Assembly: GCA_965203985.1 (NCBI GenBank)
Contig: CBDBDS010000002.1
Coordinates: 612,809 to 676,808 of the forward strand
Origin: Dehalococcoidia bacterium
GTDB lineage: Bacteria; Chloroflexota; Dehalococcoidia; Lucifugimonadales; UBA3495
Direction: 5' to 3'
Length of the DNA stretch: 64,000 bases
Both the position numbers and the translations under genes were made by a program. The notes under the pieces are model-generated. The model had not been told where the DNA came from. It ran no database searches and saw only the letters and a program-made list of their open reading frames with translations. Positions 1-64,000 of the stretch are shown here, one piece after another. Positions within the stretch are counted from its first letter, which is position 1; every line of letters begins with the position of its first letter.

Positions 1-715
1 GTTGGTTTTAACATACCATGCTGTTGTCCGTGGCAATATGCCGCCCTGCGGTTCAATCAAGACATCCGCCGTCATGGTCACCAGGCTGAACCAACCAAAG
101 AGTGTGGGGGTGGTTCTGGCGATGGCCCGCTCGGACCACCCGGGGCTGGCCGATCTGACCCGGCCGGCGGGGCGGCGCTGGCTGGTACGGGGACGCGTCC
201 TAGCGACGCAGACAGTCCAGCATCTGCTGAGCGTAGTCGGCGAACCGCTTATGGCGATGCCCCTTCTGCCAGCCATAGCGGCCCGATGGCGCCAGCGCGG
301 TCAGGAAGGGCAACGCCCAGTGGCGGCCGGCCCACCCGACGCGGGTCAGCAACAGCAGGCTGACCCATTTCAGTTCCGGCGTCATCACTACCTGGTCGTC
401 GGTGGAACGCACCGGGTCTCGGTACCTCCCCTTGGCCATAATCTTCCGACCCCGGCGCCGCTCGATAGTCTCGCCAACGCCGAAAACCAACGGCGCGTCG
501 GTGGGGCACAACCGCTCAACCAACAGCAGCAGCAACGCCCGGCTCAGCTGTGGCGGCTGCCATCGGGCCCGGTTGAGCGCCTGGTGAACGATGGCGAAGT
601 CGCCGTGCTGGCCAATCCCACCAACCAGGAGTTGGGCGTTGCGTCAGGTCCGGCGCTCGAATAGATGCTCAAAGGGCAACAGCATGGTTACAACGACGGC
701 GGGCCGGGCAGGCAT
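1..715 (-). pseudogene. Degenerate DDE transposase relic (IS701/IS4-like family), runs off the left edge
   Basis: Minus-strand translation gives family-typical blocks in three pieces. 'MPARPAVVVTMLLPFEHLFERRT' is followed by an in-frame TGA (646-644). Next comes 'GDFAIVHQALNRARWQPPQLSRALLLLLVERL...GETIERRRGRKIMAKGRYRDPVRS...WALPFLTALAPSGRY...QQMLDCLRR', ending at TAG (202-200). A different frame then continues 'WSERAIARTTPTLFGWFSLVTM...RTTAWYVKTN' to position 1. The middle of the protein is missing. The family name is from memory of these motifs. Confidence 0.6.
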
Positions 716-1033
716 GCTTGACCTCGTGTAGTGATTTGGTCAAGCTTACCCTGCCCTTAGTCGAGGCTCAGCGGCATAGTTGTTGCTGGGCGCGGCTACC
801 TCGTCAGGCCATCGACGTCCACGTCGGCAAACGGGTGCTCTGCCAATCGGGCGACCCATGAGCGGGAGCCGCGGTCCCGACTGGTCGAGGCCAGGCGGCG
901 ACAAAACTTGTTACCGCCTGTTGCGTCACCGAGGTCTGGGCGACCGGTTGGGCGGCCACACCCTCTTATGATGGACAAACGCATGATAATATGATATCAC
1001 TTGCTAAATTGATGACACGGCAGGTTTCCCGCG

Positions 1034-2626
1034 TTGGCTGAACCGGAGACTCCCCGGGATCGGGTGATAGTACACCGGATCCGTAACGGCGATACCTACG
1101 AGGCTATCGGCAGCGATTGCGGCATCACCCGACAGCGGGTACAGCAGATCGCCGAGCGGTATGGCGTCACGCCGCTGCGCGCGGAGGACAGGCCCCTGAC
1201 CGAAAATGAGCTTGCGGTGGCCCGGCTGCTGCAATCCGAGCCGAGGCTGTCCTACCGTGAACTGGCCGAGCAGACGGGGTTGTCGCAGCGACACGTGCGT
1301 CGCATCGCCGATAAAGCAGGCGTAGCCTGGATGCGCCGACCGGTGTACCGGCGGGGCATCCACCGCTGGGACTACGACGAAGACGCCGGCACCGGCTGCT
1401 GGGTCTGGCGACATGGCAAGTCGGCCCACGGGCACGGCCGGCTGAACGTGGGAAACGGAAGATCAGAATACGCCCACCGATTCGCGTACGAGCAGCATCA
1501 CGGTCCATTTCCGTCGCGAGCATCCATCATCCACGACTGCGGAAACTACTCCTGCGTCAATCCGGAACACCTGAGTATGGAATTGGCCTCGGCTAATGTC
1601 GCAATGGCCCAGCGAGCCGCTCCCGAACGGATTACAGCCGACGGGGCCGAGGATGAATTGTTGCCGACCTCCTTCAGCGCGCCCCACGTCTCCGGGGAAT
1701 CCCGGGACATCTCGGAATTGGCGACACCTGACGACTATCCGGGATTTGAGGTTGTTCACGCCGTAGAGCCGACGATTACAAGCGGGCCACGTCGACGGGT
1801 CACCATGGCCCTGGTGTACGACTTCGACGGCACTCTGGCGCCGGGCAACATGCAGGAGCGGCAGTTCATTCCCGACGTTGGCATGACCCCCAACCAGTTC
1901 TGGACGGAGGTGGATCGCCTCTCCAGGGACAACCAGGCCGACCGCATCCTCATGTACATGTACTACATGCTGCGGAAGGCCGGTGAGCAGGGCGTTCCGG
2001 TGCGGCGGGAAGACTTCAAAGAGCGCGGCCAGTGGCTGGAGTATTTCCCCGGTGTGCTTGGATGGTTCAATCGCATCAGCGACTACGGAAGGAGCCGGGG
2101 CGTGCGCGTCGAGCACTACATCGTGTCCTCGGGCAACGGGGAGATCATCGAGGGCACGCCGGTGGCGAACCTGGTGGACCGGATCTACGCCTCCCGGTTC
2201 CTGTTCGACCAGAACGGGGTGGCGGTGTGGCCGGCGCTGGCGGTAAATTACACCACCAAGACCCAGTTCCTGTTCCGTATCAACAAGGGGGCCCACGACC
2301 TGAGCGACGATGCCGTCGTCAACCGGTTCGTCAGGCAGGAAGACCGGCCGGTGCCCTTCGCGAACATGGTGTACATTGGGGACGGGGAAACCGACGTGCC
2401 CTGCTTCCGGCTGGTGAAAGATCTGGGCGGGCTCTCGGTGGCGGTGTTCCCGCCGCGCACCAGGAACGCCCGGCAGAACGCCCAGCGGTTCGTGGACGAG
2501 GGAAGAGTCCATTGCGTGGCCCCGGCGGACTACACGGAAGACAGCCCGCTGGACCGCATCATCAGGGCCAACGTGGACATGCTGGCCAACCGGGAAGCGC
2601 TGGGCCGGGTGATGGGCCGAGCCTGA
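1034..2626 (+). CDS. Fusion protein: two HTH modules + HNH endonuclease + C-terminal HAD-superfamily hydrolase domain
   Basis: 530-codon ORF with a TTG start (GTG at 1064 is also possible). 'GDTYEAIGSDCGITRQRVQQIAERYG' and 'LSYRELAEQTGLSQRHVRRIADKAG' look like HTH units. 'CWVWRHGKSAHGHGRLNVGNGRSEYAHRFAYEQHHG...IIHDCGNYSCVNPEHL' is a phage-type HNH pattern. From an internal ATG at 1805, 'MALVYDFDGTLAPGNMQE...YIGDGETDVPCF' gives HAD motifs I (DxDGT) and IV (GDGxxD). Confidence 0.7.
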   Translation: MAEPETPRDRVIVHRIRNGDTYEAIGSDCGITRQRVQQIAERYGVTPLRAEDRPLTENELAVARLLQSEPRLSYRELAEQTGLSQRHVRRIADKAGVAWMRRPVYRRGIHRWDYDEDAGTGCWVWRHGKSAHGHGRLNVGNGRSEYAHRFAYEQHHGPFPSRASIIHDCGNYSCVNPEHLSMELASANVAMAQRAAPERITADGAEDELLPTSFSAPHVSGESRDISELATPDDYPGFEVVHAVEPTITSGPRRRVTMALVYDFDGTLAPGNMQERQFIPDVGMTPNQFWTEVDRLSRDNQADRILMYMYYMLRKAGEQGVPVRREDFKERGQWLEYFPGVLGWFNRISDYGRSRGVRVEHYIVSSGNGEIIEGTPVANLVDRIYASRFLFDQNGVAVWPALAVNYTTKTQFLFRINKGAHDLSDDAVVNRFVRQEDRPVPFANMVYIGDGETDVPCFRLVKDLGGLSVAVFPPRTRNARQNAQRFVDEGRVHCVAPADYTEDSPLDRIIRANVDMLANREALGRVMGRA

Positions 2627-2657
2627 AATCCAGCCCTCAGATGTAGATATTCGCAGA

Positions 2658-3113
2658 TTGCCGGAGGTTAGTGTGACAGTCCAGGAGCAGGTGATGAATG
2701 AGATCAGGCGGATGAGCGTGGCCGACCTGGTGGACCTGGTGCGGGCCATTTCCAACGAGATGGGAACTCCTGGAGGGAATACCGAAGCCACTGTCCGGCA
2801 ACCCGAACCGGTTGCCGCGCGGTCCGGCGGCGGGGTATCGCTCCGCGACTTCGCAAACGACAGGATCGGGACCATTTCGGCGGTGCGGGAGGCGACCGAT
2901 CTTCGGTTGCGGGAAGCCCGTGAATTGTTGGAGAACGCTCCGGCGAGGATTGCTCAGGGATATCCAAGGGCCACAGGTTCTACAGTATCCGACGACTGGG
3001 AGGACGGGACGGAGGCGGCCGGGGTTCCCGCCGTGCCCAAGTCGCCGCTGCCTCAGGGCACGGCAGCAGCCGAAGCTCATCTGCCGGAAATGCCACCTGC
3101 GGAGGAAGCGTAA
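2658..3113 (+). CDS. Divergent ribosomal protein bL12 (L7/L12)-like paralogue with a non-canonical C-terminal tail
   Basis: 'QVMNEIRRMSVADLVDLVRAISNEMG' parallels the bL12 N-terminal dimerisation region (E. coli '[26 protein letters not shown]'). 'IGTISAVREATDLRLREARELLENAPARIAQG' parallels the CTD core ('[32 protein letters not shown]'). The end of the canonical CTD is replaced by a Pro/Ala/Glu-rich tail. GGAGG at 2663-2667 favours the in-frame GTG at 2673 as start. The gene is not adjacent to rplJ or any ribosomal operon. Confidence 0.65.
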   Translation: MPEVSVTVQEQVMNEIRRMSVADLVDLVRAISNEMGTPGGNTEATVRQPEPVAARSGGGVSLRDFANDRIGTISAVREATDLRLREARELLENAPARIAQGYPRATGSTVSDDWEDGTEAAGVPAVPKSPLPQGTAAAEAHLPEMPPAEEA

Positions 3114-3150
3114 CGGACGCCCTTCGGTCTTCAGATCAACTGCGGTCCGG

Positions 3151-3399
3151 CTACCATTCGTAATTGCCGTAGCGGTCCCCGTAGCGCCGTTTCTTGCCGG
3201 CGAGCACGGCGCTGTACTCGCCCAGCCGGAGGGAGCGGCGTGTGCGCCGGCGGTAATCCCGGTGCTCGCGGAGGCCGGTCACCCGGTCGTCCCGGGCCAG
3301 TTCCACACCCAGGTCGCGGTAGCCGTCGCGTACCCGTTCGACGTACTGACTGGTTTCAACTGCCCTGCGAGTGGGCTGTTTTCGAAAGGTCCTGCTCAT
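3151..3399 (-). CDS. Small Arg-rich hypothetical protein
   Basis: The ORF 3151..3426 has an internal start 'MSRTFRKQPTRRAVE...'. No recognisable domain. It is divergent from the 3545 promoter patch. Confidence 0.35.
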   Translation of the reverse strand: MSRTFRKQPTRRAVETSQYVERVRDGYRDLGVELARDDRVTGLREHRDYRRRTRRSLRLGEYSAVLAGKKRRYGDRYGNYEW

Positions 3400-3544
3400 G
3401 ACAAATCCAACGTACCACGCGGGCATTACCCAAACATTACCTTCGGCTCTCGGCGCAACGGCGCTGGCGTCGCACCGCGGGCGCCGCTGCCGGCGTAAAG
3501 CGCGCGGAAAAAGTTAAAACTTCTCGAATATCATTTTTTTTGTA

Positions 3545-3573
3545 TTGACATGACAGCGGTAAAGTGGTAAAGT
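3545..3573 (+). promoter_or_regulatory. Sigma70-type promoter with extended -10 and an upstream T-run
   Basis: TTGACA (3545-3550), 17 nt spacer, TAAAGT (3568-3573), with TG at 3565-3566. A T-run at 3534-3541 lies immediately upstream. This is a conspicuous AT-rich patch in GC-rich DNA, oriented toward the ATG at 3673. Confidence 0.5.
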
Positions 3574-3672
3574 CCCTTTCAACGATCAGTCCGAGCGACG
3601 GAGTTGCCGCCATCGAGAGCCGCTAAACCCGTCCCCAGCACTGACGGAATCTAACTCCGAGGTGAGCCACGC

Positions 3673-4092
3673 ATGGCTACCCCACTTTCCGCGTATGACG
3701 CGGCACCGCTTCCCCCACCCTCGCCGGCGCCTCTGGCCGTTTACCTGGTGGCCGACGGCGTTCCCACCGAAATCGAAGGCATTGACGACTTCGATATCAC
3801 CGTGGACAACCCCGCCAGCGAGGGCGCTGATGCTCCCGAGATGGACATCACCCTGGATTACGACCCGTCCAATCCCCAGCACCGGGCCCTGATTGCGGCC
3901 GGCGAGGGCGGCACCGTGACCATCCGCGTCGCTACCCGCGACCCTCACGGCGTGGCCATTGCGTGCCGTGAGATGGACTGCACCGTGGTGCGCTACCGCC
4001 TGTCCATGGACGAGCGGTTCCGCGACGACACCAAGCGCCTGCGGGTCAACTTCGACCTGGAGGCCGTGGGCGAAATCCGCATCATCGGCTGA
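3673..4092 (+). CDS. Hypothetical small protein, paralogue A of a tandem pair
   Basis: 139 aa with a GAGG RBS. Shares colinear blocks with the 4330 ORF: 'VYL..D..P..I.G..DF..TV.NP', 'ITLDYDP', 'L.AAGE', 'R.A.RD..G', 'DC.V.R'. No family recognised. Confidence 0.7.
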   Translation: MATPLSAYDAAPLPPPSPAPLAVYLVADGVPTEIEGIDDFDITVDNPASEGADAPEMDITLDYDPSNPQHRALIAAGEGGTVTIRVATRDPHGVAIACREMDCTVVRYRLSMDERFRDDTKRLRVNFDLEAVGEIRIIG

Positions 4093-4164
4093 CGCCTGGT
4101 TGGGGAGAGTGGCCCGCGGGGATGCGCCAGTGCGCCCCGTGGCCGGACGGAGCGTCTTCGGCGG

Positions 4165-4180
4165 TTCACCCTGGGGTGAA
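4165..4180. promoter_or_regulatory. Perfect 16-bp palindrome TTCACCCTGGGGTGAA downstream of paralogue A
   Basis: Read directly from the sequence. Same architecture as the palindrome at 4855-4870 (TTSACCC-NN-GGGTSAA). Could be a hairpin or a dimeric-protein site. The sequence is certain, the function is not. Confidence 0.4.
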
Positions 4181-4329
4181 TTGCAGGCTCTCCGCATCTC
4201 CCGCTTCCGGCACGGTCCTCAGTTCAAACCGCGGACCGGCCGGTGGCCGCTCTCCCAAGCCTTCCCCTGGCCGAGGCGGTCGCGCTTTCCGGTTGAAATG
4301 CGCCGCCTTCGCCACTGCGAGGAAATTCA

Positions 4330-4818
4330 ATGACAACGCAACCCAATACCGACCCGATGACCGTGTACCTGTTGCTCGAAGACGAGGAGCCGGTGGCGAT
4401 CCCGGGCGTCGTCGATTTCAACCTCACGGTGGAGAACCCTGAAGTAGCCGAGGAGCGCGAGGACGCTCGCCGGGTGAATCCCCGCCGGGCGCAGCAATTG
4501 CGACGGCGCCGCCGCGCCAACCCGGGCGACCTGAGCATCACCCTGGACTATGACCCCTGCGACTGGGTCCACCAGGAACTGCTGGCCGCAGGCGAAGACG
4601 ATGGACGCATCGCGCTGCGCATCGCCGTGCGTGACGGCATGGGCGCAACCGTTGCCGTCCAGGATGTGGACTGCTCCGTGCTCCGCCTCAGCATTTCGTT
4701 CCGCAAGCGGAACCGGCGCCGCCAGCAGGACGACGGAAGCCTCTACCAATTGGAGGCCGAGCTGCGCCTGCAGCGCCACGGCGACTTCCGCGACGTGGAC
4801 GTCGCCGGCGTCGGTTGA
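4330..4818 (+). CDS. Hypothetical small protein, paralogue B of a tandem pair (with an Arg-rich insertion)
   Basis: 162 aa with a GAGGA RBS 6 nt upstream. Colinear similarity to 3673..4092. It carries extra basic inserts 'RRVNPRRAQQLRRRRRA' and 'RKRNRRRQQ'. Confidence 0.7.
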   Translation: MTTQPNTDPMTVYLLLEDEEPVAIPGVVDFNLTVENPEVAEEREDARRVNPRRAQQLRRRRRANPGDLSITLDYDPCDWVHQELLAAGEDDGRIALRIAVRDGMGATVAVQDVDCSVLRLSISFRKRNRRRQQDDGSLYQLEAELRLQRHGDFRDVDVAGVG

Positions 4819-4854
4819 CGCCTCACGCTTTCACCCTGAATTGACCCCTTCCGG

Positions 4855-4870
4855 TTGACCCCAGGGTCAA
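4855..4870. promoter_or_regulatory. Perfect 16-bp palindrome TTGACCCCAGGGTCAA downstream of paralogue B
   Basis: Read directly from the sequence. Preceded by extra half-site-like copies: TTCACCCTGAA (4830-4840) and TTGACCCC (4841-4848). Confidence 0.4.
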
Positions 4871-4998
4871 CCCCCGTCTAACCGCGCTGGGCCAACGGAC
4901 TCCGCGCCGGGCTACCCCGCGTTTGCCCAGGCAAGGCGACGTATCGCCCGACCCTCTGATTCCCACGGTCTGCATGAGCGCACCACGAGGAACTGAAG

Positions 4999-5208
4999 AT
5001 GAAAAACAAGACCACGGCGGCCATCCTGGCATTTCTGCTGGGCGGATTTGCCGCCGACCAGTTCTACCTGAACGAAACGCCCAAGCGGCTCTGGTGGCTG
5101 CTCTTGCCGCCGGTGGCCGGCGTGCTGGCGCTGATCGCCTCCATCCGATACGTCACCATGTCGGAGGTAGAGTTCGACCGCCGCTACAACAGCACGGCCA
5201 TCGAATGA
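4999..5208 (+). CDS. TM2 domain-containing small membrane protein
   Basis: 'NKTTAAILAFLLGGFAADQFYLN' matches the typical TM2-domain opening, followed by a second hydrophobic helix. 69 aa. Confidence 0.8.
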   Translation: MKNKTTAAILAFLLGGFAADQFYLNETPKRLWWLLLPPVAGVLALIASIRYVTMSEVEFDRRYNSTAIE

Positions 5209-5215
5209 CGAAACG

Positions 5216-5251
5216 CGGCCCTGTTCTTGAGCATCAGCAACAGGGCCGTTT
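5216..5251 (+). terminator. Hairpin terminator closing the 3673-5208 unit
   Basis: 10-bp perfect stem CGGCCCTGTT / AACAGGGCCG (5216-5225 / 5239-5248) followed by TTT. It overlaps the first ATG of the tracked ORF 5227, which argues for a later start for that ORF. Confidence 0.5.
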
Positions 5252-5298
5252 CCATCAGGTCACCGGCATATCGTGATCCGCGCAGCAGGATAGAGGAC

Positions 5299-5676
5299 AT
5301 GCGCAAACCGAGGAATTCCAGCCTTGAGAGGCGATACGAGGCCGAACCGGTCGACATCGGCGATTGCGCACCCATATCAGACGCGATGGAACGGAGAATC
5401 TGGCGTGCGACCAGGAGGTTGCGGAGGTCCACCAAGAAAGCGAAAAAAGCGATGAAGGCGGTGAAGGCGACTCAAGGATCCACCGCAGGACGCTCGACCA
5501 TCCGGCCTGTCACAACCATCAGGTTCCTGATCTCCAACACCAGGAACCTGGAACTGAAAACCTACTACGACGTGGCACGGCTCTATCCCGAGCGCCAGAG
5601 CATCCACATCGAGTTCACCAAAGAGGAAATTGCGAATGGCAGTCCCGCCAAACGGTGGCTGGTGGTAACGATCTGA
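5299..5676 (+). CDS. Hypothetical protein
   Basis: The ORF 5227..5676 trimmed to the ATG at 5299 (AGGA/GAGG upstream, outside the terminator hairpin). Lys-rich middle 'KKAKKAMKAVKA'. No family recognised. The opposing 296-aa ORF looks like a shadow. Confidence 0.45.
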   Translation: MRKPRNSSLERRYEAEPVDIGDCAPISDAMERRIWRATRRLRRSTKKAKKAMKAVKATQGSTAGRSTIRPVTTIRFLISNTRNLELKTYYDVARLYPERQSIHIEFTKEEIANGSPAKRWLVVTI

Positions 5677-5778
5677 AACCGGCCACTGTGCCCACATCCC
5701 GCGGACATCGCGGAACTGGAACAACCGATACGCACCGCCGACCGAACCATCGGGGGCGTGCAGCATGGAGTGAAGATT

Positions 5779-6354
5779 ATGACAGCGCGACGCAAATTGG
5801 CAGATTTCCTGCCGGATGATTTGACCATCGACGACTTCGTTCGGGAATTCAGAGAGGAGACATACCTTGATAAAAAGGCGGCGTTGGCATACCTGCTGCT
5901 CAAGGGAGACGTGCATGCATTCACGGTCCGCCTGCCCGTAAAAGACGCAGACGTGGAGGATGAAACGGTAGAGCGGCCGGAACGCCGCGGCACCCGCCTG
6001 GCGGTCAATACCAGCGATACCTTCGCATGGGGCTACTCCAACTTCGACGATTTTGCATCGGACGGCGATACCCAAGGTGACCTCTACTTGTTGCTGACGC
6101 TCACCTTGGACAATCCCAAATGGGGCGCCACCAAGTGGATTTGCATCAAGGAACAGTCGCACCCGCAGTCGCCCATCGTGCGAGACATGATCGCCGAAGG
6201 CGTCTGGGACGAAACCATGCGGGCGCTGCCGCACAACGAGGGCGATGATTCCTGCTGCGACTGGCACCGCGAGATGGCCGAGGAAAATCGTCGATGGACG
6301 CCGGAACAGGAGCGGTTGCCTCCCGTCACGTTCGATGATTGGCGTCGAGTTTGA
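5779..6354 (+). CDS. Hypothetical protein
   Basis: The ORF 5758..6354, with GGAG 9 nt before the ATG at 5779. Protein-like composition (acidic, Trp/Cys pairs 'SCCDWHREM'). No family recognised. Confidence 0.55.
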   Translation: MTARRKLADFLPDDLTIDDFVREFREETYLDKKAALAYLLLKGDVHAFTVRLPVKDADVEDETVERPERRGTRLAVNTSDTFAWGYSNFDDFASDGDTQGDLYLLLTLTLDNPKWGATKWICIKEQSHPQSPIVRDMIAEGVWDETMRALPHNEGDDSCCDWHREMAEENRRWTPEQERLPPVTFDDWRRV

Positions 6355-6445
6355 CGATTGGCGTCATCTCTCCACGCGTGATTCTGTTCGGCTCTTATCC
6401 CCGATATAGCGGCATTGCCACCGATGGTGAACGGAGCGAAAACTC

Positions 6446-6778
6446 ATGGCGACTTACATCGACGGAGAGGATTTCTGGCGACAGAGATTTAAACAAAACC
6501 GCGTGCTTCGCAGGTGGGAGTTGCAAAAGCTGCTCAAGGAACTGGAGAACCCGGGGAAACGGCAGTCGGCGTTGCGCACGGCGAAGTGTTGGTTCGACGC
6601 CAACAGCGCGGAAGAGCTGCAAGCCCTTCTCGACGCCATGCCCAAGCCCAGGACCATCGCCAAGCGCGGCAAGAAAGGCCGGCGTCCGTGGGTGGTTCTC
6701 GAGGAAGAAGATGCTGAGTGGACCGAGCGTTCCGTCCCGCGGCAAGAAGCGGCGGATCGGAGATGCCCGGCGAAGTAG
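6446..6778 (+). CDS. Hypothetical basic protein
   Basis: 110-aa ORF. No family recognised. Coding assignment rests on strand consistency with its neighbours. Confidence 0.4.
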   Translation: MATYIDGEDFWRQRFKQNRVLRRWELQKLLKELENPGKRQSALRTAKCWFDANSAEELQALLDAMPKPRTIAKRGKKGRRPWVVLEEEDAEWTERSVPRQEAADRRCPAK

Positions 6779-7026
6779 CACGTACCGACAAAACGGCTGG
6801 GCGCCGGATGAATGCCATCCGAAAGACACGCTGCGCCACGCAAGAGGAGAAACGAACTGACCGGGGAGATACCGGGGGATGGGACAACCGGCTTACCAGC
6901 AATATACCTCCGGCGTTGGTAGATCGCATTGCGCGATACCAAATGCTTGGGGGTGGGAATCGACTCGTCGGTGATGAGTAACGTTCCGGTTTGGCCAACC
7001 GGGTCGCGCACCGTGGAGATGGCCCA

Positions 7027-7743
7027 ATGATCAGTGTTGTTATCGAGGTCCTGGGTAGAGCTCTGGATGCTCTGGAGGGAGACGGTGTAGCTTCGTCTCC
7101 GCACAGTTACGCCTTCCATTGCGGCGAGGCCGGGGGCATCGCCGCCGCCTGTGGCGCCCTGGGCGTCAGCGCGGAAGAACTGTGCGACGACATATCGGAC
7201 GCCTACGAAGACGCCGACATGGGCGCAATGCGCGACATCCTGGACGAGCTGGAAAGCCGCCGCCGGCGGGGTGAGCCGGATCATGACTGCGTGGAATGGC
7301 GGGAGACGCCGGCGACCGAGTTCGATGCGGCGTTGGGCGAGGCGTTGCGAGCGATGGACGCCGGCGACGCCGTGCGATACGCGCTGATGATCGGGTTCAC
7401 GGCGGGCCTGATGTACCAGCACCAGGATCCCCAGGGTGATCCCTATGGCCCAGTCCGCGACAAGTTAATCAGGGGATACCGGGAGGGCTCCGATGAACTG
7501 CTAGCGCAGGCTCGGGGCACCCTCGGCTTTGCCACCCGGTTCACCGACCCGGCATCGTTCCGGAGCAACGCTGAGGCCCGCCGCATCTACGCGACGATGT
7601 TTGAGAGAATGCGCTGGGTGCAGAACTTCGGACTGCGGAAAGCCCGCGCCGGCGATGAGACTGTCTATGCCCAACGATACCTGTGGATCAACTACCGGCT
7701 TTCCCAACAGGAGGAACCGGAAACTGGTGATTTGTCTGGGTGA
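7027..7743 (+). CDS. Hypothetical protein
   Basis: The ORF 6991..7743, with GGAG 9 nt before the ATG at 7027. No family recognised. Confidence 0.5.
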   Translation: MISVVIEVLGRALDALEGDGVASSPHSYAFHCGEAGGIAAACGALGVSAEELCDDISDAYEDADMGAMRDILDELESRRRRGEPDHDCVEWRETPATEFDAALGEALRAMDAGDAVRYALMIGFTAGLMYQHQDPQGDPYGPVRDKLIRGYREGSDELLAQARGTLGFATRFTDPASFRSNAEARRIYATMFERMRWVQNFGLRKARAGDETVYAQRYLWINYRLSQQEEPETGDLSG

Positions 7744-7795
7744 ACCAAGGAGCCATTCGTTGGAATCGTCCGGCGCCCATGAGTTCGGGGATGCT

Positions 7796-8485
7796 TAGAA
7801 CCCCTAACAGAAAGAGGTCAAGCGTCGGAAGCAGATGATTGAGCAGCCCAGGGACAGGAAAGCTTCATGGATGTCGGCGCGGCGCTCGTAGCGCACCCGC
7901 AGCCGGCGGAACTGGTGCAGCCAACCCAGGGGCCGCTCGACCACCCAGCGATGCACTCCCAGCCCGCTGCCGTGTTCCGCGCCCCGTCCACCCAAATCTC
8001 CATATCAAGCAGGGGCAGCAACTGGATTACGCCGTGGCGATTGGCCCCGGTCAGGATGGCCGACCGCGGCGTTCCATTGGCTTCGGTGAGCACGTGATGC
8101 TTGCTTCCGGGCTTGCCCGGGTCCGTAGGATTGGGGCCGGTCTTTTTCCCCGCCGCCCACGGCCCGCACCGACGCGCTGTCCGCGCAAGCCCGCGATCAG
8201 TCCCGACCTTCTGCTCCGCGCAACCGGGACAATAGCGTTTCATGAAGCTTTGCCCACACTCCCGCCTGCTGCCAATCCCGCAACCGGCGCCAGCAGGTCA
8301 TGCCGGAACCGCATCCCATCTCCCGGGGCAGCATCTCCCAGTTCGTCGCTGGCCAAAGGTTCCGCCATCGAACACGACCTCCCACTTCCGTGTAATACTG
8401 TGCCAGCCCACCGCAACGGAATGAACTTGCCGAAAGATCAGCCGCCTGATTATGGATCAGCAAGCCATTTTGTTGGGGTTCTAAA
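7796..8485 (-). mobile_element. Internally deleted, frameshifted IS5-family insertion sequence
   Basis: Terminal inverted repeats: TTAGAACCCCTAACAGAAAG (7796-7815) versus the reverse complement of 8466-8485, TTTAGAACCCCAACAAAATG. The transposase is spread over three frames. These read '...WEMLPREMGCGSGMTCWRRLRDWQQAGVWAKLHETLL', then '...GKKTGPNPTDPGKPGSKHHVLTEANGTPRSAILTGANRHGVIQLLPLLD', then 'RGAEHGSGLGVHRWVVERPLGWLHQFRRLRVRYERRADIHEAFLSLGCSIICFRRL'. About 50 residues that normally lie between 'LLPLLD' and 'GTEHGSGLG' are absent. Confidence 0.75.
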
Positions 8486-8500
8486 CAGGAGAGTTTTCCC

Positions 8501-9004
8501 ATGGGAATCCTCAATTTGCTGGTAGCTCGTGGGGTCGATGCTACTGGCCTCCACGGCAGCGAGGAAGTCTTGGTCCGGGCCGCTCCGGAACAAGTTTATG
8601 AATTGCTGTGCGACGTGACGAAAATGGGAGAATGGAGCCCGGAGTGCTTTCGATGCGAATGGCTGGGTGATGCAGTCAGCGCGCGCCCGGGCGCGCGCTT
8701 CCGGGGACATAACCGACGAGGATGGATGAGGTGGTCTACCGAGTGTACGATAACCCATTACGAACCGTATGCAGTATTCGGATTCGAAACCAAGCCGCCC
8801 GTGGGTAAAGTGCAAAGCCGTTGGCGATTTGACCTTGAACCTGACGCGGATGGCACCATTCTGCGGGAATCGTTCGAAGTATTGTGGTACCCCCGTCCCG
8901 TGTTTGGCCTCGTTTTTGGCGGGCAGTCAAACCGACTTGCCCAGCTACGCGAGGGCGTGATCCAGACTCTGCTACGGATCAAACGCGCCGCCGAGGCGGC
9001 GTGA
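8501..9004 (+). CDS. SRPBCC (START/polyketide-cyclase-like) family protein
   Basis: 167 aa. 'APEQVYELLCDVTKMGEWSPEC...' is the typical SRPBCC opening. A CAGGAGAG RBS sits at 8487-8494. The IS right end lies 16 bp upstream of the ATG. Confidence 0.8.
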   Translation: MGILNLLVARGVDATGLHGSEEVLVRAAPEQVYELLCDVTKMGEWSPECFRCEWLGDAVSARPGARFRGHNRRGWMRWSTECTITHYEPYAVFGFETKPPVGKVQSRWRFDLEPDADGTILRESFEVLWYPRPVFGLVFGGQSNRLAQLREGVIQTLLRIKRAAEAA

Positions 9005-9173
9005 CCCCGCCATCCCGGGCGGTTCCCGACCGGTTGCGTCCGTTGCGTCCATGCACAAGACGCCAGGACTGCGGAGACGTCCCTGCTGTTCATCACGGAC
9101 GGTGCCGGGGCTCGGCCCGTTCACTTGACGGGAAAGCGCCTGACACCGTCCGACGATCACAAGAGCAGGTTTT

Positions 9174-11192
9174 TTACTTGATTCGAACAACCGCCGCGTG
9201 GATGTCGCTGAGGTTCCTGGTACCGGTCGCATCGGATATGAAGGTTCGGAACACGTGAGTCAGTTGGCCGGTTGATCCCCCGTCGCCCGAGAGCGTCACC
9301 AGCCCGAACCCGGGGCAACTGCCCAAGCCGGCGTGTTTCACGCTGACGGGCATTGGCCCCCGGAAGGCGACGAGAATCATCCGGCCATCGGGGGTAACCT
9401 CAGCGTGGTCGGGGGCAGGATCATCGTTGAACTGATATCCGGCATCGTCCTGATTGACAAAGGGCGCCGCCTCGCCGACACAGTGTCCTGAACCGGTGAG
9501 GTTGATGGTGCCTACATGCGCTACCGCCTGCTCCGCCAGGGTTGCGTCGGGGTCGTTGAGTATCTTGCCGACATCGAACACCTCTGCCTTGTTCTGTATG
9601 CGGTCAAACTGATACAGATACCGTGAGTTGGCCGACACAGCCAGCCCGTGGGCATCCCTGCGTCCCGCCAGTCCCGCCGCTTCGGTGATTCCCAGCGTCT
9701 TCTCTTCGTAGAACTTCACCACCGGCGGCGTGTTGGGCACGGTGTGTGGGTTCGCGCCATCCGGATAGTCCAGCGGCACACGGTACATGATGAACGTCGA
9801 GTCATCCGCTCCGGCGTCGCTGGCCGACACGCCCGCGTTCAGGTACATGGAGCCGCCGGCTTCCCTGCCGCCACATCCGGCAGCGCTGATGACGTCATTG
9901 GTATATTCCGCCACGATGGACATCGGCTCCGTCGTCATGTCCACCACGAACAGTCCGCCGCCGCCGAAGGTCACGTAGACGTGCTGGTTGTCGCTGCTGA
10001 TTGCGGGACAGACCACGACGTTGTTGGGGCGACCCGGCCCTTCCTTCAGCGCCCCGCTTGGCGTGGTCGTCGGCTGGAAGTTGGAGTACGCGCCGACCAC
10101 CCTGCCGCCGGGCAGGGTTGAATCGGCCCGCGCCTCCAGGGCGGTCAGGTCCCGTCCTCCCACCAGGTCCAGGGTGGCGGTCTTGTTGAACGTGAAGGTG
10201 TCGGTCTGGGCGTCGTAGTCTATGCGTTCCAACAGCTTTGCGGCGAGATTGGCCACAATCAGCTTGGTGCCGTCAGCGCTGAAGAACGCCATGTGATTCG
10301 AAGGAGCGGATCCTTCCGGGCCGGTGGTGCGGAAGAGCGCCTTGCCCAGCTTGGCGGCCGCTTCTGGACCGCCCTGGATCCGCTTGCATTCTCGGAGACC
10401 GTTTGCCGACCGTGTGCATTGGCCTTCCGCGTCAATTATCCCCACCATTCCAGCCTCCGGACCGAAGAAACTGGCAGCCAGATAGCGATGCGTCGACGGC
10501 TGCGGCATCATACCGTGAAGCCGTCTTACGTTAACCCCCAGTTCTTCAAAAGCCGACGGAAAGACGTCGGTGGCCTGGATTACGGTCGCCCCGTATACCG
10601 GGTGGTCTTCCGCATACGAACCTGGAGGCGCGGCCAGGAAGTCGCTGCTTTCGTAAATGAGGATTCGGCTGCCGTGGGTTCCGGTTGGATTGTCGGCGCT
10701 GATGTCGGCGCTGCTCGATTGGTCCCCCGCCCAGATTTCCCATCCTCCTTCTCCCTCTTCGCTCGCCGCCTCCGCTGTAAGTGTCAGCGCTTTCCAGGCA
10801 GACCATTCCGGCTCGCCGTACAAAGCGTTGTGGCTACCCACGGCAAACCAGTACTTGATTCCCGGGGAGAGACGGGTCACCGTCCAAGTGGGTTGACCCC
10901 GGTTGACGATGTTGGAGTAACGGACCTCTTTCAGCCATTCCCGGTTCGGCTCACCAAGCGCTCGCCGATAGTCCTCGTCGGCCATCCATCCAACGCGGTA
11001 ATACGTGGCGCCCTCCACCGCGTTCCAGGTCAGGTTGGCCTCGCCAGGCCCGCTTCCGTTGACCGCCCTCACGCTGGTGGGAAGGAGCGGGGGAGACTGT
11101 CCCCGCGCGATGTTGTCCACTCCGCCGACGACAATGAGCACCGCAACCATTACGGCAATACCAATGACCTTCAGCGACATGGGGAAACTCAT
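9174..11192 (-). CDS. Membrane-anchored/secreted protein: fibronectin type III domain + beta-propeller
   Basis: N-terminal hydrophobic anchor 'VIGIAVMVAVLIVVGG'. 'VRAVNGSGPGEANLTWNAVEGATYYRVGW' is FN3-like. The remaining ~500 aa is beta-rich with repeated 'G..Y.... D... v.V.D' blade-like segments. The exact family was not resolved. Confidence 0.7.
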   Translation of the reverse strand: MSFPMSLKVIGIAVMVAVLIVVGGVDNIARGQSPPLLPTSVRAVNGSGPGEANLTWNAVEGATYYRVGWMADEDYRRALGEPNREWLKEVRYSNIVNRGQPTWTVTRLSPGIKYWFAVGSHNALYGEPEWSAWKALTLTAEAASEEGEGGWEIWAGDQSSSADISADNPTGTHGSRILIYESSDFLAAPPGSYAEDHPVYGATVIQATDVFPSAFEELGVNVRRLHGMMPQPSTHRYLAASFFGPEAGMVGIIDAEGQCTRSANGLRECKRIQGGPEAAAKLGKALFRTTGPEGSAPSNHMAFFSADGTKLIVANLAAKLLERIDYDAQTDTFTFNKTATLDLVGGRDLTALEARADSTLPGGRVVGAYSNFQPTTTPSGALKEGPGRPNNVVVCPAISSDNQHVYVTFGGGGLFVVDMTTEPMSIVAEYTNDVISAAGCGGREAGGSMYLNAGVSASDAGADDSTFIMYRVPLDYPDGANPHTVPNTPPVVKFYEEKTLGITEAAGLAGRRDAHGLAVSANSRYLYQFDRIQNKAEVFDVGKILNDPDATLAEQAVAHVGTINLTGSGHCVGEAAPFVNQDDAGYQFNDDPAPDHAEVTPDGRMILVAFRGPMPVSVKHAGLGSCPGFGLVTLSGDGGSTGQLTHVFRTFISDATGTRNLSDIHAAVVRIK

Positions 11193-11493
11193 GGGAACCT
11201 CCTAGCGGCGTGCGGGTACGACTTCCTGCCACAGACGCCGTGGTTCCCAAAGACACGTTCCCCGCTAGAAGGCGCGTAAGGAACGTCGCCCCGGTAGTCA
11301 AGGAACGTGTGCGGACGGTTAATTCCGCATGACAGTGGAAAAACACCCACTGCGTCTGTGGCAAAGCGGAATATAGCCGAGGTTCCGGGAATTGGCAAGG
11401 AACGATGATAGGTTGCCAAGGCTATCGTATATGAAATTACAGCTCCGTTACTCCCACGAAAGCCGGAGCCCACAGGCCACATGGTGAAAGCGT

Positions 11494-11676
11494 GTGTTGA
11501 CCCATTCTCAACTGCTGCTGCAGGTTTGGGGGCACGACAGGCTCGGTGAACATTCGCTGGTTCGCAATGTCGTAAAGAGGCTCCGCGGCAAACTGGGAGA
11601 CGACGCGCAGAACCCCACATACATCTTCACTGAGCCGCGGGTCGGCTACCGGATGCCAATGGGCACAACAACCTGA
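11494..11676 (+). pseudogene. C-terminal fragment of an OmpR-type winged-helix response regulator
   Basis: 'LTHSQLLLQVWGHDRLGEHSLVRNVVKRLRGKLGDDAQNPTYIFTEPRVGYRM' matches the Trans_reg_C pattern. No receiver domain lies upstream. The upstream frame holds a TGA just before 'KRVLTHSQ'. Confidence 0.6.
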
Positions 11677-11819
11677 TTACGGGAGGGACCGCGTGCTTGA
11701 GTTCGTGTCGGGATCGCCCACGCTCGTGAAAAGTACCGCAATCCGCTCACGCAAACGATGGGCGTCAACGCCAGACCAGTAGGCACCCGCATCGCCATCA
11801 TTCGGCAAATCTGGTGGAA

Positions 11820-12011
11820 ATGGAAACCCAGCGCACCGCCGCCGGGTACGACAAGCCGCCGCCGACCTTCGTGGATGCCATCGCCCTGGTGCGTCGGCGC
11901 CTGTGACTGGTGTCAGAGGGTTTTTCACTGTCCGCAGTCAGCACTGATATGCAGGAACTCCCTGCCACCCTGTACCACCGAACGGTGGATTCCCTCCCCT
12001 ATGCCGCTTGA
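11820..12011 (+). pseudogene. C-terminal relic of the same DDE transposase family as feature 1
   Basis: 'ETQRTAAGYDKPPPTFVDAIALVRRRL[TGA]LVSEGFSLSAVSTDMQELPATLYHRTVDSLPYAA*' matches the family C-terminus ('..AWY.K..PTFSDA.A.VRR.LW....F..S.....IP..L...L...L.YAA'). The TGA at 11904-11906 sits where the family has Trp (TGG). Confidence 0.55.
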
Positions 12012-12304
12012 ATTGCGTAAAGTCCAGCTAAAGCCCGTCCCGGCGAAGCGCCGGCTGTGGGGCAAGCCGTACTGGGGTTGCCCGGCCGCATCCCATGCCG
12101 CGACGCCTCCGGCACTGCGCTCGCACTCGCCGAAACGTTGCATTCGCGGGACTGGTTCAACCGCCCGGTCCCGACCGAAACCACTGAACGAGTCTCCCCT
12201 TCCCCCCGCAGCACGGCGTTTCAAATTCCGCCGAAATCTAAGTTACCGTGCTTGCGGATTCAGGTCCTCGCCGCGACGACGCTGTTACCAGATTCCCGAA
12301 GCCA

Positions 12305-13621
12305 TCACGAAGGGTACTTGCCCAGCATCAGCCAGCCCCCGCTGCTGGGGGTGCTGAAGGCGCACAGCGCGGTCTCGGCCCGCACGGTTACCTGGCGGTC
12401 GCCGGCGGTGCCGCGGAGTTGCTCGATGCTGTCGGTGTACATGGCGGTGCGGGTGCGACCGTTGCCCAGGTTGCCGCCGCTGGAACTGAACGGATGCGGG
12501 CCCTTGACGGTGATGTCGCCAGCGTAGAAAGACAGGGCTTCGCCCCGCTTGACGCCGTGCCACTGGAAGCCCTCCAGGAAGAACTGGGTCATTATGGAGT
12601 AGCCGTCGTAAGGGTTGAAGATGTCCACGTCGGCGGGACCCAGGCCGGCGCCCTCATACATGCGGGCGGCCTGCCGGTCGGTCCACATCTCCACTTCGTC
12701 CAGGTCGGGCTGGGTTGTCCGGAACGCGAAGTTGTGCTGGGAATGGTTCAGCACGTACACCGGCTGGGATTTCATATCCTGCGCCCGCTCGGCGGTGGTG
12801 AACAGGTAGGCTGCCGAGGCGTTGACGGGACGGTCGCAGTCCCAGATGCGCAGAGGATTCAGGATTGGCCGGGAGCCGATGTAGTCTTCCACCGATATGG
12901 GCTGGATGTTGTGGGTGGCGTTGTACCCCCACGGGGTGAGCATCCCGTTCTTGTGCTGGTTGCGGACAAAGTGGACCAGGTCCTCATGTTCGCCGCCGTA
13001 CTTCATCAAATACTGCCGGTGGGGGAAGATGTTGATGAAATCGTTGCCGCCGTGGTTACCCCAGGGCACGGTCCACTGGCGGGCGCCCCGAGCGTAGTCG
13101 TCGGCATTCTCGCCGCCCCGCCGGTAGCGTCCTTCCATGTTGCCGGTGGGATAGATTACCAGGCAGGTGGAGCAAACTCCGTCGCCGACTGCTTGGGACG
13201 CCATGCCCACCATCTCGCCGATGGTCGGCACGCCGGTGGGGGCGAATTTGACGTTCTTGAAGCCCATGGTGTTGATGAGCCACTGGGCGTTGATCAGCGT
13301 CAGGCCGTACTCGGAGTCGTAGGGCGGATCAAAGTAGGGCCGCGGCGCCCATTGTGAGGCCGTCCCGCCGCTGCCGCCGGCGATGTGGCTGTCGCAGCAC
13401 ACGATGCCGTCCACCTCATCGATGGTGACGCCGGCCTGCTCCATCGCCTTTTCGCAGGCCATGATGGTGTACGCGCCCAGGGAGGTGGTCAGGTCCACGC
13501 CGTCCCACCGCCGGTCCACCGGCGAATGGCCGTAGCCGACGACCGCTACCTTGCCCCGGTGTTCCCACACGCCCAGGCCGTCCCGGTCCCTGCGCCATTG
13601 GAAGTCATTGCTGCTGGTCAT
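12305..13621 (-). CDS. Thiolase-like (SCP-x / DUF35-partner type) protein
   Basis: 438 aa. Thiolase-fold length and blocks ('VDGIVCCDSH', 'GGNLGNGRT' near the C-terminus). Partnered with the upstream DUF35 gene, a recurrent pairing. Confidence 0.8.
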   Translation of the reverse strand: MTSSNDFQWRRDRDGLGVWEHRGKVAVVGYGHSPVDRRWDGVDLTTSLGAYTIMACEKAMEQAGVTIDEVDGIVCCDSHIAGGSGGTASQWAPRPYFDPPYDSEYGLTLINAQWLINTMGFKNVKFAPTGVPTIGEMVGMASQAVGDGVCSTCLVIYPTGNMEGRYRRGGENADDYARGARQWTVPWGNHGGNDFINIFPHRQYLMKYGGEHEDLVHFVRNQHKNGMLTPWGYNATHNIQPISVEDYIGSRPILNPLRIWDCDRPVNASAAYLFTTAERAQDMKSQPVYVLNHSQHNFAFRTTQPDLDEVEMWTDRQAARMYEGAGLGPADVDIFNPYDGYSIMTQFFLEGFQWHGVKRGEALSFYAGDITVKGPHPFSSSGGNLGNGRTRTAMYTDSIEQLRGTAGDRQVTVRAETALCAFSTPSSGGWLMLGKYPS

Positions 13622-13650
13622 AGTCCGTCCTTTTTTCGCTTTTTGCGCAA

Positions 13651-13975
13651 CCTGTCATTGCGAGCGAAGCGTGGCAATCTCGACGCCGAAGGAAACGTCG
13701 CTCTCGCAACGGGATTGCCAGTTTTGTCAAAGACCTGTCATTGCGAGCGAAGCGCGGCAATCTCGGCGCCGAAGGAAACGTCGCTCTCGCAACGGGATTG
13801 CCAGTTTTGTCAAAGACCTGTCATTGCGAGCGAAGCGCGGCAATCTCGGCGCCGAAGGAGACATCGCTCCGGCAACGGGATTGCCAGATTTGTCAAAGAC
13901 CTGTCATTGCGAGCAAAGCGTGGCAATCTCAACGCCGAAGGAAACGTCACTCCTCGCCATGACAAACTGGGTACA
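13651..13975. repeat. 83-bp tandem repeat array (3 full units + 1 variant unit) built on the GTCATTGCGAGCG..GGCAATCTC core
   Basis: Unit starts are at 13651, 13734, 13817 and 13900 (spacing 83, 83, 83), and the units are nearly identical. All three forward frames stay open across it because 83 is not a multiple of 3. It lies between two co-oriented operon genes. Confidence 0.9.
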
Positions 13976-13981
13976 CGTGAG

Positions 13982-14392
13982 CTATTCCACCACCTTCCAT
14001 TCGTGTATCAATTGGCCGGGTGCCACCTCTTCGAAGGTAACCTCCACGGCCGCGCCTACCGGCACCTCGTAGGGCGGGGTGCCCGGCAGGTTGGAGTAGA
14101 AGTTCACGGTGGGGTCCTGATCCAGCGTCACTAAAGCAAGATTGTAGGGCTGATCCGCCATGCGACGGTTGAGCCGGCCGTCCTCGATGACGATGTAGGC
14201 GGCGATGTGGCCCTTGCCTTCCACCTCTTTCCACTCCACCCCATCCGCGGATTCGCAGACCCGGCAATCTACCCCGGGCGGGTACTGGAGCCTGTCGCAT
14301 CCGATACAGTTCTGGACTATCAGTCGCCGCTCGTTCACCGCATCCCAGAAGGGCTGGCTGAGTTCATCGGGCACGGGGATTATCTTCGGCAT
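13982..14392 (-). CDS. DUF35 Zn-ribbon + OB-fold protein (thiolase partner)
   Basis: 'SQPFWDAVNERRLIVQNCIGCDRLQYPPGVDCRVCES' carries the CxxC...CxxC ribbon and is followed by an OB-fold-length tail. 136 aa. Confidence 0.85.
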   Translation of the reverse strand: MPKIIPVPDELSQPFWDAVNERRLIVQNCIGCDRLQYPPGVDCRVCESADGVEWKEVEGKGHIAAYIVIEDGRLNRRMADQPYNLALVTLDQDPTVNFYSNLPGTPPYEVPVGAAVEVTFEEVAPGQLIHEWKVVE

Positions 14393-14605
14393 TCCTTACA
14401 CTCCAACAATTTCTTTTCAAACAACGCCATTACAGACCCGGGTCTGTGGGCGGCTGTGGCGCTTCCCGTCCTCGTGAAGGCTGGGGATCGGAATCGCCAA
14501 CCCAAATATAGGCTGAAACGCGGAACTGCGCGCCGGCCATTCTACCCATAAAACCGCGCTTCATCCACTTGGGACTGACCTCGCGCGTACTCAGTATTGC
14601 GCAAA

Positions 14606-14655
14606 CCTGTCATTGCGACCCCGCACTTGATGCGGGGGTGGCAATCTCGTCGCCC
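14606..14655. repeat. Interspersed repeat family A copy (variant with an internal hairpin)
   Basis: CCTGTCATTGCGA-[CCCCGCA CTTGA TGCGGGG]-TGGCAATCTCGTCGCC. Confidence 0.85.
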
Positions 14656-14723
14656 ACGCGCCAACCAACCCAATCCCGCCCAATCATAAAATCCCGCAAA
14701 TCCTGCTTCTGACGTTCCTCCGC

Positions 14724-14750
14724 CCATCCCGTCCATCCTGTCCATCCATG
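14724..14750. repeat. Interspersed repeat family C copy (CATGGATGSACAGGATGGAC type, reverse orientation)
   Basis: CCATCCCGTCCATCCTGTCCATCCATG. Related copies are at 50222-50240, 62710-62735 and 62897-62922. Confidence 0.8.
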
Positions 14751-14858
14751 TAAAAGACAAGTTGCGTGCGCGTGAGGTCCGGCCCGCCTTGACAACCCCA
14801 AGCCCCAAGTTACAATCGCCCGGAGGCCTCCTAGACACGATACCAAGGAGAAATTGCA

Positions 14859-15617
14859 ATGCCGTTCTACACCAGAGGCGATGTCACCATTCATTACGAA
14901 GAAAAGGGTTCCGGATTCCCGATCCTCTGCACACCCGGCGGCGGATTGAACTCCATCATGAGCGGTTGGCCCAGGCAGGTCATCAACGCGTTCGACGAGT
15001 TCAGCAACGAATTCCGATGCATCACCATGGACCAGCGCAACGCCCAGGGTGGCCAGTCCACCGGGCCGGTCCAGGTCGAGGACCCGTGGGGCGCGTTCGC
15101 CGACGACCAGCTGGGGCTGATGGACCACCTGGGCATCGACGAGTTCCTCTTCATCGGCTTCTGCATCGGCGGGCCGTTTGCGATGACGCTGATCAAGAAA
15201 GCGCCCAATCGCGTGCGTGCAGCCGTGCTTTGCCAACCCGTCGGCCATGCCGACGCGACGCCGGACGCCATGTACGACTCAGGGGTCGACGTCTGGGCTC
15301 CCGAGTTGACCGCTGGCCGGCCGGACATCTCAATGGATACTATCCAACAATACTTACACAACCTGTACCGAGTGCAGCCGGACTTCTTTTACAGCGTGGA
15401 CCGCGACTTCGCCCGCGCCTGCCAGACCCCGCTGCTGGTGATGCCGGACGACACCCCGTCCCATTCACTCCAGGCCGCCTTGGACATGGTGGCATTGGCG
15501 CCCAACGCCCAGACGACGGCGTGGCCCTGGAAGGAAGACCCGGACCTCAAAGCCACTACGATCGATCAGGTGCGCGGATTCTTCAGGGCCCATGCGCCGG
15601 TCGCTGCTGGCGTCTAG
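14859..15617 (+). CDS. Alpha/beta-fold hydrolase with Cys at the nucleophile elbow
   Basis: 252 aa. 'GSGFPILCTPGGG' is an oxyanion-region-like opening. The nucleophile elbow reads 'G-F-C-I-G-G' rather than G-x-S-x-G. Confidence 0.75.
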   Translation: MPFYTRGDVTIHYEEKGSGFPILCTPGGGLNSIMSGWPRQVINAFDEFSNEFRCITMDQRNAQGGQSTGPVQVEDPWGAFADDQLGLMDHLGIDEFLFIGFCIGGPFAMTLIKKAPNRVRAAVLCQPVGHADATPDAMYDSGVDVWAPELTAGRPDISMDTIQQYLHNLYRVQPDFFYSVDRDFARACQTPLLVMPDDTPSHSLQAALDMVALAPNAQTTAWPWKEDPDLKATTIDQVRGFFRAHAPVAAGV

Positions 15618-15649
15618 ACCCAGCGCTTACAGGCGACCGCAACACTCAG

Positions 15650-15679
15650 CCGCCCCGGTTGCGCAACCGGGGCGGTTTT
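15650..15679. terminator. Rho-independent terminator between convergent genes
   Basis: 11-bp perfect stem CCGCCCCGGTT / AACCGGGGCGG (15650-15660 / 15665-15675) followed by TTTT. Confidence 0.75.
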
Positions 15680-15711
15680 CTTGACCTGGTTCAGTCCCGC
15701 AGGTAAAGCCC

Positions 15712-16851
15712 TTAACCGGCAGTCTCGGCGGCGGCGCGGCCGGCCGCTTCTCCGAACCGCCGGCCAAAGAGAGGGGTCATCAGCGCGCTGGCGATGGTCA
15801 CGGCGAGACACATGTAGCCAATTCCCGCATAGCCTGTACCAGCCAGCAGAACCCCGCCGACGGCGGCCCCCAGCGCTCCCGATGACTGGTTGGTAAATCC
15901 CATCAGGCTGGCCCCGGTGGACTTGGACTCTCCCGAGTATTCGGTGCTGACTGCCACCAGGGCGGGCATCAGAACGCTCAAGAACCCGGCGCCAATTGCG
16001 ACCACCGCCACCGCCAACCAGAGCCCCAGGTCGACCGAGAAGAACAGGCACGCGCAAAGGCCACCCGCGATTGAAGTGCCCGCCAGCAGGGCGGTGCGAT
16101 GTTTATTGTTCGCCACATACGCCGCCGAATAGCTGCCCACGACCTGGCCTACGGCGGTGATCGCCAGCGGAACGGCTACCAGCGCGAGAGGCACGTCGTA
16201 AGCGAGCAGCAAGTGAGCGGGAAAGAAGCTGAGCGTGGCCCAGAACGAAATGCGCTGCGTTGCGCCGACCGCTATCGCCACCCGGAAATAGCGCAACGAA
16301 AGCAGCGAGACGTACCGGGAAACAAACGCAAAGTTCCGAGTCCGCTGGCGGTTGTCCTTCGGGAACCACAACCAGTTAACCAACAGTGCCGATGCCAGCA
16401 GTGCGCCGACGACGACAAAGGGAAGCCGCCACCCGCCCAAGTCGGCCAACACCGCCACCATCGGGACCGTAACGCCGGCGACCACGCCCTGGATGGCCAA
16501 CATGGCAGTAATCGCCTGGGCGCGTCGGGCCGGAGAAATGACATCAGACAACACTCCGACCGCAGTCGGTGGGAGCGTGCCGCCGGCCAGGCCGGTCAAC
16601 GCGCGGAGCGCCAGCAGAATCTCGATGTTGGGCGCAAACGCTGACGCCAGCGCGGACACGGCGAGTATTGCCAATCCAGCCAACGCAACCGGGCGTCGTC
16701 CGAACGAGTCGGAAAGAGGCCCCACGCATAGCAATGACGCCGCCCAGGCCGCGAAAGTCGCCGTGGCCAACTGCCCAGCCACCGGCACCGAGACCTTCAA
16801 GTCGGTCCCGATCTCCACCAGCAGGGGCGGAACGATGAGGACCGCGCTCAT
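15712..16851 (-). CDS. MFS transporter
   Basis: 379 aa from the first ATG and multi-spanning. 'GPLSDSFGRRP' is the MFS loop 2-3 motif. A further TM-like segment ('ALFFVGLSLAVFAA') lies in frame upstream of the ATG, so the true start may be non-canonical. Confidence 0.8.
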   Translation of the reverse strand: MSAVLIVPPLLVEIGTDLKVSVPVAGQLATATFAAWAASLLCVGPLSDSFGRRPVALAGLAILAVSALASAFAPNIEILLALRALTGLAGGTLPPTAVGVLSDVISPARRAQAITAMLAIQGVVAGVTVPMVAVLADLGGWRLPFVVVGALLASALLVNWLWFPKDNRQRTRNFAFVSRYVSLLSLRYFRVAIAVGATQRISFWATLSFFPAHLLLAYDVPLALVAVPLAITAVGQVVGSYSAAYVANNKHRTALLAGTSIAGGLCACLFFSVDLGLWLAVAVVAIGAGFLSVLMPALVAVSTEYSGESKSTGASLMGFTNQSSGALGAAVGGVLLAGTGYAGIGYMCLAVTIASALMTPLFGRRFGEAAGRAAAETAG

Positions 16852-17035
16852 GGCGGCGAAAACGGCAAGCGACAGCCCGACGAAAAACAGGGCCTTGTTT
16901 ACCTCGGGGGCCGCTTGCCGTGCCGGTTCTGTATCGATACGGCTACGCTCCTTTGATCGACGTAGTCAGGCATCCGCTCCGTAACCCCGTGCGGCAGGTC
17001 GATTACTGGTAACGGTTCAGACTTCAGAAGTTTGT

Positions 17036-17202
17036 CATAGGACTTACGCACTTGAAATTACAAACCCGTCATTCCTGCGAAAGCAGGAATCCATTGACTT
17101 TATGGTGAACGAAACTGTAATACTGTTAACGATTTCGGCCACTGGATTCTCGCTTTCGCGGGAATGACGAGTGTAAAGGCTCCCAACTGCGTAAGTCCTA
17201 TG
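17036..17202. repeat. MITE-like element with 15-bp perfect terminal inverted repeats, carrying two family B hairpin modules
   Basis: CATAGGACTTACGCA (17036-17050) versus TGCGTAAGTCCTATG (17188-17202). Inside are CGTCATTCCTGCGAAAGCAGGAATCC and its inverted relative GGATTCTCGCTTTCGCGGGAATGACG. Confidence 0.8.
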
Positions 17203-17309
17203 TCATTGCGAGGCGCTTGCGCCGTGGCAATCTCGGCGCCGTAGCAGCAACGTCTGCCCCAAAGGACTTCCCTACGCCAACGAGATTGCCGCGCTGCGCT
17301 CGCAATGAC
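17202..17309. repeat. Family A element: inverted pair of the GTCATTGCGAG...GGCAATCTCG core
   Basis: The left arm is TGTCATTGCGAGGCGCTTGCGCCGTGGCAATCTCGG. The right arm is CGAGATTGCCGCGCTGCGCTCGCAATGAC (17281-17309). It abuts the previous element. Confidence 0.85.
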
Positions 17310-17338
17310 ACTTCCCCAGCAACTCTGAACAGTTGCGC

Positions 17339-18091
17339 TTACTGAGCCGTCCGGCCGCCGTCGATGACCACCTCCGAGCCGGTGACGAACGAAGACTCGT
17401 CGCTGGCCAGATACAGCACGCCGTAAGCGATCTCAATCGGCTGGCCCACCCGCCCCAGCGGAACCCGGCCCACCTGGGCGGCGATGCGCTCCTCGTCGTC
17501 GGGCGTGTCACCCAGCATGGGCGTCTGTATCGGACCGGGATGCACGGAGTTGCACCGTATGCCCTCGCCAGCGTACTGGATGGCGGTGGACTTGGTGAAC
17601 AGGCGCACCGCCCCCTTGCTGGCCGCGTAGGCCCCTGAGGTCCCGGGAGCGGGAGCGATGCCGGCCCCGGACGAGATGTTGATGATGGAGCCGCCGCCGG
17701 CGTCGCGCATGGCCGGTATGACCTCGCGGGTGCCCAGGAACACGCCCTTGACGTTGATGTCCATGGTGCGCTCCCACTGCTCCGCGGTCATGTCCTCGAT
17801 GCCGCCCCGTGTGGAGATGCCGGCGTTGTTGACCAGGATGTCCACCCTGCCGAAGCGCGAAACCGCGGCCGCCACCGCATTGCGCCAGTCATCCTCGCTG
17901 GTCACGTCGAGGTGAACGAAAAGGCACTCGGCGCCGGTCTCATTGATCTCGGCCTCGGTCTGCCGACCGGCGTCGTCCAGAATGTCGCCGATGACGACCC
18001 TCGCGCCCTCGGAGGCGAACAGCCTGGCCTCCTGGGCGCCCATCCCCCTGGCTCCGCCGCTGATGATGGCAACCTTGTTTTCCAGCCGCAT
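17339..18091 (-). CDS. SDR-family oxidoreductase (classical, NAD(P)-dependent)
   Basis: Trimmed to 'MRLENKVAIISGGARGMG' (TGxxxGxG-type Rossmann motif), with an AGGAGG RBS upstream of the ATG at 18091. 'NNAG' and 'YAASKGAV' (YxxxK) are present. Confidence 0.85.
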   Translation of the reverse strand: MRLENKVAIISGGARGMGAQEARLFASEGARVVIGDILDDAGRQTEAEINETGAECLFVHLDVTSEDDWRNAVAAAVSRFGRVDILVNNAGISTRGGIEDMTAEQWERTMDINVKGVFLGTREVIPAMRDAGGGSIINISSGAGIAPAPGTSGAYAASKGAVRLFTKSTAIQYAGEGIRCNSVHPGPIQTPMLGDTPDDEERIAAQVGRVPLGRVGQPIEIAYGVLYLASDESSFVTGSEVVIDGGRTAQ

Positions 18092-18168
18092 GGTCCCGCC
18101 TCCTGCTACTCGATGATTGAACGATTGTAGCCGCCCCATTGGGCGGGTCAAGTTGGCGACGGTTGGGC

Positions 18169-18223
18169 CAACCGTTCAGAGTTGCGGGTAAAGTGTCATT
18201 GCGAGCGCAGCGCGGCAAACTCG
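18169..18223. repeat. Family A copy forming the right arm of a ~56-bp inverted repeat around the SDR gene
   Basis: CAACCGTTCAGAGTTGCGGGTAAAGTGTCATTGCGAGCGCAGCGCGGCAAACTCG, compared with the reverse complement of 17281-17336, CAACTGTTCAGAGTTGCTGGGGAAGTGTCATTGCGAGCGCAGCGCGGCAATCTCG. Confidence 0.85.
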
Positions 18224-18273
18224 TTCGCTATAATCGCGGCAGATTGCAAAGACGCGACATCGGGGTGAGACAG

Positions 18274-19059
18274 ATGGAGATCAAGGACGGCGTGTTCATC
18301 GTTACAGGGTCGGCCACCGGGCTGGGCGCGGCCGTGGCCCAGCGCCTGGCAGCCAAGGGCGGCCGGCTGGTCATCAACTACACCAAAAGCGAGGCCGAGG
18401 CGCAGGCCGCCGCCGAAGCATGCCGCAGCGTGGGTGGTGAGGCCATCCTGTGCCAGGCCGACGTGTCTGTGGACGAGGACTGCCGTCGCATGGCGGCGAC
18501 GGCGCTGGAAAAATGGGGGCGGATCGACGGGTTGGTGAACAACGCCGCCACGTCGGTGATCGTCCCCCACTACGACCTGGAGGGTTTGTCATCGGCGGAC
18601 TTCCAGCGGGTCCTCTCGGTGAACGTGGTCGGCGCGTTCCAGATGGTGCGCGCCGTTACGCCGGCCATGCAGGAGCGGGGCAAAGGAGCCATCGTTAACG
18701 TGTCGTCCGGGTCAGGATTCAGCGGTTCCGGCAGTTCCATCGCCTACGCGGCGTCCAAGGCGGCGCTCAACGTGATGACCTACTCGCTGGCGCGAGCCCT
18801 GGCGCCGGAGATCCGGGTCAACGCGGTCTGCCCCGGCGTCATGCAGACCCGCTGGTGGCGTGAGGGTTTGGGCGAAGAAAACTACCAGGGCTTCATCGAC
18901 CGCTACGCCGCGACGGCGCCGCTGGGCTCGGCCGGCACGCCGGAAACCGTGTCCGAGCCGGTGGTCTGGCTCCTGGAAGGCGCGGAGCACGTGACCGGGG
19001 AGACCATCCTGGTTGACGCCGGCAGCCACCTGGGTCCCGCGCCGGCGCGTCCGCGCTGA
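18274..19059 (+). CDS. SDR-family oxidoreductase
   Basis: Trimmed to 'MEIKDGVFIVTGSATGLGAAVA'. 'NNAA', 'YAASKAAL' and 'PGVMQT' are present. A TATAAT hexamer lies at 18229-18234. Confidence 0.85.
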   Translation: MEIKDGVFIVTGSATGLGAAVAQRLAAKGGRLVINYTKSEAEAQAAAEACRSVGGEAILCQADVSVDEDCRRMAATALEKWGRIDGLVNNAATSVIVPHYDLEGLSSADFQRVLSVNVVGAFQMVRAVTPAMQERGKGAIVNVSSGSGFSGSGSSIAYAASKAALNVMTYSLARALAPEIRVNAVCPGVMQTRWWREGLGEENYQGFIDRYAATAPLGSAGTPETVSEPVVWLLEGAEHVTGETILVDAGSHLGPAPARPR

Positions 19060-19186
19060 CGCTGGAATCACGGGCTCGATTGCGGCAACCCGACGGCCCT
19101 GGTCGACGCCGTCCGCGCGGGCGCGAATAGTTTTCTTGACACACTATCGGGGCGGGCGCATACTGCCGCTCTTAAGGGAGAGGAAT

Positions 19187-20722
19187 ATGTCCGCATTAAA
19201 CTTCCGCCCCGATCAGTTTGCCTTGGCCGGTTATCGCATCCACTACGCGTGGGTGATCGTATTCATCACGGCGTTGATGCGGTTGGTATCGTCGTCCTTC
19301 CGCATGTCGTTCCCGGCCCTGGTGCCCATCATTTCCCAGGTCTTCGGGTGGAGCGAGGGGCTCATCCTGTTCGCGTTCTCGCTGCAATGGGTGGTGTCGG
19401 GTATGTTCGGCCCTCCCTCCGGTTGGCTTGGTGATCGATACGGAGCCCGGTTTACGCTCACGCTGGGCGCTTCTCTGTACATCGTCAGCATGATCCTCGC
19501 CGGGTTCATGACCGAGTTGTGGCATCTCTACCTGTTCTTTGGCGTGATGCTCAGCGCCTCCATGGGAATATTCCAGGTCCCCCTCACGGTGTCCGTGACA
19601 TCATGGTTCCGCCGCCACCTGGGATTGGGCATGGGGCTCCTCCAGTCTTCCCAGGGAGTCGGACCGGTGATCGTGCCCGCCATCATGGTCGGTTTGGTCG
19701 CCTTCTTCTCGTTGGGGCAGGGCAGGGCATGGGCCGAATCCCTCCCGGTCTTCAGCGCCGACAGCATCGGGATCAGGATGGCCTTCTGGATCCCCGGCAT
19801 CGTCGGCGGCTTGATTCTTCTGTTGCTCACCCGCTTGTTCCACAACTCTCCGGAAGACGTGGGAATGCGACAGTTGGGCGCCGACCCCAACGAGCCGATA
19901 CGCGCCGCTCCCACTACAGGCAGAGGCGCCAAAGAGCGGGCCCGGATTTTCCTGCGACAGGCGCGGAAGACCCCCACCTTCTGGAACCTGGTCGGAATTC
20001 ATTACTGGGGATGCGCCGGACACGCCATCATCATCATGTTCCTCCAGGTCATGGTGGTGGACCTGTTGCGCCCGGAGGGAGGCTACCAGGGGGTGGACGC
20101 GGCGTTGGTCGGCGCCTCGGCCATCGGCATCACCATCGCCGGCACCATGCACCTGACCAGCACCATAACCCGGTTTGGCGCTCCCATCGCGGCCGACCTG
20201 CTGGGCAGCAAGTGGGTGATGGCCGCCTGCTTTACCCTCCAGTTTGCCCCGGTGCTGATTCTGCTGTTCGCGGATCAGCTTTGGATGTTCTACCTCTTCG
20301 CCGTACTCTTCGGCATTGGCTTCGGCGGCGAGATGTCCGCCTTCCCCATCATCAATCGCCAGTACTACGGCCGGGCGCCCATCGGCAGCGCCTACGGTTT
20401 CCAGATGATGGGAGCCGGCGCGGGCATGGCCAGCGGAGCGCTGTTGGGCAGCGGGCTGTACATCGGCGTCACCGAGTTGGGGTTCCCGGTCATCCTCGAC
20501 AACCCCTACTGCTGGACCATCCTGCTGTCGTTCATCATGAGCCTGGGCGGCGTCATCGCGATCCTGTTCCTGCCCAACACGCATCGGCACCAGTTGCCCG
20601 ACTGGGAGGATGAGTTGCCTCCGGAATTCCGCACCGATACGGCCCCGGCTTCTCCCACACCACCGGCGCCCGCCCCGGCCGGAACATCCCCGGCGCCAGC
20701 GACTTCCGGCAACGGCGACTGA
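19187..20722 (+). CDS. MFS transporter (oxalate/formate-antiporter or monocarboxylate-like) with a Pro/Ala-rich C-terminal tail
   Basis: Trimmed to the ATG at 19187 (GGGAGAGG RBS). About 12 hydrophobic spans. The upstream part of the tracked ORF overlaps the previous gene. Confidence 0.8.
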   Translation: MSALNFRPDQFALAGYRIHYAWVIVFITALMRLVSSSFRMSFPALVPIISQVFGWSEGLILFAFSLQWVVSGMFGPPSGWLGDRYGARFTLTLGASLYIVSMILAGFMTELWHLYLFFGVMLSASMGIFQVPLTVSVTSWFRRHLGLGMGLLQSSQGVGPVIVPAIMVGLVAFFSLGQGRAWAESLPVFSADSIGIRMAFWIPGIVGGLILLLLTRLFHNSPEDVGMRQLGADPNEPIRAAPTTGRGAKERARIFLRQARKTPTFWNLVGIHYWGCAGHAIIIMFLQVMVVDLLRPEGGYQGVDAALVGASAIGITIAGTMHLTSTITRFGAPIAADLLGSKWVMAACFTLQFAPVLILLFADQLWMFYLFAVLFGIGFGGEMSAFPIINRQYYGRAPIGSAYGFQMMGAGAGMASGALLGSGLYIGVTELGFPVILDNPYCWTILLSFIMSLGGVIAILFLPNTHRHQLPDWEDELPPEFRTDTAPASPTPPAPAPAGTSPAPATSGNGD

Positions 20723-20753
20723 CACAGCCCCCAATTTCAATAGCGCGACCTGG

Positions 20754-20779
20754 CCGGGGCGGTATAAACACCGCCCCGG
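20754..20779 (+). terminator. Stem-loop after the MFS gene
   Basis: 10-bp perfect stem CCGGGGCGGT / ACCGCCCCGG with a 6-nt loop. No clear T-run. Confidence 0.4.
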
Positions 20780-20822
20780 TACTGGTTAATGGCCCTGTGC
20801 TATCATCCGGGCAGAGGCTGTT

Positions 20823-21644
20823 ATGACGTTCCCAATCGGAACCGAAAAAACCATCGCCAACCCATCGGGCGCCCATGCCGAAGCGGTTCAGCGCATCGCG
20901 AGCGCAGCCGGCAGCGCGGTAGACGCACGCTGCGTCATCCTGTTCGGTTCCCGGGCCCGCGGTGACCATCGCCACGACAGCGATATTGACCTGGCAGTCG
21001 TTACTGCCGAGGTCGAACTTGACGCCCAGCAGCGGCACGACCTCCGTGAACGGGCCCGCGCTGCCGCCCTATCCGCGGCCGTCGAACTGGCCAATCATAT
21101 CGACGTCATCGTCTGGACCGACGCTGAATACCGCACCAAAAAACGGTCCATCAACCACGTTGCCGGCCGCGCCTGGCGAGAGGGCGTGGTGCTATACGGC
21201 GTTCACGAGACCCTGCCAGGGGAGGAGATAGTGTCGGAACTGGATAACGCGCGCGAGTTGATGCGCATGGCCCGGGGCCAGACTCGCGCTTTGTTGGCCA
21301 TGGCCTTTGATGACGAGACTTTCAGCGAAAACATTTTCGGCTTCCACGCCCAGCGCGGCGCCGAGTTGGCGTTCAAGGCGTGGATCACGTTGCTGGGACA
21401 ACGCTATGAACGGACGCACAACGTTGCCGACCTGCTGGCTGTTCTGGCGAGCAATGGGGTCGGCGAGGCCCAGCCGTTCGCGCACCTGGCATCCCTGACG
21501 CCCTACGCCGTCAAGTATGTCTACGAAGAGATCGAGAACCCGACGATGGACCGCCAGTTCGTGGCCGGCGAGGTCAACGCGTTGGCCGACCTGGTGGAAT
21601 CCCTGCTGCATCAGGCCGAAACGGCAGGCGACATCGGGCAGTAG
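20823..21644 (+). CDS. Single-chain nucleotidyltransferase (MNT-like) + HEPN domain protein
   Basis: 'ILFGSRARGDHRHDSDIDLAVV' carries the GS...DxD minimal NTase motif. The C-terminal helical half contains 'RYERTH' (an Rx4H HEPN motif). Confidence 0.7.
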   Translation: MTFPIGTEKTIANPSGAHAEAVQRIASAAGSAVDARCVILFGSRARGDHRHDSDIDLAVVTAEVELDAQQRHDLRERARAAALSAAVELANHIDVIVWTDAEYRTKKRSINHVAGRAWREGVVLYGVHETLPGEEIVSELDNARELMRMARGQTRALLAMAFDDETFSENIFGFHAQRGAELAFKAWITLLGQRYERTHNVADLLAVLASNGVGEAQPFAHLASLTPYAVKYVYEEIENPTMDRQFVAGEVNALADLVESLLHQAETAGDIGQ

Positions 21645-21752
21645 CAGGATAGCAAACCCCGCTCTACAGAGTTATCATGTCGCCAAATAGATTGCATTCA
21701 CAATCCTTTGCCCGCAACACATCAAGGTAATCGACGACAAGGAGGCATCACT

Positions 21753-22742
21753 ATGGCAGACGGAATCACTATTCTGGTAGGAACCGCCGGGCAGGGCGTC
21801 ATGCGGAGCACCGACGGCGGTGACTCCTGGCGGCGCGTGGGCATCACGCAGGGCATACACTCCGACGCGGTGGTGCGCTGCCTGACGCCTGTGCCCGGAA
21901 CCGAGAGCAGCGTGCTCGCCGGATGCGACAAGGGCATCATCCGCAGCGACGACAACGGGGACACCTGGCACGCGGTCAGCACGCCCATGGACGGCACCGC
22001 GGTCTGGGCCATCGCCTTCGATCCGTCCAACCCGCAGGTGGGGTTCGCCGGCACCGGCACACCCAACCCGTGCCAGATCTACCGCACCAGGGATGGCGGA
22101 GCCTCCTGGGAGCACCGTCCCTGCGAAGTGGCCGCCGAGTGCCCCGCCGTCGGCGTGCCGCGCGTTACCGGAATCGCCATCGATCCCACCAACGGCAACA
22201 GCGTGTGGGTGGGCATCGAGGTGGACGGCCTCCGCCACAGCTCCGATGGCGGTGACACCTGGGAGACGGTGCCGCACCAGGAAATTCCCAACATGGACAT
22301 CCACAACGTCACCGTCACGGCCGGCCCGCCGCACCGCGTGGTGGTCATGGTGAACGACGACGTGTTCCTGAGCGACGACGACGGTGGCTCCTGGCGGAAC
22401 CTGGACGTGCGGCAGAACTTCCCCCTGGGATACCCCCGCGGCATCAAGGTCAAGGCCGACGACCCGCAGACCATCTTCACCACCTTCGGCGATACCACCC
22501 CCGGATCCACCGGAGTGGTCATGCGCTCCACCGACGCCGGAGCGACGTGGAACAGCCTGCCTTTGCCGGTGGAGCCCAACACGGCGATGTGGGTGGTGAA
22601 CTCCCAGCCGCAGAACCCCGACTTCCTGCTGGCCGGAAGCCGCTACGGCTACCTGTACCGGTCGGACGACGCCGGCGCGTCGTGGAGCAAGTTCAACCGG
22701 GAATTCAGCGAGATATCCTCGGTGATGTGGTTCCCCAACTGA
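21753..22742 (+). CDS. BNR/Asp-box repeat beta-propeller protein (Ycf48/sialidase-like fold)
   Basis: Seven SxDxGxTW-type boxes: 'STDGGDSW','SDDNGDTW','TRDGGASW','SSDGGDTW','SDDDGGSW','STDAGATW','SDDAGASW'. An AAGGAGG RBS precedes the ATG at 21753. Confidence 0.8.
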   Translation: MADGITILVGTAGQGVMRSTDGGDSWRRVGITQGIHSDAVVRCLTPVPGTESSVLAGCDKGIIRSDDNGDTWHAVSTPMDGTAVWAIAFDPSNPQVGFAGTGTPNPCQIYRTRDGGASWEHRPCEVAAECPAVGVPRVTGIAIDPTNGNSVWVGIEVDGLRHSSDGGDTWETVPHQEIPNMDIHNVTVTAGPPHRVVVMVNDDVFLSDDDGGSWRNLDVRQNFPLGYPRGIKVKADDPQTIFTTFGDTTPGSTGVVMRSTDAGATWNSLPLPVEPNTAMWVVNSQPQNPDFLLAGSRYGYLYRSDDAGASWSKFNREFSEISSVMWFPN

Positions 22743-22790
22743 GCGCGACGATTGTCCGTGCCGCGTTTCCCTGTTCAGGAACAACGGCTC

Positions 22791-23564
22791 ATGACTACTC
22801 CAAGCAAAGCCAAAATCCAGCCGGGCGGGCCTGAGGCCGCCCGGCTGCCACCTTTGCCGGACCCTCCTCGCAAGAACGACATGCGCCAAACCGAAAACTT
22901 CGAGCTGCGCGCCGTTATGAACACCGTAGCTCGTTTCTTTGACGCGCTACGCGATGACTCCACCGTGCTGGTCAGCGGCAACGGCTACGTCTGCGCTACG
23001 CGAAGCCAACTGCCCCATGCGCCATATCCTGATATGACGATTGCTTTCGGCGTTGACCGCGCCGCCCTCACTAACAACAACGGCTATGAAATCGACCGGG
23101 TGGGGAAACCGCCGGACTTCGTGCTGGAAGTGGCCTCGGAACACACCGGCCGTCGCGATTACACCACCAAGCGCGACGACTACGCCCGGCTCGGCATACT
23201 CGAATACTGGCGGTTCGATTACACCGGGGGCCGGTTCCACGACGCGCCTCTGGCCGGCGACCGGCTGGTCAACGACGTGTACGAACGGATTGATGTAACG
23301 CCGGACGCCGCAGGTGTGGTCTGGGGTTACAGTGAGGTACTGGAACTGTACGTGTGCTGGGACCGGGGCCGGCTGCGGTTTTACGACTGGAGAACACAGT
23401 CTTTCCTCCAGGACCCGTCAGAGTTGGAAGAGGACCGGGACCAGGAAAGAGCCGCTCGCCTGGCGGCTGAAACCCAGCGAGACGAAGAAAGGGCTGCCCG
23501 CCTGGCCGCCGAAGCCCGCATCAGTCAGCTGGAGCAGATGCTGCCAAACCCACCGCAAGCATAA
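22791..23564 (+). CDS. Uma2-family (DUF820) endonuclease with a C-terminal coiled-coil tail
   Basis: 'PDFVLEVASEHTGRRDYTTKRDDYARLGILEYWRFD' is the Uma2 core (PD-(D/E)xK-like). The tail repeats 'ERAARLAAE' twice. The start 'MTT' is chosen by analogy with the 31668 paralogue. Confidence 0.8.
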   Translation: MTTPSKAKIQPGGPEAARLPPLPDPPRKNDMRQTENFELRAVMNTVARFFDALRDDSTVLVSGNGYVCATRSQLPHAPYPDMTIAFGVDRAALTNNNGYEIDRVGKPPDFVLEVASEHTGRRDYTTKRDDYARLGILEYWRFDYTGGRFHDAPLAGDRLVNDVYERIDVTPDAAGVVWGYSEVLELYVCWDRGRLRFYDWRTQSFLQDPSELEEDRDQERAARLAAETQRDEERAARLAAEARISQLEQMLPNPPQA

Positions 23565-23873
23565 CCCCCGCGGGCACTTTTGCCGCGCCGCCGTCACATG
23601 ACGCGGCAGCGGTGAGCGAACCGGCGAGCGCATTGGCATCGCACTCGTAGCGGGAACAGCCGTAGACGCTCCCTGGCCTCACTCACGGCTCGGATACTTG
23701 CCCGCTTGGCGCCGTAACAGGCTCGCCAACGGGCTGAATTCCGGCTCCGCCGGAGGCGCCTGCGTCCCCACACACGAGCGTCTCGCCAGCGCTGGAACCC
23801 TTGTCACTGCTCCACCGTGATACACTTACCGCGCCCACAAATCGACCCATAAAACGCGTGGAGGCGAAGCACC

Positions 23874-24734
23874 ATGCCCATGGATGTAGCTACCAAAATT
23901 GCCCTGATCAAACGGCTGGCCGGAGACATCCACGGCCGCCTGTCCGCCAGTTCCGATGAAGAGCTCAACGCCCAGTCCGCTTGCTCGGAGTGGGACGTGG
24001 GAACCGTAGCGGCCCATCTGGCCGGCGGAGCCGTCCGCCAGCAGGAAGCCATGCGCCGGGGCTTGGCCGGCGAGGGCGGGCCACCGGAAGGCGAGACCCT
24101 CCTGGCGACTCCGGACCAAGTGCAGGCGGCCAACGCCACCAGTAACGTGCAGGTTCGGCACGACTGGGGAGACGACCTGCTGGACAATTTCCGGCAGAAC
24201 TACGAAGACCTTGACGTGATGCTGCAGGGTTGGACCGATTGGTCCATCGGCTGCTGGCACCGCCGGCGTGGCACCATGTCCGCCGAGAGTTATGTCGATC
24301 TCCGGATCCAGGAACTGGTGATCCACGACTGGGACATGCGCGCCGGCGATACCGGCCAGGGCGACTTGGACCGTGACGGGATCGTCGCGCTGCTGCCAGC
24401 ATCGGAAATGTGGTACCAACTGTGCTTCCGGCCCACCGCGCCGTTGACGACGCCAGCCGTGTATCGCTTCAAGATCGGCGGCGGAGCCGAAGGCGCGACG
24501 CTGGAGCACGACGTGGTAGTCACCGGAGACGGCTACGCCGTGTCCGCATGCTCGCCCGAAAACCAGCCCGAGCTGACCATTCGCGCCGACGCCAACACCT
24601 ACCTGCTGTGCCTGTACAACCGGGTGGACTGGAACACCGCGAAACGCGCCGGCCGGGTGCGCGTGTCCCAAACCGCCGACACCATCGCGCACGTATCTTT
24701 AAGAAACCTCGGCCGTTGGTTCGGCGGGTTGTAG
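23874..24734 (+). CDS. DinB/maleylpyruvate-isomerase-N (MDMPI_N, TIGR03083-like) family protein
   Basis: 'SACSEWDVGTVAAHL' and 'ELVIHDWDMR' are typical blocks. It has a C-terminal SCP2-like part. Paralogous to the next gene. Confidence 0.65.
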   Translation: MPMDVATKIALIKRLAGDIHGRLSASSDEELNAQSACSEWDVGTVAAHLAGGAVRQQEAMRRGLAGEGGPPEGETLLATPDQVQAANATSNVQVRHDWGDDLLDNFRQNYEDLDVMLQGWTDWSIGCWHRRRGTMSAESYVDLRIQELVIHDWDMRAGDTGQGDLDRDGIVALLPASEMWYQLCFRPTAPLTTPAVYRFKIGGGAEGATLEHDVVVTGDGYAVSACSPENQPELTIRADANTYLLCLYNRVDWNTAKRAGRVRVSQTADTIAHVSLRNLGRWFGGL

Positions 24735-24768
24735 ATACACCAGCCATCAGACGAACCCGATAGGGCAA

Positions 24769-25638
24769 TTGCAGGTGCGCGATACAATGATTTCTTATGA
24801 CGAAGCCGTGATCCGGCAGGAGGTCGCGGTAATCGGGACACTGGCCCGAGGACTGCACGGGTTCCTGAATGGACTTTCGCAGGATGACCTGCGCCGGCAC
24901 TCGGCGTGCGACGCCTGGACCGTGCGCGACGTGGCTGGACACCTGACCAACCGCGCCGAAAGGCAGATGGCCAGCATGACCCGCGGACGCCAGGGCGACT
25001 CGGCGCCGCCTGCCGGATTCAGCGCGCCCGCGGATAATATGGCCATGTCCGCCGCCAACGCGGACGCCGACATCGCCTACTCCATTTCGCTGGGCGACGA
25101 GTTGGTTCCCACCTTCGAGCAGCACTACCGGGAACTCCACCTGCTGCTGAACAGTTTCGGCGGCGACGATTGGCGTTGCGACTGCTGGCATCCCCGCCGC
25201 GGCACCATGACGGCGCGCGAATACGTCAGCCAGCGTATTCAGGAACTGGCGGTGCACGACTGGGATATCCGCAGCGCGTTCGACCCGCAGGCCGCCCTGC
25301 ACCCGGACGCCATCCCGGTGTTGCTGGGTATGTCTGAGCGTTGGCTCCGTTCCGCCTACAACCCGGGCGACGACCCGCCACAAGGAGAAATCCGTTACCA
25401 CTTCGCGCTGTCGGACGCAGATCCCATCGACGTGTTGGTGCAGTCGGAGGGCGTGCAGGTCGGCGTCGGGCTGCATCCGAACCCGGACGACCTCGACATG
25501 GTGGTGGCCTGCAACGCCAACACCTACCTGCTGCTGGCCTACGGGCGCATCGACGTGGACACGGCAGCGAACAGCCTGGTCGCCATCGGCGAAGAAGGAC
25601 TCCTCGAACGCTTCGCCCGGTGGATGGTGGGATTCTAA
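24769..25638 (+). CDS. DinB/MDMPI_N family protein, tandem paralogue
   Basis: 'SACDAWTVRDVAGHL', 'CWHPRRGTMTAREYVSQRIQELAVHDWDIR' and 'NANTYLLLAYGRID' are colinear with 23874..24734. Confidence 0.65.
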   Translation: MQVRDTMISYDEAVIRQEVAVIGTLARGLHGFLNGLSQDDLRRHSACDAWTVRDVAGHLTNRAERQMASMTRGRQGDSAPPAGFSAPADNMAMSAANADADIAYSISLGDELVPTFEQHYRELHLLLNSFGGDDWRCDCWHPRRGTMTAREYVSQRIQELAVHDWDIRSAFDPQAALHPDAIPVLLGMSERWLRSAYNPGDDPPQGEIRYHFALSDADPIDVLVQSEGVQVGVGLHPNPDDLDMVVACNANTYLLLAYGRIDVDTAANSLVAIGEEGLLERFARWMVGF

Positions 25639-25683
25639 CGGCGCGTCACCGCCGCAACATCGGAACCAACGAGTCGGGGTGTC

Positions 25684-27159
25684 ATGATGGACACCACGGC
25701 CATCGGCGATAACCCCCGTATCTGCCTCACCGGCGCCACCGGCTACGTGGGCGGGAGACTGCTCAGCATCCTGCAACGCGACGGCTACCGCGTCCGTTGC
25801 ATAGCGCGTAAACCTGAGAACCTGCGGAGCCGGTTATCGGAAACCACCGAGGTGGTGCGGGGCGATCTACTCGACCGCGCCTCCCTGGTGAAGGCGATGT
25901 GCGGCCAGGACGTGGCCTTCTACCTGGTGCACTCCATGGGTTCCTCGGGAGACTTCGCCGAGGAAGAACGGCAGTGCGCCCGGAACTTCGCCGACGCCGC
26001 TCGCCAAGCCGGTATCCGTCGCATCATCTACCTGGGCGGACTCGGCGCCGATGCGCCTGACGCATCGAACCACCTGAGCAGCCGGCGGCAGGTGGGTGAC
26101 ATCCTCCGGGAATCGGGCGTGCCGGTGATCGAGTTTCGCGCCTCCATCATCATCGGCTCCGGCGGCGTCTCCTTCGAGATGGTCCGGGCCCTGGTGGAGC
26201 GATTGCCGGTGATGATCACGCCGCGCTGGGTATCGGTCGCCGCTCAACCCATCGCCATCAACGACCTGCTGGAATACCTGCGCCGCGCCATCAAGCTGCC
26301 GGTCAATGGCCACCGCGTATTCGAGATCGGCGGCGCGGACGTGGTGTCCTACGGCGAGTTGATGCGGGAGTACGCGAGGTTGCGAGGACTACGCCGTGCG
26401 ATGCTGCCGGTCCCGGTGCTCACCCCTCGCCTGTCGAGCCTGTGGTTGGGGCTGGTGACGCCTCTGTACGCGCGGGTTGGGCGAAAGCTGATCGACAGCC
26501 TGCGCAACGCCAGCGTGGTGAGGGATCCGGCCGCGTCCGATGCCTTCCCGATCCGCCCCATGGGTGTCCGGGACGCCATCGCCGCGGCGATGAGGAACGA
26601 AGACCAGGAGGTCGCCGAAACCCGTTGGTCCGATGCGCTGTCATCCTCGGGGAAGGCGCGGAGTTGGGGCGGCGTCCGTTTCGGCACGCGCCTGGTGGAC
26701 AGGCGATCTGAGACCGTGCCGGCCTCACCACCCGAAGCGTTTGCGCCGATCAAACACATCGGCGGCAATACCGGCTGGTATTTCGGCAATTGGTTGTGGC
26801 GCATGCGCGGTTTCATCGACCTCCTGGCCGGAGGCGTCGGCGTGCGCCGGGGCCGGCGCGACCCGTCCGACCTGGCCGTAGGCGACGCCGTGGACTGGTG
26901 GCGAGTCGAAAAATACGAACCAGACCGCATGGTACGGTTCTGCGCGGAAATGAAACTGCCCGGCCGGGCGTGGCTGCAATTCGAAGTCACGCCGGCGGAG
27001 GACGGCCGGGGGTCGGTGATCCACCAAATCGCCCAGTTCGACCCGGTGGGGCTGGGCGGGCTGCTCTACTGGTATGCTGTCTGGCCGGTACACGCCGCCG
27101 TGTTCCGGGGGATGATTCGCGGGATCGCGAAAGCGGCGCGCCAATCGAACGAAGGATAG
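25684..27159 (+). CDS. NAD(P)-binding (atypical SDR/NmrA-like) protein with a C-terminal DUF2867-like domain
   Basis: 'ICLTGATGYVGGRLL' Rossmann opening. ~490 aa two-domain length. The C-terminal part ('DWWRVEKYEPDRMVRFCAEMKLPGRAWLQFEV') fits my memory of DUF2867. Confidence 0.75.
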   Translation: MMDTTAIGDNPRICLTGATGYVGGRLLSILQRDGYRVRCIARKPENLRSRLSETTEVVRGDLLDRASLVKAMCGQDVAFYLVHSMGSSGDFAEEERQCARNFADAARQAGIRRIIYLGGLGADAPDASNHLSSRRQVGDILRESGVPVIEFRASIIIGSGGVSFEMVRALVERLPVMITPRWVSVAAQPIAINDLLEYLRRAIKLPVNGHRVFEIGGADVVSYGELMREYARLRGLRRAMLPVPVLTPRLSSLWLGLVTPLYARVGRKLIDSLRNASVVRDPAASDAFPIRPMGVRDAIAAAMRNEDQEVAETRWSDALSSSGKARSWGGVRFGTRLVDRRSETVPASPPEAFAPIKHIGGNTGWYFGNWLWRMRGFIDLLAGGVGVRRGRRDPSDLAVGDAVDWWRVEKYEPDRMVRFCAEMKLPGRAWLQFEVTPAEDGRGSVIHQIAQFDPVGLGGLLYWYAVWPVHAAVFRGMIRGIAKAARQSNEG

Positions 27160-27196
27160 GATTCGGTATGGGCTGCGGCTCTATGGGCCGGGTTAC

Positions 27197-27754
27197 TTAC
27201 ACCTCAAAAATATCCTGCACCAGGCAGGTGAAGCCCGGCAGAACCTCGCCGCCGTCCAGCGTGTCGGCGACCGTCAACGTCCGCGCCGGGCCGGACTGAG
27301 ACAACGCCGTAATCGTCCGGGCCTCCGGGTCGGTTATCCAGACCAGGCGGACGCCATGGCGCAGCCACATCTGCGCCTTATCGAACACGGGAATCGGTCT
27401 GTCGTTAGGGGAAACTATCTCAACCACCAGGTCGGGGACCACTTGAGCGTACCGTCGCTCACGCACATCCAGGGGCATCCGCTCGGCGGATATGAACGCC
27501 ACGTCCGGCTCCCGAACGGTGTCCGGGCCATGCTCAAGCTGTACGCCGGTATCGAAGCCGAACACTCGGCCCAACCGACGCGGCTTGACAAAGCTGCCCA
27601 ACAAGACTGCCCAATTTATCGCGATCTGGCCATGTTCCAGTCCGCTTGACGCTTTCTCGTGCAGCACCCCCATTATCAACTCGCCTTTCACCCCTTCGCT
27701 GTGCAGTCGCAGCAGGTCATCGGCGGTAAGCAGTTGTGGTTGGGTTGTCGTCAT
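27197..27754 (-). CDS. Uma2-family endonuclease (short form)
   Basis: 'PDVAFISAER...VPDLVVEIVSPND' core. 185 aa. Confidence 0.8.
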   Translation of the reverse strand: MTTTQPQLLTADDLLRLHSEGVKGELIMGVLHEKASSGLEHGQIAINWAVLLGSFVKPRRLGRVFGFDTGVQLEHGPDTVREPDVAFISAERMPLDVRERRYAQVVPDLVVEIVSPNDRPIPVFDKAQMWLRHGVRLVWITDPEARTITALSQSGPARTLTVADTLDGGEVLPGFTCLVQDIFEV

Positions 27755-27948
27755 AAACTTGCCCCTTCAAAATGAAACGGGTGTACCTGGCGAGGATGGC
27801 CCGATTATACCAACCGGCTTCGCGCGACTCGCCGCCGCCGAAGGATGTAGCAGTGGATGCGATGGTGTACACTGACCGATAGGCAGGCTACCGGCGGCGG
27901 GATCGTAATGACGAACCGGATGGTCATATTGGCCCGTCGCACACCCAG

Positions 27949-28413
27949 GTGCCGACAATTTGGACGATGAGTCAATGTTGCGGAATTGACTGTCCGCGCA
28001 CGCCGGCTCTCCGCACTCGGGACGATTGCCCCTCCCTTGGTTCGCCCGATTCAGGACGATTACCGAGCACGATAACCGCCGGCGGCAAAACGTGGACAGT
28101 CACTTCTTATCTGCGTGAGATAGCCATTAGCCGCCCTGACCGCAGGATGGTTACTGTCGAGCGAATCCGGAAGGTGTTGGGGAGCTGGTTGTTCCGGTGC
28201 ATCACCACATCAAGGTGCAGAGATGGGCACACGTATTGGGGCAAGGTCGAATACGAAGGAACGGAACGCCTGATGAAAGTTGTGGTATCCCTCGATGGAG
28301 AAAGGCTGGTCAATGCCTACCTGGACGACAAAGCGACTAAAGACTGGAGAAACAACACTCGGCGTCTTTTTGACCGACGCTGCAAAGAGGGAAGTTTCGA
28401 GGTGCGAAAATGA
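27949..28413 (+). CDS. Possible DUF4258-like toxin-type protein (start uncertain)
   Basis: The C-terminal half 'RRMVTVERIRKVLGS...GTERLMKVVVSLDGERLVNAY' resembles the DUF4258 pattern (H/R..R.i....v..vl ... l.VVv...g..ivT.y). It overlaps the next ORF by 4 nt (ATGA). The patch is visibly less GC-rich. Confidence 0.35.
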   Translation: MPTIWTMSQCCGIDCPRTPALRTRDDCPSLGSPDSGRLPSTITAGGKTWTVTSYLREIAISRPDRRMVTVERIRKVLGSWLFRCITTSRCRDGHTYWGKVEYEGTERLMKVVVSLDGERLVNAYLDDKATKDWRNNTRRLFDRRCKEGSFEVRK

Positions 28414-28826
28414 GCCTGCGCATCCACTACAGCCCGGAAGACGATATCGTTATGCTGTACATGGACGAAAGAGGTGAAGGCAGTTACGACGTCGAGGGAC
28501 ATTACTGGACTAGGGTTATCCTGCCGTCCAGGGGCGGATACAAACCGGTGGCCTTGGAGGTCATGTTTGTGAGTGACCTTATGCCACTGGAAACCAACGG
28601 CCGCTACTGCTCCGAAACCGATACCCTGGTCATCGGCGATGGCGAAGGTTCCACCGCGCTGGCTGAAGAGAATGGCGATTTGACCGCGTACTGGCTCCCC
28701 GAAGAAGATGACCCCGACGATTTGAGCCTGGTTGCTGTTGCCCTTCGACGCGCATCAGTGCATCTGGCCCCGGTGATTCACGCCCCAGACGCAACCGCTG
28801 GACAACCCATCCAAAAGGAAACTTAA
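28410..28826 (+). CDS. DUF2283-like protein (antitoxin-type partner)
   Basis: 'LRIHYSPEDDIVMLYMDERG...GYKPVALEVMFVSDL' follows the DUF2283 pattern ('i.YD.eaDalYi.l....... g.lvGiEil.as'). Confidence 0.5.
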   Translation: MSLRIHYSPEDDIVMLYMDERGEGSYDVEGHYWTRVILPSRGGYKPVALEVMFVSDLMPLETNGRYCSETDTLVIGDGEGSTALAEENGDLTAYWLPEEDDPDDLSLVAVALRRASVHLAPVIHAPDATAGQPIQKET

Positions 28827-28827
28827 T

Positions 28828-30381
28828 ATGCAGTACGACTACATCGTGGTCGGCGGCGGTTCCGCCGGCTGTGTCATGGCCACCCGCCTTTCCGAAATGA
28901 CCGACAAGTCGGTGATCCTGCTGGAAGCCGGCCCGGACTATCCTGACTTCGAGCATCTTCCCGAGGACCTGAAGCAGGGCAATAACACCTGGCTGTCTGC
29001 CTACGGGCCGCACAGCTGGGACCTGCGCGGGCGGGCTACCCCGTTGCAGGACGAGCCGATGATCATCCCGCGCGGCAAGGCCATGGGCGGGTCGTCGTCC
29101 ATCAATGGGCAGGTTGTCTTCCGCGGCATCCCCGAGGACTATGACCTGTGGGCTGAGTGGGGCAACGACGAGTGGAAGTTCACCGACTGCCTGCCCTTCT
29201 TCCGCAAGCTGGAGAACGACTGGGACTACAGCGGCGACGATTTCCACGGCTCCGAGGGCCCGCTCCCGGTGCGCCGGCCCAAGCGCCAGGACTGGCTGCC
29301 CTTCAACACCGCTTTTTACGATGCCTGCGTGCGCCTGGGCATCCCCGAGCATCCTGACCAGAACGCCCCCGACTGCTATACCGCCGTTTCGCCCCGACCC
29401 ATGAACAACATCGACGGCGTGCGCATGAGCACCTCCCTGACCTTCCTCAGCACGGCTCGCCACCGCCTCAATCTGACCGTGCGCGGCAACATCCACGCTC
29501 GCCGTGTGGTGCTGGACGGCAACAAGGCCGTGGGCGTCGAGGTGGAAAGTGGCGGCGAGATATTCACCGTGGAGGGCAAGGAGATCGTCCTGTGCAGCGG
29601 CACCATCGGGTCGGCGCAGATGCTGCTACTGTCCGGCATCGGGCCGGCGGACCACCTGCGGGAGATGGGCATCCCGGTGAACCACGAGCTGCCCGGCGTC
29701 GGCATGAACTTCCGCGACCATCCCGCCGCCTACATCCTGTTCCGCGGCGAGGGCGAGGAGCCGGACACCTTCGCGCCGAACATCCAGGTGGGCCTCCGCT
29801 GGAGCGCCGACGACTCGCCGACCAAAGCTGACTTCCAGATCACGCCTACGCTGATGACCAGCGAGCACCGGCCCTCCAGTATCAGCTACGACGGCTCCGG
29901 CTTCCACTTCGGCCTGAGCGTGGGCCTGCAAAACGCGGTGGGGTTCGGCCGTCTGTCGCTGCAATCCACCGACCCGGCGGTGCAACCGGATCTCGACTAC
30001 CAACTGTTCAGCGATCCCTACGACCGCCAGCGCATGCGCCAGGCCATCCGCAAGGCATTGGAAATCGCCGGTGAGTCTCCGTTCAAGGAATTCATCGTCG
30101 AGCGGCTCAACCCGGTGGACGCCGACCTGGTCAGCGACGACGCGCTGGACAACTGGATCCTGCGCAATGCCTACACCCAGCATCACATCGCCGGCACCTG
30201 CAAGATGGGTCCCGCCAGCGACCCCATGGCTGTGGTGGACCAGCACGGCCAGGTCCACGGCATCGCGGGCCTGCGCGTGGCCGACGCGTCGGTAATGCCC
30301 GACGTGATCCGCGCCAACACCAACGCCACCACCATCATGATCAGCGAGCGGGTGTCGGAGTTCATCAAGGCAGACGCCTAG
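28828..30381 (+). CDS. GMC-family FAD oxidoreductase (choline-dehydrogenase-like)
   Basis: 'YDYIVVGGGSAGCVMATRLSE' FAD-binding opening. 'GGSSSINGQV'. The C-terminal active-site region reads 'HHIAGTCKMG...VADASVMP'. Confidence 0.9.
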   Translation: MQYDYIVVGGGSAGCVMATRLSEMTDKSVILLEAGPDYPDFEHLPEDLKQGNNTWLSAYGPHSWDLRGRATPLQDEPMIIPRGKAMGGSSSINGQVVFRGIPEDYDLWAEWGNDEWKFTDCLPFFRKLENDWDYSGDDFHGSEGPLPVRRPKRQDWLPFNTAFYDACVRLGIPEHPDQNAPDCYTAVSPRPMNNIDGVRMSTSLTFLSTARHRLNLTVRGNIHARRVVLDGNKAVGVEVESGGEIFTVEGKEIVLCSGTIGSAQMLLLSGIGPADHLREMGIPVNHELPGVGMNFRDHPAAYILFRGEGEEPDTFAPNIQVGLRWSADDSPTKADFQITPTLMTSEHRPSSISYDGSGFHFGLSVGLQNAVGFGRLSLQSTDPAVQPDLDYQLFSDPYDRQRMRQAIRKALEIAGESPFKEFIVERLNPVDADLVSDDALDNWILRNAYTQHHIAGTCKMGPASDPMAVVDQHGQVHGIAGLRVADASVMPDVIRANTNATTIMISERVSEFIKADA

Positions 30382-30403
30382 CTTCGGGCGACGGTTGCCA
30401 ACC

Positions 30404-30431
30404 GTAGGGGCGGATAATTATTCGCCCCTAC
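30404..30431 (+). terminator. Hairpin after the GMC gene
   Basis: 9-bp stem GTAGGGGCG / CGCCCCTAC with a 10-nt AT-rich loop, followed by TGCGTTTTG. Confidence 0.5.
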
Positions 30432-30465
30432 TGCGTTTTGCGACATTTCTGCAAGGCGGCAATTC

Positions 30466-31596
30466 ATGCAATTCGAAACCATCGCCGCCCAGGCGGCCCA
30501 CCAGATTGACGCGGTCACCGGCGCCGTCGCGCCGCCCATCTACCTCTCCACCACCTTCGAGCGCGACCCCGACGGCGAGTATTCGCGCGGCTTCGTCTAC
30601 TCCCGCGTGGACAACCCCAACCGCCGCGCCCTTGAGCAGTGCCTCGCGTTGCTGGAGGGCGGGGAAGCGGGTCGCGCGGAGGCCGCCGCTTTCGGTTCCG
30701 GTTCGGCGGCCACGGCGGCGGTGTTTCAGGCCCTGGCTCCGGGCGACCACGTCATCGCGCCGGATGACTGCTATCACGGCACATCGAAAATGCTCCGGGA
30801 GATTTTCGCTCCTTGGGGTCTGCAAACCAGTTTCGTCGACATGACCGACGCGGATTCCGTTCGCCAAGCCGTGCAGCCCAACACCCGCCTGATCTGGGTA
30901 GAAACCCCGTCCAATCCGTTGCTCAAGATTACCGACATCACGCGGATGGCCCAAATCGCCAAATCTGCTAACGCCTTATGCGCCTGCGACAACACCTGGG
31001 CCAGCCCGATGCTGCAGCGGCCTTTCGAGCTGGGCGCAGACCTGGTGGTGCACTCGACCACAAAATACCTGAGCGGTCACGAGGACGTGACCGGCGGCGC
31101 GGTGGTCGGTCGCCAGGACTCCGCCTTCTTCCAACGGGTGCGGTTGATCCAAAACCTGTGCGGGGCGGTACCGTCTCCGTTCGACTGCTGGCTCACGCTG
31201 CGCGGCATCCGCACGTTGCCCGCGCGGATGCCAACCCATTCGGCCAACGCCGGGCGGTTGGCCCGCTTTCTGCAGGATAACTCCCGTGTATCGGCGGTGT
31301 ACTATCCGGGCCTTAAGGACCATCCGGGCCACGACATCGCCGTTGGACAGATGTCCGACTTCGGCGGGATGCTGTCGTTCCAGGTCGCCGGTGGGCGCGA
31401 CGCCGCTATGGACGTAGCGGCTAGGGTCCGGCTGTTCGTCCGTGCCACCAGCCTGGGCGGAACGCAGAGCCTGATCGAGCACCGCGCGTCCATCGAAGGG
31501 CCGGATACGCCAACACCTGACGACCTCCTGCGGGTGTCCGTGGGCTTGGAGAATGTGGATGATTTGATTGCCGACCTGGCGCAGGCGTTGAGTTGA
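30466..31596 (+). CDS. PLP-dependent Cys/Met-metabolism enzyme (cystathionine gamma-synthase / beta- or gamma-lyase family)
   Basis: 376 aa. 'HSTTKYLSGHEDV' contains the PLP lysine context. The 'LRVSVGLENVDDLIADL' C-terminus is family-typical. Confidence 0.85.
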   Translation: MQFETIAAQAAHQIDAVTGAVAPPIYLSTTFERDPDGEYSRGFVYSRVDNPNRRALEQCLALLEGGEAGRAEAAAFGSGSAATAAVFQALAPGDHVIAPDDCYHGTSKMLREIFAPWGLQTSFVDMTDADSVRQAVQPNTRLIWVETPSNPLLKITDITRMAQIAKSANALCACDNTWASPMLQRPFELGADLVVHSTTKYLSGHEDVTGGAVVGRQDSAFFQRVRLIQNLCGAVPSPFDCWLTLRGIRTLPARMPTHSANAGRLARFLQDNSRVSAVYYPGLKDHPGHDIAVGQMSDFGGMLSFQVAGGRDAAMDVAARVRLFVRATSLGGTQSLIEHRASIEGPDTPTPDDLLRVSVGLENVDDLIADLAQALS

Positions 31597-31667
31597 TCTG
31601 CCGTCCTGCGGCTGGGGCGTATGTGTTACCATCGTGGCGGCCGGCCGGCTGCTATGCGAGGCAAACC

Positions 31668-32435
31668 ATGACCACCGAGACCGCTGCGCTTCAATCACTG
31701 GACTTGGAACCTGGCGCTCCGATACCTGACTGGGCTGATCCTGACCGGTTCATCTCCAACGACCCGCCTCCGCTGCCCGACGCCATGCACCAGGAACCCC
31801 ACTTCACCGACGTGATGAGCACCCTGCGCCGGCACCTGCGCGGGCGCCCCAACACGCTGATCTCGGGGGACAGCCACCTCTACTATGACCGCGACAACCT
31901 GAACAACCGTTACGAGCCGGACTGCTACATCGCCTTCGACGTCAACGTCGACACCATCTGGCCCCGTAACGGCTACATGACCTGGATAGCCGGCAAACCG
32001 CCCGATTTCGCCCTCGAAATCGCCTCGAAAACCACCGGGCAACGCGACATGGTGGTGAAACGACGGGACTACGCCCGCATCGGCATCCGCGAGTACTGGC
32101 GTTTCGACCCCACTGGCGGCGAGTTCCACGATGCTCCGCTGGGCGGCGACCGGCTGGTCGATGGCGGCTACGTGCCCATCGAAACAACCACAGAACCGGA
32201 TGGCTCAATCTGGGGTTACAGCGCGGTGCTTGACCTGTGGCTCTGCTGGGATAGCGGTTGGCTCCTCTTTTGGAACCCGACCACCCGGAGTTTTCTGCGC
32301 AACATCGACGCCGCGGATGACGACCGTCAGGCTGCGGAAGACGCCCTGGCCGTTGCTCAGGGCCAACTGGCCAATGCCGAGGAAACCATCCGCCAGCTGC
32401 GGGCCCAGTTGGGCCAATCGGAACCCGGTTCCTGA
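31668..32435 (+). CDS. Uma2-family endonuclease with a C-terminal coiled-coil tail
   Basis: 'PDFALEIASKTTGQRDMVVKRRDYARIGIREYWRFD'. Colinear with 22791..23564, including the long N-terminal extension and a helical tail. Confidence 0.8.
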   Translation: MTTETAALQSLDLEPGAPIPDWADPDRFISNDPPPLPDAMHQEPHFTDVMSTLRRHLRGRPNTLISGDSHLYYDRDNLNNRYEPDCYIAFDVNVDTIWPRNGYMTWIAGKPPDFALEIASKTTGQRDMVVKRRDYARIGIREYWRFDPTGGEFHDAPLGGDRLVDGGYVPIETTTEPDGSIWGYSAVLDLWLCWDSGWLLFWNPTTRSFLRNIDAADDDRQAAEDALAVAQGQLANAEETIRQLRAQLGQSEPGS

Positions 32436-32474
32436 TCTAACCCCAACGGCGATGCACCACCCAGGAGGTTTACC

Positions 32475-33926
32475 ATGTTTGACTTGCTGATCACCGGCGG
32501 CACCGTCATCCTGCCCACCGAGGCAGCCTCCGTTGACGTCGGCGTGCAGGATGGACGCATCGTCGCCATCGGCGCGCCGGGGACCTTGACCGACGAGGCG
32601 GTGCAGACCATTGACGCCGCGGGCCGCATCGTCACCCCCGGCGGCATTGAGCCGCATATTCACGCCGCCGCCAACGTGCAGCCCGGCGTGCACCAGCAGG
32701 TGGAAGGCGTGCCCAACGCCGGCCCCCTGGAGCACTCCCTGGGCGCGATCTGGGGCGGGACCACCACCGTGGTGGACTTCGCGCCGGCGCCCAACGAGGG
32801 GGAATTGGTCGGCGGCATCCTCGATTTTCTGTCCGTCTGGAACGGCAATACCTACGCCGACTATTCCGCCCACGTCATCTACCGCACCAGTAATACCGCC
32901 GATAGCATCGCCCGCGTGGGCGAATTGATCAACAACGATTTCCCCAGCGTGAAAATCTTCACCACCAACATCCGCCCGCCGGCAGACCCGCCGCTGTCGC
33001 TCACGCCCACGGGCCGCATCGACAACGGCCGCCTCACCGACCTGACCGCTCAACTGGCCCGCCACGATGGTGTCCTGGCCGTGCACGCCGAGGACGATGA
33101 GATCGTCATGTACAACTACCTGCTGGCGCAGCAGCGCGGCATGTGGGACTGGTACAACGCCCACCTCATCCACTCCAAAGAGGTGGAGGACGTGGCCTTC
33201 CGTGACGTGATTCGCATCGCGGAGCAGAACGGAGCCGGCATGTACTTCGTCCACGTCACCGGCAGCGACGGCGTCAACGCGGTGGCCGCCGCCCGCAGCC
33301 GAGGGCAAGCGGTCTACGGCGAGGTCCTCACCCTGGCCCTGTCCTTCAACGCCTTCCAGTACCGCGAGCCCGACGGCATGAAGTACCACACCTACCCATC
33401 CCTGAAGTACCCCGAGGACGGCACCGACCTGTGGAGCGGCCTGCTGGGTAACAACCTGACTTTCACCGCCACCGACAGCAGCTTCACCACCTACCTGGAC
33501 AAGACGGCCGGCCTCAACGTGCAGGACATGCGCGGCGGCAACATCGGCATCGAAATCCGCATGGGCGTCAACTACACCGAAGCCGTGGTTCGGCGCGGAA
33601 TGCCCCTGACCCAGTTCGCCAACATCACCGCCACCAACGCCGCCCGCCTGCTGGGGATGTACCCGCAAAAGGGTGTCATCGCTCCCGGCAGCGACGCCGA
33701 CTTCGCGATCATCGACCCCACCATCCACAAGCGGCTCACCATGGACGACCTGCACCTGCGCGACTACAGCCCGTGGGAGGGTTGGGAGATCTTCGGTTGG
33801 CCCACCACGGTGATACTTCGCGGCAAGGTCATGGTGGATAACGGGCAACTGCTGGGCACGCCGGACGACGGCCGGCGCGTGCGTCGCCGGATCGATCCCG
33901 CGGTCCTGCAACGCCCAGCCTTCTAA
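32475..33926 (+). CDS. Cyclic amidohydrolase (dihydropyrimidinase / D-hydantoinase family)
   Basis: 'MFDLLITGGTVILP...IVTPGGIEPHIH' is the metal-binding HxH opening of the amidohydrolase superfamily. 483 aa, which is hydantoinase length. Confidence 0.8.
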   Translation: MFDLLITGGTVILPTEAASVDVGVQDGRIVAIGAPGTLTDEAVQTIDAAGRIVTPGGIEPHIHAAANVQPGVHQQVEGVPNAGPLEHSLGAIWGGTTTVVDFAPAPNEGELVGGILDFLSVWNGNTYADYSAHVIYRTSNTADSIARVGELINNDFPSVKIFTTNIRPPADPPLSLTPTGRIDNGRLTDLTAQLARHDGVLAVHAEDDEIVMYNYLLAQQRGMWDWYNAHLIHSKEVEDVAFRDVIRIAEQNGAGMYFVHVTGSDGVNAVAAARSRGQAVYGEVLTLALSFNAFQYREPDGMKYHTYPSLKYPEDGTDLWSGLLGNNLTFTATDSSFTTYLDKTAGLNVQDMRGGNIGIEIRMGVNYTEAVVRRGMPLTQFANITATNAARLLGMYPQKGVIAPGSDADFAIIDPTIHKRLTMDDLHLRDYSPWEGWEIFGWPTTVILRGKVMVDNGQLLGTPDDGRRVRRRIDPAVLQRPAF

Positions 33927-33992
33927 ACTGCCCCAACCTGCAACCTGCTCTCGCCGGCTGAGTCTGGCCAACCGGAGGGTGTCGCTGCCATC

Positions 33993-35468
33993 ATGGCAAA
34001 CGACACACGGGACAACGTTATTTTTTGCCGGTTTTGCGGCCATCTCAACCGGGTAGGCGAAGCCGGCGCGATGGAGGCGGACCGCATCCGGTGCGCCGGC
34101 TGCGGGGCTTTTTCGGGACTGGAGACGGTCGCCGAAGATGAGGCGCGCCAACGCTCACGACGCGTCCGCCTGGGCTTTTTGCGCAGCCGACTGGTCCGCA
34201 TCGCCATGATCGTGCTGCCCCTGCTGGGCCTGGTCATCTGGGTGCTGTGGGGATACACCGGGCTGCCACCCGACCCGCCGGACCCATCCACGCGGATCGG
34301 CGATACCGGGACCGCTGTCGCGCCAGGCGATTGGCCCCAGGCTGGCCGAGGCGTGACCAACCTGGCCTCCGGCGACCCACTTGATCTTCCGCCGGGAACC
34401 GCACCCTCTCAACTGTGGGCCCATGTAGCGGGCGCTCCCATCGTGGCGCCTCCGGCGGTCCTGGGAGACCGGGTGTACGTCACCGACGAAGATGGCATTG
34501 TCACGGCGCTGGACCGTGCAACGGGCGCGGTGGCGTGGCGGTACGACTCCAGGCTCATTGCCGGAGTGACGCCAGCGGTGTCCGATGGGCTGGTGTTCGT
34601 CGTGTTTCGACCCGGCCTGGTGTCCGCCCTGAATGCTGACACCGGCGAAGTCGTTTGGTCGCGCCGGCTGCGGACGGCCTCGTTGCCCTCGCCCACCATC
34701 GCCGACGGCCGGCTCTATGTGGCGGAAAGCGACAAGAACCGCCTCCTCGCCCTGGACGCCGCTGATGGCAAAACCCTCTGGGAGTACCGGCTCAGGGATT
34801 GGGTGATCGCGCCGCCGGCCGTAATCGACGGCAAAGTGATCGCCACCGCCAACGACGCCAACGTGCACGTCATAGACGCCAAGACGGGAAAGCGGCGTAT
34901 GATCTACGATGCCGGGCGCTCCCGGTGGGTCCGCGGTGGGCCCATCGCCACAGATGACCTGCTGCACTTCAGTAGTTTCAACGGACGAGTCTGGGGCATC
35001 GACTACCAGGGACGCCGGTATCCGTTGGAGCGGCAGATCCTGTACTGGCGAACGTTACTGTTGGTGTGGGGTTTCACGCAACAGGTCCCGCAGCAACAGG
35101 GATCCGTGTGGTCGTCCTGGAGCGTGGAAGACCAACCCTATCAACCGGCGCTGTCAGGCACAACCCTGGTGGTCGCGGACGCGATCGGCCCGGTGACGGC
35201 GCTGGACTCCCGGGACGGCTCGGTGCTCTGGGAGATCGACTTGGAGGCGGACATCACGGCGCCGGCTACTACCGCGGGGCCAATCGCGTTGGTGGGTGAT
35301 GAACATGGTCGGGTGATTGGCCTGAATCTTGCCGACGGTTCGACCGCCTGGGAAGCGCAACTGGGCGGTCCCATAACGGCGTCGCCCATCGCGGTGGGAG
35401 GCTTGGTCCTCGTTCCCACGGAGGCGGACGGTGGGACGTTGGTAGCGCTGGCGCCAGGGCCCAAATGA
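33993..35468 (+). CDS. Zn-ribbon + TM anchor + PQQ-like (BamB-type) beta-propeller repeat protein
   Basis: 'FCRFCGHLN...RCAGCG' ribbon and a hydrophobic span 'IAMIVLPLLGLVIWVLWGY'. It has repeated 'G.v.W.......... P.v.dg.vyv...dg.l.ALd..tG' units. Confidence 0.75.
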   Translation: MANDTRDNVIFCRFCGHLNRVGEAGAMEADRIRCAGCGAFSGLETVAEDEARQRSRRVRLGFLRSRLVRIAMIVLPLLGLVIWVLWGYTGLPPDPPDPSTRIGDTGTAVAPGDWPQAGRGVTNLASGDPLDLPPGTAPSQLWAHVAGAPIVAPPAVLGDRVYVTDEDGIVTALDRATGAVAWRYDSRLIAGVTPAVSDGLVFVVFRPGLVSALNADTGEVVWSRRLRTASLPSPTIADGRLYVAESDKNRLLALDAADGKTLWEYRLRDWVIAPPAVIDGKVIATANDANVHVIDAKTGKRRMIYDAGRSRWVRGGPIATDDLLHFSSFNGRVWGIDYQGRRYPLERQILYWRTLLLVWGFTQQVPQQQGSVWSSWSVEDQPYQPALSGTTLVVADAIGPVTALDSRDGSVLWEIDLEADITAPATTAGPIALVGDEHGRVIGLNLADGSTAWEAQLGGPITASPIAVGGLVLVPTEADGGTLVALAPGPK

Positions 35469-35493
35469 CGATCCGGTAGGCAACGCTTTCGGA

Positions 35494-35519
35494 AGAGGCG
35501 CTCGTGAGTGAGCGCCTCT
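35494..35519 (+). terminator. Hairpin after the propeller gene
   Basis: 10-bp stem AGAGGCGCTC / GAGCGCCTCT with a 6-nt loop. Confidence 0.45.
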
Positions 35520-35810
35520 CCTCATGTTAACGGTCGCGACAATGCGATTCCCTGCGCCGTCCCCGTACCGAATTCCGTCTCGGTAATACAACGTATTGCG
35601 CAGACCGATACTATCACGCCAATAACATAACGATATTCGTCTTTACAGGGTGGTTTGCAGCGTATTAGGCTTGCCGGAATAAATCTTCGCACCGTGATTC
35701 GGTTCAGGCATCGCACGACATGAGCGCATATCTGCAAACGTCATGACCGTTGATGATCGGGTTGTTCACCTGGCCGGCTGCTCGGCGCAGCGCACACGGA
35801 GGTTCGCATC

Positions 35811-37730
35811 ATGAAACGACGCCGCAAAACGACCCCGACTACGCTGATCCTGGTCGCTATTTCGCTCACGCTGACGTTCGTCATCGCCTGCGGTGGAGCC
35901 GCAACCGCTCCCGCACCCGAATCGGACGCGTCCTCGGCCCCCTCCAGCGCGGCCGCAGGAGCGCAGACAGCGCCCACGGCCGCGCCTTCCGGCGGTTCAT
36001 CCCAGGCCGCCCAACCCACCGCTGCCGCCGCGCCGGCCCAGCCCGCAGCGTCTTCCGGCAGCTCAGCCGCTGTAGCCCAACCGACGCCCACGGTCCAGCC
36101 GGTGGAGGTCCAGGCGCCCGAAACCGACTGGGTCACTCGCGGCAAGCACGGGCGGACCATGAAGTGGGTGGCTCGCAACAACCCCGGCTTCTGGGACGTT
36201 CACTATGGCGCGAGCCTGACCACGACGCTCACGCCTTCCGGCGTCAGGTTCAACCAGCTGGTGGAGTACAACCCGGTGAACCCTGAAGAGATCATCGGGG
36301 ACCTGGCCGAAAGCTGGGACGTCAGCGAGGACGGCACGGTGTACACCTTCTACCTGGCCGAAGCGAACTGGTCTGACGGCCAGCCGGTGAAGGCCAGCGA
36401 CATCGTCTACAGCCTGGACCGCATCACCCTCCCCGACGCGTTCCGCGGCCGCACCAACAGCCTCCGCAACTTCTACGAGCACAAGACCGCAGAGGTGATT
36501 GACGAACGGACGGTGCGGATGCCCATCAAGTTCCCGGCCGCCACCTTCATGGTCAACCTCGCCTCCGACTACATGAAGATGTATCCGGAGCACGTTGCCG
36601 GCCCCCTGAGCCAGGAGGACGTCAACTGCTGTCCCGAGAACATGATCGGGTCCGGCCCCTTCATCTACAAGGACGGCAGTTGGCAGAAGCAGGAGTCCTA
36701 CGAATACGTCAGGAACGACGACTACTTCAAGGCTCCCCGCCCGTACTTTGACGGGTTCAAGGTCTTCCTGATCCAGGACGTGGCCCGTTCCATCGCCACC
36801 CTGAAGGTCGGTCAGGCCGACGGCACTTACTATCCGGTGCTCTCAACCTACACCGAATTCGTCGAACAGCTGGAGCATGACACCGACGGCCGCATGCGGG
36901 CGCTTTTCATGGAAAACGTGCAGCGCGCCGGCCTCAACTTCAACTGGCTGGTCGAACCTTATGACGACCCCAGGGTGCGCACCGCCCTCTGGATGGTCAT
37001 CGACCAGGAAGAGATCGTTGAGAAGATCCTGCGCGGCAACGGCACCGTGGGCACGCACTTCCACGTCGGGTTTGCCCCCAACGAGAGTGTCGAGGCGCTC
37101 TACGAGTTGCCCGGCTACCGCCGGGACGCTGACGGCACCAAGGCCCAGGCCGACCTGGATGAGGCCCGACGCTTGCTCGCCGAAGCCGGCTATCCCGACG
37201 GCTTCAGCGGAACCATCACCTCCATCCTGACGGGCTGCACCGCTACCTCCGCCCAGTTGGTCAGCGACATCTGGAAGCGCGAGCTCGGCCTGGACATGAC
37301 CATCGAGTCCAGCGACGTGGCGACCCTGTACGCCAAGTGGCGCAGCAACGACTATGGCGTGATCGTCGGCTGCGGCAGCGGCATCATCCTGCCGGACCCG
37401 TCCGACATCCTGAACCAGTGGTACGGCATCGACACCATGCGCAACTCCGGAAACTGGACCACCACCGAGTTTGAACGGCTCAAGGCCGAGCAGGCGAAGG
37501 AACTGGATCCGGAAAAGCGCAAGGAACTCTTTGCACAGATGGTTGAGCTCCTGCGGGCCGAGGTGCCTCACTACCTGCCCACCGGCTGGATGCACGCTGG
37601 AGGCACCCTGGACTACCGGATCCGCAACTACCACGTCCCCAGGACCATCCAGATGATCCACAAGCTGGACCACATGTGGTGGGACGAGGATGCGGAGAAG
37701 CCTCCCATCGGCACCGGCTACCAGCCGTAG
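35811..37730 (+). CDS. ABC transporter substrate-binding lipoprotein, family 5 (peptide/nickel type), module 1
   Basis: Signal peptide + lipobox 'TFVIAC', then a ~70-aa Ala/Pro/Ser tether, then a family-5 SBP body. About two-thirds identical by eye to the 39997 gene over long blocks ('PGFWDVHYG','NQLVEYNPV','IIGDLAE.W.VS.DGT','LASDYMKMYP'). Confidence 0.9.
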   Translation: MKRRRKTTPTTLILVAISLTLTFVIACGGAATAPAPESDASSAPSSAAAGAQTAPTAAPSGGSSQAAQPTAAAAPAQPAASSGSSAAVAQPTPTVQPVEVQAPETDWVTRGKHGRTMKWVARNNPGFWDVHYGASLTTTLTPSGVRFNQLVEYNPVNPEEIIGDLAESWDVSEDGTVYTFYLAEANWSDGQPVKASDIVYSLDRITLPDAFRGRTNSLRNFYEHKTAEVIDERTVRMPIKFPAATFMVNLASDYMKMYPEHVAGPLSQEDVNCCPENMIGSGPFIYKDGSWQKQESYEYVRNDDYFKAPRPYFDGFKVFLIQDVARSIATLKVGQADGTYYPVLSTYTEFVEQLEHDTDGRMRALFMENVQRAGLNFNWLVEPYDDPRVRTALWMVIDQEEIVEKILRGNGTVGTHFHVGFAPNESVEALYELPGYRRDADGTKAQADLDEARRLLAEAGYPDGFSGTITSILTGCTATSAQLVSDIWKRELGLDMTIESSDVATLYAKWRSNDYGVIVGCGSGIILPDPSDILNQWYGIDTMRNSGNWTTTEFERLKAEQAKELDPEKRKELFAQMVELLRAEVPHYLPTGWMHAGGTLDYRIRNYHVPRTIQMIHKLDHMWWDEDAEKPPIGTGYQP

Positions 37731-37794
37731 GAGAGACCAGGCTTCTGCTATTTACGGAGGAACTTGACGATCGCCAGGCCCGATCCCGGGAGGC

Positions 37795-38763
37795 ATGATG
37801 ACCACCTATATCGTGAGGAGGCTGCTCCTCTTCATACCCACCATCCTCATCGTGACCATCATCATCTTCCTGTTGATGTGGATTGTGCCTGGCGACACGG
37901 CCATGCTCATCCTCACCGGGAACGACCCGAATGAGGGTGGGCGGGTCAGCCTGGAGGACGTCGAACGGCTGCGCGCTAAGCTGGGCCTGGACCGACCGGT
38001 CCACATCCAGTATGCAGACTGGCTATGGGACATGCTCCGCGGCGACTTGGGAGAGTCTTTGTGGTACCAGACCCCGGTGATTGACGAGCTTGGCGGACGG
38101 TTCGTCACCACGGTCCAACTGGCCGTGATGGGCATGGGGATGGCTTTCATCATCGCTGTTCCCCTGGGCATCATTTCGGCAGTCAAGCAGGACACCAAGC
38201 TGGACTACGTCAGTCGGCTGATAGCCCTGCTGGGCATCGCCATGCCCACCTTCCTGATCGCGATCGTCGTAACCTACGTCCTGGCCTACGTATTCGACTG
38301 GTTACCGCCGTTGGACTACGCCAACCTGTGGGAGCAGCCGTTGACCAACCTGCAGCAGATGGTGTTCCCTGCGTTGGCCATCGCATTCCATGATCTTGCG
38401 TTCACCGCTCGGGTCACCCGCTCGTCCATGCTTGAAACGATGCGAGACGACTACGTTCGCACGGCTCGCGCCAAAGGGCTGACGGAGATGGGCGTAATCG
38501 GTCGGCACGCCCTGAAAAACGCCCTGTTGCCGATCATCACGGTCTCGGGCTACCAGTTCGGCAGGTTGCTGGGCGGCGTCGTGATCGTCGAGGTGATCTT
38601 CCTGGTTCCCGGTATAGGGAACATGCTGATCGACGCAATCCTGCATCGTGACTTCGTCGTGATCCAGGCGGTGGTGGTGCTGGTGGCCGCGGTGGTCATG
38701 TTCCTGAACCTGGTCATCGACCTTATCTACGGGATACTCGACCCACGGATCCGCTACCAGTAG
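37795..38763 (+). CDS. ABC transporter permease (DppB/OppB-like), module 1
   Basis: 'YIVRRLLLFIPTILIVTIIIF' opening and an EAA-loop region 'YVRTARAKGL'. 322 aa. Confidence 0.9.
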   Translation: MMTTYIVRRLLLFIPTILIVTIIIFLLMWIVPGDTAMLILTGNDPNEGGRVSLEDVERLRAKLGLDRPVHIQYADWLWDMLRGDLGESLWYQTPVIDELGGRFVTTVQLAVMGMGMAFIIAVPLGIISAVKQDTKLDYVSRLIALLGIAMPTFLIAIVVTYVLAYVFDWLPPLDYANLWEQPLTNLQQMVFPALAIAFHDLAFTARVTRSSMLETMRDDYVRTARAKGLTEMGVIGRHALKNALLPIITVSGYQFGRLLGGVVIVEVIFLVPGIGNMLIDAILHRDFVVIQAVVVLVAAVVMFLNLVIDLIYGILDPRIRYQ

Positions 38764-38790
38764 CGCACCGAATCTCAATGGAGCAGATCA

Positions 38791-39702
38791 ATGGCTACTA
38801 GCGACCTCGCCGCAGAACGCGGCTCTCCAGTTCGCAATGCGCTCCTGGCAATTCCCGCCGCGTACCACTCGACGGTGGAGATCGCTCGCCGGAAACCACT
38901 CGGTGCGGTCGGCGGCGTCACTGCCCTCATCCTGATTATTGTCGCCATTGCATCCCGGTTGGCCATCCTGCCGGTCCCGGACCCCTACGCCTCTGTGGGC
39001 GACATTTTCCTCGCGCCCAGCCGCGAATTCCCCATGGGGACGGACGTCATCGGCAGGGACATCCTCGCCCGTGTCCTGCACGGCACCTGGATATCCTTGT
39101 ACGTCGGTCTGGGCAGCGTCCTGATCGGCATAACCGCCGGCTTCGTGCTGGGCATCACCAGCACCTACGCGGGCGGCTTCGTTGACCTGGCGTTCCAGCG
39201 GGTGGTGGACGCCCTGATGTCGATCCCCGGCCTGATCCTGGCCTTGGCCATCATGGCCGTGCTGGGTTCCTCCTTGAACAACGTCATCCTGGCCATCGTC
39301 ATCGGTATGCTGGCCCCGGTGATCCGCACCGTGCGTTCCCAGGTGCTCACGCTCAAGGAAATGGACTACGTGACCGCCGCCAGAGCCATCGGTGCGCGCC
39401 CCCAGCGCATCGTATTCCGTCACATCATGCCCAACTGCCTGGCCATCTATATCATCATGGCGACCTACTACCTGGGGTTCGCCATCATCATCGAGGCCTC
39501 GCTGAGCTTCCTGGGCGTGGGCGCGCCGCCCGACGAGCCCAGCTGGGGCGGCATCCTTACGGTCGCCAGCCGGGAAACCCCGGAGACGGGCATCTGGCTG
39601 CTGGTCTTCCCCGGCATCTTCATATTCATCGCCGTGCTGGCCTTCAACGTGCTGGGCGACGCCCTGCGGGATGTGCTGGACCCGAGGCTTCGCGGCCGCT
39701 AG
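38791..39702 (+). CDS. ABC transporter permease (DppC/OppC-like), module 1
   Basis: 'GTDVIGRDILARVLHG', 'DYVTAARAIGA' and the C-terminal 'LGDALRDVLDPRLRG'. 303 aa. Confidence 0.9.
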   Translation: MATSDLAAERGSPVRNALLAIPAAYHSTVEIARRKPLGAVGGVTALILIIVAIASRLAILPVPDPYASVGDIFLAPSREFPMGTDVIGRDILARVLHGTWISLYVGLGSVLIGITAGFVLGITSTYAGGFVDLAFQRVVDALMSIPGLILALAIMAVLGSSLNNVILAIVIGMLAPVIRTVRSQVLTLKEMDYVTAARAIGARPQRIVFRHIMPNCLAIYIIMATYYLGFAIIIEASLSFLGVGAPPDEPSWGGILTVASRETPETGIWLLVFPGIFIFIAVLAFNVLGDALRDVLDPRLRGR

Positions 39703-39744
39703 CCGCCCACTGGAAACAGCCCGGAATCGTCCCAGCTGGGAGTG

Positions 39745-39783
39745 AGCCGCCCCGACGCATCGCTTGCGTCGGGGCGGCTTTTT
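39745..39783 (+). terminator. Strong rho-independent terminator ending ABC module 1
   Basis: 15-bp perfect stem AGCCGCCCCGACGCA / TGCGTCGGGGCGGCT with a 5-nt loop, then TTTTT. It lies inside the spurious N-terminal extension of the tracked ORF 39742. Confidence 0.85.
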
Positions 39784-39867
39784 GATCCCTCATCGGTACG
39801 ATGTTGTGATCTTTCAAGGAGCCCTCATAACCGATGTTTATCCCGCCACGGTATCGACAATTACCAT

Positions 39868-39896
39868 TTGACAAGCGGCAACCTTGTGAGTAGCAT
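39868..39896 (+). promoter_or_regulatory. Candidate sigma70-type promoter for ABC module 2
   Basis: TTGACA (39868-39873), 17 nt spacer, TAGCAT (39891-39896). About 100 nt upstream of the ATG at 39997. Confidence 0.4.
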
Positions 39897-39996
39897 CCCC
39901 CAACACTGGCCGGCCCAGTCTAGCCAGCGATACCAGGCGGCTGACGCTTGTCCGTTTGCCCGCTTTCCAATTGAATTGCATCGGGAGGGTTCGCCA

Positions 39997-41847
39997 ATGA
40001 AGTTCCGACGAATCGGGAGACCCCAATGGTTGTTGCTCGTGAGCTGCGCAGCCCTGTTGGTAGTCGGGCTGGCCTGCGGTGGAACCACCGCGCCCGAGCC
40101 CAGCACCGCCCCCAGCCAGCCGGCACAGTCTCAACCGGCGGCCTCTGATAGTTCGGCCCCGGCTGCCCCAACCCCGACGTTCACCCCCATGCCAACACGG
40201 GTTCTTGATGCAACGCCAACCGCTATCCCGGTCCCGACACCGGTAGCCATCGACGAACGCCCGGACTGGTGGCAAGAAGGCGAAGGCAAGCATTACCGTG
40301 GCACGTTCCCTATGGTCGGCAACAGCAACCCGGGGTTCTGGGACGTCCACTACGGTGGTTCTCTCAACACCACCCTGATGCCCTCCAGCCCGCGCTTCAA
40401 CCAACTGGTCGAGTACAACCCGGTCAAGCCCAGCGAAATCATCGGTGACCTGGCCGAAACTTGGGAAGTCAGCGACGACGGCACCGAGTTCGTCTTCCAC
40501 CTGAAGGACGCCACTTGGTCGGACGGCATGCCGGTGACCGCGGAGGACGTGGTGTTCAGCCTTGACCGCATCACCCTGCCGGGAGCCCAGCGGGCGCGCA
40601 CCGGATTCCTGCGGGCATTCTACGAGCACCAGACCGCCGAGGTGATCGACGGCAAGACAGTGCGCGTGCCCCTGAAGTACCAGGCTCCCACCTTCATGCC
40701 AAACCTGGCGTCGGACTACATGAAGATGTACCCCAAGCACATCGCCGAAGATCTGACCCAGGAGCAGGCCAACCAGCCCGAAAACCTGATCGGCTCCGGC
40801 CCGTGGCTGCTGGAAGGTTGGCAGAAGGACGTGAGCTACACGTTCGCGCGGAACGAGACGTACTTCAAAGAGGGGCGCCCCTTCTTCGATGGCATCATCG
40901 TCCACCTGATCCCTGATACGGCCCGCCGCATTGCGGCCCTTCAGGCCGGTCAGGTGCTGGGAACCTTCAACCCCTTCACCGGCGTCAACCGCCCCGAAGC
41001 CATGGCGGTACTGGAAGAGGAGACCGACGGCCAGGTGCGAGCCCTGATCCTTCCCAGCGCCGGTTTCGAGGCATACTTCCTCAATAACGCCAAACCCCCG
41101 TTCGACGATGAAAGGGTCCGCCGGGCCTTCTACCTGGGTCTGGATCGAGACCTGGGCATCGAGCGCGCGGTCAGGGGCTTCGGTCAGCCCGGGACATTCT
41201 TCTCCCCGGGAGTGGTCGAGGACCTGGCCGACCTGCGCGCCAACAACCCCGCTTTTGCGGAAGATCGCTCCGCGGCGATTGCGGAGGCCAAGCAGTTGCT
41301 GACTGAGGCCGGTTACCCCGAAGGCATTTCGGTGAAGATGAACACCCGAAACGCCATTCCAACATTGCCGGCAGCGGAAGTCGCGGGTGAGCAACTGCGT
41401 CGGGACGTTGGCATCGACATCGAGATCGTACCCAACGACCTGGCTACCACCTACGCCGTGATGCGTGACGGAACCCACGAAATCTCCACCGTCGGCACCG
41501 GCATCATCCTGACCGACCCCGCGGACATCCTCAACCAGTTCTACCTGCAGGACGTGCTCCGCAACCCTCAGAACTGGCAGAACGACCGCGTTGACGAACT
41601 GATCGACCTCCAGAACCGGGCCATCGACCAGCGCGAGCGTCAGGGTCACCTGGAGGAAATTGCCGACATCCTGCACACCGGAAGCAGCCACCTGGTGGTG
41701 TATTTCTGGGGAGGAGCCGGCGGTGCGCTGGATTACCGCATCCGGAACTTCCACCTGCCGCCCACCGTCCAGCAGATCCACAAGTGGGACCACGTCTGGT
41801 TCGATCCGGACCGTGAACAGCCCGCCGAAACCGGCTATCAGCCGTAA
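39997..41847 (+). CDS. ABC transporter substrate-binding lipoprotein, family 5, module 2
   Basis: Trimmed to 'MKFRRIGRPQWLLLVSCAALLVVGLACGG' (GGGAGGG RBS, lipobox 'GLAC'). It has an Ala/Pro/Ser/Thr tether and is paralogous to 35811..37730. Confidence 0.9.
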   Translation: MKFRRIGRPQWLLLVSCAALLVVGLACGGTTAPEPSTAPSQPAQSQPAASDSSAPAAPTPTFTPMPTRVLDATPTAIPVPTPVAIDERPDWWQEGEGKHYRGTFPMVGNSNPGFWDVHYGGSLNTTLMPSSPRFNQLVEYNPVKPSEIIGDLAETWEVSDDGTEFVFHLKDATWSDGMPVTAEDVVFSLDRITLPGAQRARTGFLRAFYEHQTAEVIDGKTVRVPLKYQAPTFMPNLASDYMKMYPKHIAEDLTQEQANQPENLIGSGPWLLEGWQKDVSYTFARNETYFKEGRPFFDGIIVHLIPDTARRIAALQAGQVLGTFNPFTGVNRPEAMAVLEEETDGQVRALILPSAGFEAYFLNNAKPPFDDERVRRAFYLGLDRDLGIERAVRGFGQPGTFFSPGVVEDLADLRANNPAFAEDRSAAIAEAKQLLTEAGYPEGISVKMNTRNAIPTLPAAEVAGEQLRRDVGIDIEIVPNDLATTYAVMRDGTHEISTVGTGIILTDPADILNQFYLQDVLRNPQNWQNDRVDELIDLQNRAIDQRERQGHLEEIADILHTGSSHLVVYFWGGAGGALDYRIRNFHLPPTVQQIHKWDHVWFDPDREQPAETGYQP

Positions 41848-41859
41848 TCTTCGATGAGA

Positions 41860-41887
41860 GATGCGCCCCGAGTACAAGGGGCGCATC
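41860..41887 (+). other. Intra-operon hairpin after the binding-protein gene
   Basis: 10-bp perfect stem GATGCGCCCC / GGGGCGCATC with an 8-nt loop and no T-run. The position (between the SBP and permease genes) is typical of partial attenuators or mRNA-stability elements. Confidence 0.45.
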
Positions 41888-41932
41888 GTCCAATACCTGT
41901 GCGCTCGGTGCCTCACAGACTGAAGGTGGAAG

Positions 41933-42895
41933 GTGTACGCATACATCGCCCGTAGGGGCTTGCTGTTCATACCCACTATCCTGCTCGCCACCATCCTGGT
42001 GTTTGGCCTCTTCTGGATCGTACCGGGCGACGCCGCCATGATGATCCTGACGGGTGAAGAGGGCGACGGCGGCAAGGTCACCGAAGAGGACATCAAACGC
42101 GTTCAGCGGGAACTGGGCCTCGACCGCCCCGTTTACATCCAGTACGGCGACTGGCTTTGGAAAATTCTCCAGGGCGACTTCGGCGATTCGGTATGGTATG
42201 GGACCCCGGTCCTGGATGACCTGAAGGATCGCTTCTTCATCACCCTTGAACTGGCGGTGCTGGCAATAGTGCTGGCCTTCATCGCCGCCGTGCCTTTAGG
42301 AGTGCTGTCCGCGGTCAAGCAGGATTCATTCCTGGACCACATCAGCCGGCTCCTGGCGCTGGTGGGCATAGCTCTGCCCACCTTCTGGCTGGGCATCCTG
42401 GTGATCTATGGCCTGACCTATTTCGCCGGCTGGTTGCCACCGTTGGGTTACGCCACCCTGTGGGGCGACCCCTTTACCAACCTGCAACAGCTGATTTTCC
42501 CCGCCCTCGTGCTGGCTTTCCACGATATGGCCTTCACGGCACGGGTGGCGCGGTCGGCCATGCTGGAGGTGATGCGGGAAGACTACATGAGAACCGCCCG
42601 GTCCAAGGGTCTCAACGAATGGATGGTAGTGGGCCGACACGCATTGAAAAACGCCTTGCTGCCCGTTATCACCGTCTCAGGCTACCAATTCGGCCGGCTA
42701 TTGGGCGGCACCATCATCATCGAATCCATCTTCGTCATACCCGGTGTGGGCCGGTACCTCATCGACGCCATTATCCACCGCGACTTCGTCGTGGTTCAGG
42801 GCGTTGTCCTGCTGGCCGCCGCCGTCGTGCTGTTTTTGAACCTGATCATCGACATCCTGTACGGAATATTGGACCCCAGGATCAGGTACTCGTAG
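41933..42895 (+). CDS. ABC transporter permease (DppB-like), module 2
   Basis: GTG start. 'YIARRGLLFIPTILLATILVF' and 'YMRTARSKGL'. Colinear with 37795..38763. Confidence 0.9.
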   Translation: MYAYIARRGLLFIPTILLATILVFGLFWIVPGDAAMMILTGEEGDGGKVTEEDIKRVQRELGLDRPVYIQYGDWLWKILQGDFGDSVWYGTPVLDDLKDRFFITLELAVLAIVLAFIAAVPLGVLSAVKQDSFLDHISRLLALVGIALPTFWLGILVIYGLTYFAGWLPPLGYATLWGDPFTNLQQLIFPALVLAFHDMAFTARVARSAMLEVMREDYMRTARSKGLNEWMVVGRHALKNALLPVITVSGYQFGRLLGGTIIIESIFVIPGVGRYLIDAIIHRDFVVVQGVVLLAAAVVLFLNLIIDILYGILDPRIRYS

Positions 42896-42947
42896 GTTGC
42901 GGGCGCACTGGGATATCCTGTGCTCAATGGCCGTTGTTCCGTGAGGA

Positions 42948-43889
42948 GTGTTCGGACTCATGGCGAATCAAACCAATCAGCGCGCCGAGGTAGCCGCCCC
43001 ACAGCGAGCGGGGATGTTGCCGCCGGCCGCAGCGGTGGTCCGGGAGGTTAACCGCTTCACGCGCCGCAAGCCCCTGGGGGCCATCGGCGGCCTCCTGGTG
43101 CTGGTGCTCGTGATCGTTGCGCTTATGGCGCCGGTTCTTGCCCCCTACGGCGCTCGAGAACTGCCCGACAGTCGCGAGGGCGGTTCAACCGTGTACATCC
43201 CGCCTAATTCGCAATTCCTTCTGGGAACCGACCACGTGGGTCGCGACGTTCTCAGCCGATTGATCTACGGCGCACGGATCAGCCTGTACGTCGGTCTCGG
43301 CAGCGTGCTGATAGGCATCACGGCCAGCTTCATCATCGGCGTCGCCCTGGCCTACGCCGGGGGCATCATCGACATGTCGGCGCAAAGGGTCGTGGACGCG
43401 CTGATGGCGTTGCCCGGCCTCATCATCGCGCTGGCAATCGTGGCAGTGCTGGGCTCGTCTTTGAACAACGTGATCCTTGCCATCGTCATCGGCATGATCG
43501 CACCGGTGATCCGCACCGTAAGATCACAGGTCCTGTCAATCAAGGAACTGGACTACGTGACGGCGGCGCAGGCCATCGGGGCACCGCCGTGGCGCATCGT
43601 GTTCCGTCACATCGTGCCCAACTGCTTCGCCATCTACCTGGTGCTGGCCACCTACTACCTGGGCTTTGCCATCATCATCGAGGCGTCCCTGTCCTTCCTG
43701 GGCGTGGGCGCCCCGCCCGACCAGCCCAGCTGGGGAGGGATGCTCACCCGAGCCGCGCAGGAACACGTGTTGACCGCTCCCTGGGTCGGCGTTTTCCCGG
43801 GCGTGGCAATCTTCGTGGTGGTCATGGGTTTCAACATCCTGGGCGATGCCCTGCGCGACGTCCTTGACCCTCGCCTGCGCGGAAGGTAG
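42948..43889 (+). CDS. ABC transporter permease (DppC-like), module 2
   Basis: 'GTDHVGRDVLSRLIYG', 'DYVTAAQAIGA' and the C-terminal 'LGDALRDVLDPRLRG'. Colinear with 38791..39702. Confidence 0.9.
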   Translation: MFGLMANQTNQRAEVAAPQRAGMLPPAAAVVREVNRFTRRKPLGAIGGLLVLVLVIVALMAPVLAPYGARELPDSREGGSTVYIPPNSQFLLGTDHVGRDVLSRLIYGARISLYVGLGSVLIGITASFIIGVALAYAGGIIDMSAQRVVDALMALPGLIIALAIVAVLGSSLNNVILAIVIGMIAPVIRTVRSQVLSIKELDYVTAAQAIGAPPWRIVFRHIVPNCFAIYLVLATYYLGFAIIIEASLSFLGVGAPPDQPSWGGMLTRAAQEHVLTAPWVGVFPGVAIFVVVMGFNILGDALRDVLDPRLRGR

Positions 43890-43891
43890 CG

Positions 43892-45298
43892 TTGCCAACC
43901 AACACAGCATCACTCTTGCGATCAAACCCTGCCGGCCGACTGTTTGCGTTGGCCGGCATATTCTTGTTGACCCTGGCCGTCGCTGCCTGCGCTCCATCTG
44001 ACGACGCATCGAGCAGCGAACCCTGGGCGGCTCCCCTCGCTCCTACAACCGAGGCGTTCCCAACTCTGGAACCCGCCGCCGATCTGCCCACGGCAGCCCT
44101 CGCCGACGCCGCCACGCCATTGCCGACGGCTGCGATGGCTGACGTGGCGACCGCTCTCCCCACCGTGGCACCGCTGATGTCCTCCCCCGAAAGCATGGTG
44201 CAAACCGTTCCCGACGCCGCGGCTGAGGAGGCGCGCACGAAATACCAACGCCTGCTGCGCGCCCAGTGGGACACCGACTTCACGCGGACGACAATCTCTT
44301 TCGACGAGATCATGACCGGCGGACCGCCCAAGGACGGCATCCCGTCAATCGACGACCCGCAGTTCGAGTCGATAACCGATGCCGACCTCTGGCTTGACGA
44401 TCTTGAGCCCGTGCAGGTGGTGGACCTCAACGGCGACGTTCGCGCGTACCCCGTGCAGGTGATGGTATGGCACGAACTGGTCAACGACACCGTGGGCGGA
44501 GAACCGGTGGTCATCACCTTTTGACCGCTCTGCAATACCGCCTTCGTGTACAGGCGGACGCTCGACGACCAGACCCTCGATTTCGGGACCACCGGCGCGC
44601 TGCGCGACAGCAACCTGCTGATGTACGACCGCCAGACCGAGACGTGGTGGCAGGAAGTGGGCGGCGAGGGCGTCATCGGCCACTTCGCCGGTCGCAAGCT
44701 GGAACAACTCTACCTGTCAATCGTGTCGTGGGCAGACTTCAAAGCGGCTCACCCCGACGGCCGGGTGCTTTCGCGGCCCGATTCCGGTCGTGCCTACGGA
44801 CAGAACCCATACGCCGGCTACGACCGGCCGGGCAGCGAACCGTTCCTGTTCGAGGGCGAAAAAGACCCCCGGTTGCCGGCCGTGGAGCGGGTGGTGGCCG
44901 TGGAACGCGGCAACGATGCCTGGGCCGTGTCATTCACCACGCTGGCCGAGGAGCGGGTGGTCACCGCATCGGTAGCCGGCGAGGACATCGTGGTGTTCTG
45001 GTCGCCGGGAACCGCGTCCGCGCTGGACTCCGGATCCATCGCCAGGGGACGGGACGTAGGCACCGCCGGCATCTTTTCCCCGCGAGGCCCCGACGGCAAC
45101 GCGCTGACCTTCGCGCCGGACGCCGAAGGCCGCATCATCGACGAACAGACCGGGAGCCAATGGGACATATTCGGACGCGCCATCCACGGGCCGCTGCAAG
45201 GCGAGCAACTGACCCCGGTGCCGGGTCGCATCGGCCAGCTGTGGTTCTCGTGGGCGGTGTACCGGCCGGATACCGTCGTGTATCCCGCCACGAGCTGA
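43892..45298 (+). CDS. DUF3179-family lipoprotein with one in-frame TGA (44522-44524) at the conserved CPLC cysteine: candidate selenoprotein (otherwise a nonsense-disrupted gene)
   Basis: The tracked ORFs 43892..44524 and 44546..45298 share one frame and are separated only by the TGA. Joined, they read 'DGIPSIDDPQF...AYPVQVMVWHELVNDTVGGEPVVITF[TGA]PLCNTAFVYRR...SNLLMYDRQTETWWQ', colinear with DUF3179 as I remember it. Lipobox 'LAVAAC'. The start is 3 nt after the permease stop. Confidence 0.7.
44538..44557 (+). other. SECIS-like hairpin downstream of the DUF3179 TGA
   Basis: CCGCCT-TCGTGTAC-AGGCGG: a 6-bp perfect stem with an 8-nt loop containing GU. The stem starts 13 nt after the TGA. Confidence 0.4.
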
Positions 45299-45308
45299 GC
45301 GACCCTGC

Positions 45309-46157
45309 ATGCCCGTGCTTAAAGTAGTGATCGTCACCGCCTTAGCTGCATTAGCGGTCCTTACGCTGACCCTGTCGGCTTGTGGTCAGACGACCGGCGA
45401 CCCATCTGAGAACGGTGCCCAGGCCGCAACACCCAACATTGGGGCAACCGTGCAGGCTGCACTGCGTTCATTGGAAAACACCCAGCTTCCGACCGTTGCC
45501 CAGAGCGCCGATCCAACCACTGCACCCGTGCAGCCTGCGACGCCTGCCACCGTCCCGAATGCCGTCTCGTCTTCCAGCCCGCCGTCGGACGCAACCCACA
45601 CGCCAACCCCTCGACTGGCCGCCACGGCTACGGCAATGTCCTCGCCCACGTCGCCGCCAACGGTGGAGGTCACGCCGACCGCCGAGATCGTCCGGTCAAC
45701 GGCAGTACTCCCAACCGCGACCCCTGAAGGAGCCGGTCAGCGGGCACCAGCGCCGATGTTCGCGGGGACCTTCATGGACGGCAACGATTATCAGCTCGAT
45801 GACACCGTCGGCACCCCGACGTTGTTGATGTTCTGGGCTCCCTGGTGACCCCATTGCCAGCGGCAGTTGCCGTCTGTACAGGGTTTCCACGAGGACTACA
45901 ACGGAGTCGACGCCGACATAGTGGGGATCGCAATAAGCGCGCCCGAACCGGAAGTCCGCGCGCTGATAGAGAAGCAGGGTCTGACCTTTCCCGTCGCCTA
46001 TGACCCGGCTGGACAACTCTCGAGCGTGTATGGCGTCTCCGGCGTGCCTTTCTACATCTTCATCGACAAGGCCGGTCGTATCGCCCACACCATTCCAGGC
46101 GCCCCGAACGACGTAAACACGATCAAAAACTGGATCGAGGACCTGCAGGCGGAATAG
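45309..46157 (+). CDS. TlpA/ResA-like thioredoxin-fold lipoprotein with an in-frame TGA (45846-45848) at the first Cys of the CxxC motif: candidate selenoprotein
   Basis: The tracked ORFs 45309..45848 and 45867..46157 share one frame. Joined, they read 'GTPTLLMFWAPW[TGA]PHCQRQLPSV...GLTFPVAYDPAGQLSSVYGVSGVPFYIFIDKAGRI', the classic 'FWA.WC.PC' redoxin layout. Lipobox 'LSAC' plus a long Pro/Thr/Ala tether. Confidence 0.75.
45860..45873 (+). other. SECIS-like hairpin downstream of the thioredoxin TGA
   Basis: GCGGC-AGTT-GCCGT: 5 pairs including a terminal G-U, with loop AGUU. It is extendable by A-T and C-G pairs across a bulged C (45858-45876). The stem starts exactly 11 nt after the TGA. Confidence 0.4.
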
Positions 46158-46200
46158 CGCACCGTTGGCCGCATGATCCGGGCACTGGATGAATCAGAGA

Positions 46201-46226
46201 GCCCCACGGAAATCACGACGTGGGGC
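46201..46226 (+). terminator. Hairpin terminator ending the ABC-module-2 / DUF3179 / thioredoxin unit
   Basis: 8-bp perfect stem GCCCCACG / CGTGGGGC with a 10-nt loop, followed by TCTCTC. Confidence 0.55.
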
Positions 46227-46237
46227 TCTCTCACGCG

Positions 46238-46358
46238 TACCCAGTTTCACACGAACTGTCATTGCGAGCGCAGCGCGGCAATCTCGTCAGGGCAACGAAC
46301 GCCGCCACGGGAACGGGATCGGCACGTCGCTGCGCTCCTCGTGATGACCAACTGGGTA
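46238..46358. repeat. Full-length family A element with outer TIRs
   Basis: TACCCAGTT (46238-46246) ... GTCATTGCGAGCGCAGCGCGGCAATCTCG ... CGTCGCTGCGCTCCTCGTGATGAC ... AACTGGGTA (46350-46358). The same AACTGGGTA end also closes the tandem array at ~13967. Confidence 0.85.
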
Positions 46359-46401
46359 GGCGTGAGGTGGGGCTCCATCTATCGCCGGATGCCTACGCAG
46401 G

Positions 46402-47478
46402 CTATCCTCGCCAGATCCGACGCATCCGGCGCACCGAGTCCAGCCGGGACTCCGCCAGGATGTCCGCCGCCCGCGCGGTGGATATCTCCTGCTTGCGGGA
46501 CGTGGTCAGCACTTCGGACATCTGCTCGTAGATCCGCTCCGTTTGCTGACGCGAGCGGTCCGGGTTGTACGGCTGGCCGATCTCGGCCGCGGCGTTGATG
46601 ATGCCGCCGGCGTTGATCAGGAAATCGGGCGCATAGACGATTCCCCGGCGATGCAGTTCCTCGCCATCCTCGGCGGTCATCAGCTGGTTGTTGGCGCCGC
46701 CGGCCACGATGCCGCAACGCAGGCGATCAATGGTGGCCGAGTTGATGACACCGCCCAGCGCGCACGGAGCGAAGATGTCGCACTGAGCATCGTAGATCTC
46801 GTCGGGCCCGACCACCTTGACGCCCATCTGGCGCGCCCGATCCAGGGCCATCTCGTTGACGTCGGTGGCGATGATGCGGACGTCGTCCTCCAGCAGATGA
46901 CCCGCCGTGTGCGTGGCCACCTTGCCGAACCCCTGCATGGCGACGGTGCGGCCGCGCAGATTGTCCGTGCCCCAGACGTCGGCGGCGCAGGCCCTCATTC
47001 CCATGTAAATCCCCAGGCCGGTCATGACCGACGTGTCCCCGCTGCCGCCCAGGGTCACGTCGAGGCCCACCACGTGTTCCGTTTCCTGGCGCACGGCCTC
47101 CAGGTCTCGCCCGGTGGTTCCCACGTCGGTGGTGGTGAGGTAGCGACCGCCCAGCGTATCAACGAACCGGCCCCAGGCCCGCAGCAGCGACTCCGTTTTG
47201 TCAGTGCGGGGATCGCCGATGATGACGCCTTTCCCTCCGCCAAGGTGCAAGCCGGCCGCCGCCGATTTGTAGGTCATGGCCCTGGAGAGGTTCAGCGCGT
47301 CCGTGAGGGCTTCCTGTTCGGTGGCGTAGGGCCACATCCGGGTCCCGCCACAGGACGGCCCCAGGGTGGTGTCGTGGATGGCGATGATGCCTCGCAGACC
47401 GGACTCGGGGTCGCTGTACATCGTCACCTGCTCATGCCCGCGATTGACCATCGTATTCAGTACGTCCATTGCTTCCAC
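46402..47478 (-). CDS. Glu/Leu/Phe/Val dehydrogenase family, leucine/valine-dehydrogenase size class
   Basis: 358 aa. 'LHLGGGKGVIIGDP' holds the catalytic Lys in a GGGK context. 'GRTVAMQGFGKVATH' is the Rossmann motif. Confidence 0.85.
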   Translation of the reverse strand: MEAMDVLNTMVNRGHEQVTMYSDPESGLRGIIAIHDTTLGPSCGGTRMWPYATEQEALTDALNLSRAMTYKSAAAGLHLGGGKGVIIGDPRTDKTESLLRAWGRFVDTLGGRYLTTTDVGTTGRDLEAVRQETEHVVGLDVTLGGSGDTSVMTGLGIYMGMRACAADVWGTDNLRGRTVAMQGFGKVATHTAGHLLEDDVRIIATDVNEMALDRARQMGVKVVGPDEIYDAQCDIFAPCALGGVINSATIDRLRCGIVAGGANNQLMTAEDGEELHRRGIVYAPDFLINAGGIINAAAEIGQPYNPDRSRQQTERIYEQMSEVLTTSRKQEISTARAADILAESRLDSVRRMRRIWRG

Positions 47479-47869
47479 CTCCTGCGAATATGCTTCGCTG
47501 CATTAATTATAAGACACCACTCAGGCCGGGATGGACTGCGGATGAGATCGAAAGGGTGAATGCAGGCCATGCGTCGCGTTCGTTATGTTAAATATATACA
47601 AGGGAATGGGGGTATTGGATCTCTGAAGAAGCACGGTTTGCCATCAGGCCCGCGTGCGCCACTCCAGCCGGTTATGCCAGGCGACCGCCGACCAGCGCAC
47701 TGAGTACCTGACTCGCGAGCCGGCCACGAGCATACCGCTGCTGGCCGGGAATAAAGCCCCTGACGCGCTCGGCTCCGGCCTGAATCTTTCTGACGCGGAA
47801 ACGTGGCCACTGCTACAATGAGCATAGTTCCGCCCGACCGCTGCGTGAACGCGTCGGCGACCCGATATC

Positions 47870-50197
47870 ATGGCCCAGCCATCGCATAACACCCTCGTTC
47901 TGCCCGTCGCCGGGATGACGTGCGCGGCATGTGTCTATCATGTCGGTGAAGCCCTGCGGTCCGTGGACGGCGTGGCCGAGGTCAGCGTCAACTTGGCGAC
48001 CGAGCGGGCAACCATCAGCATGGGCAACGCCGATGGCGGCGCATCTCCCGACCTGGATACGCTGGCCAAGGCCGTTGCTGACGCCGGATACCGTCTGGAT
48101 ACCAACCCCCAGGTGGACGAAAGCGCTGGCGGTCGCGGCGCCGGGCCTCGGGAGCAAGAGGAGAAACGCCTCAGGGTCCGGCTTATCGTAGCAGCGGTAG
48201 GCGGAGGCGCGCTGCTGCTGGGAAGTTTCCCGGCGCTGCCGTGGACGCCCGATTTGTTGGCGATGTGGTGGTACCCGCTGCTGTTGTGGGCGGTGGCGAC
48301 CCCGGTGCAACTGTGGGCCGGATGGTCGTTCTACACCGCCGGGTGGGCCGGAATCCGGCGCTTGCAGCCCAACATGCACACGCTGATCGGCCTGGGCACG
48401 TCGGTGGCCTATGGCTACAGCGTGGCAGTCGTGCTGATGACCCTGCTCGCTCCCGGCGCATTGACTGCACCTGGAGCGCATCAGCTGCACTTCGACATGG
48501 CAGCCATAATCGTCGCGCTGATCCTGCTGGGACGCTGGCTGGAGGCCCGCGCCCTGTCCCGCACGTCCGGTGCAATCGAACGGCTGCTGGACCTGCGGCC
48601 CCAGACGGCCCACCTCATGGCTGCGGACGGCTCCATATCTGATGTGCCGGTAGAAAACGTTGCAACCGGAGACACCCTGGCCGTCCGCCCGGGCGAGCAA
48701 ATCCCGGTCGATGGCGAAGTGACCAGCGGGACCAGCGCAGTGGATCAATCCGCGCTGACCGGCGAGAGTATGCCAGCCGATAAATCTGCCGGCGATTCCG
48801 TGTTCGCCGGCACCCTGAACGGAACCGGCGCGATTCTCATGCGGGCCACCCGTGTCGGCACGGATACGACGCTGGCCCAGGTGATACGCCTGGTGGAAGA
48901 GGCCCAGGGCTCGGCGGCCCCGGTGCAGCGACTGGCCGATCGCGTCGCCGCCTGGTTTGTGCCGGCGGTGGGTCTGATTGCACTGGCCGCGGCGATACTG
49001 TGGCTGTTCCTGGGGCCGGACCCGTCGGTGCGGTACGCAATGCTGACCCTGGTTGCGGTTTTCATCATCGCGTGCCCGTGCGCGTTGGGTCTGGCAACTC
49101 CCACCGCCATCATCGTTGGAGTGGGCCGAAGCGCGGAGCGCGGCATCCTGATCCGGAGCGCCGCCGCCCTGGAAACCGCTCATCGCGTGGACGTCGTTGC
49201 CCTGGACAAGACCGGCACCCTGACCACGGGGCAACCGGAGGTCACCGACATTGTGCCGGCGCCGGGTGTTCGCGCAACCGATGTGCTGCGTTACGCGGCA
49301 TCGGTCGAAACCCTGTCGGAACACCCCCTTGGTCAGGCGGTGCTGCGTCGGGCTCAAGTCGACGGTTTGACAGTCGCCCCGTCCACGGATTTCATTGCCC
49401 ACGCCGGCGCGGGCGTGACCGCAGTAGTCGCCGAACAAGGGGTGGCGGTCGGCAACGCCTCACTCATGCAACAGGTCGGCGCGTCGCCGGACGCCGAGCT
49501 TGTCGCGGCAGCGACACAACTCGCTGAAGGCGGATCTACCCCCATGTTCGTGGCCCGAGGCGCGCGTGTTGTCGGCGTGATCGCCGTTGCCGACCGGGTG
49601 AAGCCCGGGACGCCTGCAGCGGTGGCGGCCCTGCATCAAATGGGGGTGCGGACGGTGATGCTCTCCGGCGACCGCCCGGAGGTGGCGGCGTCCGTGGCAT
49701 CGGCGTGCGGCATCGACGAGTACCATGCCGGAATGTTGCCGGCCGACAAGGCGGATGCCATCGCCAGGATGCAGGAGGAAGGGCATACCGTGGCAATGGT
49801 GGGCGACGGCATCAATGACGCGCCGGCGTTGGCTCGGGCCAACGTCGGGGTGGCCATGGGCGGCGGGACTGACATCGCCCGGGAAACCGCGGACGTCACG
49901 CTGATGCGTGACGATCTCATAGGCGTTGCCACCGCGCTGAGAATGTCCCGATCCACGATGCGGACCATCCGGCAGAACCTGTTCTGGGCCTTCTTCTACA
50001 ACACGCTGCTGATCCCGGTGGCCGCGGGGGCGCTGTATCCGGTGTTCATCGCGCTGGGCGGCGTACCGGCCGGGCTGGTGTTTTTCTTCGGCGATGCCGG
50101 GTTCCTGAACCCCATCCTGGCGGCGCTGGCCATGGCCTTCAGCTCAGTCAGCGTGGTCAGCAACTCCCTGCGGCTGCGGAGGGTGTCGATTCGGTAA
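47870..50197 (+). CDS. copA: Copper-translocating P1B-type ATPase
   Basis: N-terminal HMA domain 'GMTCAACVYHV', TM6 'CPC' ('IIACPCALGLATP'), 'DKTGTLT' and 'GDGINDAPAL'. 775 aa. A TGCTACAAT extended -10-like motif lies at ~47810-47818. Confidence 0.92.
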   Translation: MAQPSHNTLVLPVAGMTCAACVYHVGEALRSVDGVAEVSVNLATERATISMGNADGGASPDLDTLAKAVADAGYRLDTNPQVDESAGGRGAGPREQEEKRLRVRLIVAAVGGGALLLGSFPALPWTPDLLAMWWYPLLLWAVATPVQLWAGWSFYTAGWAGIRRLQPNMHTLIGLGTSVAYGYSVAVVLMTLLAPGALTAPGAHQLHFDMAAIIVALILLGRWLEARALSRTSGAIERLLDLRPQTAHLMAADGSISDVPVENVATGDTLAVRPGEQIPVDGEVTSGTSAVDQSALTGESMPADKSAGDSVFAGTLNGTGAILMRATRVGTDTTLAQVIRLVEEAQGSAAPVQRLADRVAAWFVPAVGLIALAAAILWLFLGPDPSVRYAMLTLVAVFIIACPCALGLATPTAIIVGVGRSAERGILIRSAAALETAHRVDVVALDKTGTLTTGQPEVTDIVPAPGVRATDVLRYAASVETLSEHPLGQAVLRRAQVDGLTVAPSTDFIAHAGAGVTAVVAEQGVAVGNASLMQQVGASPDAELVAAATQLAEGGSTPMFVARGARVVGVIAVADRVKPGTPAAVAALHQMGVRTVMLSGDRPEVAASVASACGIDEYHAGMLPADKADAIARMQEEGHTVAMVGDGINDAPALARANVGVAMGGGTDIARETADVTLMRDDLIGVATALRMSRSTMRTIRQNLFWAFFYNTLLIPVAAGALYPVFIALGGVPAGLVFFFGDAGFLNPILAALAMAFSSVSVVSNSLRLRRVSIR

Positions 50198-50221
50198 CAT
50201 CCCATTTTGCACGGGTTTTTA

Positions 50222-50293
50222 CATGGATGCACAGGATAGGCACGATGGTACTGGTCGGAGGCTCTCTAGATTCCGGCTTTCGCGGGAATGACG
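50222..50293. repeat. Family C copy plus family B copy downstream of copA
   Basis: CATGGATGCACAGGATAGG (50222-50240) and GATTCCGGCTTTCGCGGGAATGACG (50269-50293). Confidence 0.8.
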
Positions 50294-50389
50294 AAAACCC
50301 AACCACGCTAAAATCGCGACATTATTGCGCTTATCTGTAAAGCGTTGCAAACTGATACAATGTGCTTGAAAGCCCGCTGATAGCGGCAT

Positions 50390-50530
50390 ATGGAGCGCAT
50401 CATGGAAATTGAATTGCTGCGTGGATTGTTGATAGCTTGGCTGGTGAGCAACATCGTGTTGTTAGCCGCACTAATTTTTTTTGGATGCTATACGGGCATT
50501 TTCCCGATTTTCTATCGCGATGGGAAATAA
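50390..50530 (+). CDS. Possible 46-aa hydrophobic micro-protein (below the ORF-track cutoff)
   Basis: My own translation: 'MERIMEIELLRGLLIAWLVSNIVLLAALIFFGCYTGIFPIFYRDGK*'. One clear TM span. It lies in a low-GC patch between copA and the YHS gene. No other support. Confidence 0.3.
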   Translation: MERIMEIELLRGLLIAWLVSNIVLLAALIFFGCYTGIFPIFYRDGK

Positions 50531-50567
50531 TTCCGATCATGGAAAACTCCAGTGGAGATGGCAAGCC

Positions 50568-50801
50568 ATGGCAACCGCAACCGACCCCATTTGCCTGATG
50601 CAGGTAGATACCGACAATCCCAACGGCGGAACCAGCGAGCACGCCGGGCAGACCTACTACTTCTGCGCCCCGGGGTGCCGCATCGCCTTCGAGCGCGACC
50701 CGGAAGGGTGGGCCTCCGGTCGCAACAAACCCATCGCCATGGAGGAGCCGCAACCGCAGCCGGTCACGTTCGTACGCCGGCTGTTCCGTCGCGGACAATA
50801 G
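50568..50801 (+). CDS. YHS/TRASH-type metal-binding domain protein
   Basis: Trimmed to 'MATATDPICLMQVDTDNP....HAGQTYYFCAPGCRIAFERDP', the DP.CGM....YYFCS..C...F pattern of YHS domains. Adjacent to copA. Confidence 0.8.
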   Translation: MATATDPICLMQVDTDNPNGGTSEHAGQTYYFCAPGCRIAFERDPEGWASGRNKPIAMEEPQPQPVTFVRRLFRRGQ

Positions 50802-50826
50802 GCAGAGTCATCGCCGGACAAAAAAC

Positions 50827-50849
50827 GGGGCGGGTTTCAAACCCGCCCC
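50827..50849. terminator. Bidirectional rho-independent terminator (YHS gene / secA)
   Basis: 9-bp stem GGGGCGGGT / ACCCGCCCC, with an A-run upstream (ACAAAAAAC) and a T-run downstream (ACTTTTCT). Confidence 0.8.
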
Positions 50850-50876
50850 ACTTTTCTCGGTCCCGAATGGTGTTGG

Positions 50877-53525
<2,649 letters not shown>

Positions 53526-53671
53526 AGGAATCCCTCACCCTTTCCTTCTTCCGGCGAAAGAAGGAACACCGTGCCAGTATAGCAATTATGAGCCGGGTAC
53601 GTTGAAAAGCCCCGGTCGGATTGCCGACCGGGGATCAACCCAATCACGGGGACCGGCGGCCCGGCGGCCGC

Positions 53672-54442
53672 CTAATCAAACTGGTAGGGGTACACCACCT
53701 GGAGCACGCGCCCGTCCCGCAGCGCGTCGAAGTACCCGTGGCTGGCCTGGGGCTGCTGGAGCCAGCGGCGGATGATATAGGCGCACAGCGACGCCAGCTG
53801 CCCGCCGACGCTGGTGGAGGCCGGGGCGATCATCAGGTCGTCGTACATATTGGGGTTGATGGAATCGTTTTCTTCGCTGAGGAAATCGCTCAGCGCCAAT
53901 GAGATCGACGTGGACCGCGCTCCCGCCATCAGCATCGCGTAGTCGTTGACGTTCCACACCGACTGCATGATGTCGTCGGGGTTCATCTGCGACATGACGT
54001 TTTCGTCGAGGAACATCGTCAGGGCCAGCAGGAACCGGCTGAACGCCAGTTGTGACGGGTCCGAATTGCCGTAGATGGAGTTGCCTTCCGTCTTGCTGGC
54101 GCTCAGGAACTGCGCCTTGTCGATGTACGACACCAGGAGCGGAACTTCGCGGCGGATCAGGATGCTCAGGCAATCCTGGATCAGCTCTCCCCGGCGCTCC
54201 GGCCGCCACGAGCGGAAGTACCCTTTGCCCTGGTAAAGGTCGCCGGGGCGCAGTTCGTTCGGCACGCCGTCGGTGCCGGCGGGAGCGCCGAAGTGCCGGC
54301 GCACCAGGGCGTCGTACTCCCCGGACATGGAGATGTACTGGCTCTCCTGCACCAGCAATCCGGCGTGGACATGATGCGGCTGACTCGGATCGTCGGCGCT
54401 GAGGCCGGTCAGGCCGGATTCACTTAGGAAAACCAGGTACAT
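53672..54442 (-). CDS. DUF3800-like protein
   Basis: The opening 'MYLVFLSESG' resembles the DUF3800 'yiDESG' start (Asp replaced by Ser). 256 aa. Less GC-rich than its flanks. Family assignment is tentative. Confidence 0.5.
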   Translation of the reverse strand: MYLVFLSESGLTGLSADDPSQPHHVHAGLLVQESQYISMSGEYDALVRRHFGAPAGTDGVPNELRPGDLYQGKGYFRSWRPERRGELIQDCLSILIRREVPLLVSYIDKAQFLSASKTEGNSIYGNSDPSQLAFSRFLLALTMFLDENVMSQMNPDDIMQSVWNVNDYAMLMAGARSTSISLALSDFLSEENDSINPNMYDDLMIAPASTSVGGQLASLCAYIIRRWLQQPQASHGYFDALRDGRVLQVVYPYQFD

Positions 54443-54535
54443 AGTAGCCTCCCAGGCTGGCGCGGCGGGCGCTATCGGCCCTGACTGGGGTTGGCGGTGA
54501 CGGCGGCGCTTGCCGGCGTCGGTGGTTGGGACCGG

Positions 54536-54844
54536 CTATTGAGCAACGGTCCTGAAGTCGACGTGGAGAACGTCTCCGGTGCGGGGTTGCCACTGGATCT
54601 CCGAGGCAACGGCCGTGTACTCGCCGGATTCGCCGGCGATGGTCACGCGGAGCGGTTGGCCGTACTCCCCGCCGGCGCGGCTGATGGCCTGGAGCAAGGT
54701 GCGAACCTCGCACTGCAACGAGCGGGATTCGACGCCCTTGCCGTAGAGATGAACAGGGACGATCCCTTCACGGCGCAGCGCTTTGACCTTCTTGCCCAGG
54801 GTGTCGCGGCTTTCGAGTTGGACGGAAACCGTCGGGGTGGTCAT
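54536..54844 (-). CDS. rplY: 50S ribosomal protein bL25 (short form)
   Basis: Trimmed to 'MTTPTVSVQLESRDTLGKKVKALRREGIVPVHLYGKGVESRSLQ...' (AGGAG RBS). About 100 aa, typical of L25 without the Ctc extension. Confidence 0.85.
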   Translation of the reverse strand: MTTPTVSVQLESRDTLGKKVKALRREGIVPVHLYGKGVESRSLQCEVRTLLQAISRAGGEYGQPLRVTIAGESGEYTAVASEIQWQPRTGDVLHVDFRTVAQ

Positions 54845-55009
54845 CGTGATCGGAACTCCTGGAAAACGTGTGGCGGGGACAACCCCGATGTGAGCGCATA
54901 TCATAGCATAATGTAGAGTTGACAAAAGACAGAACTGACGTACGATTGAATAAGGTCAGCGAGTTTGTGGTAATCACTTCAACAGTCCGCAAGTCAGAGA
55001 CCCGTCACC

Positions 55010-55480
55010 ATGTCCCCCAACTTGATACAAGAACAGCTGTCGATGGCTTATGCGCGGGCGGTGATATTTGGGGCCGGCTTCCGCTTGTCCAGACCCGAAA
55101 TTGACGACCACGGAATAGATGGCACGATATTGGATCCGGACCGGCGCGGCGTCAACAGGGTGGATTTCCAAATCAAGGCCACGACACAGTACCGAATTGC
55201 AAATGGCGTGGTTGTCTACGATTTGCGGGTCGAGGACTATAACCGCCTCATAATAGAAGACGATGTTCCACGCATCTTGATATTGTATATCATGCCTGAT
55301 GATGCCAACATGTGGCTTGCCCAAAGCGATGACGAGTTATGCTTGCGGAAGTGCGCTTACTGGGTTTCGCTGATGGGAATGAACCGCTCTCAAAACTCGT
55401 CAACCGTTCGTGTCTCAGCCCCGCTAGGCAACGTGTTTAATCGCAATGGCCTGCGGAACATGTTTGGTCAGCTTATATGA
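55010..55480 (+). CDS. DUF4365-like (restriction-endonuclease-fold) protein
   Basis: 'EQLSMAYARAVIFGAGFRLSRPEIDDHGIDGTI.......VDFQIKATT' follows the DUF4365 pattern (helper helix, D.GiD, QvKat). Visibly lower-GC patch. Confidence 0.55.
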   Translation: MSPNLIQEQLSMAYARAVIFGAGFRLSRPEIDDHGIDGTILDPDRRGVNRVDFQIKATTQYRIANGVVVYDLRVEDYNRLIIEDDVPRILILYIMPDDANMWLAQSDDELCLRKCAYWVSLMGMNRSQNSSTVRVSAPLGNVFNRNGLRNMFGQLI

Positions 55481-55498
55481 TGGCGACGGAGGACGCTG

Positions 55499-55801
55499 AT
55501 GGACGTGCAAATCAAAGACTCTGATGCGTTGCGCCGGGTGACTCCCGCCATGCTGTGCGCTTATCTCAAAGCCCATGAATGGGTTCACGAGCAAACTTGG
55601 CGCAACCGGATAATGGTGTGGTCACGCAAGCGTGATGAGGCGCTACAGGAGGTTCTGGTACCGCTGCGGGAGCATTCTGATACATATGCCGTGCGGGTCT
55701 CTGAAGCAGTAGCGCTCCTTGCCAAGATGGACGGACGCTCTCAGCTCGACGTTTATCACGACTTGATTGACGCTGGGAAAGATGCCGTCGTACAAGAATG
55801 A
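55499..55801 (+). CDS. Hypothetical 100-aa partner of the DUF4365-like gene
   Basis: Its own GGAGG RBS lies 7 nt upstream of the ATG. Same low-GC patch. No family recognised. Confidence 0.5.
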   Translation: MDVQIKDSDALRRVTPAMLCAYLKAHEWVHEQTWRNRIMVWSRKRDEALQEVLVPLREHSDTYAVRVSEAVALLAKMDGRSQLDVYHDLIDAGKDAVVQE

Positions 55802-55894
55802 ACCAAACAGCCGCGGATGAAATTCGCAGGTTCGCCGGCGCTATGGCCTGAATCGGACGTCCATTGCCGGCCGTTCCGACACGGTTGGGAACGC

Positions 55895-56875
55895 CTATCC
55901 CAGCGCCTCCCCATTAGCGCACGCTTCCATGGGTTCGCCCCGGAGGCCGGCCACCAGGTTGCGCGCGGCCAGTTTCATGGTGTTGAGGCGGGTGGGCAGC
56001 GCGGCGCTGCCGATGTGGGGCGTGATGACCAGGTTGTCCACGGTCAGCAGCGGGTCGTCGATTGAGATGGGTTCGGGAGCCGTCACGTCCAGGGCGGCGC
56101 GGGTGATCTGACCGTCGCGCAGCGCCTCGTACAACGCGACCGGATCCACCACCGGCCCGCGCGACACGTTGATGAGGATGGCCGACGGTTTCATCATGGC
56201 CAACTGCGGCCCGCTGATGAGATGATGGGTCTGCGGGGTCAGGGGCACGCTGAGCACAACAAAATCCGCCTGTCCCAGCAGGTCGGAGAACTCCGCGTAG
56301 CGCAGGCCGAACTCGGCTTCCACCTCGGGGTAGCGGGTCCGCGAGTGGTAAACGATGTCCATGTCAAACCCGCGAGCGCGCTTGGCGATCTCCCGGCCGA
56401 TCTGCCCCAACCCCACGATCCCCAGGCAGGCTTCGTGCACGTCCTGCCCCAGCCAGTGGGTGGGGTGAAACTGGATCTGCCAGCCGCCGCCACGCAGCCA
56501 GCGCTCGCTTTCGGATGTGCGCCGGGCCGCGCCCAGCAGCAACGCCATGGCAAGGTCGGCGGTGGACTTAGCCAACACGCCGGGCGTGTAGCCTACGGGA
56601 ATGCCGCGTCGCGTCGCCTCGGCTACGTCCACGTTGTCCAGACCCACCGCCAGTTGGCTGATCGCCCGCAGGCGCGGCGCGGCATCAAGCAGGTCAGCGT
56701 CAACACGGTCCATGATGGTGGTCAGGATGCCGTCGGAGTCACCGGCATGCCGGCGCAGCTCCTCCACTGGCGGCGGCGTTTCCTCCGGCCACACGGTCAC
56801 ATCGGCAACCTCCCGGATGATGTCCAATGCCTCCGGAAGCAGCGTGCGGGTAACGAAAGCGCGAGGGGTCGACAT
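55895..56875 (-). CDS. D-isomer-specific 2-hydroxyacid dehydrogenase (glyoxylate/hydroxypyruvate reductase-like)
   Basis: Trimmed to 'MSTPRAFVTRTLLPEAL'. 'GIVGLGQIGREIAKRA' Rossmann motif, 'INVSRGPVVD', and 'TPHIGSA' with the catalytic His. Confidence 0.85.
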   Translation of the reverse strand: MSTPRAFVTRTLLPEALDIIREVADVTVWPEETPPPVEELRRHAGDSDGILTTIMDRVDADLLDAAPRLRAISQLAVGLDNVDVAEATRRGIPVGYTPGVLAKSTADLAMALLLGAARRTSESERWLRGGGWQIQFHPTHWLGQDVHEACLGIVGLGQIGREIAKRARGFDMDIVYHSRTRYPEVEAEFGLRYAEFSDLLGQADFVVLSVPLTPQTHHLISGPQLAMMKPSAILINVSRGPVVDPVALYEALRDGQITRAALDVTAPEPISIDDPLLTVDNLVITPHIGSAALPTRLNTMKLAARNLVAGLRGEPMEACANGEALG

Positions 56876-57086
56876 GGCACTCACCGCCAAATGTAATAGC
56901 GACGCCTGAATGGGACGCCGTGTGCCTGATTGTAGTATCGCCTGGCGCCCGTTGCCAGTGTTACGCCCGAAGGTTTTGGCCGGAGGTTCTGCAAACAAAA
57001 AGGACCGCCGCATTGCTGCGACGGCCCCTGTCAACTGTCGGACGGCGCCGGGAGAGACGCGCCGTCCTATTACGGGTGATGGCTGA

Positions 57087-57377
57087 TTAGACCAGCTTGG
57101 TGAAACCGTCGCGGTAGCCGCGGGTCTCGGCAATCTCGCGCTCCAGGCGCGCCTGGTCGGTCATACCGGGGCCGGCCACGACGTTCCAGAGAGCGACAAA
57201 GCTGGCGAGGACGGTCGCCTGGACGGACGGCTTGCGTGCGCCTTCCCACTGCTCGAGCAGCTCGGCCGGGGTTTCCGGGATCGCGGAAACGTCGACGGCG
57301 GCGGACTCAACGGGCGCCTCGGCGGTTTCGGCAACCGCGGACTTGGTTTCGGCTTCAGGATTGATTGCGGTAACCAT
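57087..57377 (-). CDS. Hypothetical acidic small protein
   Basis: The ORF 57087..57392. AGGAG 7 nt upstream favours the second ATG ('MVTAINPEAE...'). No family recognised. Confidence 0.4.
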   Translation of the reverse strand: MVTAINPEAETKSAVAETAEAPVESAAVDVSAIPETPAELLEQWEGARKPSVQATVLASFVALWNVVAGPGMTDQARLEREIAETRGYRDGFTKLV

Positions 57378-57497
57378 TTGCTTGCTCCTCATGGCTAATA
57401 GTGATAGCCGGTGATCATTTCAATCAATGATACAAGGCGTATTGTATTCCGTCAACAGATATTATACGATAACTTATATCGCTGCTCGAAATAATAA

Positions 57498-57519
57498 AGG
57501 GCGGGTTGGAACCCGCCCT
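57498..57519 (-). terminator. Rho-independent terminator after the FAD-oxidase operon
   Basis: 9-bp stem AGGGCGGGT / ACCCGCCCT. On the minus strand it is followed by TTATTATTTC. Confidence 0.7.
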
Positions 57520-57551
57520 CAGCAGTGATCCTGGCCCCGCTGCCGGATGCG

Positions 57552-58985
57552 CTACAGCGTCAATTTCCCCGGATTCATGATGCCCGCCGGATCCAGCGCC
57601 CGCTTGATATCCAGCAGCGCATCCCGGCTCACGCCCAGTTCACGACCCAACAAGTGATGCAGCTTGATGCCGACGCCGTGGCAGTATTCCATGATCCCGC
57701 CCATGTCTTGGGCCAGCGTGAGCACCTCATCCACACCGGCCGCCAGGTTGGCCCGCACCTCCAGATCGTAGCCATCCCGGCCGACTACACGGCGGTCGCC
57801 ATCGGGCACCACCAGCATTGAGAAAAACTCCGGTCGGCTCCACAGGCAGTACTCCACTACCTTGATCTTCCGGGCCTCCAGCAGCCGGTCGGCGCGACGC
57901 CGGTACTCCAGCACCCGGTCGGCGGGCAAACTCATGTGCAGGTAGTCAAAGGTGCGCCCCCACTGCCGCTGCCAGCGTTCTTCGCGAGGGCGACCCGATG
58001 CCGTCTGGCGATAGTTCAATGCCGAGTCATGGCGGTGTTTCCAGTAGGACAGGGTCGGTTCCGGCCCCACGTTCCACCCGCCGGCCTCCTCGCAAACGGA
58101 CATGGCGCGGCGCAGCGCGGCGTCCACGCCCTCCCGGTAGCCTTCGAAAAGCAGGTGGAGCAACACGCCCTCGCTGTCCTCGGTCAGATCCAGCAGCGTG
58201 GGACGGATGCCCAGGGCCCGCATCTCCGTTACCGCCGCGAAACCGGCGTCGAAATCGGCGAATTCCACGGTGGCGTATTCGGCGGCCTCCGGCTTGCGGA
58301 ACACGCGCAGGGTCGCCCGGGTAATCACGCCGAAGGTGCCCTCGCTGCCGATGAAAAGGTGGTTCAGATCAGGACCGGATGACTGCTTGGGCACGGGACG
58401 GGTCTCTATGATGCGTCCATCGGGAAGGACGACTTCCAGCGCCACCACCTGGTCGCCCATGGGCCCGAAGGCGGCAGCGCGGTAGCCGACGCCGTTGGTG
58501 GAGATGGTGCCGGCCACGCTCGCGATGGGAACGCTGTACGGGTCATGGCCCGGCATGAGCCCGTGGGGTTCCAGTGCATCGTACAGGTCTTGCAGAATCA
58601 ACCCGGCCTCGACCTCCGCCGTCTGCGAAACCGGGTCGATGCTGATCACCCGGTTGAGCCGGCCAAGGTCGAGGATGATCCCGCCGCGCACGGGCAGGAT
58701 CCCGCCCATGACGCCGGTGCCGCCGCCGTACGGGATCACCGGCGCGCCGACACGCTGAGCCAGCGCGACGATCCGAGACACCTGGACGGCATCCTCCGGT
58801 CGCACCACGACGTCGGCCAGGCGGTCGAACGCAGCATCGGCGTAATAGGCCCGATACGGCGTCAGGGCGTCGGCCGAGTAACGGTCCAGCGACGCCTCGT
58901 CCGTCAGGACGTTTTCCGTTCCTACGACGTCCGCCAGATTAGCGGCAACGGCAGGCCAATTGCGGCGGTTCGTAGTGGTGTTCAC
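57552..58985 (-). CDS. FAD-linked oxidase (GlcD / D-lactate dehydrogenase-like, FAD_binding_4 family)
   Basis: 477 aa. 'VIPYGGGTGVMGG' is the FAD-binding PCMH-type motif. The C-terminus 'NPGKL' is typical of the family. Confidence 0.85.
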   Translation of the reverse strand: MNTTTNRRNWPAVAANLADVVGTENVLTDEASLDRYSADALTPYRAYYADAAFDRLADVVVRPEDAVQVSRIVALAQRVGAPVIPYGGGTGVMGGILPVRGGIILDLGRLNRVISIDPVSQTAEVEAGLILQDLYDALEPHGLMPGHDPYSVPIASVAGTISTNGVGYRAAAFGPMGDQVVALEVVLPDGRIIETRPVPKQSSGPDLNHLFIGSEGTFGVITRATLRVFRKPEAAEYATVEFADFDAGFAAVTEMRALGIRPTLLDLTEDSEGVLLHLLFEGYREGVDAALRRAMSVCEEAGGWNVGPEPTLSYWKHRHDSALNYRQTASGRPREERWQRQWGRTFDYLHMSLPADRVLEYRRRADRLLEARKIKVVEYCLWSRPEFFSMLVVPDGDRRVVGRDGYDLEVRANLAAGVDEVLTLAQDMGGIMEYCHGVGIKLHHLLGRELGVSRDALLDIKRALDPAGIMNPGKLTL

Positions 58986-59368
58986 AGCGGGTTACGGAAA
59001 ATGGCCTGACCAGTTTCGTCGTGGCCATGATTGGCCAGAGCTATCAACATCTGCTCGTGATTGCGTCGCATTTCCTCGCGCATATCGCGCATCTCGGCAC
59101 GCATTTCCTCGCGCATCTCACGCATCTCGCCGCGCAATTCCTCGCGCAAATCGCGCATTTCGGCACGCAATTCGTCGCTGACCGTGCGCACTTCTTGGGC
59201 AACTTGTTCAACGCGCGCTTCCAACCGTCCAACCCGCTTGTCCAGTTGGTCGACTTGCGCAGTGATCCTGCCCAGGCGAAACAGACTTCCACCTACCAAC
59301 GCCAGGATCGACAGCAGCAACGCCGCCCCGCCGATTATCGTTGCGTCAAGCATTTGAAACACCGCCAT
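58982..59368 (-). CDS. Membrane-anchored coiled-coil protein with three 11-residue repeats
   Basis: N-terminal TM 'IIGGAALLLSILALVGGSLF'. Repeats 'AEMRDLREELR / GEMREMREEMR / AEMRDMREEMR'. Its stop overlaps the FAD-oxidase start by 4 nt. Confidence 0.6.
   Translation of the reverse strand: MAVFQMLDATIIGGAALLLSILALVGGSLFRLGRITAQVDQLDKRVGRLEARVEQVAQEVRTVSDELRAEMRDLREELRGEMREMREEMRAEMRDMREEMRRNHEQMLIALANHGHDETGQAIFRNPL
59067..59165. repeat. 3 x 33-nt in-frame tandem repeat inside the coiled-coil gene
   Basis: Units start at 59067, 59100 and 59133 (CGCAWTTCCTCGCGCAWHTCNCGCATYTCGSCN). A degenerate fourth unit follows. Confidence 0.9.
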
Positions 59369-59396
59369 CCGGATGCGTTCAACCGCGTCCCTGGGT

Positions 59397-60770
59397 CTAT
59401 TCGGTCGCCTGCTGCTGCCACTGGGTGCCCTGGGGGCCGTCTTCCAGGCTCACGCCCTGCTGGGCAAGGCCGTCCCGGATCTGGTCCGCCAGGGCGAACT
59501 GGCGGGCGGTCCGCAGCTCGGTTCGTATCGACACCAGCAGATCGATGAATGGAGCGGCAGCGAGACTATCCTCCGACCGCGGACGATCCTCAAAGGTAAG
59601 GCCCAGCACGCCTCCCAGTTCCCGCAGCGCGTCCTGACCGGGGTCGATATTCCGGCCGGCGTCACGGCCGCGGTTGATGTCCCGGGCCAGGTCAAACAGG
59701 GCAGCCACCGCCTGGGGCGTATTGAGGTCGTCGTCCATGGCCGCGGCGAACCTGGCCCGGTGGGTTTCCGCGTCAACCTCGGGGCCGGAACCGTTGCCGG
59801 CGACCAGCGCCCGACGCACCCGCTCCAGGCTCCGCTCCACTGCGGCAGCGCCTTCGTCGCTGTACGCGAGGGGACTGCGGTAGTGGCTGCTGAGGAAGTA
59901 CAGTCGCATGGCGTCGGGACTATAGCGTTCCAGGGCATCCACTACGGACACCAGGTTTCCCAGCGACTTGCTCATCTTGTCGGAACCCAACTGTAGGAGC
60001 CCGTTGTGCATCCAGTAGCGGGCGAACGGCTTGGCTCCAGTGTAGCATTCGCTCTGGGCGATTTCGTTTTCGTGGTGCGGGAACACCAGGTCCTGTCCGC
60101 CGCCGTGGATGTCCAGCTGCTCGCCAAGATACTCCAGGGACATGGCGGTGCACTCAATGTGCCAGCCGGGCCGACCCGGTCCCCACGGGCTCTCCCATGA
60201 AGGCTCGCCGGGCTTGGCCCCTTTCCAAAGGACGAAGTCCATGGGGTGCTCTTTGTTCTCATCCACCTGGATGCGCGCGCCGGCAATCATGCTGTCCAGA
60301 GTGCGGTGGCTGAGCTTGCCGTAGTCGTCCTTGCTGGTCACACGGAAATAAACGTCGCCGGCGGCGGGATAGGCATGGCCCCGATCAATCAGGCCGGCGA
60401 TGGCGTCGATGATCCGCGGAATCTCGCGGGTGGCTCGCGGATATTCCGAGGCCCGCTGGATATTCAGGGCGTCCATCGTATGGAAATAGTCCCCGATAAA
60501 TTCTTCGACCAGCTCATCCTCGGAGACGCCGGATTCCTGCGCCCGCTGGATTATCTTGTCGTCGATATCCGTAAAGTTCTGGATATGACGAACCTCGTAT
60601 CCCTTGTACTCCAGATATCGCCGCAAGGTGTCAAAGACCACGTAGCTCAACGCGTGTCCGACGTGGGTGGCGGAATACGGGGTCACTCCGCACACGTACA
60701 TCTTGACCAGGTTTTCCGCGGCGGGAACGAACTCCTCGACCTGTCCGCTCAGGGTGTTGTAGAGCTTCAT
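59397..60770 (-). CDS. cysS: Cysteine--tRNA ligase
   Basis: 'MKLYNTLSGQVEEF', the 'HVGHA' (HIGH) motif and the 'KMSKSLGN' (KMSKS) motif. 457 aa. Confidence 0.97.
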   Translation of the reverse strand: MKLYNTLSGQVEEFVPAAENLVKMYVCGVTPYSATHVGHALSYVVFDTLRRYLEYKGYEVRHIQNFTDIDDKIIQRAQESGVSEDELVEEFIGDYFHTMDALNIQRASEYPRATREIPRIIDAIAGLIDRGHAYPAAGDVYFRVTSKDDYGKLSHRTLDSMIAGARIQVDENKEHPMDFVLWKGAKPGEPSWESPWGPGRPGWHIECTAMSLEYLGEQLDIHGGGQDLVFPHHENEIAQSECYTGAKPFARYWMHNGLLQLGSDKMSKSLGNLVSVVDALERYSPDAMRLYFLSSHYRSPLAYSDEGAAAVERSLERVRRALVAGNGSGPEVDAETHRARFAAAMDDDLNTPQAVAALFDLARDINRGRDAGRNIDPGQDALRELGGVLGLTFEDRPRSEDSLAAAPFIDLLVSIRTELRTARQFALADQIRDGLAQQGVSLEDGPQGTQWQQQATE

Positions 60771-60821
60771 ACTAAACCGGATGGACGACGGCGGTAGCGG
60801 GCTGTTGAATTACGTGCGGTG

Positions 60822-61301
60822 TCAGGGCCGGCACAGCAACGCCACGGCGACAGCCGCTATGCCTTCTTCCCGCCCGGTGAATCCCAGGTAATCGGTGGTG
60901 GTGGCTTTGACACTGATCTGCGACTGCTCGACCGAAAGTGCGGTGGCGATGTTCTGGCGCATCAACGGCACATGAGGTGACAGCCGGGGACGTTGCGCGA
61001 GCATTGTAGCATCAACGTTGGCGATGCACCAACCACCCGCCGCCAGTACGCCAACCGTGCGTGTCAGCAGGATCAGGCTGCTGATGCCGGCCAGGGACGG
61101 GTCGCCGGGCGGGAAGTGCGTCCCGATGTCGCCAGCGCCGGCAGCGCCCAGCAGAGCGTCGATCATGGCGTGGCTGAGCACGTCGCCGTCGCTGTGACCG
61201 GCCAGGCCGGTGGGGTGCGGGATCGTCACGCCGCCGAGCACCAACGCCCGCTCCGGGGCGAGGGCATGGGCGTCGGCTCCGGTGCCTACTCGATAATCCA
61301 A
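60822..61301 (-). CDS. ispF: 2-C-methyl-D-erythritol 2,4-cyclodiphosphate synthase
   Basis: 'RVGTGADAHAL...GHSDGDVLSHAMIDALLGAAGAGDIGTHFP' is the canonical IspF metal/substrate motif. 159 aa. Confidence 0.92.
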   Translation of the reverse strand: MDYRVGTGADAHALAPERALVLGGVTIPHPTGLAGHSDGDVLSHAMIDALLGAAGAGDIGTHFPPGDPSLAGISSLILLTRTVGVLAAGGWCIANVDATMLAQRPRLSPHVPLMRQNIATALSVEQSQISVKATTTDYLGFTGREEGIAAVAVALLCRP

Positions 61302-61342
61302 CGACGGTCTCGACGGGGCGGGCTGCGACCCGGATTCTGCCC

Positions 61343-61789
61343 CTACCCTCGCTCGATGGACTTGAGAACCTGGTGTGCGTGTTCGATGTCGTTCAACGGC
61401 CCGCCGTAGGCTATGATCGGGGCATAACCGATTATGATCGCCGCGAGGAATCCCAATGCAGACCCGGACGCGACGAAGTCCGCGTTGGTGGGTTCGTCGC
61501 CGATTCTGAGCTGGGAGTACAGGGCATCGCTTTGGGTCGCTACGATTCCGGGCGCGGGAAGGTCGATGTGTGCGACCAACAGCATCACCAGCGGCGCCAC
61601 GCAGATCAAAGCAAGAATGGACCAGATTATGACCCAGACCAGGAATAAATTCCGCTCGGTATTCACTTTCGAGCGCAAGTGCGCCAGCCGACCCGGGGCT
61701 ACCGCCATGTCCAGCCGGTCAGCGCTCTGGCGCAGGAATAGAGCGTACTCCCGGTACCGGGAGCGACGATTGACGGTGCTGGCCACCAT
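61343..61789 (-). CDS. Hypothetical membrane protein between ispD and ispF
   Basis: Two hydrophobic spans ('LFLVWVIIWSILALICVAPLVMLLVA' and 'ALGFLAAIIIGYAPIIAYG'). No family recognised. Confidence 0.5.
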   Translation of the reverse strand: MVASTVNRRSRYREYALFLRQSADRLDMAVAPGRLAHLRSKVNTERNLFLVWVIIWSILALICVAPLVMLLVAHIDLPAPGIVATQSDALYSQLRIGDEPTNADFVASGSALGFLAAIIIGYAPIIAYGGPLNDIEHAHQVLKSIERG

Positions 61790-61945
61790 TCTGATCCTCC
61801 GCTTGTCGAAACCCGTTGTCCAAACGCGCGAATTTTACTACCACATGCACGCGCCTGTGCGTGACAATGGGCGACGTTAAACATCGTATGCATACCAGTT
61901 GCGATGTTGCAAGCGGACTCGTACCCCATTTGCAGCCGTTTCGGC

Positions 61946-62644
61946 TTATCCCCGGGCTAATAGCATTGTCGCCACATCTAGGTCTTCGGGAGTGGTCACC
62001 TTCAAATTGTCGTAATCACCCCAGAAAACCGTGACCCGGTGGCCGGCAGCCTCGACCATGGCTGCGTCATCGGTGTATTCGACCTCCGCGGCGCGATGGG
62101 CATCCAACAGCGTTTGATAATCAAATGCCTGCGGAGTTTGCGCCGCCCACAAGGTCGCCCGGTCGGGCGTAGCCGAGATCACCTGACCTTCGCCCACCAC
62201 CTTGATCGTATCCTTGACCGGCACCGCGGCAATCGCAGCGCCCGACTCCCTGACTTCATGCAGAGCGCGATCCAGGACCTCCCTTGTTACGCAAGGCCGG
62301 GCCCCATCGTGAATCGCCACCCATCGCCGGTGGCCCAGTGCGACCAGCCCGGCTAAGACTGAATCCTGGCGGCGGGCGCCGCCGGCGCAAACCGCTGCGA
62401 TTTTGGGAATGCCCAAATCCTGCACGATCGCCTCACCATCGGGGACCGCATCCGCGGAGACAACCAGCACGATCCGGTCCACCACATCCGATTGCGCGAT
62501 GCGCCGGAGCGTATGCGCAATCAGCGGAGCCCCAAGCACGTCCACGAAGGTCTTGTCAGTGCCGCCCATGCGGGTGCTGCGCCCGGCAGCCACCACCACG
62601 ACGCCCAACAGCCCATCCGATGTCCCCCGTCTGGCGCTATTCAA
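61946..62644 (-). CDS. ispD: 2-C-methyl-D-erythritol 4-phosphate cytidylyltransferase
   Basis: 'VVVAAGRSTRMGGTDKTF' is the P-loop-like AAGxGxRM signature. 232 aa. Confidence 0.9.
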   Translation of the reverse strand: MNSARRGTSDGLLGVVVVAAGRSTRMGGTDKTFVDVLGAPLIAHTLRRIAQSDVVDRIVLVVSADAVPDGEAIVQDLGIPKIAAVCAGGARRQDSVLAGLVALGHRRWVAIHDGARPCVTREVLDRALHEVRESGAAIAAVPVKDTIKVVGEGQVISATPDRATLWAAQTPQAFDYQTLLDAHRAAEVEYTDDAAMVEAAGHRVTVFWGDYDNLKVTTPEDLDVATMLLARG

Positions 62645-62709
62645 TCTATCGTCCTATCGTCCCCGCAAGGATTGGCGCCCCACGCGCGCCCAGTTTGGCG
62701 AAATCGAGG

Positions 62710-62922
62710 AATTTGCATGGATGCACAGGATGGACATGATTGGATTGATGCGCTGCTTTGCAATAGTGCTTCCGGGTCGAAGCGGGTAACCACGGCGCCC
62801 CGTTGGCGGCAGGGCGACGGGAAGGAACCATTCATCTTGGCTATAGCATGGCGACCGAAAACGGGCCGGTTTCCATCATCCAACTCCTACCATCCCGTTC
62901 ATCCTGTGCATCCATGCAAATT
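62710..62922. repeat. MITE-like element with ~26-bp family C terminal inverted repeats
   Basis: AATTTGCATGGATGCACAGGATGGAC (62710-62735) versus GTTCATCCTGTGCATCCATGCAAATT (62897-62922). It lies immediately upstream of ispD. Confidence 0.85.
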
Positions 62923-63062
62923 GCTCCTCCTCGGCAAACTGGGTATGCGTGAGGGATTGGCGCGATTGGCGTTGAAGCCTCACATAGTTTATGATTTAGT
63001 CGGTCTGTGGATCAATATCACCCTAAGGGAACATCTGCGGAGCGCGTTACTCCAAAGGGGGC

Positions 63063-63521
63063 ATGATGGCACTGGAAATGGCCTATCACGTGGAAACGTA
63101 CAGCTCGGGAACCCACGGCAGAGCGATCTGCAACGCCCGCACGCATCACTGGGTCGCTGACGACGGCGGCGGTGATGCCGTGGGAGCCGGGGAATTGTTC
63201 CTCTCCGGCATCACCGCCTGCGCCGTGAATATGGTGGAGCGGATTGCGCTCACTGATGACGCCCCGGTGGACTTCATGGAAGTTACCGCCGAAGCCTTCC
63301 GTGACTCGGAAGCGACCCCCGGCGACGTGAGCCTGTACGCCGATGTGCGTATCCACTTCAAGATCTGGGGCGTGGACGACGACCAGGGCAACTACCTGGT
63401 GGACACGTGGAAGAAGCGTTGACCCCTTTATGGTTCGGTCGCCGTGGCGACCCCCAGCACTTCCGTCACCGCCGAATTCGTTGCCGACGCCCGGCCCAAG
63501 CACGCGGGGCGCGTCGCCTGA
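63063..63521 (+). CDS. OsmC/Ohr-family protein with an in-frame TGA (63420-63422) at the second conserved Cys: candidate selenoprotein
   Basis: 'GELFLSGITACAVNMVE' carries the first family Cys. The tracked ORF stops at '...DTWKKR[TGA]', and the same frame continues 'PLYGSVAVATPSTSVTAEFV...' for 32 codons to a TGA at 63519-63521. This reproduces the family 'K.CP.y..l' C-terminal motif with TGA in place of Cys. Confidence 0.6.
63437..63452 (+). other. SECIS-like hairpin downstream of the OsmC-like TGA
   Basis: GGTCGCC-GT-GGCGACC: a 7-bp perfect complement, effectively 5-6 bp with a CGUG/GU apex. It starts 14 nt after the TGA. Confidence 0.4.
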
Positions 63522-63784
63522 CACCCGTCATATCTCGCGCCGCTCGGCGGTAACATATTTGCCCCCGTCCCGCCGGCGGGATCCCGTTGAGCGGCGGGGG
63601 CAATAAGTTGAACGCCCGCATCAAGCGTTGCCACAATAGCCTTGAGGCTTAGGCTGGGGTCCCGGCCGTCCCGTTTCCCGCTGGCGCCGGGCCTCCGCAG
63701 GTTCCAGATTTCTTTGTTGGGGGATCTGAGATAGAGTTCCCGCTTACCATATTCGCAGCCGGCCTGTCCGACGCATCCGCCGGA

Positions 63785-64000
63785 TTGCTGAAAGACTTCG
63801 CCATTGCCATGGCCATCGCGGCCGTCGGGCTGGCGCTAGCCCGGCTGATTTGGCAGCCACCGGTGCTTGGTTACCTCATCGCCGGGGTGATCATCGGGCC
63901 ATATACCCTGCCGCACCCGGTTATCAGCAACCTGGACACCATCGAGTTGCTGGCCGAACTGGGACTGATCCTGCTGCTGTTCGGCATCGGCCTGGAGTTG
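63785..64000 (+). CDS. Cation:proton antiporter (CPA2/Kef-type), 5' partial, runs off the right edge
   Basis: My own translation: '...LLKDFAIAMAIAAVGLALARLIWQPPVLGYLIAGVIIGPYTLP....LDTIELLAELGLILLLFGIGLEL', the characteristic first two TM helices of Na+/H+-exchanger-family proteins. The start is uncertain (TTG at 63785 or ATG at 63809). The frame is open from 63653. Confidence 0.6.
   Translation, partial: MLKDFAIAMAIAAVGLALARLIWQPPVLGYLIAGVIIGPYTLPHPVISNLDTIELLAELGLILLLFGIGLEL

Follow-up and report, generated by a model that had tools for sequence, protein, structure and literature searches.

A divergent bL12 paralogue with a conserved proline-rich motif beside a candidate defence gene in Dehalococcoidia

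The window, a 64-kb stretch of Dehalococcoidia DNA, encodes an extra, divergent copy of ribosomal protein bL12 which is distinct from the housekeeping rplL. Judged from its sequence, the gene is a real, selected, accessory paralogue of bL12. Three modules of the protein are under purifying selection, namely the N-terminal two-helix hairpin of bL12, a remnant of its C-terminal domain (CTD) and a proline-rich motif, and they are split by fast-evolving disordered linkers (Table 1). As a candidate role, that of a protein-protein adaptor fits best to this anatomy. The gene is paired with an upstream gene encoding an HNH-HAD fusion protein, and both belong to a conserved cluster with variable defence genes and mobile DNA at its border.

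Table 1. Features of the bL12-like gene and its surroundings (positions in the window).
Feature	Position	Strand	Evidence and remarks
HTH-HTH-HNH_3-HAD fusion gene, 530 aa	1034..2626	+	Pfam; ends 46 nt upstream of the bL12-like start, same strand
Shine-Dalgarno-like GGAGG	2663..2667	+	5 nt ahead of GTG 2673; seen in the sequence itself
bL12-like paralogue gene, 146 aa from GTG 2673	2673..3113	+	ORF; bL12 homology by Pfam, NCBIfam and PDB; start deduced from the N-termini of homologues
Module 1, bL12 N-terminal two-helix hairpin, residues 1-31, MTVQEQVMNEIRRMSVADLVDLVRAISNEMG	2673..2765	+	Gap-free alignment to the bL12 N-terminal domain; AlphaFold; dN/dS 0.21
Flexible hinge, residues 32-54	2766..2834	+	pLDDT <50; 23% mean identity; dN/dS 0.50
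Module 2, CTD beta1-alpha4-alpha5 remnant, residues 55-87, VSLRDFANDRIGTISAVREATDLRLREARELLE	2835..2933	+	PF00542 match; helical at pLDDT ~80; dN/dS 0.24
Degenerate beta2-alpha6 equivalent, residues 88-109	2934..2999	+	Alignments; dN/dS 0.65; pLDDT <50
Module 3, conserved proline-rich motif, residues 110-129, EDGTEAAGVPAVPKSPLPQG	3000..3059	+	Near-invariant columns; dN/dS 0.26
Convergent Arg-rich 91-aa ORF	3151..3426	-	75-99% identical in L001, L002, L004, L020; called as gene in L004, L020
Promoter-like site TTGACA-17-TAAAGT, TG-extended	3545..3573	+	Consensus match only; precedes the p139 cassette
p139, small protein paralogous to p162	3673..4092	+	Synteny; 74-99% identity
p162, small protein paralogous to p139	4330..4818	+	Synteny; 74-99% identity
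TM2-domain small membrane protein	4999..5208	+	Conserved cluster member

Reading frame and start

The ORF 2658..3113 (+) is present as originally predicted, counts 151 aa from TTG 2658, and both peptides quoted with the prediction are found inside its translation. TTG 2658, GTG 2673 and ATG 2694 are in-frame alternative starts. Since the N-termini of homologues read M-T/P-V-Q-E, GTG 2673 is the likely start. Database gene callers place it at ATG 2694, resulting in a protein of 139 aa (P0001, 100% identical).

Homology to bL12 and distinction from rplL

The Pfam profile PF00542 (Ribosomal_L12 CTD) matches residues 60-107 with 34.3 bits at a gathering cut-off of 25.9. TIGR00855 aligns to residues 9-107 (model positions 6-108 of 125, E=3.8e-10), and a phmmer search against the PDB finds bL12 chains matching residues 9-113 (E 1.3e-13 to 4e-10), a span which takes in the N-terminal domain (NTD) and the hinge as well as most of the CTD. 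Taken by itself, the NTD model PF16320 stays sub-threshold (11.2 bits vs 25); the TIGR00855 and PDB alignments pass through the NTD gap-free. On these profile and sequence matches the gene is confirmed as a genuine bL12 homologue. The original prediction had held that the NTD hairpin and the GTPase-contact helices are both kept while the canonical end of the CTD is lost. Both points agree with the Pfam, TIGR00855 and PDB alignments, as PF00542 is matched only over positions 3-50 of 67.

Several observations argue that this is not the housekeeping rplL. The TIGR00855 score of 40.2 bits misses the equivalog cut-off (84.4 bits). Moreover, two family members share one 3.64-Mb contig. The family member P0059 co-occurs with the canonical bL12 P0312, which is encoded in the tuf-secE-nusG-rplKAJL operon of the same lineage; the longest contigs of both are 4,218,939 bp in size and evidently are one and the same contig. 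The prediction had named a sole rplL as the case in which the gene would be a housekeeping gene in an odd location, and for P0059 a family member evidently coexists with a canonical copy. Finally, the gene lies away from rplJ, as predicted: neither rplJ nor a second rplL is present within the 64-kb window, and neither rplJ nor another rplL was found at any family locus examined. A weak tblastn match of E. coli bL12 at window positions 17924-18079 falls into a short-chain dehydrogenase and is hence due to chance.

Three conserved modules

In bL12 the N-terminal hairpin is the dimerisation and bL10-binding element. Module 1 keeps every hydrophobic position of the bL12 NTD and is modelled by AlphaFold as two helices (residues 3-13 and 16-30) with pLDDT ~90. 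It is the most conserved module, with a mean identity of 70%.

Module 2 corresponds to the part of the CTD whose alpha4-alpha5 surface in bL12 contacts the translational GTPases IF2, EF-Tu, EF-G and RF3. The residues equivalent to V66, I69, R73, L80 and E82 of E. coli bL12 are kept, K70 in most members; in the clade of the window the conserved Lys of alpha4 (IKAVRE) is Ser (ISAVRE). AlphaFold models alpha4-alpha5 as a single long helix, with moderate confidence only. The paralogue P0059 and the canonical P0312 of the same lineage have VIKAVREITDLGLREA in common, 16 identical residues of which 10 are encoded by synonymously different codons. Because the codons differ under identical residues, the ancestral surface was kept by selection and not by gene conversion.

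The subsequent beta2-alpha6 equivalent is degenerate in the window and shortened by deletion in other clades. A proline-rich motif replaces alpha6-beta3 and runs beyond the old C-terminus of bL12. Its family consensus is DGPExAGVPAKPKxPxPxG, whereby the G, G, P, P, P and P columns are nearly invariant, and it is absent outside the bL12-like genes from all loci examined. Hence the Pro/Ala/Glu-rich tail of the original prediction does exist, but is not mere debris as it holds this constrained motif. The overall AlphaFold model is mostly extended (pTM 0.23), contains no strands, shows a disordered tail after residue 87 and predicts no globular CTD. A Foldseek search of this low-scoring, extended model against the PDB yields zero matches.

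The whole-gene dN/dS of the family ranges from 0.19 to 0.74. The modules show values of 0.21, 0.24 and 0.26 as opposed to 0.50-0.65 in the linkers. No positive selection was seen by region, dN/dS being <1 in every region of the gene, and its non-synonymous evolution is 2-5 times faster than that of neighbour genes. Taken together, canonical bL12 (RplL; TIGR00855; PF16320 + PF00542) and the family share ~105 homologous residues, comprising the NTD hairpin, the hinge and CTD beta1-alpha4-alpha5, as well as an acidic pI. In contrast to canonical bL12, the family carries the proline-rich motif and an extension in place of alpha6-beta3, has a degenerate or deleted beta2-alpha6 without a predicted globular CTD, scores below the equivalog level, lies apart from rplJ, occurs sporadically and lineage-restricted, and coexists with the canonical copy.

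The upstream HNH-HAD gene

The fusion gene is found directly upstream and on the same strand at 10 loci (the window, L001-L004, L007-L009, L013 and L015), and a HAD-only gene takes its place in L014 and L018. Nine bL12-like clusters and nine HNH-HAD/HAD clusters have longest contigs of identical size. The 46-nt gap between the two genes in the window contains no promoter-like site. The bL12-like gene is almost certainly co-transcribed with the HTH-HNH-HAD gene, and the promoter-like site at 3545 marks the end of this putative two-gene unit. L020 also points to a coupling of the two genes: its fusion gene carries a frameshift, and one deletion takes the end of the fusion plus all but ~33 residues of the bL12-like gene, with p139 and TM2 intact. 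Exceptions are L005, which has a bL12-like gene without HAD partner that adjoins a TPR-ankyrin protein, and L006, where only a HAD remnant of 25 residues is left beside it.

Residues 255-526 of the fusion, i.e. the HAD part, match all three PADLOC PDC-S34 models (3e-117, 2.9e-98 and 7.2e-93), and by these matches the HAD domain is assigned to the PDC-S34 candidate defence family. The catalytic motifs DxDGT and GDGxTD are invariant. The HAD model has a pLDDT of 94 with 5'-nucleotidase III and SerB as nearest folds, and a sequence search of the domain against the PDB gives zero matches. PDCs are predictions by 'guilt by embedding' in known defence systems, and PDC-S34 was set as a candidate antiviral family by embedding in restriction and BREX systems (bioRxiv 10.1101/2024.01.29.577857). 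We found no paper in the literature that names PDC-S34. In PADLOC it is a single-gene phage defence candidate, a HAD-IB-like hydrolase. Stand-alone HAD homologues (59-64% identity) occur on Rhodobacterales plasmids, where they lie inside type I R-M operons adjacent to Shedu. In contrast to these stand-alone proteins, the HAD partner described here is part of a fusion with two HTH domains and an HNH_3 nuclease, and has a bL12-like gene as its companion.

Genomic setting

The neighbours are those the prediction had described, an HNH fusion gene upstream, which proves to be HTH-HNH_3-HAD, and a promoter-like site with a cassette of unknown small proteins downstream. Genes of the p139 family always co-occur with the bL12-like gene; a sequence search of p139 against the PDB gave zero matches. 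Related loci carry SIR2/DUF87, Eco57I, HSDR_N and Abi_2 genes upstream, and variable defence genes precede the cluster in L004, L007 and L013. Upstream of the cluster in the window only an IS701 fragment was identified, and IS701 and IS5 fragments flank the region. The term 'mobile-element graveyard' thus applies to these flanks but not to the cluster itself, which is intact and conserved. Rfam finds nothing over the window, L10 leader included. A bL10 alpha8-like docking helix was sought in the cluster proteins with no significant result, which has no bearing either way on ribosome docking.

L007 and L008 share an 11.9-kb repeat of 99% identity, which may be either a true duplication or an assembly artefact at a contig end and is not taken as evidence of mobility.

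A possible tether between translation and the HNH-HAD enzyme

The reading we favour, if tentatively, is a dimeric tether with ancestral stalk/GTPase contacts and a new proline-rich hook that works with the HNH-HAD enzyme; we regard it as quite possible, though somewhat short of probable. The NTD would dimerise the protein, which would act as a flexible tether. NTD, alpha4-alpha5 or both may keep the ancestral contact with the translation machinery, the candidates being the base of the stalk (bL10), canonical bL12, with which it would form mixed dimers, and a translational GTPase. The proline-rich motif would hold a second partner, for which the co-encoded HNH-HAD enzyme is the simplest choice and another protein of the cluster the alternative. 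The arrangement would link nuclease/phosphatase activity with the state of the translation apparatus.

An analogous layout is found in the archaeal and eukaryotic P-stalk proteins (aP1, P1/P2), where an N-terminal domain for dimerisation and anchoring is followed by a long disordered hinge and, towards the C-terminus, by a short conserved peptide for binding. The bL12-like protein has the same order of parts. This likeness is a functional analogy: homology is absent, and the tail of P-proteins is acidic and hydrophobic (DDMGFGLFD type), whereas the motif of the family is proline-rich and basic. That the paralogue is docked to the stalk or a GTPase and recruits or controls the HNH nuclease/HAD phosphatase via the proline-rich peptide, thus forming a ribosome-stalk-tethered immune or stress module convergent with short-peptide binding by P-proteins, is an extension which we rate as unlikely.

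Several points count against a tether. Alpha4-alpha5 reaches only moderate confidence within a model of low overall pTM, the clade of the window has ISAVRE for IKAVRE, and isolated bL12 CTD binds factors weakly. The bL12-like gene occurs without HAD in L005 and with the short remnant in L006, stand-alone PDC-S34 HADs of other phyla lack a bL12-like neighbour, and PDC-S34 is itself only a candidate defence family. As p139-family genes are always present and HAD is not, the true partner may lie downstream instead of upstream.

Alternative functions

A dominant-negative stalk subunit, serving as a translation throttle or abortive-infection effector, was considered. Its NTD would enter the bL10 stalk in place of bL12 and the crippled CTD would fail to stimulate GTPases, such that expression lowers translation, possibly in infection or stress. 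The strong conservation of the NTD, the loss of the CTD fold and the defence-like genomic context are in line with this, but it leaves unexplained why selection constrains alpha4-alpha5 and the proline-rich motif just as it does the NTD. Moreover, a constitutively co-transcribed poison needs a regulator or antidote, and none is evident. We consider this explanation improbable.

The fast non-synonymous evolution, the retained bL12 surfaces and the coupling to a candidate defence gene would also suit an off-ribosome decoy or sensor, i.e. a bL12 mimic that is bound or modified by a phage factor aimed at the stalk or GTPases and then triggers the HNH-HAD enzyme. Phages do encode ribosome-associating bL12-domain proteins (PMC6375957). 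However, dN/dS below 1 in every region with positive selection unseen does not favour a decoy, a phage trigger is not known and the idea is purely analogical. Its probability seems rather low to us.

Doubtful, too, is a scaffold for the p139/p162/TM2 cluster that lacks any link to HNH-HAD or translation and uses the bL12 parts as a chassis for dimerisation and linkage. The presence of p139-family genes where HAD is absent (L005) speaks for it, and the motif may bind the repeat proteins (LRR, TPR-ankyrin) of these clusters. Against it, a promoter-like site of its own precedes the p139 cassette, the convergent ORF stands between the cassette and the bL12-like gene, and in L020 p139 and TM2 have outlasted the deletion of the bL12-like gene. 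Nor would a scaffold account for the strict conservation of alpha4-alpha5, which is identical to canonical bL12.

The alpha4-turn-alpha5 of L7/L12 resembles a helix-turn-helix according to published structural observations, and an architecture of dimeriser, linker and two helices would be compatible with a dimeric HTH transcription regulator of the island, in which the NTD dimerises. Yet the proteins of the family are strongly acidic (pI 4.4-5.1, as in bL12; net charge -6 to -13), the helix segment carries a net charge of -1, a Pfam HTH match is absent, and repeats and operator-like sequences near the gene are unremarkable with no repeated operators. A regulator is therefore very unlikely.

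Distribution and origin

At 90% identity the family falls into 34 clusters, and a search of 1.84 billion 50%-identity representatives gave 13 single-stretch full-length clusters. So far it is found only in MAGs and metagenome contigs of Dehalococcoidia (Chloroflexota). Identity between clades is 44-53%. In a NJ tree the family is monophyletic with 100% bootstrap, and its sister placement with Chloroflexi bL12 receives a bootstrap of only 7%. The claim of a host origin therefore rests on the HMM ranking, in which Chloroflexi bL12 are the best-scoring canonical relatives, and on shared signature peptides. In several related genomes its chromosomal location is constant, with a class-I aminoacyl-tRNA synthetase gene downstream of it.

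This speaks against the leading idea of the original prediction, a phage-derived or prophage bL12 for translation hijack, which is largely refuted and hardly credible now. In its favour, bL12-domain genes are known from phages, the surroundings include IS fragments and an HNH gene, and p139 and p162 show weak tail-tube-like matches (1e-3). However, no relatives were found in IMG/VR (2.9 million contigs) or GenBank phages (50,697 phage records), there is no PHROG match, and the cluster is devoid of capsid, terminase, portal and other genes for phage structure or packaging. Mizuno et al. 2019 (PMC6375957) described ribosome-associated phage bL12-domain proteins which keep factor-contact residues, and proposed that the domains offer interfaces for translation factors. 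Those domains, all on phage genomes, sit in otherwise unrelated and often larger polypeptides of up to 724 aa (PMC6375957). The family shares with them extra bL12-derived sequences outside the ribosomal operon and the kept factor-contact residues. Unlike the phage proteins, its members have kept the NTD and only part of the CTD, and they are encoded on Dehalococcoidia chromosomes, with no viral relatives detected.

Proteins with tandem L12-CTD repeats (e.g. P0073, P0074, P0077, P0083) are a further case of modules derived from the bL12 CTD outside the ribosome. Forming a lineage of their own, they have 4-7 full CTD copies including alpha6-beta3, are 364-1056 aa in length, and in contrast to the bL12-like family have neither NTD nor proline-rich motif.

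A decaying, non-functional rplL duplicate or an oddly placed housekeeping rplL, as the partial loss of the CTD and the high divergence between clades might suggest, can be practically dismissed given intact ORFs in 34 clusters, dN/dS well below 1 in the three modules, novel motif included, the missed equivalog cut-off, two copies on one contig, and the 4.2-Mb contig that evidently carries both a family member and a canonical rplL within the usual operon.

Significance

Most bacterial ribosomal-protein paralogues are, to our knowledge, either zinc-independent duplicates or copies carried by phages. A cellular bL12 paralogue in which the stalk-anchoring end and the factor-contact helices persist but a conserved linear motif takes the place of the globular head was not described in the literature searched. 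If binding to the stalk or to translational GTPases holds true, the protein would be a natural tool to bring an enzyme to the GTPase-associated centre, and the candidate PDC-S34 HAD family would gain a concrete, testable link to translation. If such binding is false, the family would represent a clear case of a ribosomal protein recycled as a dimeric tether.

A divergent bL12 homologue with three conserved blocks

The original prediction described an ORF with two bL12-like peptides, and ORF and peptides were both found in the sequence (coordinates are listed in the table). The proposed homology to the ribosomal stalk protein bL12 is significant by Pfam PF00542, NCBIfam TIGR00855 and phmmer against the PDB. 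The match to Ribosomal_L12 (PF00542) reaches 34.3 bits (gathering score 25.9) and is limited to profile positions 3-50 of 67. TIGR00855 aligns by model positions 6-108 of 125 with residues 9-107 (3.8e-10). PDB bL12 chains are matched at 1.3e-13 to 4e-10, the alignment spanning the NTD, the hinge and most of the CTD. Homologues begin with M-T/P-V-Q-E-Q-V-L, which makes a GTG the likely start (product 146 aa); GGAGG is located five bases 5’ of it. Public gene calls (P0001) start at an ATG.

A search of 5.8 billion proteins yielded 34 clusters of 102-194 aa with 40-86% identity. In an exhaustive search of 1.84 billion representatives, 13 family clusters were full-length in a single stretch, ranked above canonical bL12s and an unrelated class in which 4-7 complete L12 CTDs stand in tandem. 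When GTDB species genomes were scanned with one peptide pattern, the family, which is unlike these tandem-CTD proteins, turned up in three Dehalococcoidia MAGs and no other genome. It is monophyletic in an NJ tree (100% bootstrap) that gives no resolved sister group; the top-scoring canonical relatives are Chloroflexi bL12s. The tandem-CTD proteins (P0073, P0074, P0077, P0081, P0083; 364-1056 aa), some with signal-like N-terminal or hydrophobic C-terminal segments, appear to be a separate, uncharacterised class. Close canonical bL12 relatives are contained in an assembly from the sponge Geodia barretti, a hint that the Dehalococcoidia lineage carrying the family includes sponge symbionts.

Three blocks are conserved in the family alignments: the NTD, (V/L)LDxIRRMSVADLVDLVRA; beta1-alpha4-alpha5, VSLRDFGADRIxxIKAVRExTDLGLREA; and a proline-rich block, DGPExAGVPAKPKxPxPxG. 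The latter aligns with the canonical bL12 end LEEAGAxVxV(K) and thus looks like a remodelled alpha6-beta3 with a read-through extension. The beta2-alpha6 stretch is about full length yet degenerate in the window’s clade and deleted in other clades.

An AlphaFold2 model built on a 30-sequence alignment shows the NTD hairpin with confidence (helices at residues 3-13 and 16-30, pLDDT about 90) and a helical region at residues 58-87 (pLDDT about 80), while hinge and tail are disordered. The model contains no beta strands, its pTM is 0.23 and Foldseek returned no match. The globular CTD has thus probably been lost.

The gene is a selected paralogue and not housekeeping rplL

Whole-gene dN/dS is 0.19-0.74, with dN 2-5 times that of the neighbour genes. 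Pooled over inter-clade pairs, dN/dS is 0.21 in the NTD, 0.24 in beta1-alpha4-alpha5 and 0.26 in the proline motif; it is 0.50 in the hinge, 0.65 in the degenerate beta2-alpha6 and 0.60 at the C-end. Sixteen identical residues, VIKAVREITDLGLREA, are common to paralogue P0059 and canonical bL12 P0312 of one lineage. Codons differ synonymously at 10 of these 16 residues, hence the identity is held by selection and not by recent gene conversion.

The dS of the gene is also higher than that of its neighbours. Against four related loci (L003, L004, L007, L009) DNA similarity vanishes exactly over gene body, antisense ORF and intergenic DNA, and both flanks are still alignable between distant loci. 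Similarity loss and raised dS could reflect linker alignment noise or cassette-like replacement.

Neither rplJ nor a second rplL occurs in the window or any family locus, and one 3.64-Mb contig holds two family members. Canonical P0312 (131 aa, both Pfam domains) lies in the order tuf-rpmG-secE-nusG-rplK-rplA-rplJ-rplL, its longest contig (4,218,939 bp) having exactly the length of the one with P0059. With no rplJ nearby, canonical rplL in its own operon and a TIGR00855 score of 40.2 bits, far under the equivalog cut-off of 84.4, the claim of an extra copy away from rplJ was borne out. A housekeeping RplL was rejected on the cut-off, the missing rplJ and the two copies on one contig; the family is homologous to RplL, yet falls outside it.

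Linkage to an HNH-HAD gene

The bL12-like gene is preceded, at a distance of 46 nt, by a gene of 530 aa in the same orientation, and no promoter-like site was found in the gap. The product of this upstream gene combines two HTH domains with an HNH_3 nuclease and a HAD hydrolase. Its HAD part has a match at 3e-117 to PDC-S34, a single-gene phage defence candidate in PADLOC, and the catalytic motifs of the HAD part are invariant. The nearest structures to the HAD model (pLDDT 94) are cytosolic 5’-nucleotidase III and SerB phosphoserine phosphatases (TM about 0.55). PDCs are candidates predicted from their location inside BREX, DISARM and type I R-M systems (‘guilt by embedding’; bioRxiv 10.1101/2024.01.29.577857). 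The fusion is present in about 25 clusters, and nine fusion/HAD clusters agree with nine bL12-like clusters in the size of the longest contig.

On Rhodobacterales plasmids (L016, NZ_CP069371.1; L017, NZ_CP017782.1), type I R-M operons carry stand-alone HAD homologues (59-64% identity) between their hsdS and hsdR genes, with no bL12-like neighbour. One of these homologues adjoins a Shedu nuclease. Such identity across phyla suggests horizontal transfer of the PDC-S34-type HAD.

The order HNH-HAD, bL12-like, (antisense ORF of 83-91 aa), p139, p162, TM2 recurs in the window, L001-L004, L007-L009, L013, L015 and L018. A promoter-like site precedes p139. The upstream side of L004, L007 and L013 has a variable content of defence or mobile genes; further downstream, L004, L007, L009, L013 and L014 carry sigma-like genes and a class-I aminoacyl-tRNA synthetase (936 aa). 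There are two exceptions: in L005 the bL12-like gene lacks the HAD and is preceded by genes for a TPR-ankyrin protein and four paralogues of p139, and in L006 the HAD is reduced to a 25-residue remnant. In L020 the fusion is frameshifted and a deletion has connected HAD residue ~484 with the 33 N-terminal residues that are left of the bL12-like gene; p139 and TM2 are intact.

The small paralogous proteins p139 and p162 are 74-99% identical across loci, exceeding the conservation of the bL12-like gene, and have weak tail-tube-like matches (PF16460, phrog_158, about 1e-3). The convergent Arg-rich 91-aa ORF is conserved (75-99%) in L001, L002, L004 and L020, is absent from other clades and has no family match. 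Transposase remnants flank the cluster in the window, the IS5 remnant having an 82-94% identical relative in L005. Related clusters include eukaryote-like repeat proteins, namely LRR proteins with internal repeats and a protein of 677 aa with TPR and ankyrin repeats. Sigma-70-like and HipA_C kinase genes, and HIRAN and nucleoside 2-deoxyribosyltransferase-like genes (L013, L018, L020), lie downstream in some related genomes. An 11.9-kb stretch with both HNH-HAD and bL12-like genes is doubled on one 360-kb contig (99.07% identity); the second copy may be genuine or may stem from misassembly.

Coordinates of features in the window and in related loci
Feature	Locus	Position	Strand
IS701-family transposase fragment	window	200-535	-
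HNH-HAD gene	window	1034-2626	+
bL12-like ORF	window	2658-3113	+
Likely start, GTG	window	2673	+
Start in public calls, ATG	window	2694	+
Region of lost similarity	window	2747-3577	
Arg-rich 91-aa ORF	window	3151-3426	-
Promoter-like site	window	3545-3573	
p139	window	3673-4092	+
p162	window	4330-4818	+
IS5-family transposase, frameshifted	window	7804-8514	-
Four tandem p139/p162-type paralogues	L005	4793-7212	
Eukaryote-like repeat proteins	L001	7892-11320	
	L004	12507-15707	
	L013	12258-12959	
	L005	7419-9452	
11.9-kb repeat	L007	4889-16814	
11.9-kb repeat, second copy (contig end)	L008	4889-16826	
Downstream gene regions	L013	13408-19934	
	L018	6359-7765	
	L020	10372-11663	

Possible function

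Taken together, the bL12-like gene is a bL12 paralogue that is under selection, confined to one lineage and made up of three conserved modules; it is genetically linked to an HNH-HAD gene from a family of defence candidates. We tentatively favour a putative dimeric flexible tether that would reuse ancestral bL12 contacts. These would be with the bL10 stalk base, with bL12 in mixed dimers and/or, via alpha4-alpha5, with translational GTPases. The new proline-rich peptide would grip another partner, for which the co-encoded HNH-HAD enzyme is the most economical candidate. P-stalk proteins have a like layout of dimeriser, hinge and short binding peptide; this is an analogy, no homology being claimed.

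A dominant-negative stalk subunit is an unlikely alternative to such a tether, a decoy or sensor off the ribosome is similarly doubtful, and we give no better chance to a scaffold for the p139 cluster with no tie to translation. An HTH regulator is quite improbable and disfavoured by the acidic charge, the pI in the family being 4.4-5.1 as in bL12. The suggested viral or prophage origin found no backing, as relatives are absent from IMG/VR and GenBank phages and no PHROG matches, making a phage derivation very improbable. Phage bL12 proteins, which the family does not resemble, are described as ‘bL12 domains’ that in many cases form part of larger proteins (PMC6375957). A pseudogene or housekeeping copy is hardly credible.

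Returning to the putative tether, the interest of this paralogue would rise sharply if binding to the stalk or to GTPases proves true.

Follow-up and report, generated by a model that had tools for sequence, protein, structure and literature searches.

The segment 45309-46157 of the window (the whole 64-kb stretch of Dehalococcoidia DNA analysed here) is very probably a single gene encoding a lipid-anchored TlpA/ResA-like selenoprotein, whose partner would be the DUF3179 lipoprotein encoded upstream. The original prediction joined two open reading frames, 45309-45848 and 45867-46157, and the two indeed share one frame, with the TGA at 45846-45848 (codon 180) as the sole interruption. The joined product reads ...GTPTLLMFWAPW[TGA]PHCQRQLPSVQGF..., giving the active site FWAPW-U-PHC with TGA at the N-terminal cysteine of the thioredoxin-fold CxxC. 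Reading of this UGA as selenocysteine (Sec) is supported, in that each sequence-level prediction tested has held. The DUF3179 and SecA genes of the window end with TGA as an ordinary stop codon, and TGA also terminates the TlpA-like orthologue's own gene in two other loci (L006 and L019). The features of the locus are collected in Table 1.

Table 1. Features of the TlpA-like locus (positions are those of the window)
Feature	Position	Strand	Basis
DUF3179 lipoprotein gene with in-frame TGA at 44522-44524 (VVITF-U-PLC)	43892..45298	+	PF11376, 4.7e-97 across the TGA
Predicted complete gene for TlpA/ResA-like Sec lipoprotein, 282 residues	45309..46157	+	Begins with ATG and ends with TAG; a single TGA in frame
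Same architecture in orthologues of the 45309..46157 gene			Orthologue comparison
Predicted lipoprotein signal peptide, residues 1-25, ending in lipobox L-S-A-C (Cys25)	45309..45383	+	Sequence pattern
Tether, 122 aa, 61% Pro/Thr/Ala/Ser	45384..45749	+	Sequence composition
Short conserved motif PNIGATVQAALRSLE inside the tether	45432-45476	+	Most orthologues and distant homologue L020
Thioredoxin-fold (Redoxin/AhpC-TSA/Thioredoxin_8) catalytic domain, residues 143-273	45735..46127	+	Pfam and ResA alignment
Active-site motif U-P-H-C	45846..45857	+	Putative Sec codon TGA 45846-45848; resolving Cys codon 45855-45857
Candidate bacterial SECIS hairpin CAGCGGC-AGUU-GCCG(U)CUG	45858..45876	+	7 bp (4+3), one bulge, -8.8 kcal/mol
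Perfect 12-bp inverted repeat GAGAGCCCCACG(10 nt)CGTGGGGCTCTC	46197..46230	.	Read from the sequence; ~40 nt past the stop, between convergent genes

Various aspects of this reading are verified by comparison with related genes. The TGA-aware homology check proposed with the original prediction found the codon retained in 11 of the 12 Dehalococcoidia/SAR202 orthologues and in all five distant homologues (39-55% identity), the latter set in other genomic contexts. Among 16 related sequences, assembled independently from short reads, long reads or a hybrid of the two, 15 have the TGA; the orthologue assemblies come from different projects and methods and include four chromosome-level records, and the gene is carried by the complete chromosomes OY760687.1, OX638345.1, OZ220731.1 and OZ253486.1. 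A metagenome scan yielded one further orthologue and two distant Cys-form loci. The dN/dS ratio among orthologues is 0.12 upstream and 0.16 downstream of the TGA at a mean dS of ~0.7. The TGA might still be a real premature stop in a pseudogene, or a TGC or TGT miscalled through a sequencing or assembly error, and a few observations could be taken that way: gene callers split the gene in each public entry found, a long-read assembly (L014) carries a 1-nt deletion in the tether, and the site differs in one orthologue. In this last case (L012, a 2.8-kb short-read contig, reads SRR26713616) TCA (Ser) stands at the TGA site together with a change of F to C five residues upstream, and therefore either the site can be lost or the contig has errors. 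However, decay of the kind considered in the original prediction is opposed by the low dN/dS on both sides and by a catalytic domain that shows no other frameshift or stop in any orthologue. The conservation of TGA across independent assemblies effectively refutes a pseudogene or an error as far as sequence comparison can tell, and we regard the chance of either as close to nil.

The same alignments bear on the possibility that the two halves are expressed separately, the first as a lipoprotein of 179 aa that stops at the TGA and the second as a protein of 96 aa initiated from TTG at 45867. In known systems, Sec insertion has to compete with termination at the UGA, and some truncated 179-aa product is likely, above all under selenium limitation. 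At the same time, the six codons from TGA to TTG (PHCQRQ) are conserved as protein and are therefore apparently translated in the TlpA-like frame; codons +1 to +4 (P H C Q) show synonymous variation only, which argues that translation continues past the TGA. The TTG itself is an internal Leu codon within the candidate hairpin, and the terminator and promoter scan of 43700-46500 detected no promoter-like site and nothing beyond chance inside the operon. In the ResA alignment strand beta1 and the active-site helix come to lie on opposite sides of the break, so a thioredoxin fold would not be formed by either half on its own. Production of two separate proteins is thus extremely improbable, and we return to the single-gene reading.

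The position of the TGA within the fold agrees with its assignment to the nucleophilic cysteine in the original prediction. Pfam matches spanning the TGA (residues 143-273) were obtained with AhpC-TSA (6.9e-22), Redoxin (1.1e-21) and Thioredoxin_8, and the bit scores are 78 for PF00578, 78 for PF08534 and 47 for PF13905. Alignment to ResA structures in PDB (4nmu, 3c71) places the TGA on the first Cys of CxxC; for 4nmu it is ungapped over 119 residues (E 2e-17) and includes the cis-Pro region GVSGVPFY. The TGA is likewise aligned with Cys in the Cys-form homologues P0016, P0023, P0034 and P0037 (WCPHC/WCPPC/ECSDC), and with the first CxxC Cys in P0070 and P0077; among the matches listed, no Cys-form relative above ~42% identity was found. 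Thus the thioredoxin fold, the W-C-x-x-C site and the cis-Pro loop of the TlpA/ResA-like family (cd02966 type) are all present, with U replacing the first C.

The N-terminal region would supply the extracytoplasmic anchor of the same family, judging from the pattern of a signal peptide and LSAC lipobox. A lipobox was found by pattern match, rather than by a trained predictor, in all 13 related genes with a complete N-terminus. The lipoprotein anchoring claimed earlier is therefore retained, with both the lipobox (Cys25) and the Pro/Thr/Ala-rich tether in place; only the length of the latter has to be corrected, from ~130 to 122 aa. Among relatives the tether ranges from 45 to 124 aa.

How the protein relates to characterized families can be stated in some detail. 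With ResA, StoA, TlpA and CcmG (DsbE) it shares the thioredoxin fold, the W-C-x-x-C site and a membrane or lipid anchor outside the cytoplasm, and the alignments are ungapped over ~120 residues for both ResA (4nmu, E 2e-17) and StoA (3erw, E 4e-15); in contrast to these proteins, the SAR202 protein has a putative Sec in place of the nucleophilic Cys. Its NCBIfam scores fall far below the respective cut-offs for ResA (NF002854, 80 against 170), StoA (65 against 210), TlpA (NF047696, 34 against 230) and DsbE (36 against 123). The surrounding genes gave no indication of cytochrome c maturation, sporulation or Sco/CoxB, and neither ccdA/resBC nor sco genes were found in the window. ResA proper, acting in cytochrome c maturation, and TlpA proper, acting in Sco/CoxB reduction, were rejected on both the scores and the gene context. 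The NCBIfam family NF041054, 'ResA-like WAxxUGC motif-containing protein', has the same ResA-like fold and the same WAxxU context before Sec, but carries the motif U-G-C in place of the U-P-H-C found here; the SAR202 protein matches only positions 75-197 of the 354-position profile and reaches 51 bits where 300 are required, and membership was ruled out on motif and score.

The UxxC thioredoxin-fold selenoproteins are an already catalogued class, of which the TlpA-like gene is a further example. The UxxC TlpA-like, Prx-like and Redoxin selenoproteins, as well as the DUF3179 selenoproteins, are families listed in reviews, and the interest assigned by the original prediction was overstated for this reason. 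The Pfam domains, the Sec position, the UxxC motif and the in-frame UGA followed by a hairpin are all the same as in the reviewed TlpA-like, Prx-like and Redoxin proteins; because the reviews define a family by domain plus Sec motif, our protein falls inside them. The lipobox, the long tether and the fixed DUF3179 neighbour of the SAR202 subgroup are absent from the tables of the reviews, a comparison made at the level of family descriptions.

A hairpin GCGGC-AGUU-GCCGU at 45860-45873, 11 nt past the UGA, was described in the original prediction and is confirmed here; it extends to 45858-45876 with one bulge, so that it begins 9 nt and its loop 16 nt after the UGA. The published model of bacterial SECIS elements specifies a loop of 3-9 nt with G as its first or second nucleotide and U after it, an upper stem of at least 4 bp, a spacing of 16-37 nt from the UGA, and a minimum free energy of -7.5 kcal/mol or lower (PMC13188914). 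The hairpin conforms to each of these points, with G and U at positions 2 and 3 of its AGUU loop. It recurs at -8.8 kcal/mol in 11 of the 12 orthologues, and 87% of the hairpin cells in the alignment are paired. Codons +5 to +7 (CGG CAG TTG) do not vary at all, and two of the three belong to six-fold degenerate sets; overall, 14 of 61 invariant-residue codons are likewise unchanged. In L022 the peptide QRQLP is changed to GRELP, yet the AGUU loop is retained and a register shift preserves the stem. In the covariance check suggested earlier, the hairpin is conserved and the covariation comes from one pair (A-U to G-C, in four sequences). A synonymous-recoding null gave p of 0.02-0.1. Moreover, of the 1744 TGA triplets that the window (63% G+C) contains, 22% are followed by a qualifying hairpin and 4% by one that is equally good and equally close; the hairpin alone is weak evidence, within chance. 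A longer SECIS with the lower stem GACCC/GGGUU, taken from the single-sequence minimum free energy fold, was dropped because the orthologues do not keep these pairs.

Any genes for selenocysteine synthesis and insertion would lie outside the window and the fetched loci. No sel genes were detected by Pfam annotation of the 48 ORFs of the window (nor was ccdA) or in the fetched loci; the window likewise contains no tRNA-Sec or other known RNA family according to Rfam at the gathering threshold and ARAGORN, and in 16 related loci ARAGORN detected a tRNA-Trp and no tRNA-Sec. For Chloroflexi, an 8/4 form of tRNA-Sec has been reported (PMC5389517). Table S4 of Slaby et al. 2017 (PMC5649159) lists SelA (three COG1921 hits) and SelB (one COG3276 hit) for the SAR202 genome bin87, from which orthologue L002 comes. 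SAR202 and other Dehalococcoidia are selenoprotein-rich according to recent databases, and BSepDB lists Dehalococcoidia MAGs with 46-49 selenoprotein genes. This evidence also concerns the possibility that the UGA is read through with another residue, either by a near-cognate Trp or Cys tRNA or with Cys carried on tRNA(Sec), giving a WxxC or CxxC protein. The inserted residue is not deducible from sequence alone, and the hairpin is modestly specific. However, the UGA falls precisely on the redox-active Cys, the place taken by U in other UxxC selenoproteins; a second gene with the same arrangement lies 1.3 kb upstream; bin87 is reported to have SelA and SelB; and conserved hairpins at a fixed distance are a requirement of SelB-dependent decoding. 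Taken together, these points make insertion of a residue other than Sec very unlikely. The UGA at 45846-45848 would then be decoded as Sec, not as a stop, through SelB and Sec-tRNA(Sec) recruited by the hairpin at 45858-45876, and the nucleophile of the TlpA/ResA-like active site would be the selenocysteine of U-P-H-C.

The second gene is the DUF3179 gene, and the adjacency to another TGA-containing gene reported in the original prediction is real: its in-frame TGA (44522-44524) encodes a putative U in CxxC and is conserved in orthologues. Its own TGA stop lies 10 nt ahead of the TlpA-like ATG, a spacing observed at all SAR202 loci, and the two in-frame TGA sites are 1.3 kb apart. The neighbour matches PF11376 and has a putative U in its CPLC motif, in keeping with the known DUF3179 UxxC/T selenoproteins, and one entry (P0272) is already named 'DUF3179 domain-containing (seleno)protein' by NCBI. 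A hairpin downstream of this TGA (44538-44557, loop UCGUGUAC) fails the published rule because the first two loop positions contain no G. Sequence search found no homologue of DUF3179 among solved structures. A total of 147 in-frame-TGA candidates were extracted mechanically from the G+C-rich window, of which only the TlpA-like and DUF3179 genes look real.

The pairing of the two genes is not restricted to the Sec forms. The proposed comparison with Cys-form neighbours was carried out and revealed a Cys-Cys operon in four loci (L025-L028), where the Cys-form TlpA-like gene overlaps the start of the Cys-form DUF3179 gene by 4 nt. A natural fusion of DUF3179 with thioredoxin is also known among the proteins collected (P0284). 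The pairing is absent in the distant Sec-form homologues L020-L023 and for one Cys-form DUF3179 gene (L029).

Here we tentatively describe a function for the TlpA-like protein. It would be exported and lipid-anchored through Cys25, with a flexible Pro/Thr/Ala-rich tether displaying it on the outer side of the cytoplasmic membrane, as its sequence patterns suggest; homology points to an extracytoplasmic thiol-disulfide (selenylsulfide) reductase or isomerase. Gene context makes the upstream DUF3179 lipoprotein, with U-P-L-C in its own CxxC, the likeliest partner or substrate, and the two would form a probable two-selenoprotein redox relay whose genes close an operon for an Opp/Dpp-type ABC importer. 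Another view is that the selenoprotein acts as a peroxidase of peroxiredoxin or GPx-like type, or on a substrate other than DUF3179, for example in cytochrome c maturation or copper-site assembly as ResA or TlpA do. AhpC-TSA is the top Pfam match and Sec is common in peroxidases, but the pattern is the W-U-x-x-C of thioredoxins and not the peroxiredoxin PxxxTxxC/U (PMC13188914), and sequence comparison places ResA, StoA and DsbE-type reductases nearest among proteins of known structure. A ResA/TlpA-type substrate is opposed by the NCBIfam scores and by the lack of ccdA/resBC and sco in the window. Genes for a CopA-type ATPase and a YHS protein, 1.7-4.6 kb downstream of the TlpA-like gene, would fit a copper link; however, a convergent dehydrogenase gene stands between the TlpA-like gene and CopA. 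The DUF3179 pairing, the fusion and the gene overlap all indicate DUF3179 rather than another substrate, so that the peroxidase or other-substrate alternatives are unlikely, and a thiol-disulfide enzyme acting on DUF3179 is preferred.

A more specific scheme is possible and is offered with considerable doubt: the UPHC and UPLC lipoproteins may constitute a dedicated redox relay on the outer face, tied to the Opp/Dpp-type importer, in which the thioredoxin recycles DUF3179, and DUF3179 processes, ahead of import, a substrate that carries a disulfide, selenium or a metal. If true, this would be the first functional assignment for DUF3179. The host setting of such a relay is that of sponge- and coral-associated SAR202.

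These results are of importance for both annotation and function. In the protein-collection entries found, the TlpA-like gene is split into proteins of 179 and 96 aa and DUF3179 is represented by ~250-aa C-terminal fragments, the public entries of the latter forming more than 70 clusters of 250-aa fragments; both annotations can now be corrected. The TlpA-like protein is a lipid-anchored, presumably extracytoplasmic addition to the UxxC thioredoxin-fold selenoproteins of SAR202/Dehalococcoidia, several of which are from host-associated samples. The more useful lead is the link between DUF3179 and the TlpA-like thioredoxin, which recurs as a Sec-Sec operon, as an overlapping Cys-Cys operon and as a natural fusion, and from which a testable proposal on the role of DUF3179, so far of unknown function, can be drawn.

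Finally, the inverted repeat at 46197-46230 is the probable end point of the transcription unit; it was not called by the terminator scan because it has no T run.

The ORFs 45309-45848 and 45867-46157 were originally predicted to be parts of one gene, and they do share a frame interrupted only by TGA, the joined translation reading ...GTPTLLMFWAPW-[TGA]-PHCQRQLPSVQGF... (see the table). When Cys was substituted at the TGA position, the product matched the Pfam families AhpC-TSA (6.9e-22) and Redoxin (1.1e-21) as well as Thioredoxin_8, Thioredoxin, and Thioredoxin_2, all matches crossing the TGA codon within residues 143-273. The closest solved structures by sequence are ResA (4nmu, 2e-17; 3c71), StoA (3erw), and DsbE/DsbF-type proteins; ResA aligns over ~120 residues without gaps, and this alignment places TGA on the first, nucleophilic Cys of CxxC. 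The protein is predicted to have U-P-H-C (U, selenocysteine, Sec) where proteins of the TlpA/ResA/StoA/DsbE kind have C-x-x-C. ResA proper (NCBIfam score 80 versus a cut-off of 170), TlpA proper (34 versus 230), and the WAxxUGC selenoprotein family (51 versus 300 bits, with a differing motif) were rejected. At the N-terminus, a signal peptide with the predicted lipobox LSAC (Cys25) at its end is followed by a linker in which Pro, Thr, Ala, and Ser make up 61%; this tether measures 122 aa rather than the ~130 aa first proposed. At 45432-45476 the low-complexity tether contains a conserved motif, P-[ND]-I-[EG]-A-T-V-x-A-A-L-R-S-L-E, which most orthologues share and which can still be discerned in L020 and L024, two distant homologues.

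Features of the TlpA-like gene, its neighbours, and homologous loci (window positions unless a locus is named)
Feature	Location	Strand	Remark
TlpA-like gene	45309-46157	+	single open frame, TAG stop, sole interruption TGA
Candidate Sec codon TGA	45846-45848	+	codon 180 of TlpA-like gene
Hairpin core GCGGC-AGUU-GCCGU	45860-45873	+	begins 11 nt after UGA
Candidate SECIS, extended, CAGCGGC-AGUU-GCCG(U)CUG	45858-45876	+	loop start 16 nt past UGA
DUF3179 gene	43892-45298	+	PF11376, 4.7e-97
In-frame TGA of DUF3179 gene	44522-44524	+	reads VVITF-U-PLC
Conserved DUF3179 hairpin CCGCCU-UCGUGUAC-AGGCGG	44538-44557	+	loop 19 nt past UGA
Two tandem sets: SBP_bac_5 binding protein and two BPD_transp_1 permeases	35811-43889		
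Perfect 12-bp inverted repeat	46197-46230		10-nt loop, no T run; after TlpA-like gene
Small YHS-domain protein	50481-50801		Cys form
TGA site, distant TlpA-like lipoproteins	L020:3206, L021:282, L022:3020, L023:3980, L024:198		TGA at catalytic Cys
Cys-form TlpA-like gene	L025-L028:4480-5004		WCAPC, membrane-anchored
Cys-form DUF3179 gene	L025-L028:5001-6245		

The Sec reading of this TGA is upheld by its conservation. Among the matches listed, a protein search yielded ~10 proteins of 96 aa (72-99% identity to the C-terminal half) and ~11 N-terminal fragments, every one ending ...FWAPW; because such fragments recur, the split of the gene is common to many independent assemblies. Orthologous DNA was fetched from six Dehalococcoidia/SAR202 genomes (four chromosome-level records), from bin87, a SAR202 bin of the sponge Aplysina aerophoba, and from further ENA, Tara, and Logan contigs. 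TGA occupies the Sec position in 11 of 12 orthologues. By the Nei-Gojobori method over all pairs, dN/dS is 0.12 for the 30 codons before TGA and 0.16 for the 102 codons after it (mean dS ~0.7), and therefore both halves of the gene are maintained at the protein level. A pseudogene or a sequence error at TGA, which the original prediction had named as grounds for refutation, is excluded by this conservation and selection. Codons +1 to +4 (Pro-His-Cys-Gln) vary only synonymously (CCC/CCG/CCA, CAT/CAC, TGC/TGT, CAG/CAA), and therefore in-frame ribosomal read-through of TGA must occur. The same pattern, lying between TGA and the TTG at which the downstream half could start, excludes two separately expressed proteins; such a split would also separate the first strand of the fold from its active-site helix. 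Reassignment of TGA in this organism is ruled out, since within the window both DUF3179 and SecA end with this codon; in the loci L006 and L019 it also closes the orthologous TlpA-like gene.

The conservation extends to distant homologues. When the C-terminal part served as query in an exhaustive HMMER search, additional fragments of ~91-108 aa (39-55% identity) were recovered, beginning at or near the position where the 96-aa proteins begin. All five of the fetched distant contigs, with unrelated genomic contexts, have TGA at the equivalent codon, in the motifs FWAPW-U-GYC, FWEPW-U-PHC, FFAPW-U-PHC (twice), and FWAPW-U-PHC. Two of them, L020 and L023, share the sample ERZ25069412, and therefore several paralogous Sec TlpA-like genes may coexist per population. 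Cys-form relatives (WCPHC, WCPPC, ECSDC; the nearest at ~42% identity) were found too.

Deviating sequences were observed at some loci. L012 (a 2831-bp Logan contig, SRR26713616) has TCA (Ser) at the TGA site (1365-1367) and TGC (Cys) for TTC five codons upstream, giving CWAPWSPHC; it retains the hairpin and the TGA of the adjoining DUF3179 gene, and represents either a true Sec-to-Ser lineage or short-read contig errors. In L014, a circular 4.83-Mb long-read assembly (ctg246070_48x_c), a 1-base deletion at ~9627 relative to L013 and L015 (CCTGAGGCC -> CCTGGGCC) shifts the frame in the tether region, by either assembly error or strain-level inactivation.

Read-through could also insert a residue other than Sec, for which sequence alone leaves room; this is unlikely given that the site is the redox Cys position and that published data place Sec machinery in a sister genome. 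According to Slaby et al. 2017 (PMC5649159), most of the bins from Aplysina symbionts contain SelA together with SelB, and the bin87 column of Table S4 in that study lists COG1921 (SelA) three times and COG3276 (SelB) once; bin87 is the genome carrying the orthologue L002 (MPNC01000002.1). In addition, BSepDB (PMC13326102) records 46 and 49 selenoprotein genes in Dehalococcoidia MAGs, and Chloroflexi have an unusual 8/4 form of tRNA-Sec (PMC5389517). SelA, SelB, SelD, and tRNA-Sec are encoded neither in the 64-kb window nor in the fetched loci, as expected for 64 kb of a ~4-5 Mb genome. Overall, the selenoprotein prediction is sound, the original observation and its interpretation both being correct.

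The small hairpin described after the UGA is present in the sequence; in its extended form it comprises 7 bp and a single bulged base (-8.8 kcal/mol). It conforms to the published bacterial SECIS model, which requires a loop of 3-9 nt, an upper stem of at least 4 bp, G within loop positions 1-2, usually followed by G or U, a UGA-to-loop distance of 16-37 nt, and MFE <= -7.5 kcal/mol (PMC13188914). Codons +5 to +7 (CGG CAG TTG), making up the 5' arm and loop and extending to the first 3'-arm base, are invariant in 12/12 orthologues despite the six-fold degeneracy of Arg and Leu, the background being 14 codon-invariant among 61 invariant-residue codons. In a 16-sequence alignment 87% of cells are paired, versus 22-78% with the partner columns slid, and one pair covaries (A-U to G-C in four sequences). 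The bulge position shifts (GCCGUCUG, GCCAGCUG, GCCGGCUG) with the stem retained. Loci L020-L024 have an AGUU-loop hairpin at equal distance from TGA, and in L022 the peptide is altered to GRELP, yet it can still fold a 6-bp stem around an AGUUG loop. Specificity is low: a model-passing hairpin follows 22% of the 1744 TGA triplets in the window (63% G+C), and an equally stable and equally close one follows 4%; when ranked among synonymous recodings of its peptide, the natural sequence falls within the best 2-10%, and its dinucleotide-shuffle z-score is -2.0. A longer SECIS including the lower stem of the single-sequence fold was dropped, this stem lacking conservation. Thus the hairpin is conserved and compatible with a SECIS, and the case for recoding rests instead on codon-level conservation.

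The adjacent gene, as predicted, also contains an in-frame TGA. In this DUF3179 gene every orthologue retains the codon, as do over 70 clusters of protein fragments 250 aa long; the gene's own hairpin fails the published rule because loop positions 1-2 lack G. The DUF3179 start lies 2 nt past the stop of the last permease of the tandem transporter sets, which no ABC ATPase gene adjoins, and the TlpA-like ATG lies 10 nt past the DUF3179 stop. The TlpA-like gene is the last of the co-directional run, with a convergent Glu/Leu/Phe/Val dehydrogenase gene beyond the inverted repeat.

The two proteins are linked by three independent lines of observation. First, they form a conserved operon with U in the CxxC of both, gene order and spacing being identical across every SAR202 locus. 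Second, protein entry P0284 (JGI, 571 aa, 10 member sequences) is a natural fusion of lipobox, DUF3179 (CPLC), and thioredoxin/Redoxin (CPIC) domains, in the order of the window genes, with 31% identity between the thioredoxin domains. Third, the proposed comparison with Cys-form neighbours revealed a Cys-Cys pair in an unrelated lineage (L025-L028), where the TlpA-like gene overlaps the DUF3179 start by 4 nt. The pairing is not universal: it is missing in L020-L023 and in L029, another locus with Cys-form DUF3179, and none of L020-L024 adjoins DUF3179. Within 4 kb on the opposite strand of L025-L028 lie a thioredoxin gene and a glutaredoxin/pyridine-nucleotide-disulfide oxidoreductase fusion, suggesting a redox gene cluster.

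Judged from its sequence, the TlpA-like product is predicted to be an oxidoreductase with a thioredoxin fold, akin to TlpA/ResA/StoA/DsbE, that is anchored by lipid and faces outward. By homology, Sec would be the nucleophile attacking the substrate disulfide, and Cys183 would resolve the mixed selenylsulfide. The best reading of the genomic context is an extracytoplasmic redox relay of two components, where servicing the DUF3179 active site would fall to the TlpA-like protein; a peroxidase, or a ResA/TlpA-like role with another substrate, seems rather improbable.

Four relevant predicted prokaryotic selenoprotein families are tabulated in PMC13188914, among them 'Prx-like thiol:disulfide oxidoreductase' (PF00578; UxxC/UxxU; also PMC9312934), 'Redoxin family protein' (PF08534; UxxC), a TlpA-like UxxC family, and DUF3179 (also PMC9312934). 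Compared by family description, the TlpA-like gene belongs to these families, since it has the same domain and the same Sec motif, the criterion of the reviews. The class is already known; the result is also an annotation fix, and its more valuable part is the DUF3179/TlpA-like selenoprotein pair. For some DUF3179 proteins the name '(seleno)protein' is already in use at NCBI (P0272). The SAR202 subgroup has its own features, namely the lipobox, the long tether, fixed pairing with a second selenoprotein, and no close Cys-form orthologues.

Elsewhere in the window, several long ORFs at 3586-11192 (e.g., 9174-11192, 672 aa, minus strand) lack any Pfam hit at 1e-5 and reflect either wrong ORF choice in a G+C-rich stretch or uncharacterised genes. 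Selenoprotein catalogues include a YHS family from other organisms. The segment 47870-50801 encodes a CopA-type heavy-metal P-type ATPase (HMA domain, CPC motif) and, after it, a YHS-domain protein; L013 and L014 likewise have these two genes downstream, in unchanged order.

Follow-up and report, generated by a model that had tools for sequence, protein, structure and literature searches.

A predicted 152-residue OsmC/Ohr-like selenoprotein with an in-frame UGA at the C-terminal redox cysteine position in a Dehalococcoidia genome

A 119-amino-acid ORF was annotated in a 64-kb stretch of Dehalococcoidia DNA, which was analysed as a whole and is called the window here. The TGA codon that closes this ORF raised the question of whether the gene really ends there. 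The frame beyond the TGA runs PLYGSVAVATPSTSVTAEFVADARPKHAGRVA up to a second TGA (63519-63521), and residue 120 together with the following residues would read U-PLYGSVAVATPSTSVTAEF. A preliminary description, made from the sequence alone, had placed this TGA at the C-terminal Cys-Pro position of an OsmC/Ohr-like protein and had proposed selenocysteine (Sec) for it. Its account of the ORF, which ends in KKR-TGA with the frame continuing, was seen again in the sequence. The region is very probably one gene, i.e., a gene for a 152-residue OsmC/Ohr redox enzyme in which UGA codon 120 encodes Sec (Table 1). The true stop is the second TGA.

Table 1. Features of the predicted OsmC-like selenoprotein gene, with positions in the window
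Feature	Position	Strand	Remark
Sigma-70-like promoter match TTGGCG-18-TATGAT	62966..62995	+	68 nt 5' of ATG; weak
Full-length CDS, OsmC-like selenoprotein (predicted)	63063..63521	+	152 codons, Sec = codon 120
Annotated ORF, 119 aa, C-terminus ...YLVDTWKKR-TGA	63063-63422	+	ORF seen directly
Span from Arg20 codon (63120-63122) to Glu44 codon (63192-63194)	63120..63194	+	Candidate catalytic Arg/Glu equivalents
Cys53 codon TGC, N-terminal redox Cys on helix 42-64, within GITACAVNM	63219-63221	+	
In-frame TGA/UGA, predicted to be read as Sec (residue 120), at the C-terminal 'CP' redox-Cys position of OsmC/Ohr	63420-63422	+	
Possible hairpin extension, GG 63432-33 : CC 63453-54	63432..63454	+	RNAalifold consensus; 3-nt 5' bulge 63434-36
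Upper stem-loop of putative bacterial SECIS, 7-bp stem GGUCGCC/GGCGACC, GU apex	63437..63452	+	Covariation

Translation may alternatively start at the second ATG (63066), and an SD-like AAGGGGG was found at 63055-61. The scan for the sigma-70 consensus gave one site, against 0.4 expected. An open extension of 32 codons is unremarkable, given the GC content of 63%. The genetic code is standard because UGA closes 22 of the 58 genes predicted in the window, at places where the Pfam profiles have come to their end; e.g., the gene of a Cys/Met PLP enzyme ends in TGA and matched its full Pfam profile. An alternative genetic code was rejected by this count. The 119-aa product of the window was looked up as an exact match in the contig index, which gave no record. 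Gene order was shared by the close relatives only (L001-L050), i.e., cysS-ispF-orf-ispD lies divergent from the gene and a Na+/H+ exchanger lies downstream. It changes in the more distant loci and was not used for functional prediction.

The TGA codon is widely conserved. TGA was found at codon 120 in all of the 80 best genome loci of Dehalococcoidia/SAR202/Chloroflexota (species representatives), and the frame after it was open for 25-33 further codons in these loci. TGA was retained in 51 of 78 metagenome loci, and the other 27 had TGC or TGT. The 80 best genome loci and the 51 metagenome loci were taken together as 131 TGA loci, to which the window is extra, and the reading frame was open past the TGA in 131 of 131. 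The loci come from a wide range of assemblies and technologies, among them closed chromosomes from long reads, and the TGA form is found not only in genomes but also in numerous metagenome contigs from soil and sea. Complete chromosomes that carry the gene are, e.g., OZ253486.1, OZ241987.1, OY282456.1, and CBDCQE010000001.1. Distant members with approximately 30% protein identity (L162-L164) also showed the TGA, the peptide PLY[GR]TVAVAT, and the same hairpin downstream.

Where the codon is not TGA, it encodes cysteine. The Cys homologues read ...WK[RKQ]R-C-PLYGSV..., and their Cys was aligned exactly on the TGA, as the preliminary description had expected for Cys-containing orthologues. In addition to the 27 metagenome loci, approximately 35 database proteins have TGC or TGT at this column, and Cys homologues with full lengths of 145-152 aa exist. 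The Cys members of the family (e.g., P0015-P0059 and L082-L107) have the same length, 55-64% full-length identity, and the motifs GRAICNAR, ACAVNMVER, and WK.R-x-PLYGS. They differ by TGC/TGT in place of TGA and by SVATAT in place of SVAVAT. This peptide replacement gives their RNA an AC apex and 4-6 of the 7 pairs of the hairpin. Two near-identical relatives from metagenomes have Cys with a Sec-type downstream sequence, i.e., a 95%-identical metagenome scaffold (L081), in which DNA confirmed TGC at the codon and an intact hairpin, and P0274, seen as protein only, in which the peptide SVAVAT comes after Cys. Sec is thus not an absolute requirement.

Selection on the codons around the TGA was compared by Nei-Gojobori counts in 118 distinct TGA-form sequences. 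The pN/pS was 0.33 for the 19 codons 3' of the TGA and 0.35 for the 20 codons 5' of it. In the PLYG codons directly 3' of the TGA, pN/pS was 0.02, whereas synonymous change was free. Conservation of the coding type carries on past the UGA. In the six codons of the hairpin, synonymous divergence was 0.14, against 0.5-0.7 in the flanks, i.e., an approximately fourfold suppression.

The hairpin itself had been described as a 7-bp stem with a GU apex 14 nt past the TGA, and it is present in this form. The arms GGTCGCC (63437-63443) and GGCGACC (63446-63452) make a perfect inverted repeat around GT (63444-63445), and the GU is nt 25-26 when the U of UGA is counted as 1. In 74 distinct sequences, pairing was 100% (518 pair cells) and the GU apex was invariant. 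Compensatory changes were found in three of the seven pairs (22 cells), i.e., G-C/C-G/G-U, C-G/U-A, and C-G/A-U/G-C, and the observed covariation was reached by none of 500 shuffles. Slid registers gave 28-52% pairing (shifts of 1-2 columns, and +3), and the shift of -3 gave 84% with six pairs and no covariation. In each of the 51 TGA metagenome loci, 7/7 pairs could form, the apex was GT, and the peptide was SVAVAT. In each of the 27 Cys metagenome loci, 4-6 of the 7 pairs could form, the apex was AC, and the peptide was SVATAT. Among these 78 loci, the GU-apex hairpin thus accompanied all of the TGA forms and none of the Cys forms. The covariation, the invariant GU apex, and this exclusive presence with TGA bear out the SECIS element suggested earlier.

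The single-sequence fold was modest (z = -1.93), and 12 of 200 shuffles equalled it. A perfect 7-bp hairpin is found 4-30 nt downstream at approximately 2% of window positions (62 hairpins), and the one at codon 120 is the only one of the 62 with a 2-nt GT apex. The signal is far above chance because of the comparative evidence from the 131 other TGA loci. The GG and CC of the possible extension are invariant and lie within Gly and Pro codons, so they speak neither for nor against pairing. For steric reasons, a loop of 2 nt is unusual. In the MFE structure, the closing pair is open and the loop has 4 nt, yet the closing pair covaries. No match was found in an Rfam scan of the whole window, a result of little weight given that there is no curated family for the hairpin to match.

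In the SECIS of E. coli fdhF, the upper stem-loop starts 11 nt from the UGA and has essential G23/U24 in its apical loop (PMC8659212). Both elements are stem-loops immediately 3' of the UGA within the CDS, with an upper stem-loop of approximately 16-17 nt and apical G/U. The spacer is 11 nt in fdhF and 14 nt here, and the GU is nt 23-24 there and nt 25-26 here. The present 7-bp stem, unlike that of fdhF, has no bulged U, and a 3-nt bulge lies beneath it. The hairpin probably acts as a bacterial SECIS to which SelB would bind, and the explanation as a whole, of which this is a part, is held with high confidence.

The protein was assigned by profile, model, and structure searches. The read-through product scored 35 bits in Pfam OsmC (PF02566, cutoff 27.5) and covered profile positions 1-94 of 100, whereas the 119-aa product reached position 67 only with 24.4 bits, i.e., below the cutoff. 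The alignment to this profile, which had been suggested as a check, thus favored the read-through product. In the AlphaFold model (pLDDT 80.9), the helix 121-129 and the strand 134-140 after the TGA were well predicted. The helix 42-64 carries Cys53, and residue 120 marks the kink where the helix 106-119 passes into the helix 121-129. According to the model, the 119-aa product would miss one helix and one core strand of the fold. Foldseek gave significant matches to OsmC/Ohr/YhfA structures only (6mjn, 1lql, 9jxc, and 1qwi). As judged by the Pfam threshold and the modeled OsmC fold, the protein is a member of the OsmC/Ohr superfamily.

Both redox positions of the preliminary description were found where it had put them. 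In the alignment, Cys53, in GITACAVNM, corresponds to the first (AC) cysteine of Ohr, and residue 120 corresponds to the C-terminal Cys-Pro in Ohr (6mjn and 4noz) and in the Mycoplasma pneumoniae OsmC-like protein 1lql. Cys53 was invariant in 58 diverse representatives and is the only invariant Cys of the wider family. R20 and E44 were conserved in at least 90% of these representatives, and E44 falls on the Glu in the PEQLF motif of Ohr. Ohr/OsmC proteins have hydroperoxide reductase activity with a lipoyl-protein reductant and a catalytic Arg/Glu that is missing from YhfA (PMC8945050). The present protein shares with these lipoyl-dependent enzymes the fold, the two redox positions, and the conserved Arg (R20) and Glu (E44), unlike YhfA. 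It differs from them by an identity of only 10-20%, by Sec, as predicted, for the C-terminal Cys, and by PLYG instead of P-Y/V-S after this residue. The scores in the models of Ohr (TIGR03561, 15.6 bits; cutoff 88.85) and of E. coli-type OsmC (NF052637, 14.4 bits; cutoff 240) were far below the cutoffs.

An inventory of the sel genes had also been proposed, and its outcome was divided. SelA, SelB, and SelD were not found by Pfam scan in the 19 largest ORFs of the window. The tRNA search found no tRNA of any kind in the 64-kb window and none in the flanks of 60 related loci. In the literature, SAR202 bin87 (MPNC00000000), which carries a 96%-identical orthologue (L006), is tabulated with SelA (3), SelB (1), and SelD (1) (Slaby et al. 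2017, Table S4). The two further genes with TGA at a redox Cys, which had been claimed for the window, are real. The TGA at 44522 is in a DUF3179 gene (F-U-PLC, 18.9 kb away), and the TGA at 45846 is in a gene for a thioredoxin-like lipoprotein (W-U-PHC, 17.6 kb away). Each of them has a GU-bearing hairpin approximately 21-26 nt from the UGA. DUF3179 and thiol-disulfide isomerase-like (UxxC) proteins are already on the published lists of selenoproteins.

Other readings of the TGA were weighed against these data. It is extremely unlikely that the TGA is a genuine stop, with a functional 119-residue product and the hairpin as a terminator, attenuator, or other RNA signal. All public gene calls at these loci end at 119 aa, and the hairpin is G+C-rich and directly 3' of the stop. 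However, purifying selection is equal on either side of the TGA and constrains the next four codons (pN/pS 0.02), no TGA locus has a closed frame, and the 119-aa product stays below the Pfam threshold without the helix and the core strand. The hairpin as terminator was rejected because no T-run follows it and the downstream sequence is coding, and the terminator scan was empty at the hairpin. That the gene is a pseudogene, or that faulty sequencing or assembly turned TGC/TGT into the TGA, is scarcely conceivable. The TGC of the 95%-identical L081 and the second Cys variant P0274 would suit such an origin, but the TGA was seen independently at 131 loci, across numerous assemblies and technologies, and within the set of 78 metagenome loci it is strictly tied to a covarying hairpin that is missing from the Cys forms. 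The comparative data effectively refute it, in line with the earlier opinion that nonsense mutation or sequencing error was unlikely. A UGA that is read through without Sec, i.e., by an altered code (Trp/Gly) or by near-cognate Cys, Trp, or Arg, with the hairpin as a generic stimulator, would agree with the lack of a tRNA-Sec in the window and in the flanks of the 60 related loci and with the W or R that database translations (P0235 and P0150) show at position 120. The base following the UGA is always C, and UGA-C is a leaky termination context in E. coli. Against this, the homologues invariably have Cys at this residue, within a redox motif, and the hairpin fits a SelB-binding element in its size, UGA spacing, and apical GU. 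The window also has two more UGAs at Cys positions with GU hairpins, in listed selenoprotein families, and SelA, SelB, and SelD are reported for the genome of a near relative. Read-through of this kind is very unlikely.

If codon 120 is Sec, the gene might be merely another copy of the OsmC-like selenoprotein family of the Sargasso Sea/GOS data (Zhang, Fomenko & Gladyshev 2005; COG1765; UxxT), for which the model NF041052, 'OsmC-related (seleno)protein', exists. Both are PF02566 proteins with a single small domain of approximately 140-150 aa and Sec at one of the two redox Cys positions, both have a SECIS hairpin within the coding region just past the UGA, and both occur in marine metagenomes. 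NF041052 was the top NCBIfam match for the present protein and for 34 of the 58 family representatives (E <= 0.001). However, the Sargasso sequence AACY01145085 reads ...AGIGF-U-LLTQL..., i.e., its Sec is N-terminal in the first helix (GF-U-LLT), and its C-terminal Cys is kept (AKQGCFAENL), whereas here Cys53 is kept and the predicted Sec is at [KR]-U-PLY. AACY01145085 scored 157.4 bits on NF041052 (cutoff 95), against 17.7 bits for the present protein, which is below the cutoff. By hhalign, only a weak profile match was found between the two, and the Sec of the Sargasso protein was paired with Cys53, not with residue 120. The redox positions C-A-V-N and U-P-L-Y do not fit UxxT, and reviews of 2022 and 2026 give the UxxT form alone for OsmC. 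True NF041052 members were sought among the distant relatives, and weak scores of 20-28 bits were found in the ten that were scanned individually. It is thus highly improbable that the gene belongs to the Sargasso family. The preliminary description had referred to OsmC-like Sec proteins from marine surveys. Such proteins are indeed published, but they are a different family with Sec at the other Cys, and the present gene is therefore less 'already noted' than was believed.

The reading of UGA codon 120 as Sec, which is preferred here, would work as follows. During translation, the hairpin would recruit SelB-GTP-Sec-tRNA(Sec), and Sec would be inserted at the UGA in place of termination by RF2. 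The second UGA (63519), which is without such a hairpin, would then be the real stop. The protein would keep the Arg20/Glu44/Cys53 constellation of the Ohr/OsmC hydroperoxide reductases, and Sec120 would occupy the place of the C-terminal ('resolving') Cys. The most likely chemistry is hydroperoxide reduction or a related two-electron redox step, in which a Cys53-Sec120 selenenylsulfide may form and may then be reduced by an external dithiol donor. The UGA conservation, the Cys of the homologues, the downstream selection, the covarying UGA-linked hairpin, and the OsmC fold were shown by the analysis, and we infer SelB binding, selenium incorporation, and peroxidase activity, as well as the part of either residue in attacking the substrate.

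Current annotation does not represent this gene. The listed database gene calls for the TGA form all stop at approximately 119 residues, and the NCBI records are of 119 aa. A few TGA-form records have an NCBI name, i.e., 'OsmC family protein' or 'hypothetical protein'. The seleno-aware model NF041052 misses the TGA-form gene, and such records would be put right by a family model in which U stands at the C-terminal redox position.

The chances are about even that the gene represents an undescribed, widespread selenoprotein family of the OsmC superfamily, in which about half of the sequence clusters are Sec forms and selenium is at the 'resolving' position. In this reading, its Sec is at the position opposite to that in the sole OsmC-like selenoprotein family on record, where the 'peroxidatic' Cys is replaced. 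If this is true, either the two residues have exchanged their catalytic roles or selection favored Sec for a faster resolving or re-reduction step. The OsmC superfamily would then contain two natural selenoprotein families that form a pair, each with Sec at the redox position where the other has Cys, and with such a pair one could test directly which of the residues attacks the peroxide and what is gained from Sec at the 'resolving' position. The putative SECIS hairpin is nearly unchanged between proteins of approximately 30% identity and dictates the peptide VAVAT. It would be a case of RNA structure fixing a peptide, in that the Sec forms have VAVAT and their closest Cys counterparts have VATAT. 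The deep ocean and sponges harbor SAR202 and related Dehalococcoidia in abundance, and three predicted selenoprotein genes within 19 kb suggest that this lineage invests in selenium for redox defence.

An OsmC-like ORF in the window is very probably a selenoprotein gene with a bacterial SECIS element, belonging to a SAR202-type Dehalococcoidia. The preliminary description had read its in-frame TGA, codon 120, as selenocysteine (Sec) at a C-terminal Cys-Pro position. The ORF, the TGA, the open frame beyond it and the hairpin were all present in the window sequence as described, and the Sec interpretation was borne out by the conserved TGA, Cys homologues, downstream selection and a covarying hairpin. 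The homologues mostly start with M-[AS]-x-L-E and the SD-like sequence is just 1 nt from the first ATG, so the second ATG may be the real start. The true stop is also TGA, i.e., the codon decoded as Sec at 63420 would end translation 99 nt further on; the GU hairpin follows the first TGA only.

Features of the OsmC-like gene, two further TGA-containing genes and a dispersed repeat in the window
Feature	Position	Strand	Basis or remark
SD-like AAGGGGG	63055-61	+	sequence
OsmC-like ORF start	ATG 63063; second ATG 63066	+	sequence
In-frame TGA after ...YLVDTWKKR	63420-63422	+	sequence
Hairpin GGTCGCC-GT-GGCGACC, 14 nt past first TGA	63437-63452	+	sequence
Frame beyond first TGA, PLYGSVAVATPSTSVTAEFVADARPKHAGRVA, then another TGA	63519-63521	+	sequence
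DUF3179 protein, motif VVITF-U-PLC	43892-45298, TGA 44522-44524	+	PF11376 read through, positions 1-292/292, 325 bits
DUF3179 gene hairpin CCGCCU/AGGCGG, 8-nt loop with GU	13 nt past TGA 44522-44524	+	sequence
ResA/TlpA-like lipoprotein, motif FWAPW-U-PHC	45309-46157, TGA 45846-45848	+	AhpC/TSA-Redoxin/thioredoxin-like domain
Lipoprotein gene hairpin GCGGCA-GU-UGCCGU	11 nt past TGA 45846-45848	+	sequence
63-nt inverted repeat, 79% complementary, arms 151 nt apart	62678-62740 / 62892-62954		ispD to OsmC-like intergenic region
Further copy of 22-mer TTTGCATGGATGCACAGGATGG	14733-14754	-	<=2 mismatches
Further copy of 22-mer TTTGCATGGATGCACAGGATGG	50218-50239	+	<=2 mismatches

Protein search recovered 381 relatives, dozens of them exactly 119 aa long. 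About 35 were full-length, i.e., 145-152 aa at 55-64% identity, with the motif WK[RKQ]R-C-PLYGSV[AV]TAT. In the alignment their Cys shares the column of the TGA, and these are the Cys orthologues ending CP.Y that the preliminary description had proposed to look for. By genome scan, with one genome per species, 250 loci were found and the codon state was taken from the best 80, which were all Dehalococcoidia, SAR202 or Chloroflexota MAGs, many of them sponge-derived. TGA occupied the codon in 80/80 of these, and the frame stayed open for 25-33 further codons, encoding PLYGSVAVATPSTSVT... The closest loci were L001 (JAJDTP010000010, 99% identical) and L048 (98%). Synteny across L001-L050 covers CysS, IspF, a 148-aa ORF and IspD upstream and a Na+/H+-exchanger-family gene downstream. 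Seeding the metagenome scan with Cys forms yielded 78 scorable loci, with TGA (51), TGC (23) or TGT (4). Metagenome assemblies also contain two near-identical Cys variants that retain the downstream sequence of the Sec type. Locus L081 has TGC at the Sec codon (579-581) and an intact hairpin at the DNA level; its protein, P0001, shares 95% identity with the window protein. In the second variant, P0274, known as a protein sequence, Cys is followed by the SVAVAT peptide, and the first 119 residues are identical to the stopped form P0007. Such variants reflect either recent conversion of Sec to Cys, segregating in populations, or (assembly) errors.

In a profile search over 1.84 billion cluster representatives, the family matched 388 proteins at E <= 0.001 and 172 at E <= 1e-10. 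Among the best 150 of the 388, 48 stop exactly one residue short of the Cys column (...K.R), 53 continue across it with C-P-[LIVM]-Y, among them fusions of several domains, 250-714 aa long, that have a CPIYTT-type motif, and 49 are fragments or otherwise unclassified. Several representatives among P0134, P0158, P0170, P0235, P0150 and P0248 are multi-domain proteins of 370-714 aa with C-P-I/V/M-Y-T-T. Database translations give the Sec column as W (P0235) or R (P0150) before the Sec-type peptide YGSVAVAT, probably from gene calls under another genetic code or as real substitutions. At NCBI, Sec forms are recorded with a length of 119 aa under the names 'OsmC family protein' or 'hypothetical protein' (MFQ6027482.1, MCH9671806.1, and MCY4416016.1).

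The OsmC domain (PF02566) is incomplete at the TGA, in agreement with the preliminary description. With Cys placed at the TGA, the product matched Pfam positions 1-94/100 at 35 bits, above the cutoff of 27.5, whereas the match of the 119-aa product stopped at position 67 with 24.4 bits. An AlphaFold model built on P0001 (pLDDT 80.9) showed OsmC topology. Residue 120 is located at the kink between helices 106-119 and 121-129, and the two post-TGA elements, helix 121-129 and strand 134-140, rank with the best-predicted parts of the model. Foldseek against PDB at E <= 0.001 returned only OsmC/Ohr/YhfA structures, at 10-20% identity. By phmmer against PDB sequences, Cys53 (GITACAVNM) was placed opposite the first cysteine of Ohr and E44 opposite the Glu in the PEQLF motif of Ohr; residue 120 was matched to the C-terminal Cys-Pro that Ohr and the M. 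pneumoniae OsmC-like protein 1lql both have. Cys53 is the sole invariant cysteine in 58 diverse family representatives, of which at least 90% keep R20 and E44.

Rival readings of the TGA are a real stop, the mark of a pseudogene or a codon reassigned genome-wide. By Nei-Gojobori counting over 118 distinct TGA-form sequences, pN/pS was 0.35 in the 20 codons 5' of the TGA (pS 0.53, pN 0.19) and 0.33 in the 19 codons 3' of it (pS 0.49, pN 0.16). The adjoining PLYG codons reached 0.02 (pS 0.63, pN 0.013). Because selection downstream is about as strong as upstream, both a true stop and a pseudogene were ruled out. Reassignment was ruled out because TGA ends 22/58 predicted genes in the window, including some with complete Pfam profile matches. 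Within these 118 sequences, the UGA is preceded by an Arg codon (63417-63425 region) that is CGT in 104 and CGC in 14, never CGG, CGA or AGR despite 63% GC, and the base after the UGA is invariably C (Pro CCN). This context may be a requirement for recoding.

The hairpin signal from the window sequence by itself was modest. Folding of its 51-nt region yields -15.7 kcal/mol (z = -1.93; 12/200 shuffles fold equally well), and perfect 7-bp hairpins 4-30 nt downstream occur at about 2% of window positions. Among the 62 perfect 7-bp hairpins of the window, only this one has a 2-nt GT apex. Across 74 distinct sequences from genome loci, all 518/518 pair cells of the stem were standard, the GU apex was invariant, and compensatory double changes were found at three pairs, i.e., the outer (G-C 64, C-G 9, G-U 1), the fourth (C-G 68, U-A 6) and the apex-closing pair (C-G 67, A-U 4, G-C 3). 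None of 500 shuffles matched the observed paired fraction, doubly changed cells or covariation score. Slid registers were 28-52% paired, except the -3 slide, which reached 84% over 6 pairs without covariation. RNAalifold gave the same stem with two invariant G-C pairs beneath a 3-nt bulge. At synonymous sites, the six SVAVAT codons of the hairpin diverge by 0.14 and the flanks by 0.5-0.7, which shows RNA-level constraint added to protein constraint.

In the metagenome loci, all 51/51 TGA forms had 7/7 pairs, the GT apex and SVAVAT, and all 27/27 TGC/TGT forms had an AC apex, 4-6/7 pairs and SVATAT; thus, the GU-supplying Val marks Sec forms. In the remote members P0237 and P0190 (30% and 34% identical to P0001, the alignment reference), TGA precedes PLY[RG]TVAVAT and the hairpin is essentially unchanged. 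The proposal that this hairpin acts as a SECIS element is therefore upheld by covariation, the invariant apex and the strict link to TGA in the metagenome set. The E. coli fdhF element has a distance of 11 nt between UGA and upper stem-loop, a bulged U17, and an apical loop that holds the essential G23/U24 (PMC8659212); the OsmC-like gene differs with a 14-nt spacer and GU at nt 25-26.

The two other TGA-at-redox-Cys events of the preliminary description, in the DUF3179 and lipoprotein genes, were confirmed, each with a GU-bearing hairpin whose GU is about 21-26 nt from the U of the UGA. The lipoprotein-gene hairpin has the same architecture as the OsmC-like one, with the stem directly flanking GU. 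Both families are already among the listed selenoprotein families, DUF3179 as UxxC/T in a 2026 review. The source genome is thus supported as carrying at least three predicted selenoprotein genes within 19 kb. For the Sec machinery, no tRNA gene was found in the 64-kb window (genome approximately 4-5 Mb) or in the flanks of 60 related loci, and no SelA, SelB or SelD among the 19 largest ORFs of the window; a stretch this small in relation to the genome says nothing either way. The 96%-identical orthologue L006, with TGA and hairpin, is on MPNC01000002.1, a record of SAR202 bin87 (MPNC00000000; 62.8% GC against 63.3% in the window), for which COG1921 (SelA) x3, COG3276 (SelB) x1 and COG0709 (SelD) x1 are tabulated (Slaby et al. 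2017, Table S4). According to the same paper, most bins of sponge symbionts have SelA together with SelB (Slaby et al. 2017).

Much of the intergenic region between ispD and the OsmC-like gene is taken up by the inverted repeat. The core 22-mer of the repeat has four copies in the window at <=2 mismatches, with 0 expected, and the exact 22-mer was absent from 161/161 loci compared. The repeat may represent a dispersed element of the MITE or REP-like kind.

In Ohr/OsmC proteins, the N-terminal cysteine is peroxidatic and the C-terminal one resolving. The mechanism is a two-Cys intramolecular disulfide with lipoyl-protein reductants, and Arg and Glu adjoin the peroxidatic Cys, except in YhfA (PMC8945050). 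The window protein's family retains candidate equivalents of both (R20 and E44), like Ohr/OsmC and unlike YhfA. The Sargasso Sea (2005) and GOS (2008) surveys reported OsmC-like selenoproteins, and the 2022 and 2026 reviews still give one family, with motif UxxT (COG1765/PF02566). The remark that such proteins had been noted in marine surveys is thus right, but those carry Sec at the N-terminal site. In AACY01145085 (supplementary file of the 2005 paper; ...PAPLAYIVAGIGF-U-LLTQLKRY...AKQGCFAENL...), Sec occupies the N-terminal cysteine site, in the first helix; the C-terminal site still has its cysteine. By hhalign, this Sec was placed opposite Cys53 in a weak match. Against NCBIfam NF041052, 'OsmC-related (seleno)protein' (cutoff 95), AACY01145085 (U->C) scored 157.4 bits and the window protein 17.7; with Sec at the other cysteine site as well, membership in this family was rejected. 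Both defining features are missing in the window protein, which represents the opposite arrangement, i.e., Cys53 N-terminal and Sec C-terminal, of which no description was found in the searchable literature and curated models.

From family resemblance, the protein is probably a hydroperoxide or related reductase, and the putative enzyme would cycle through a Cys53-Sec120 selenenylsulfide. Two selenoprotein families of the OsmC superfamily with Sec at opposite sites would make the identity of the nucleophile open to experiment.
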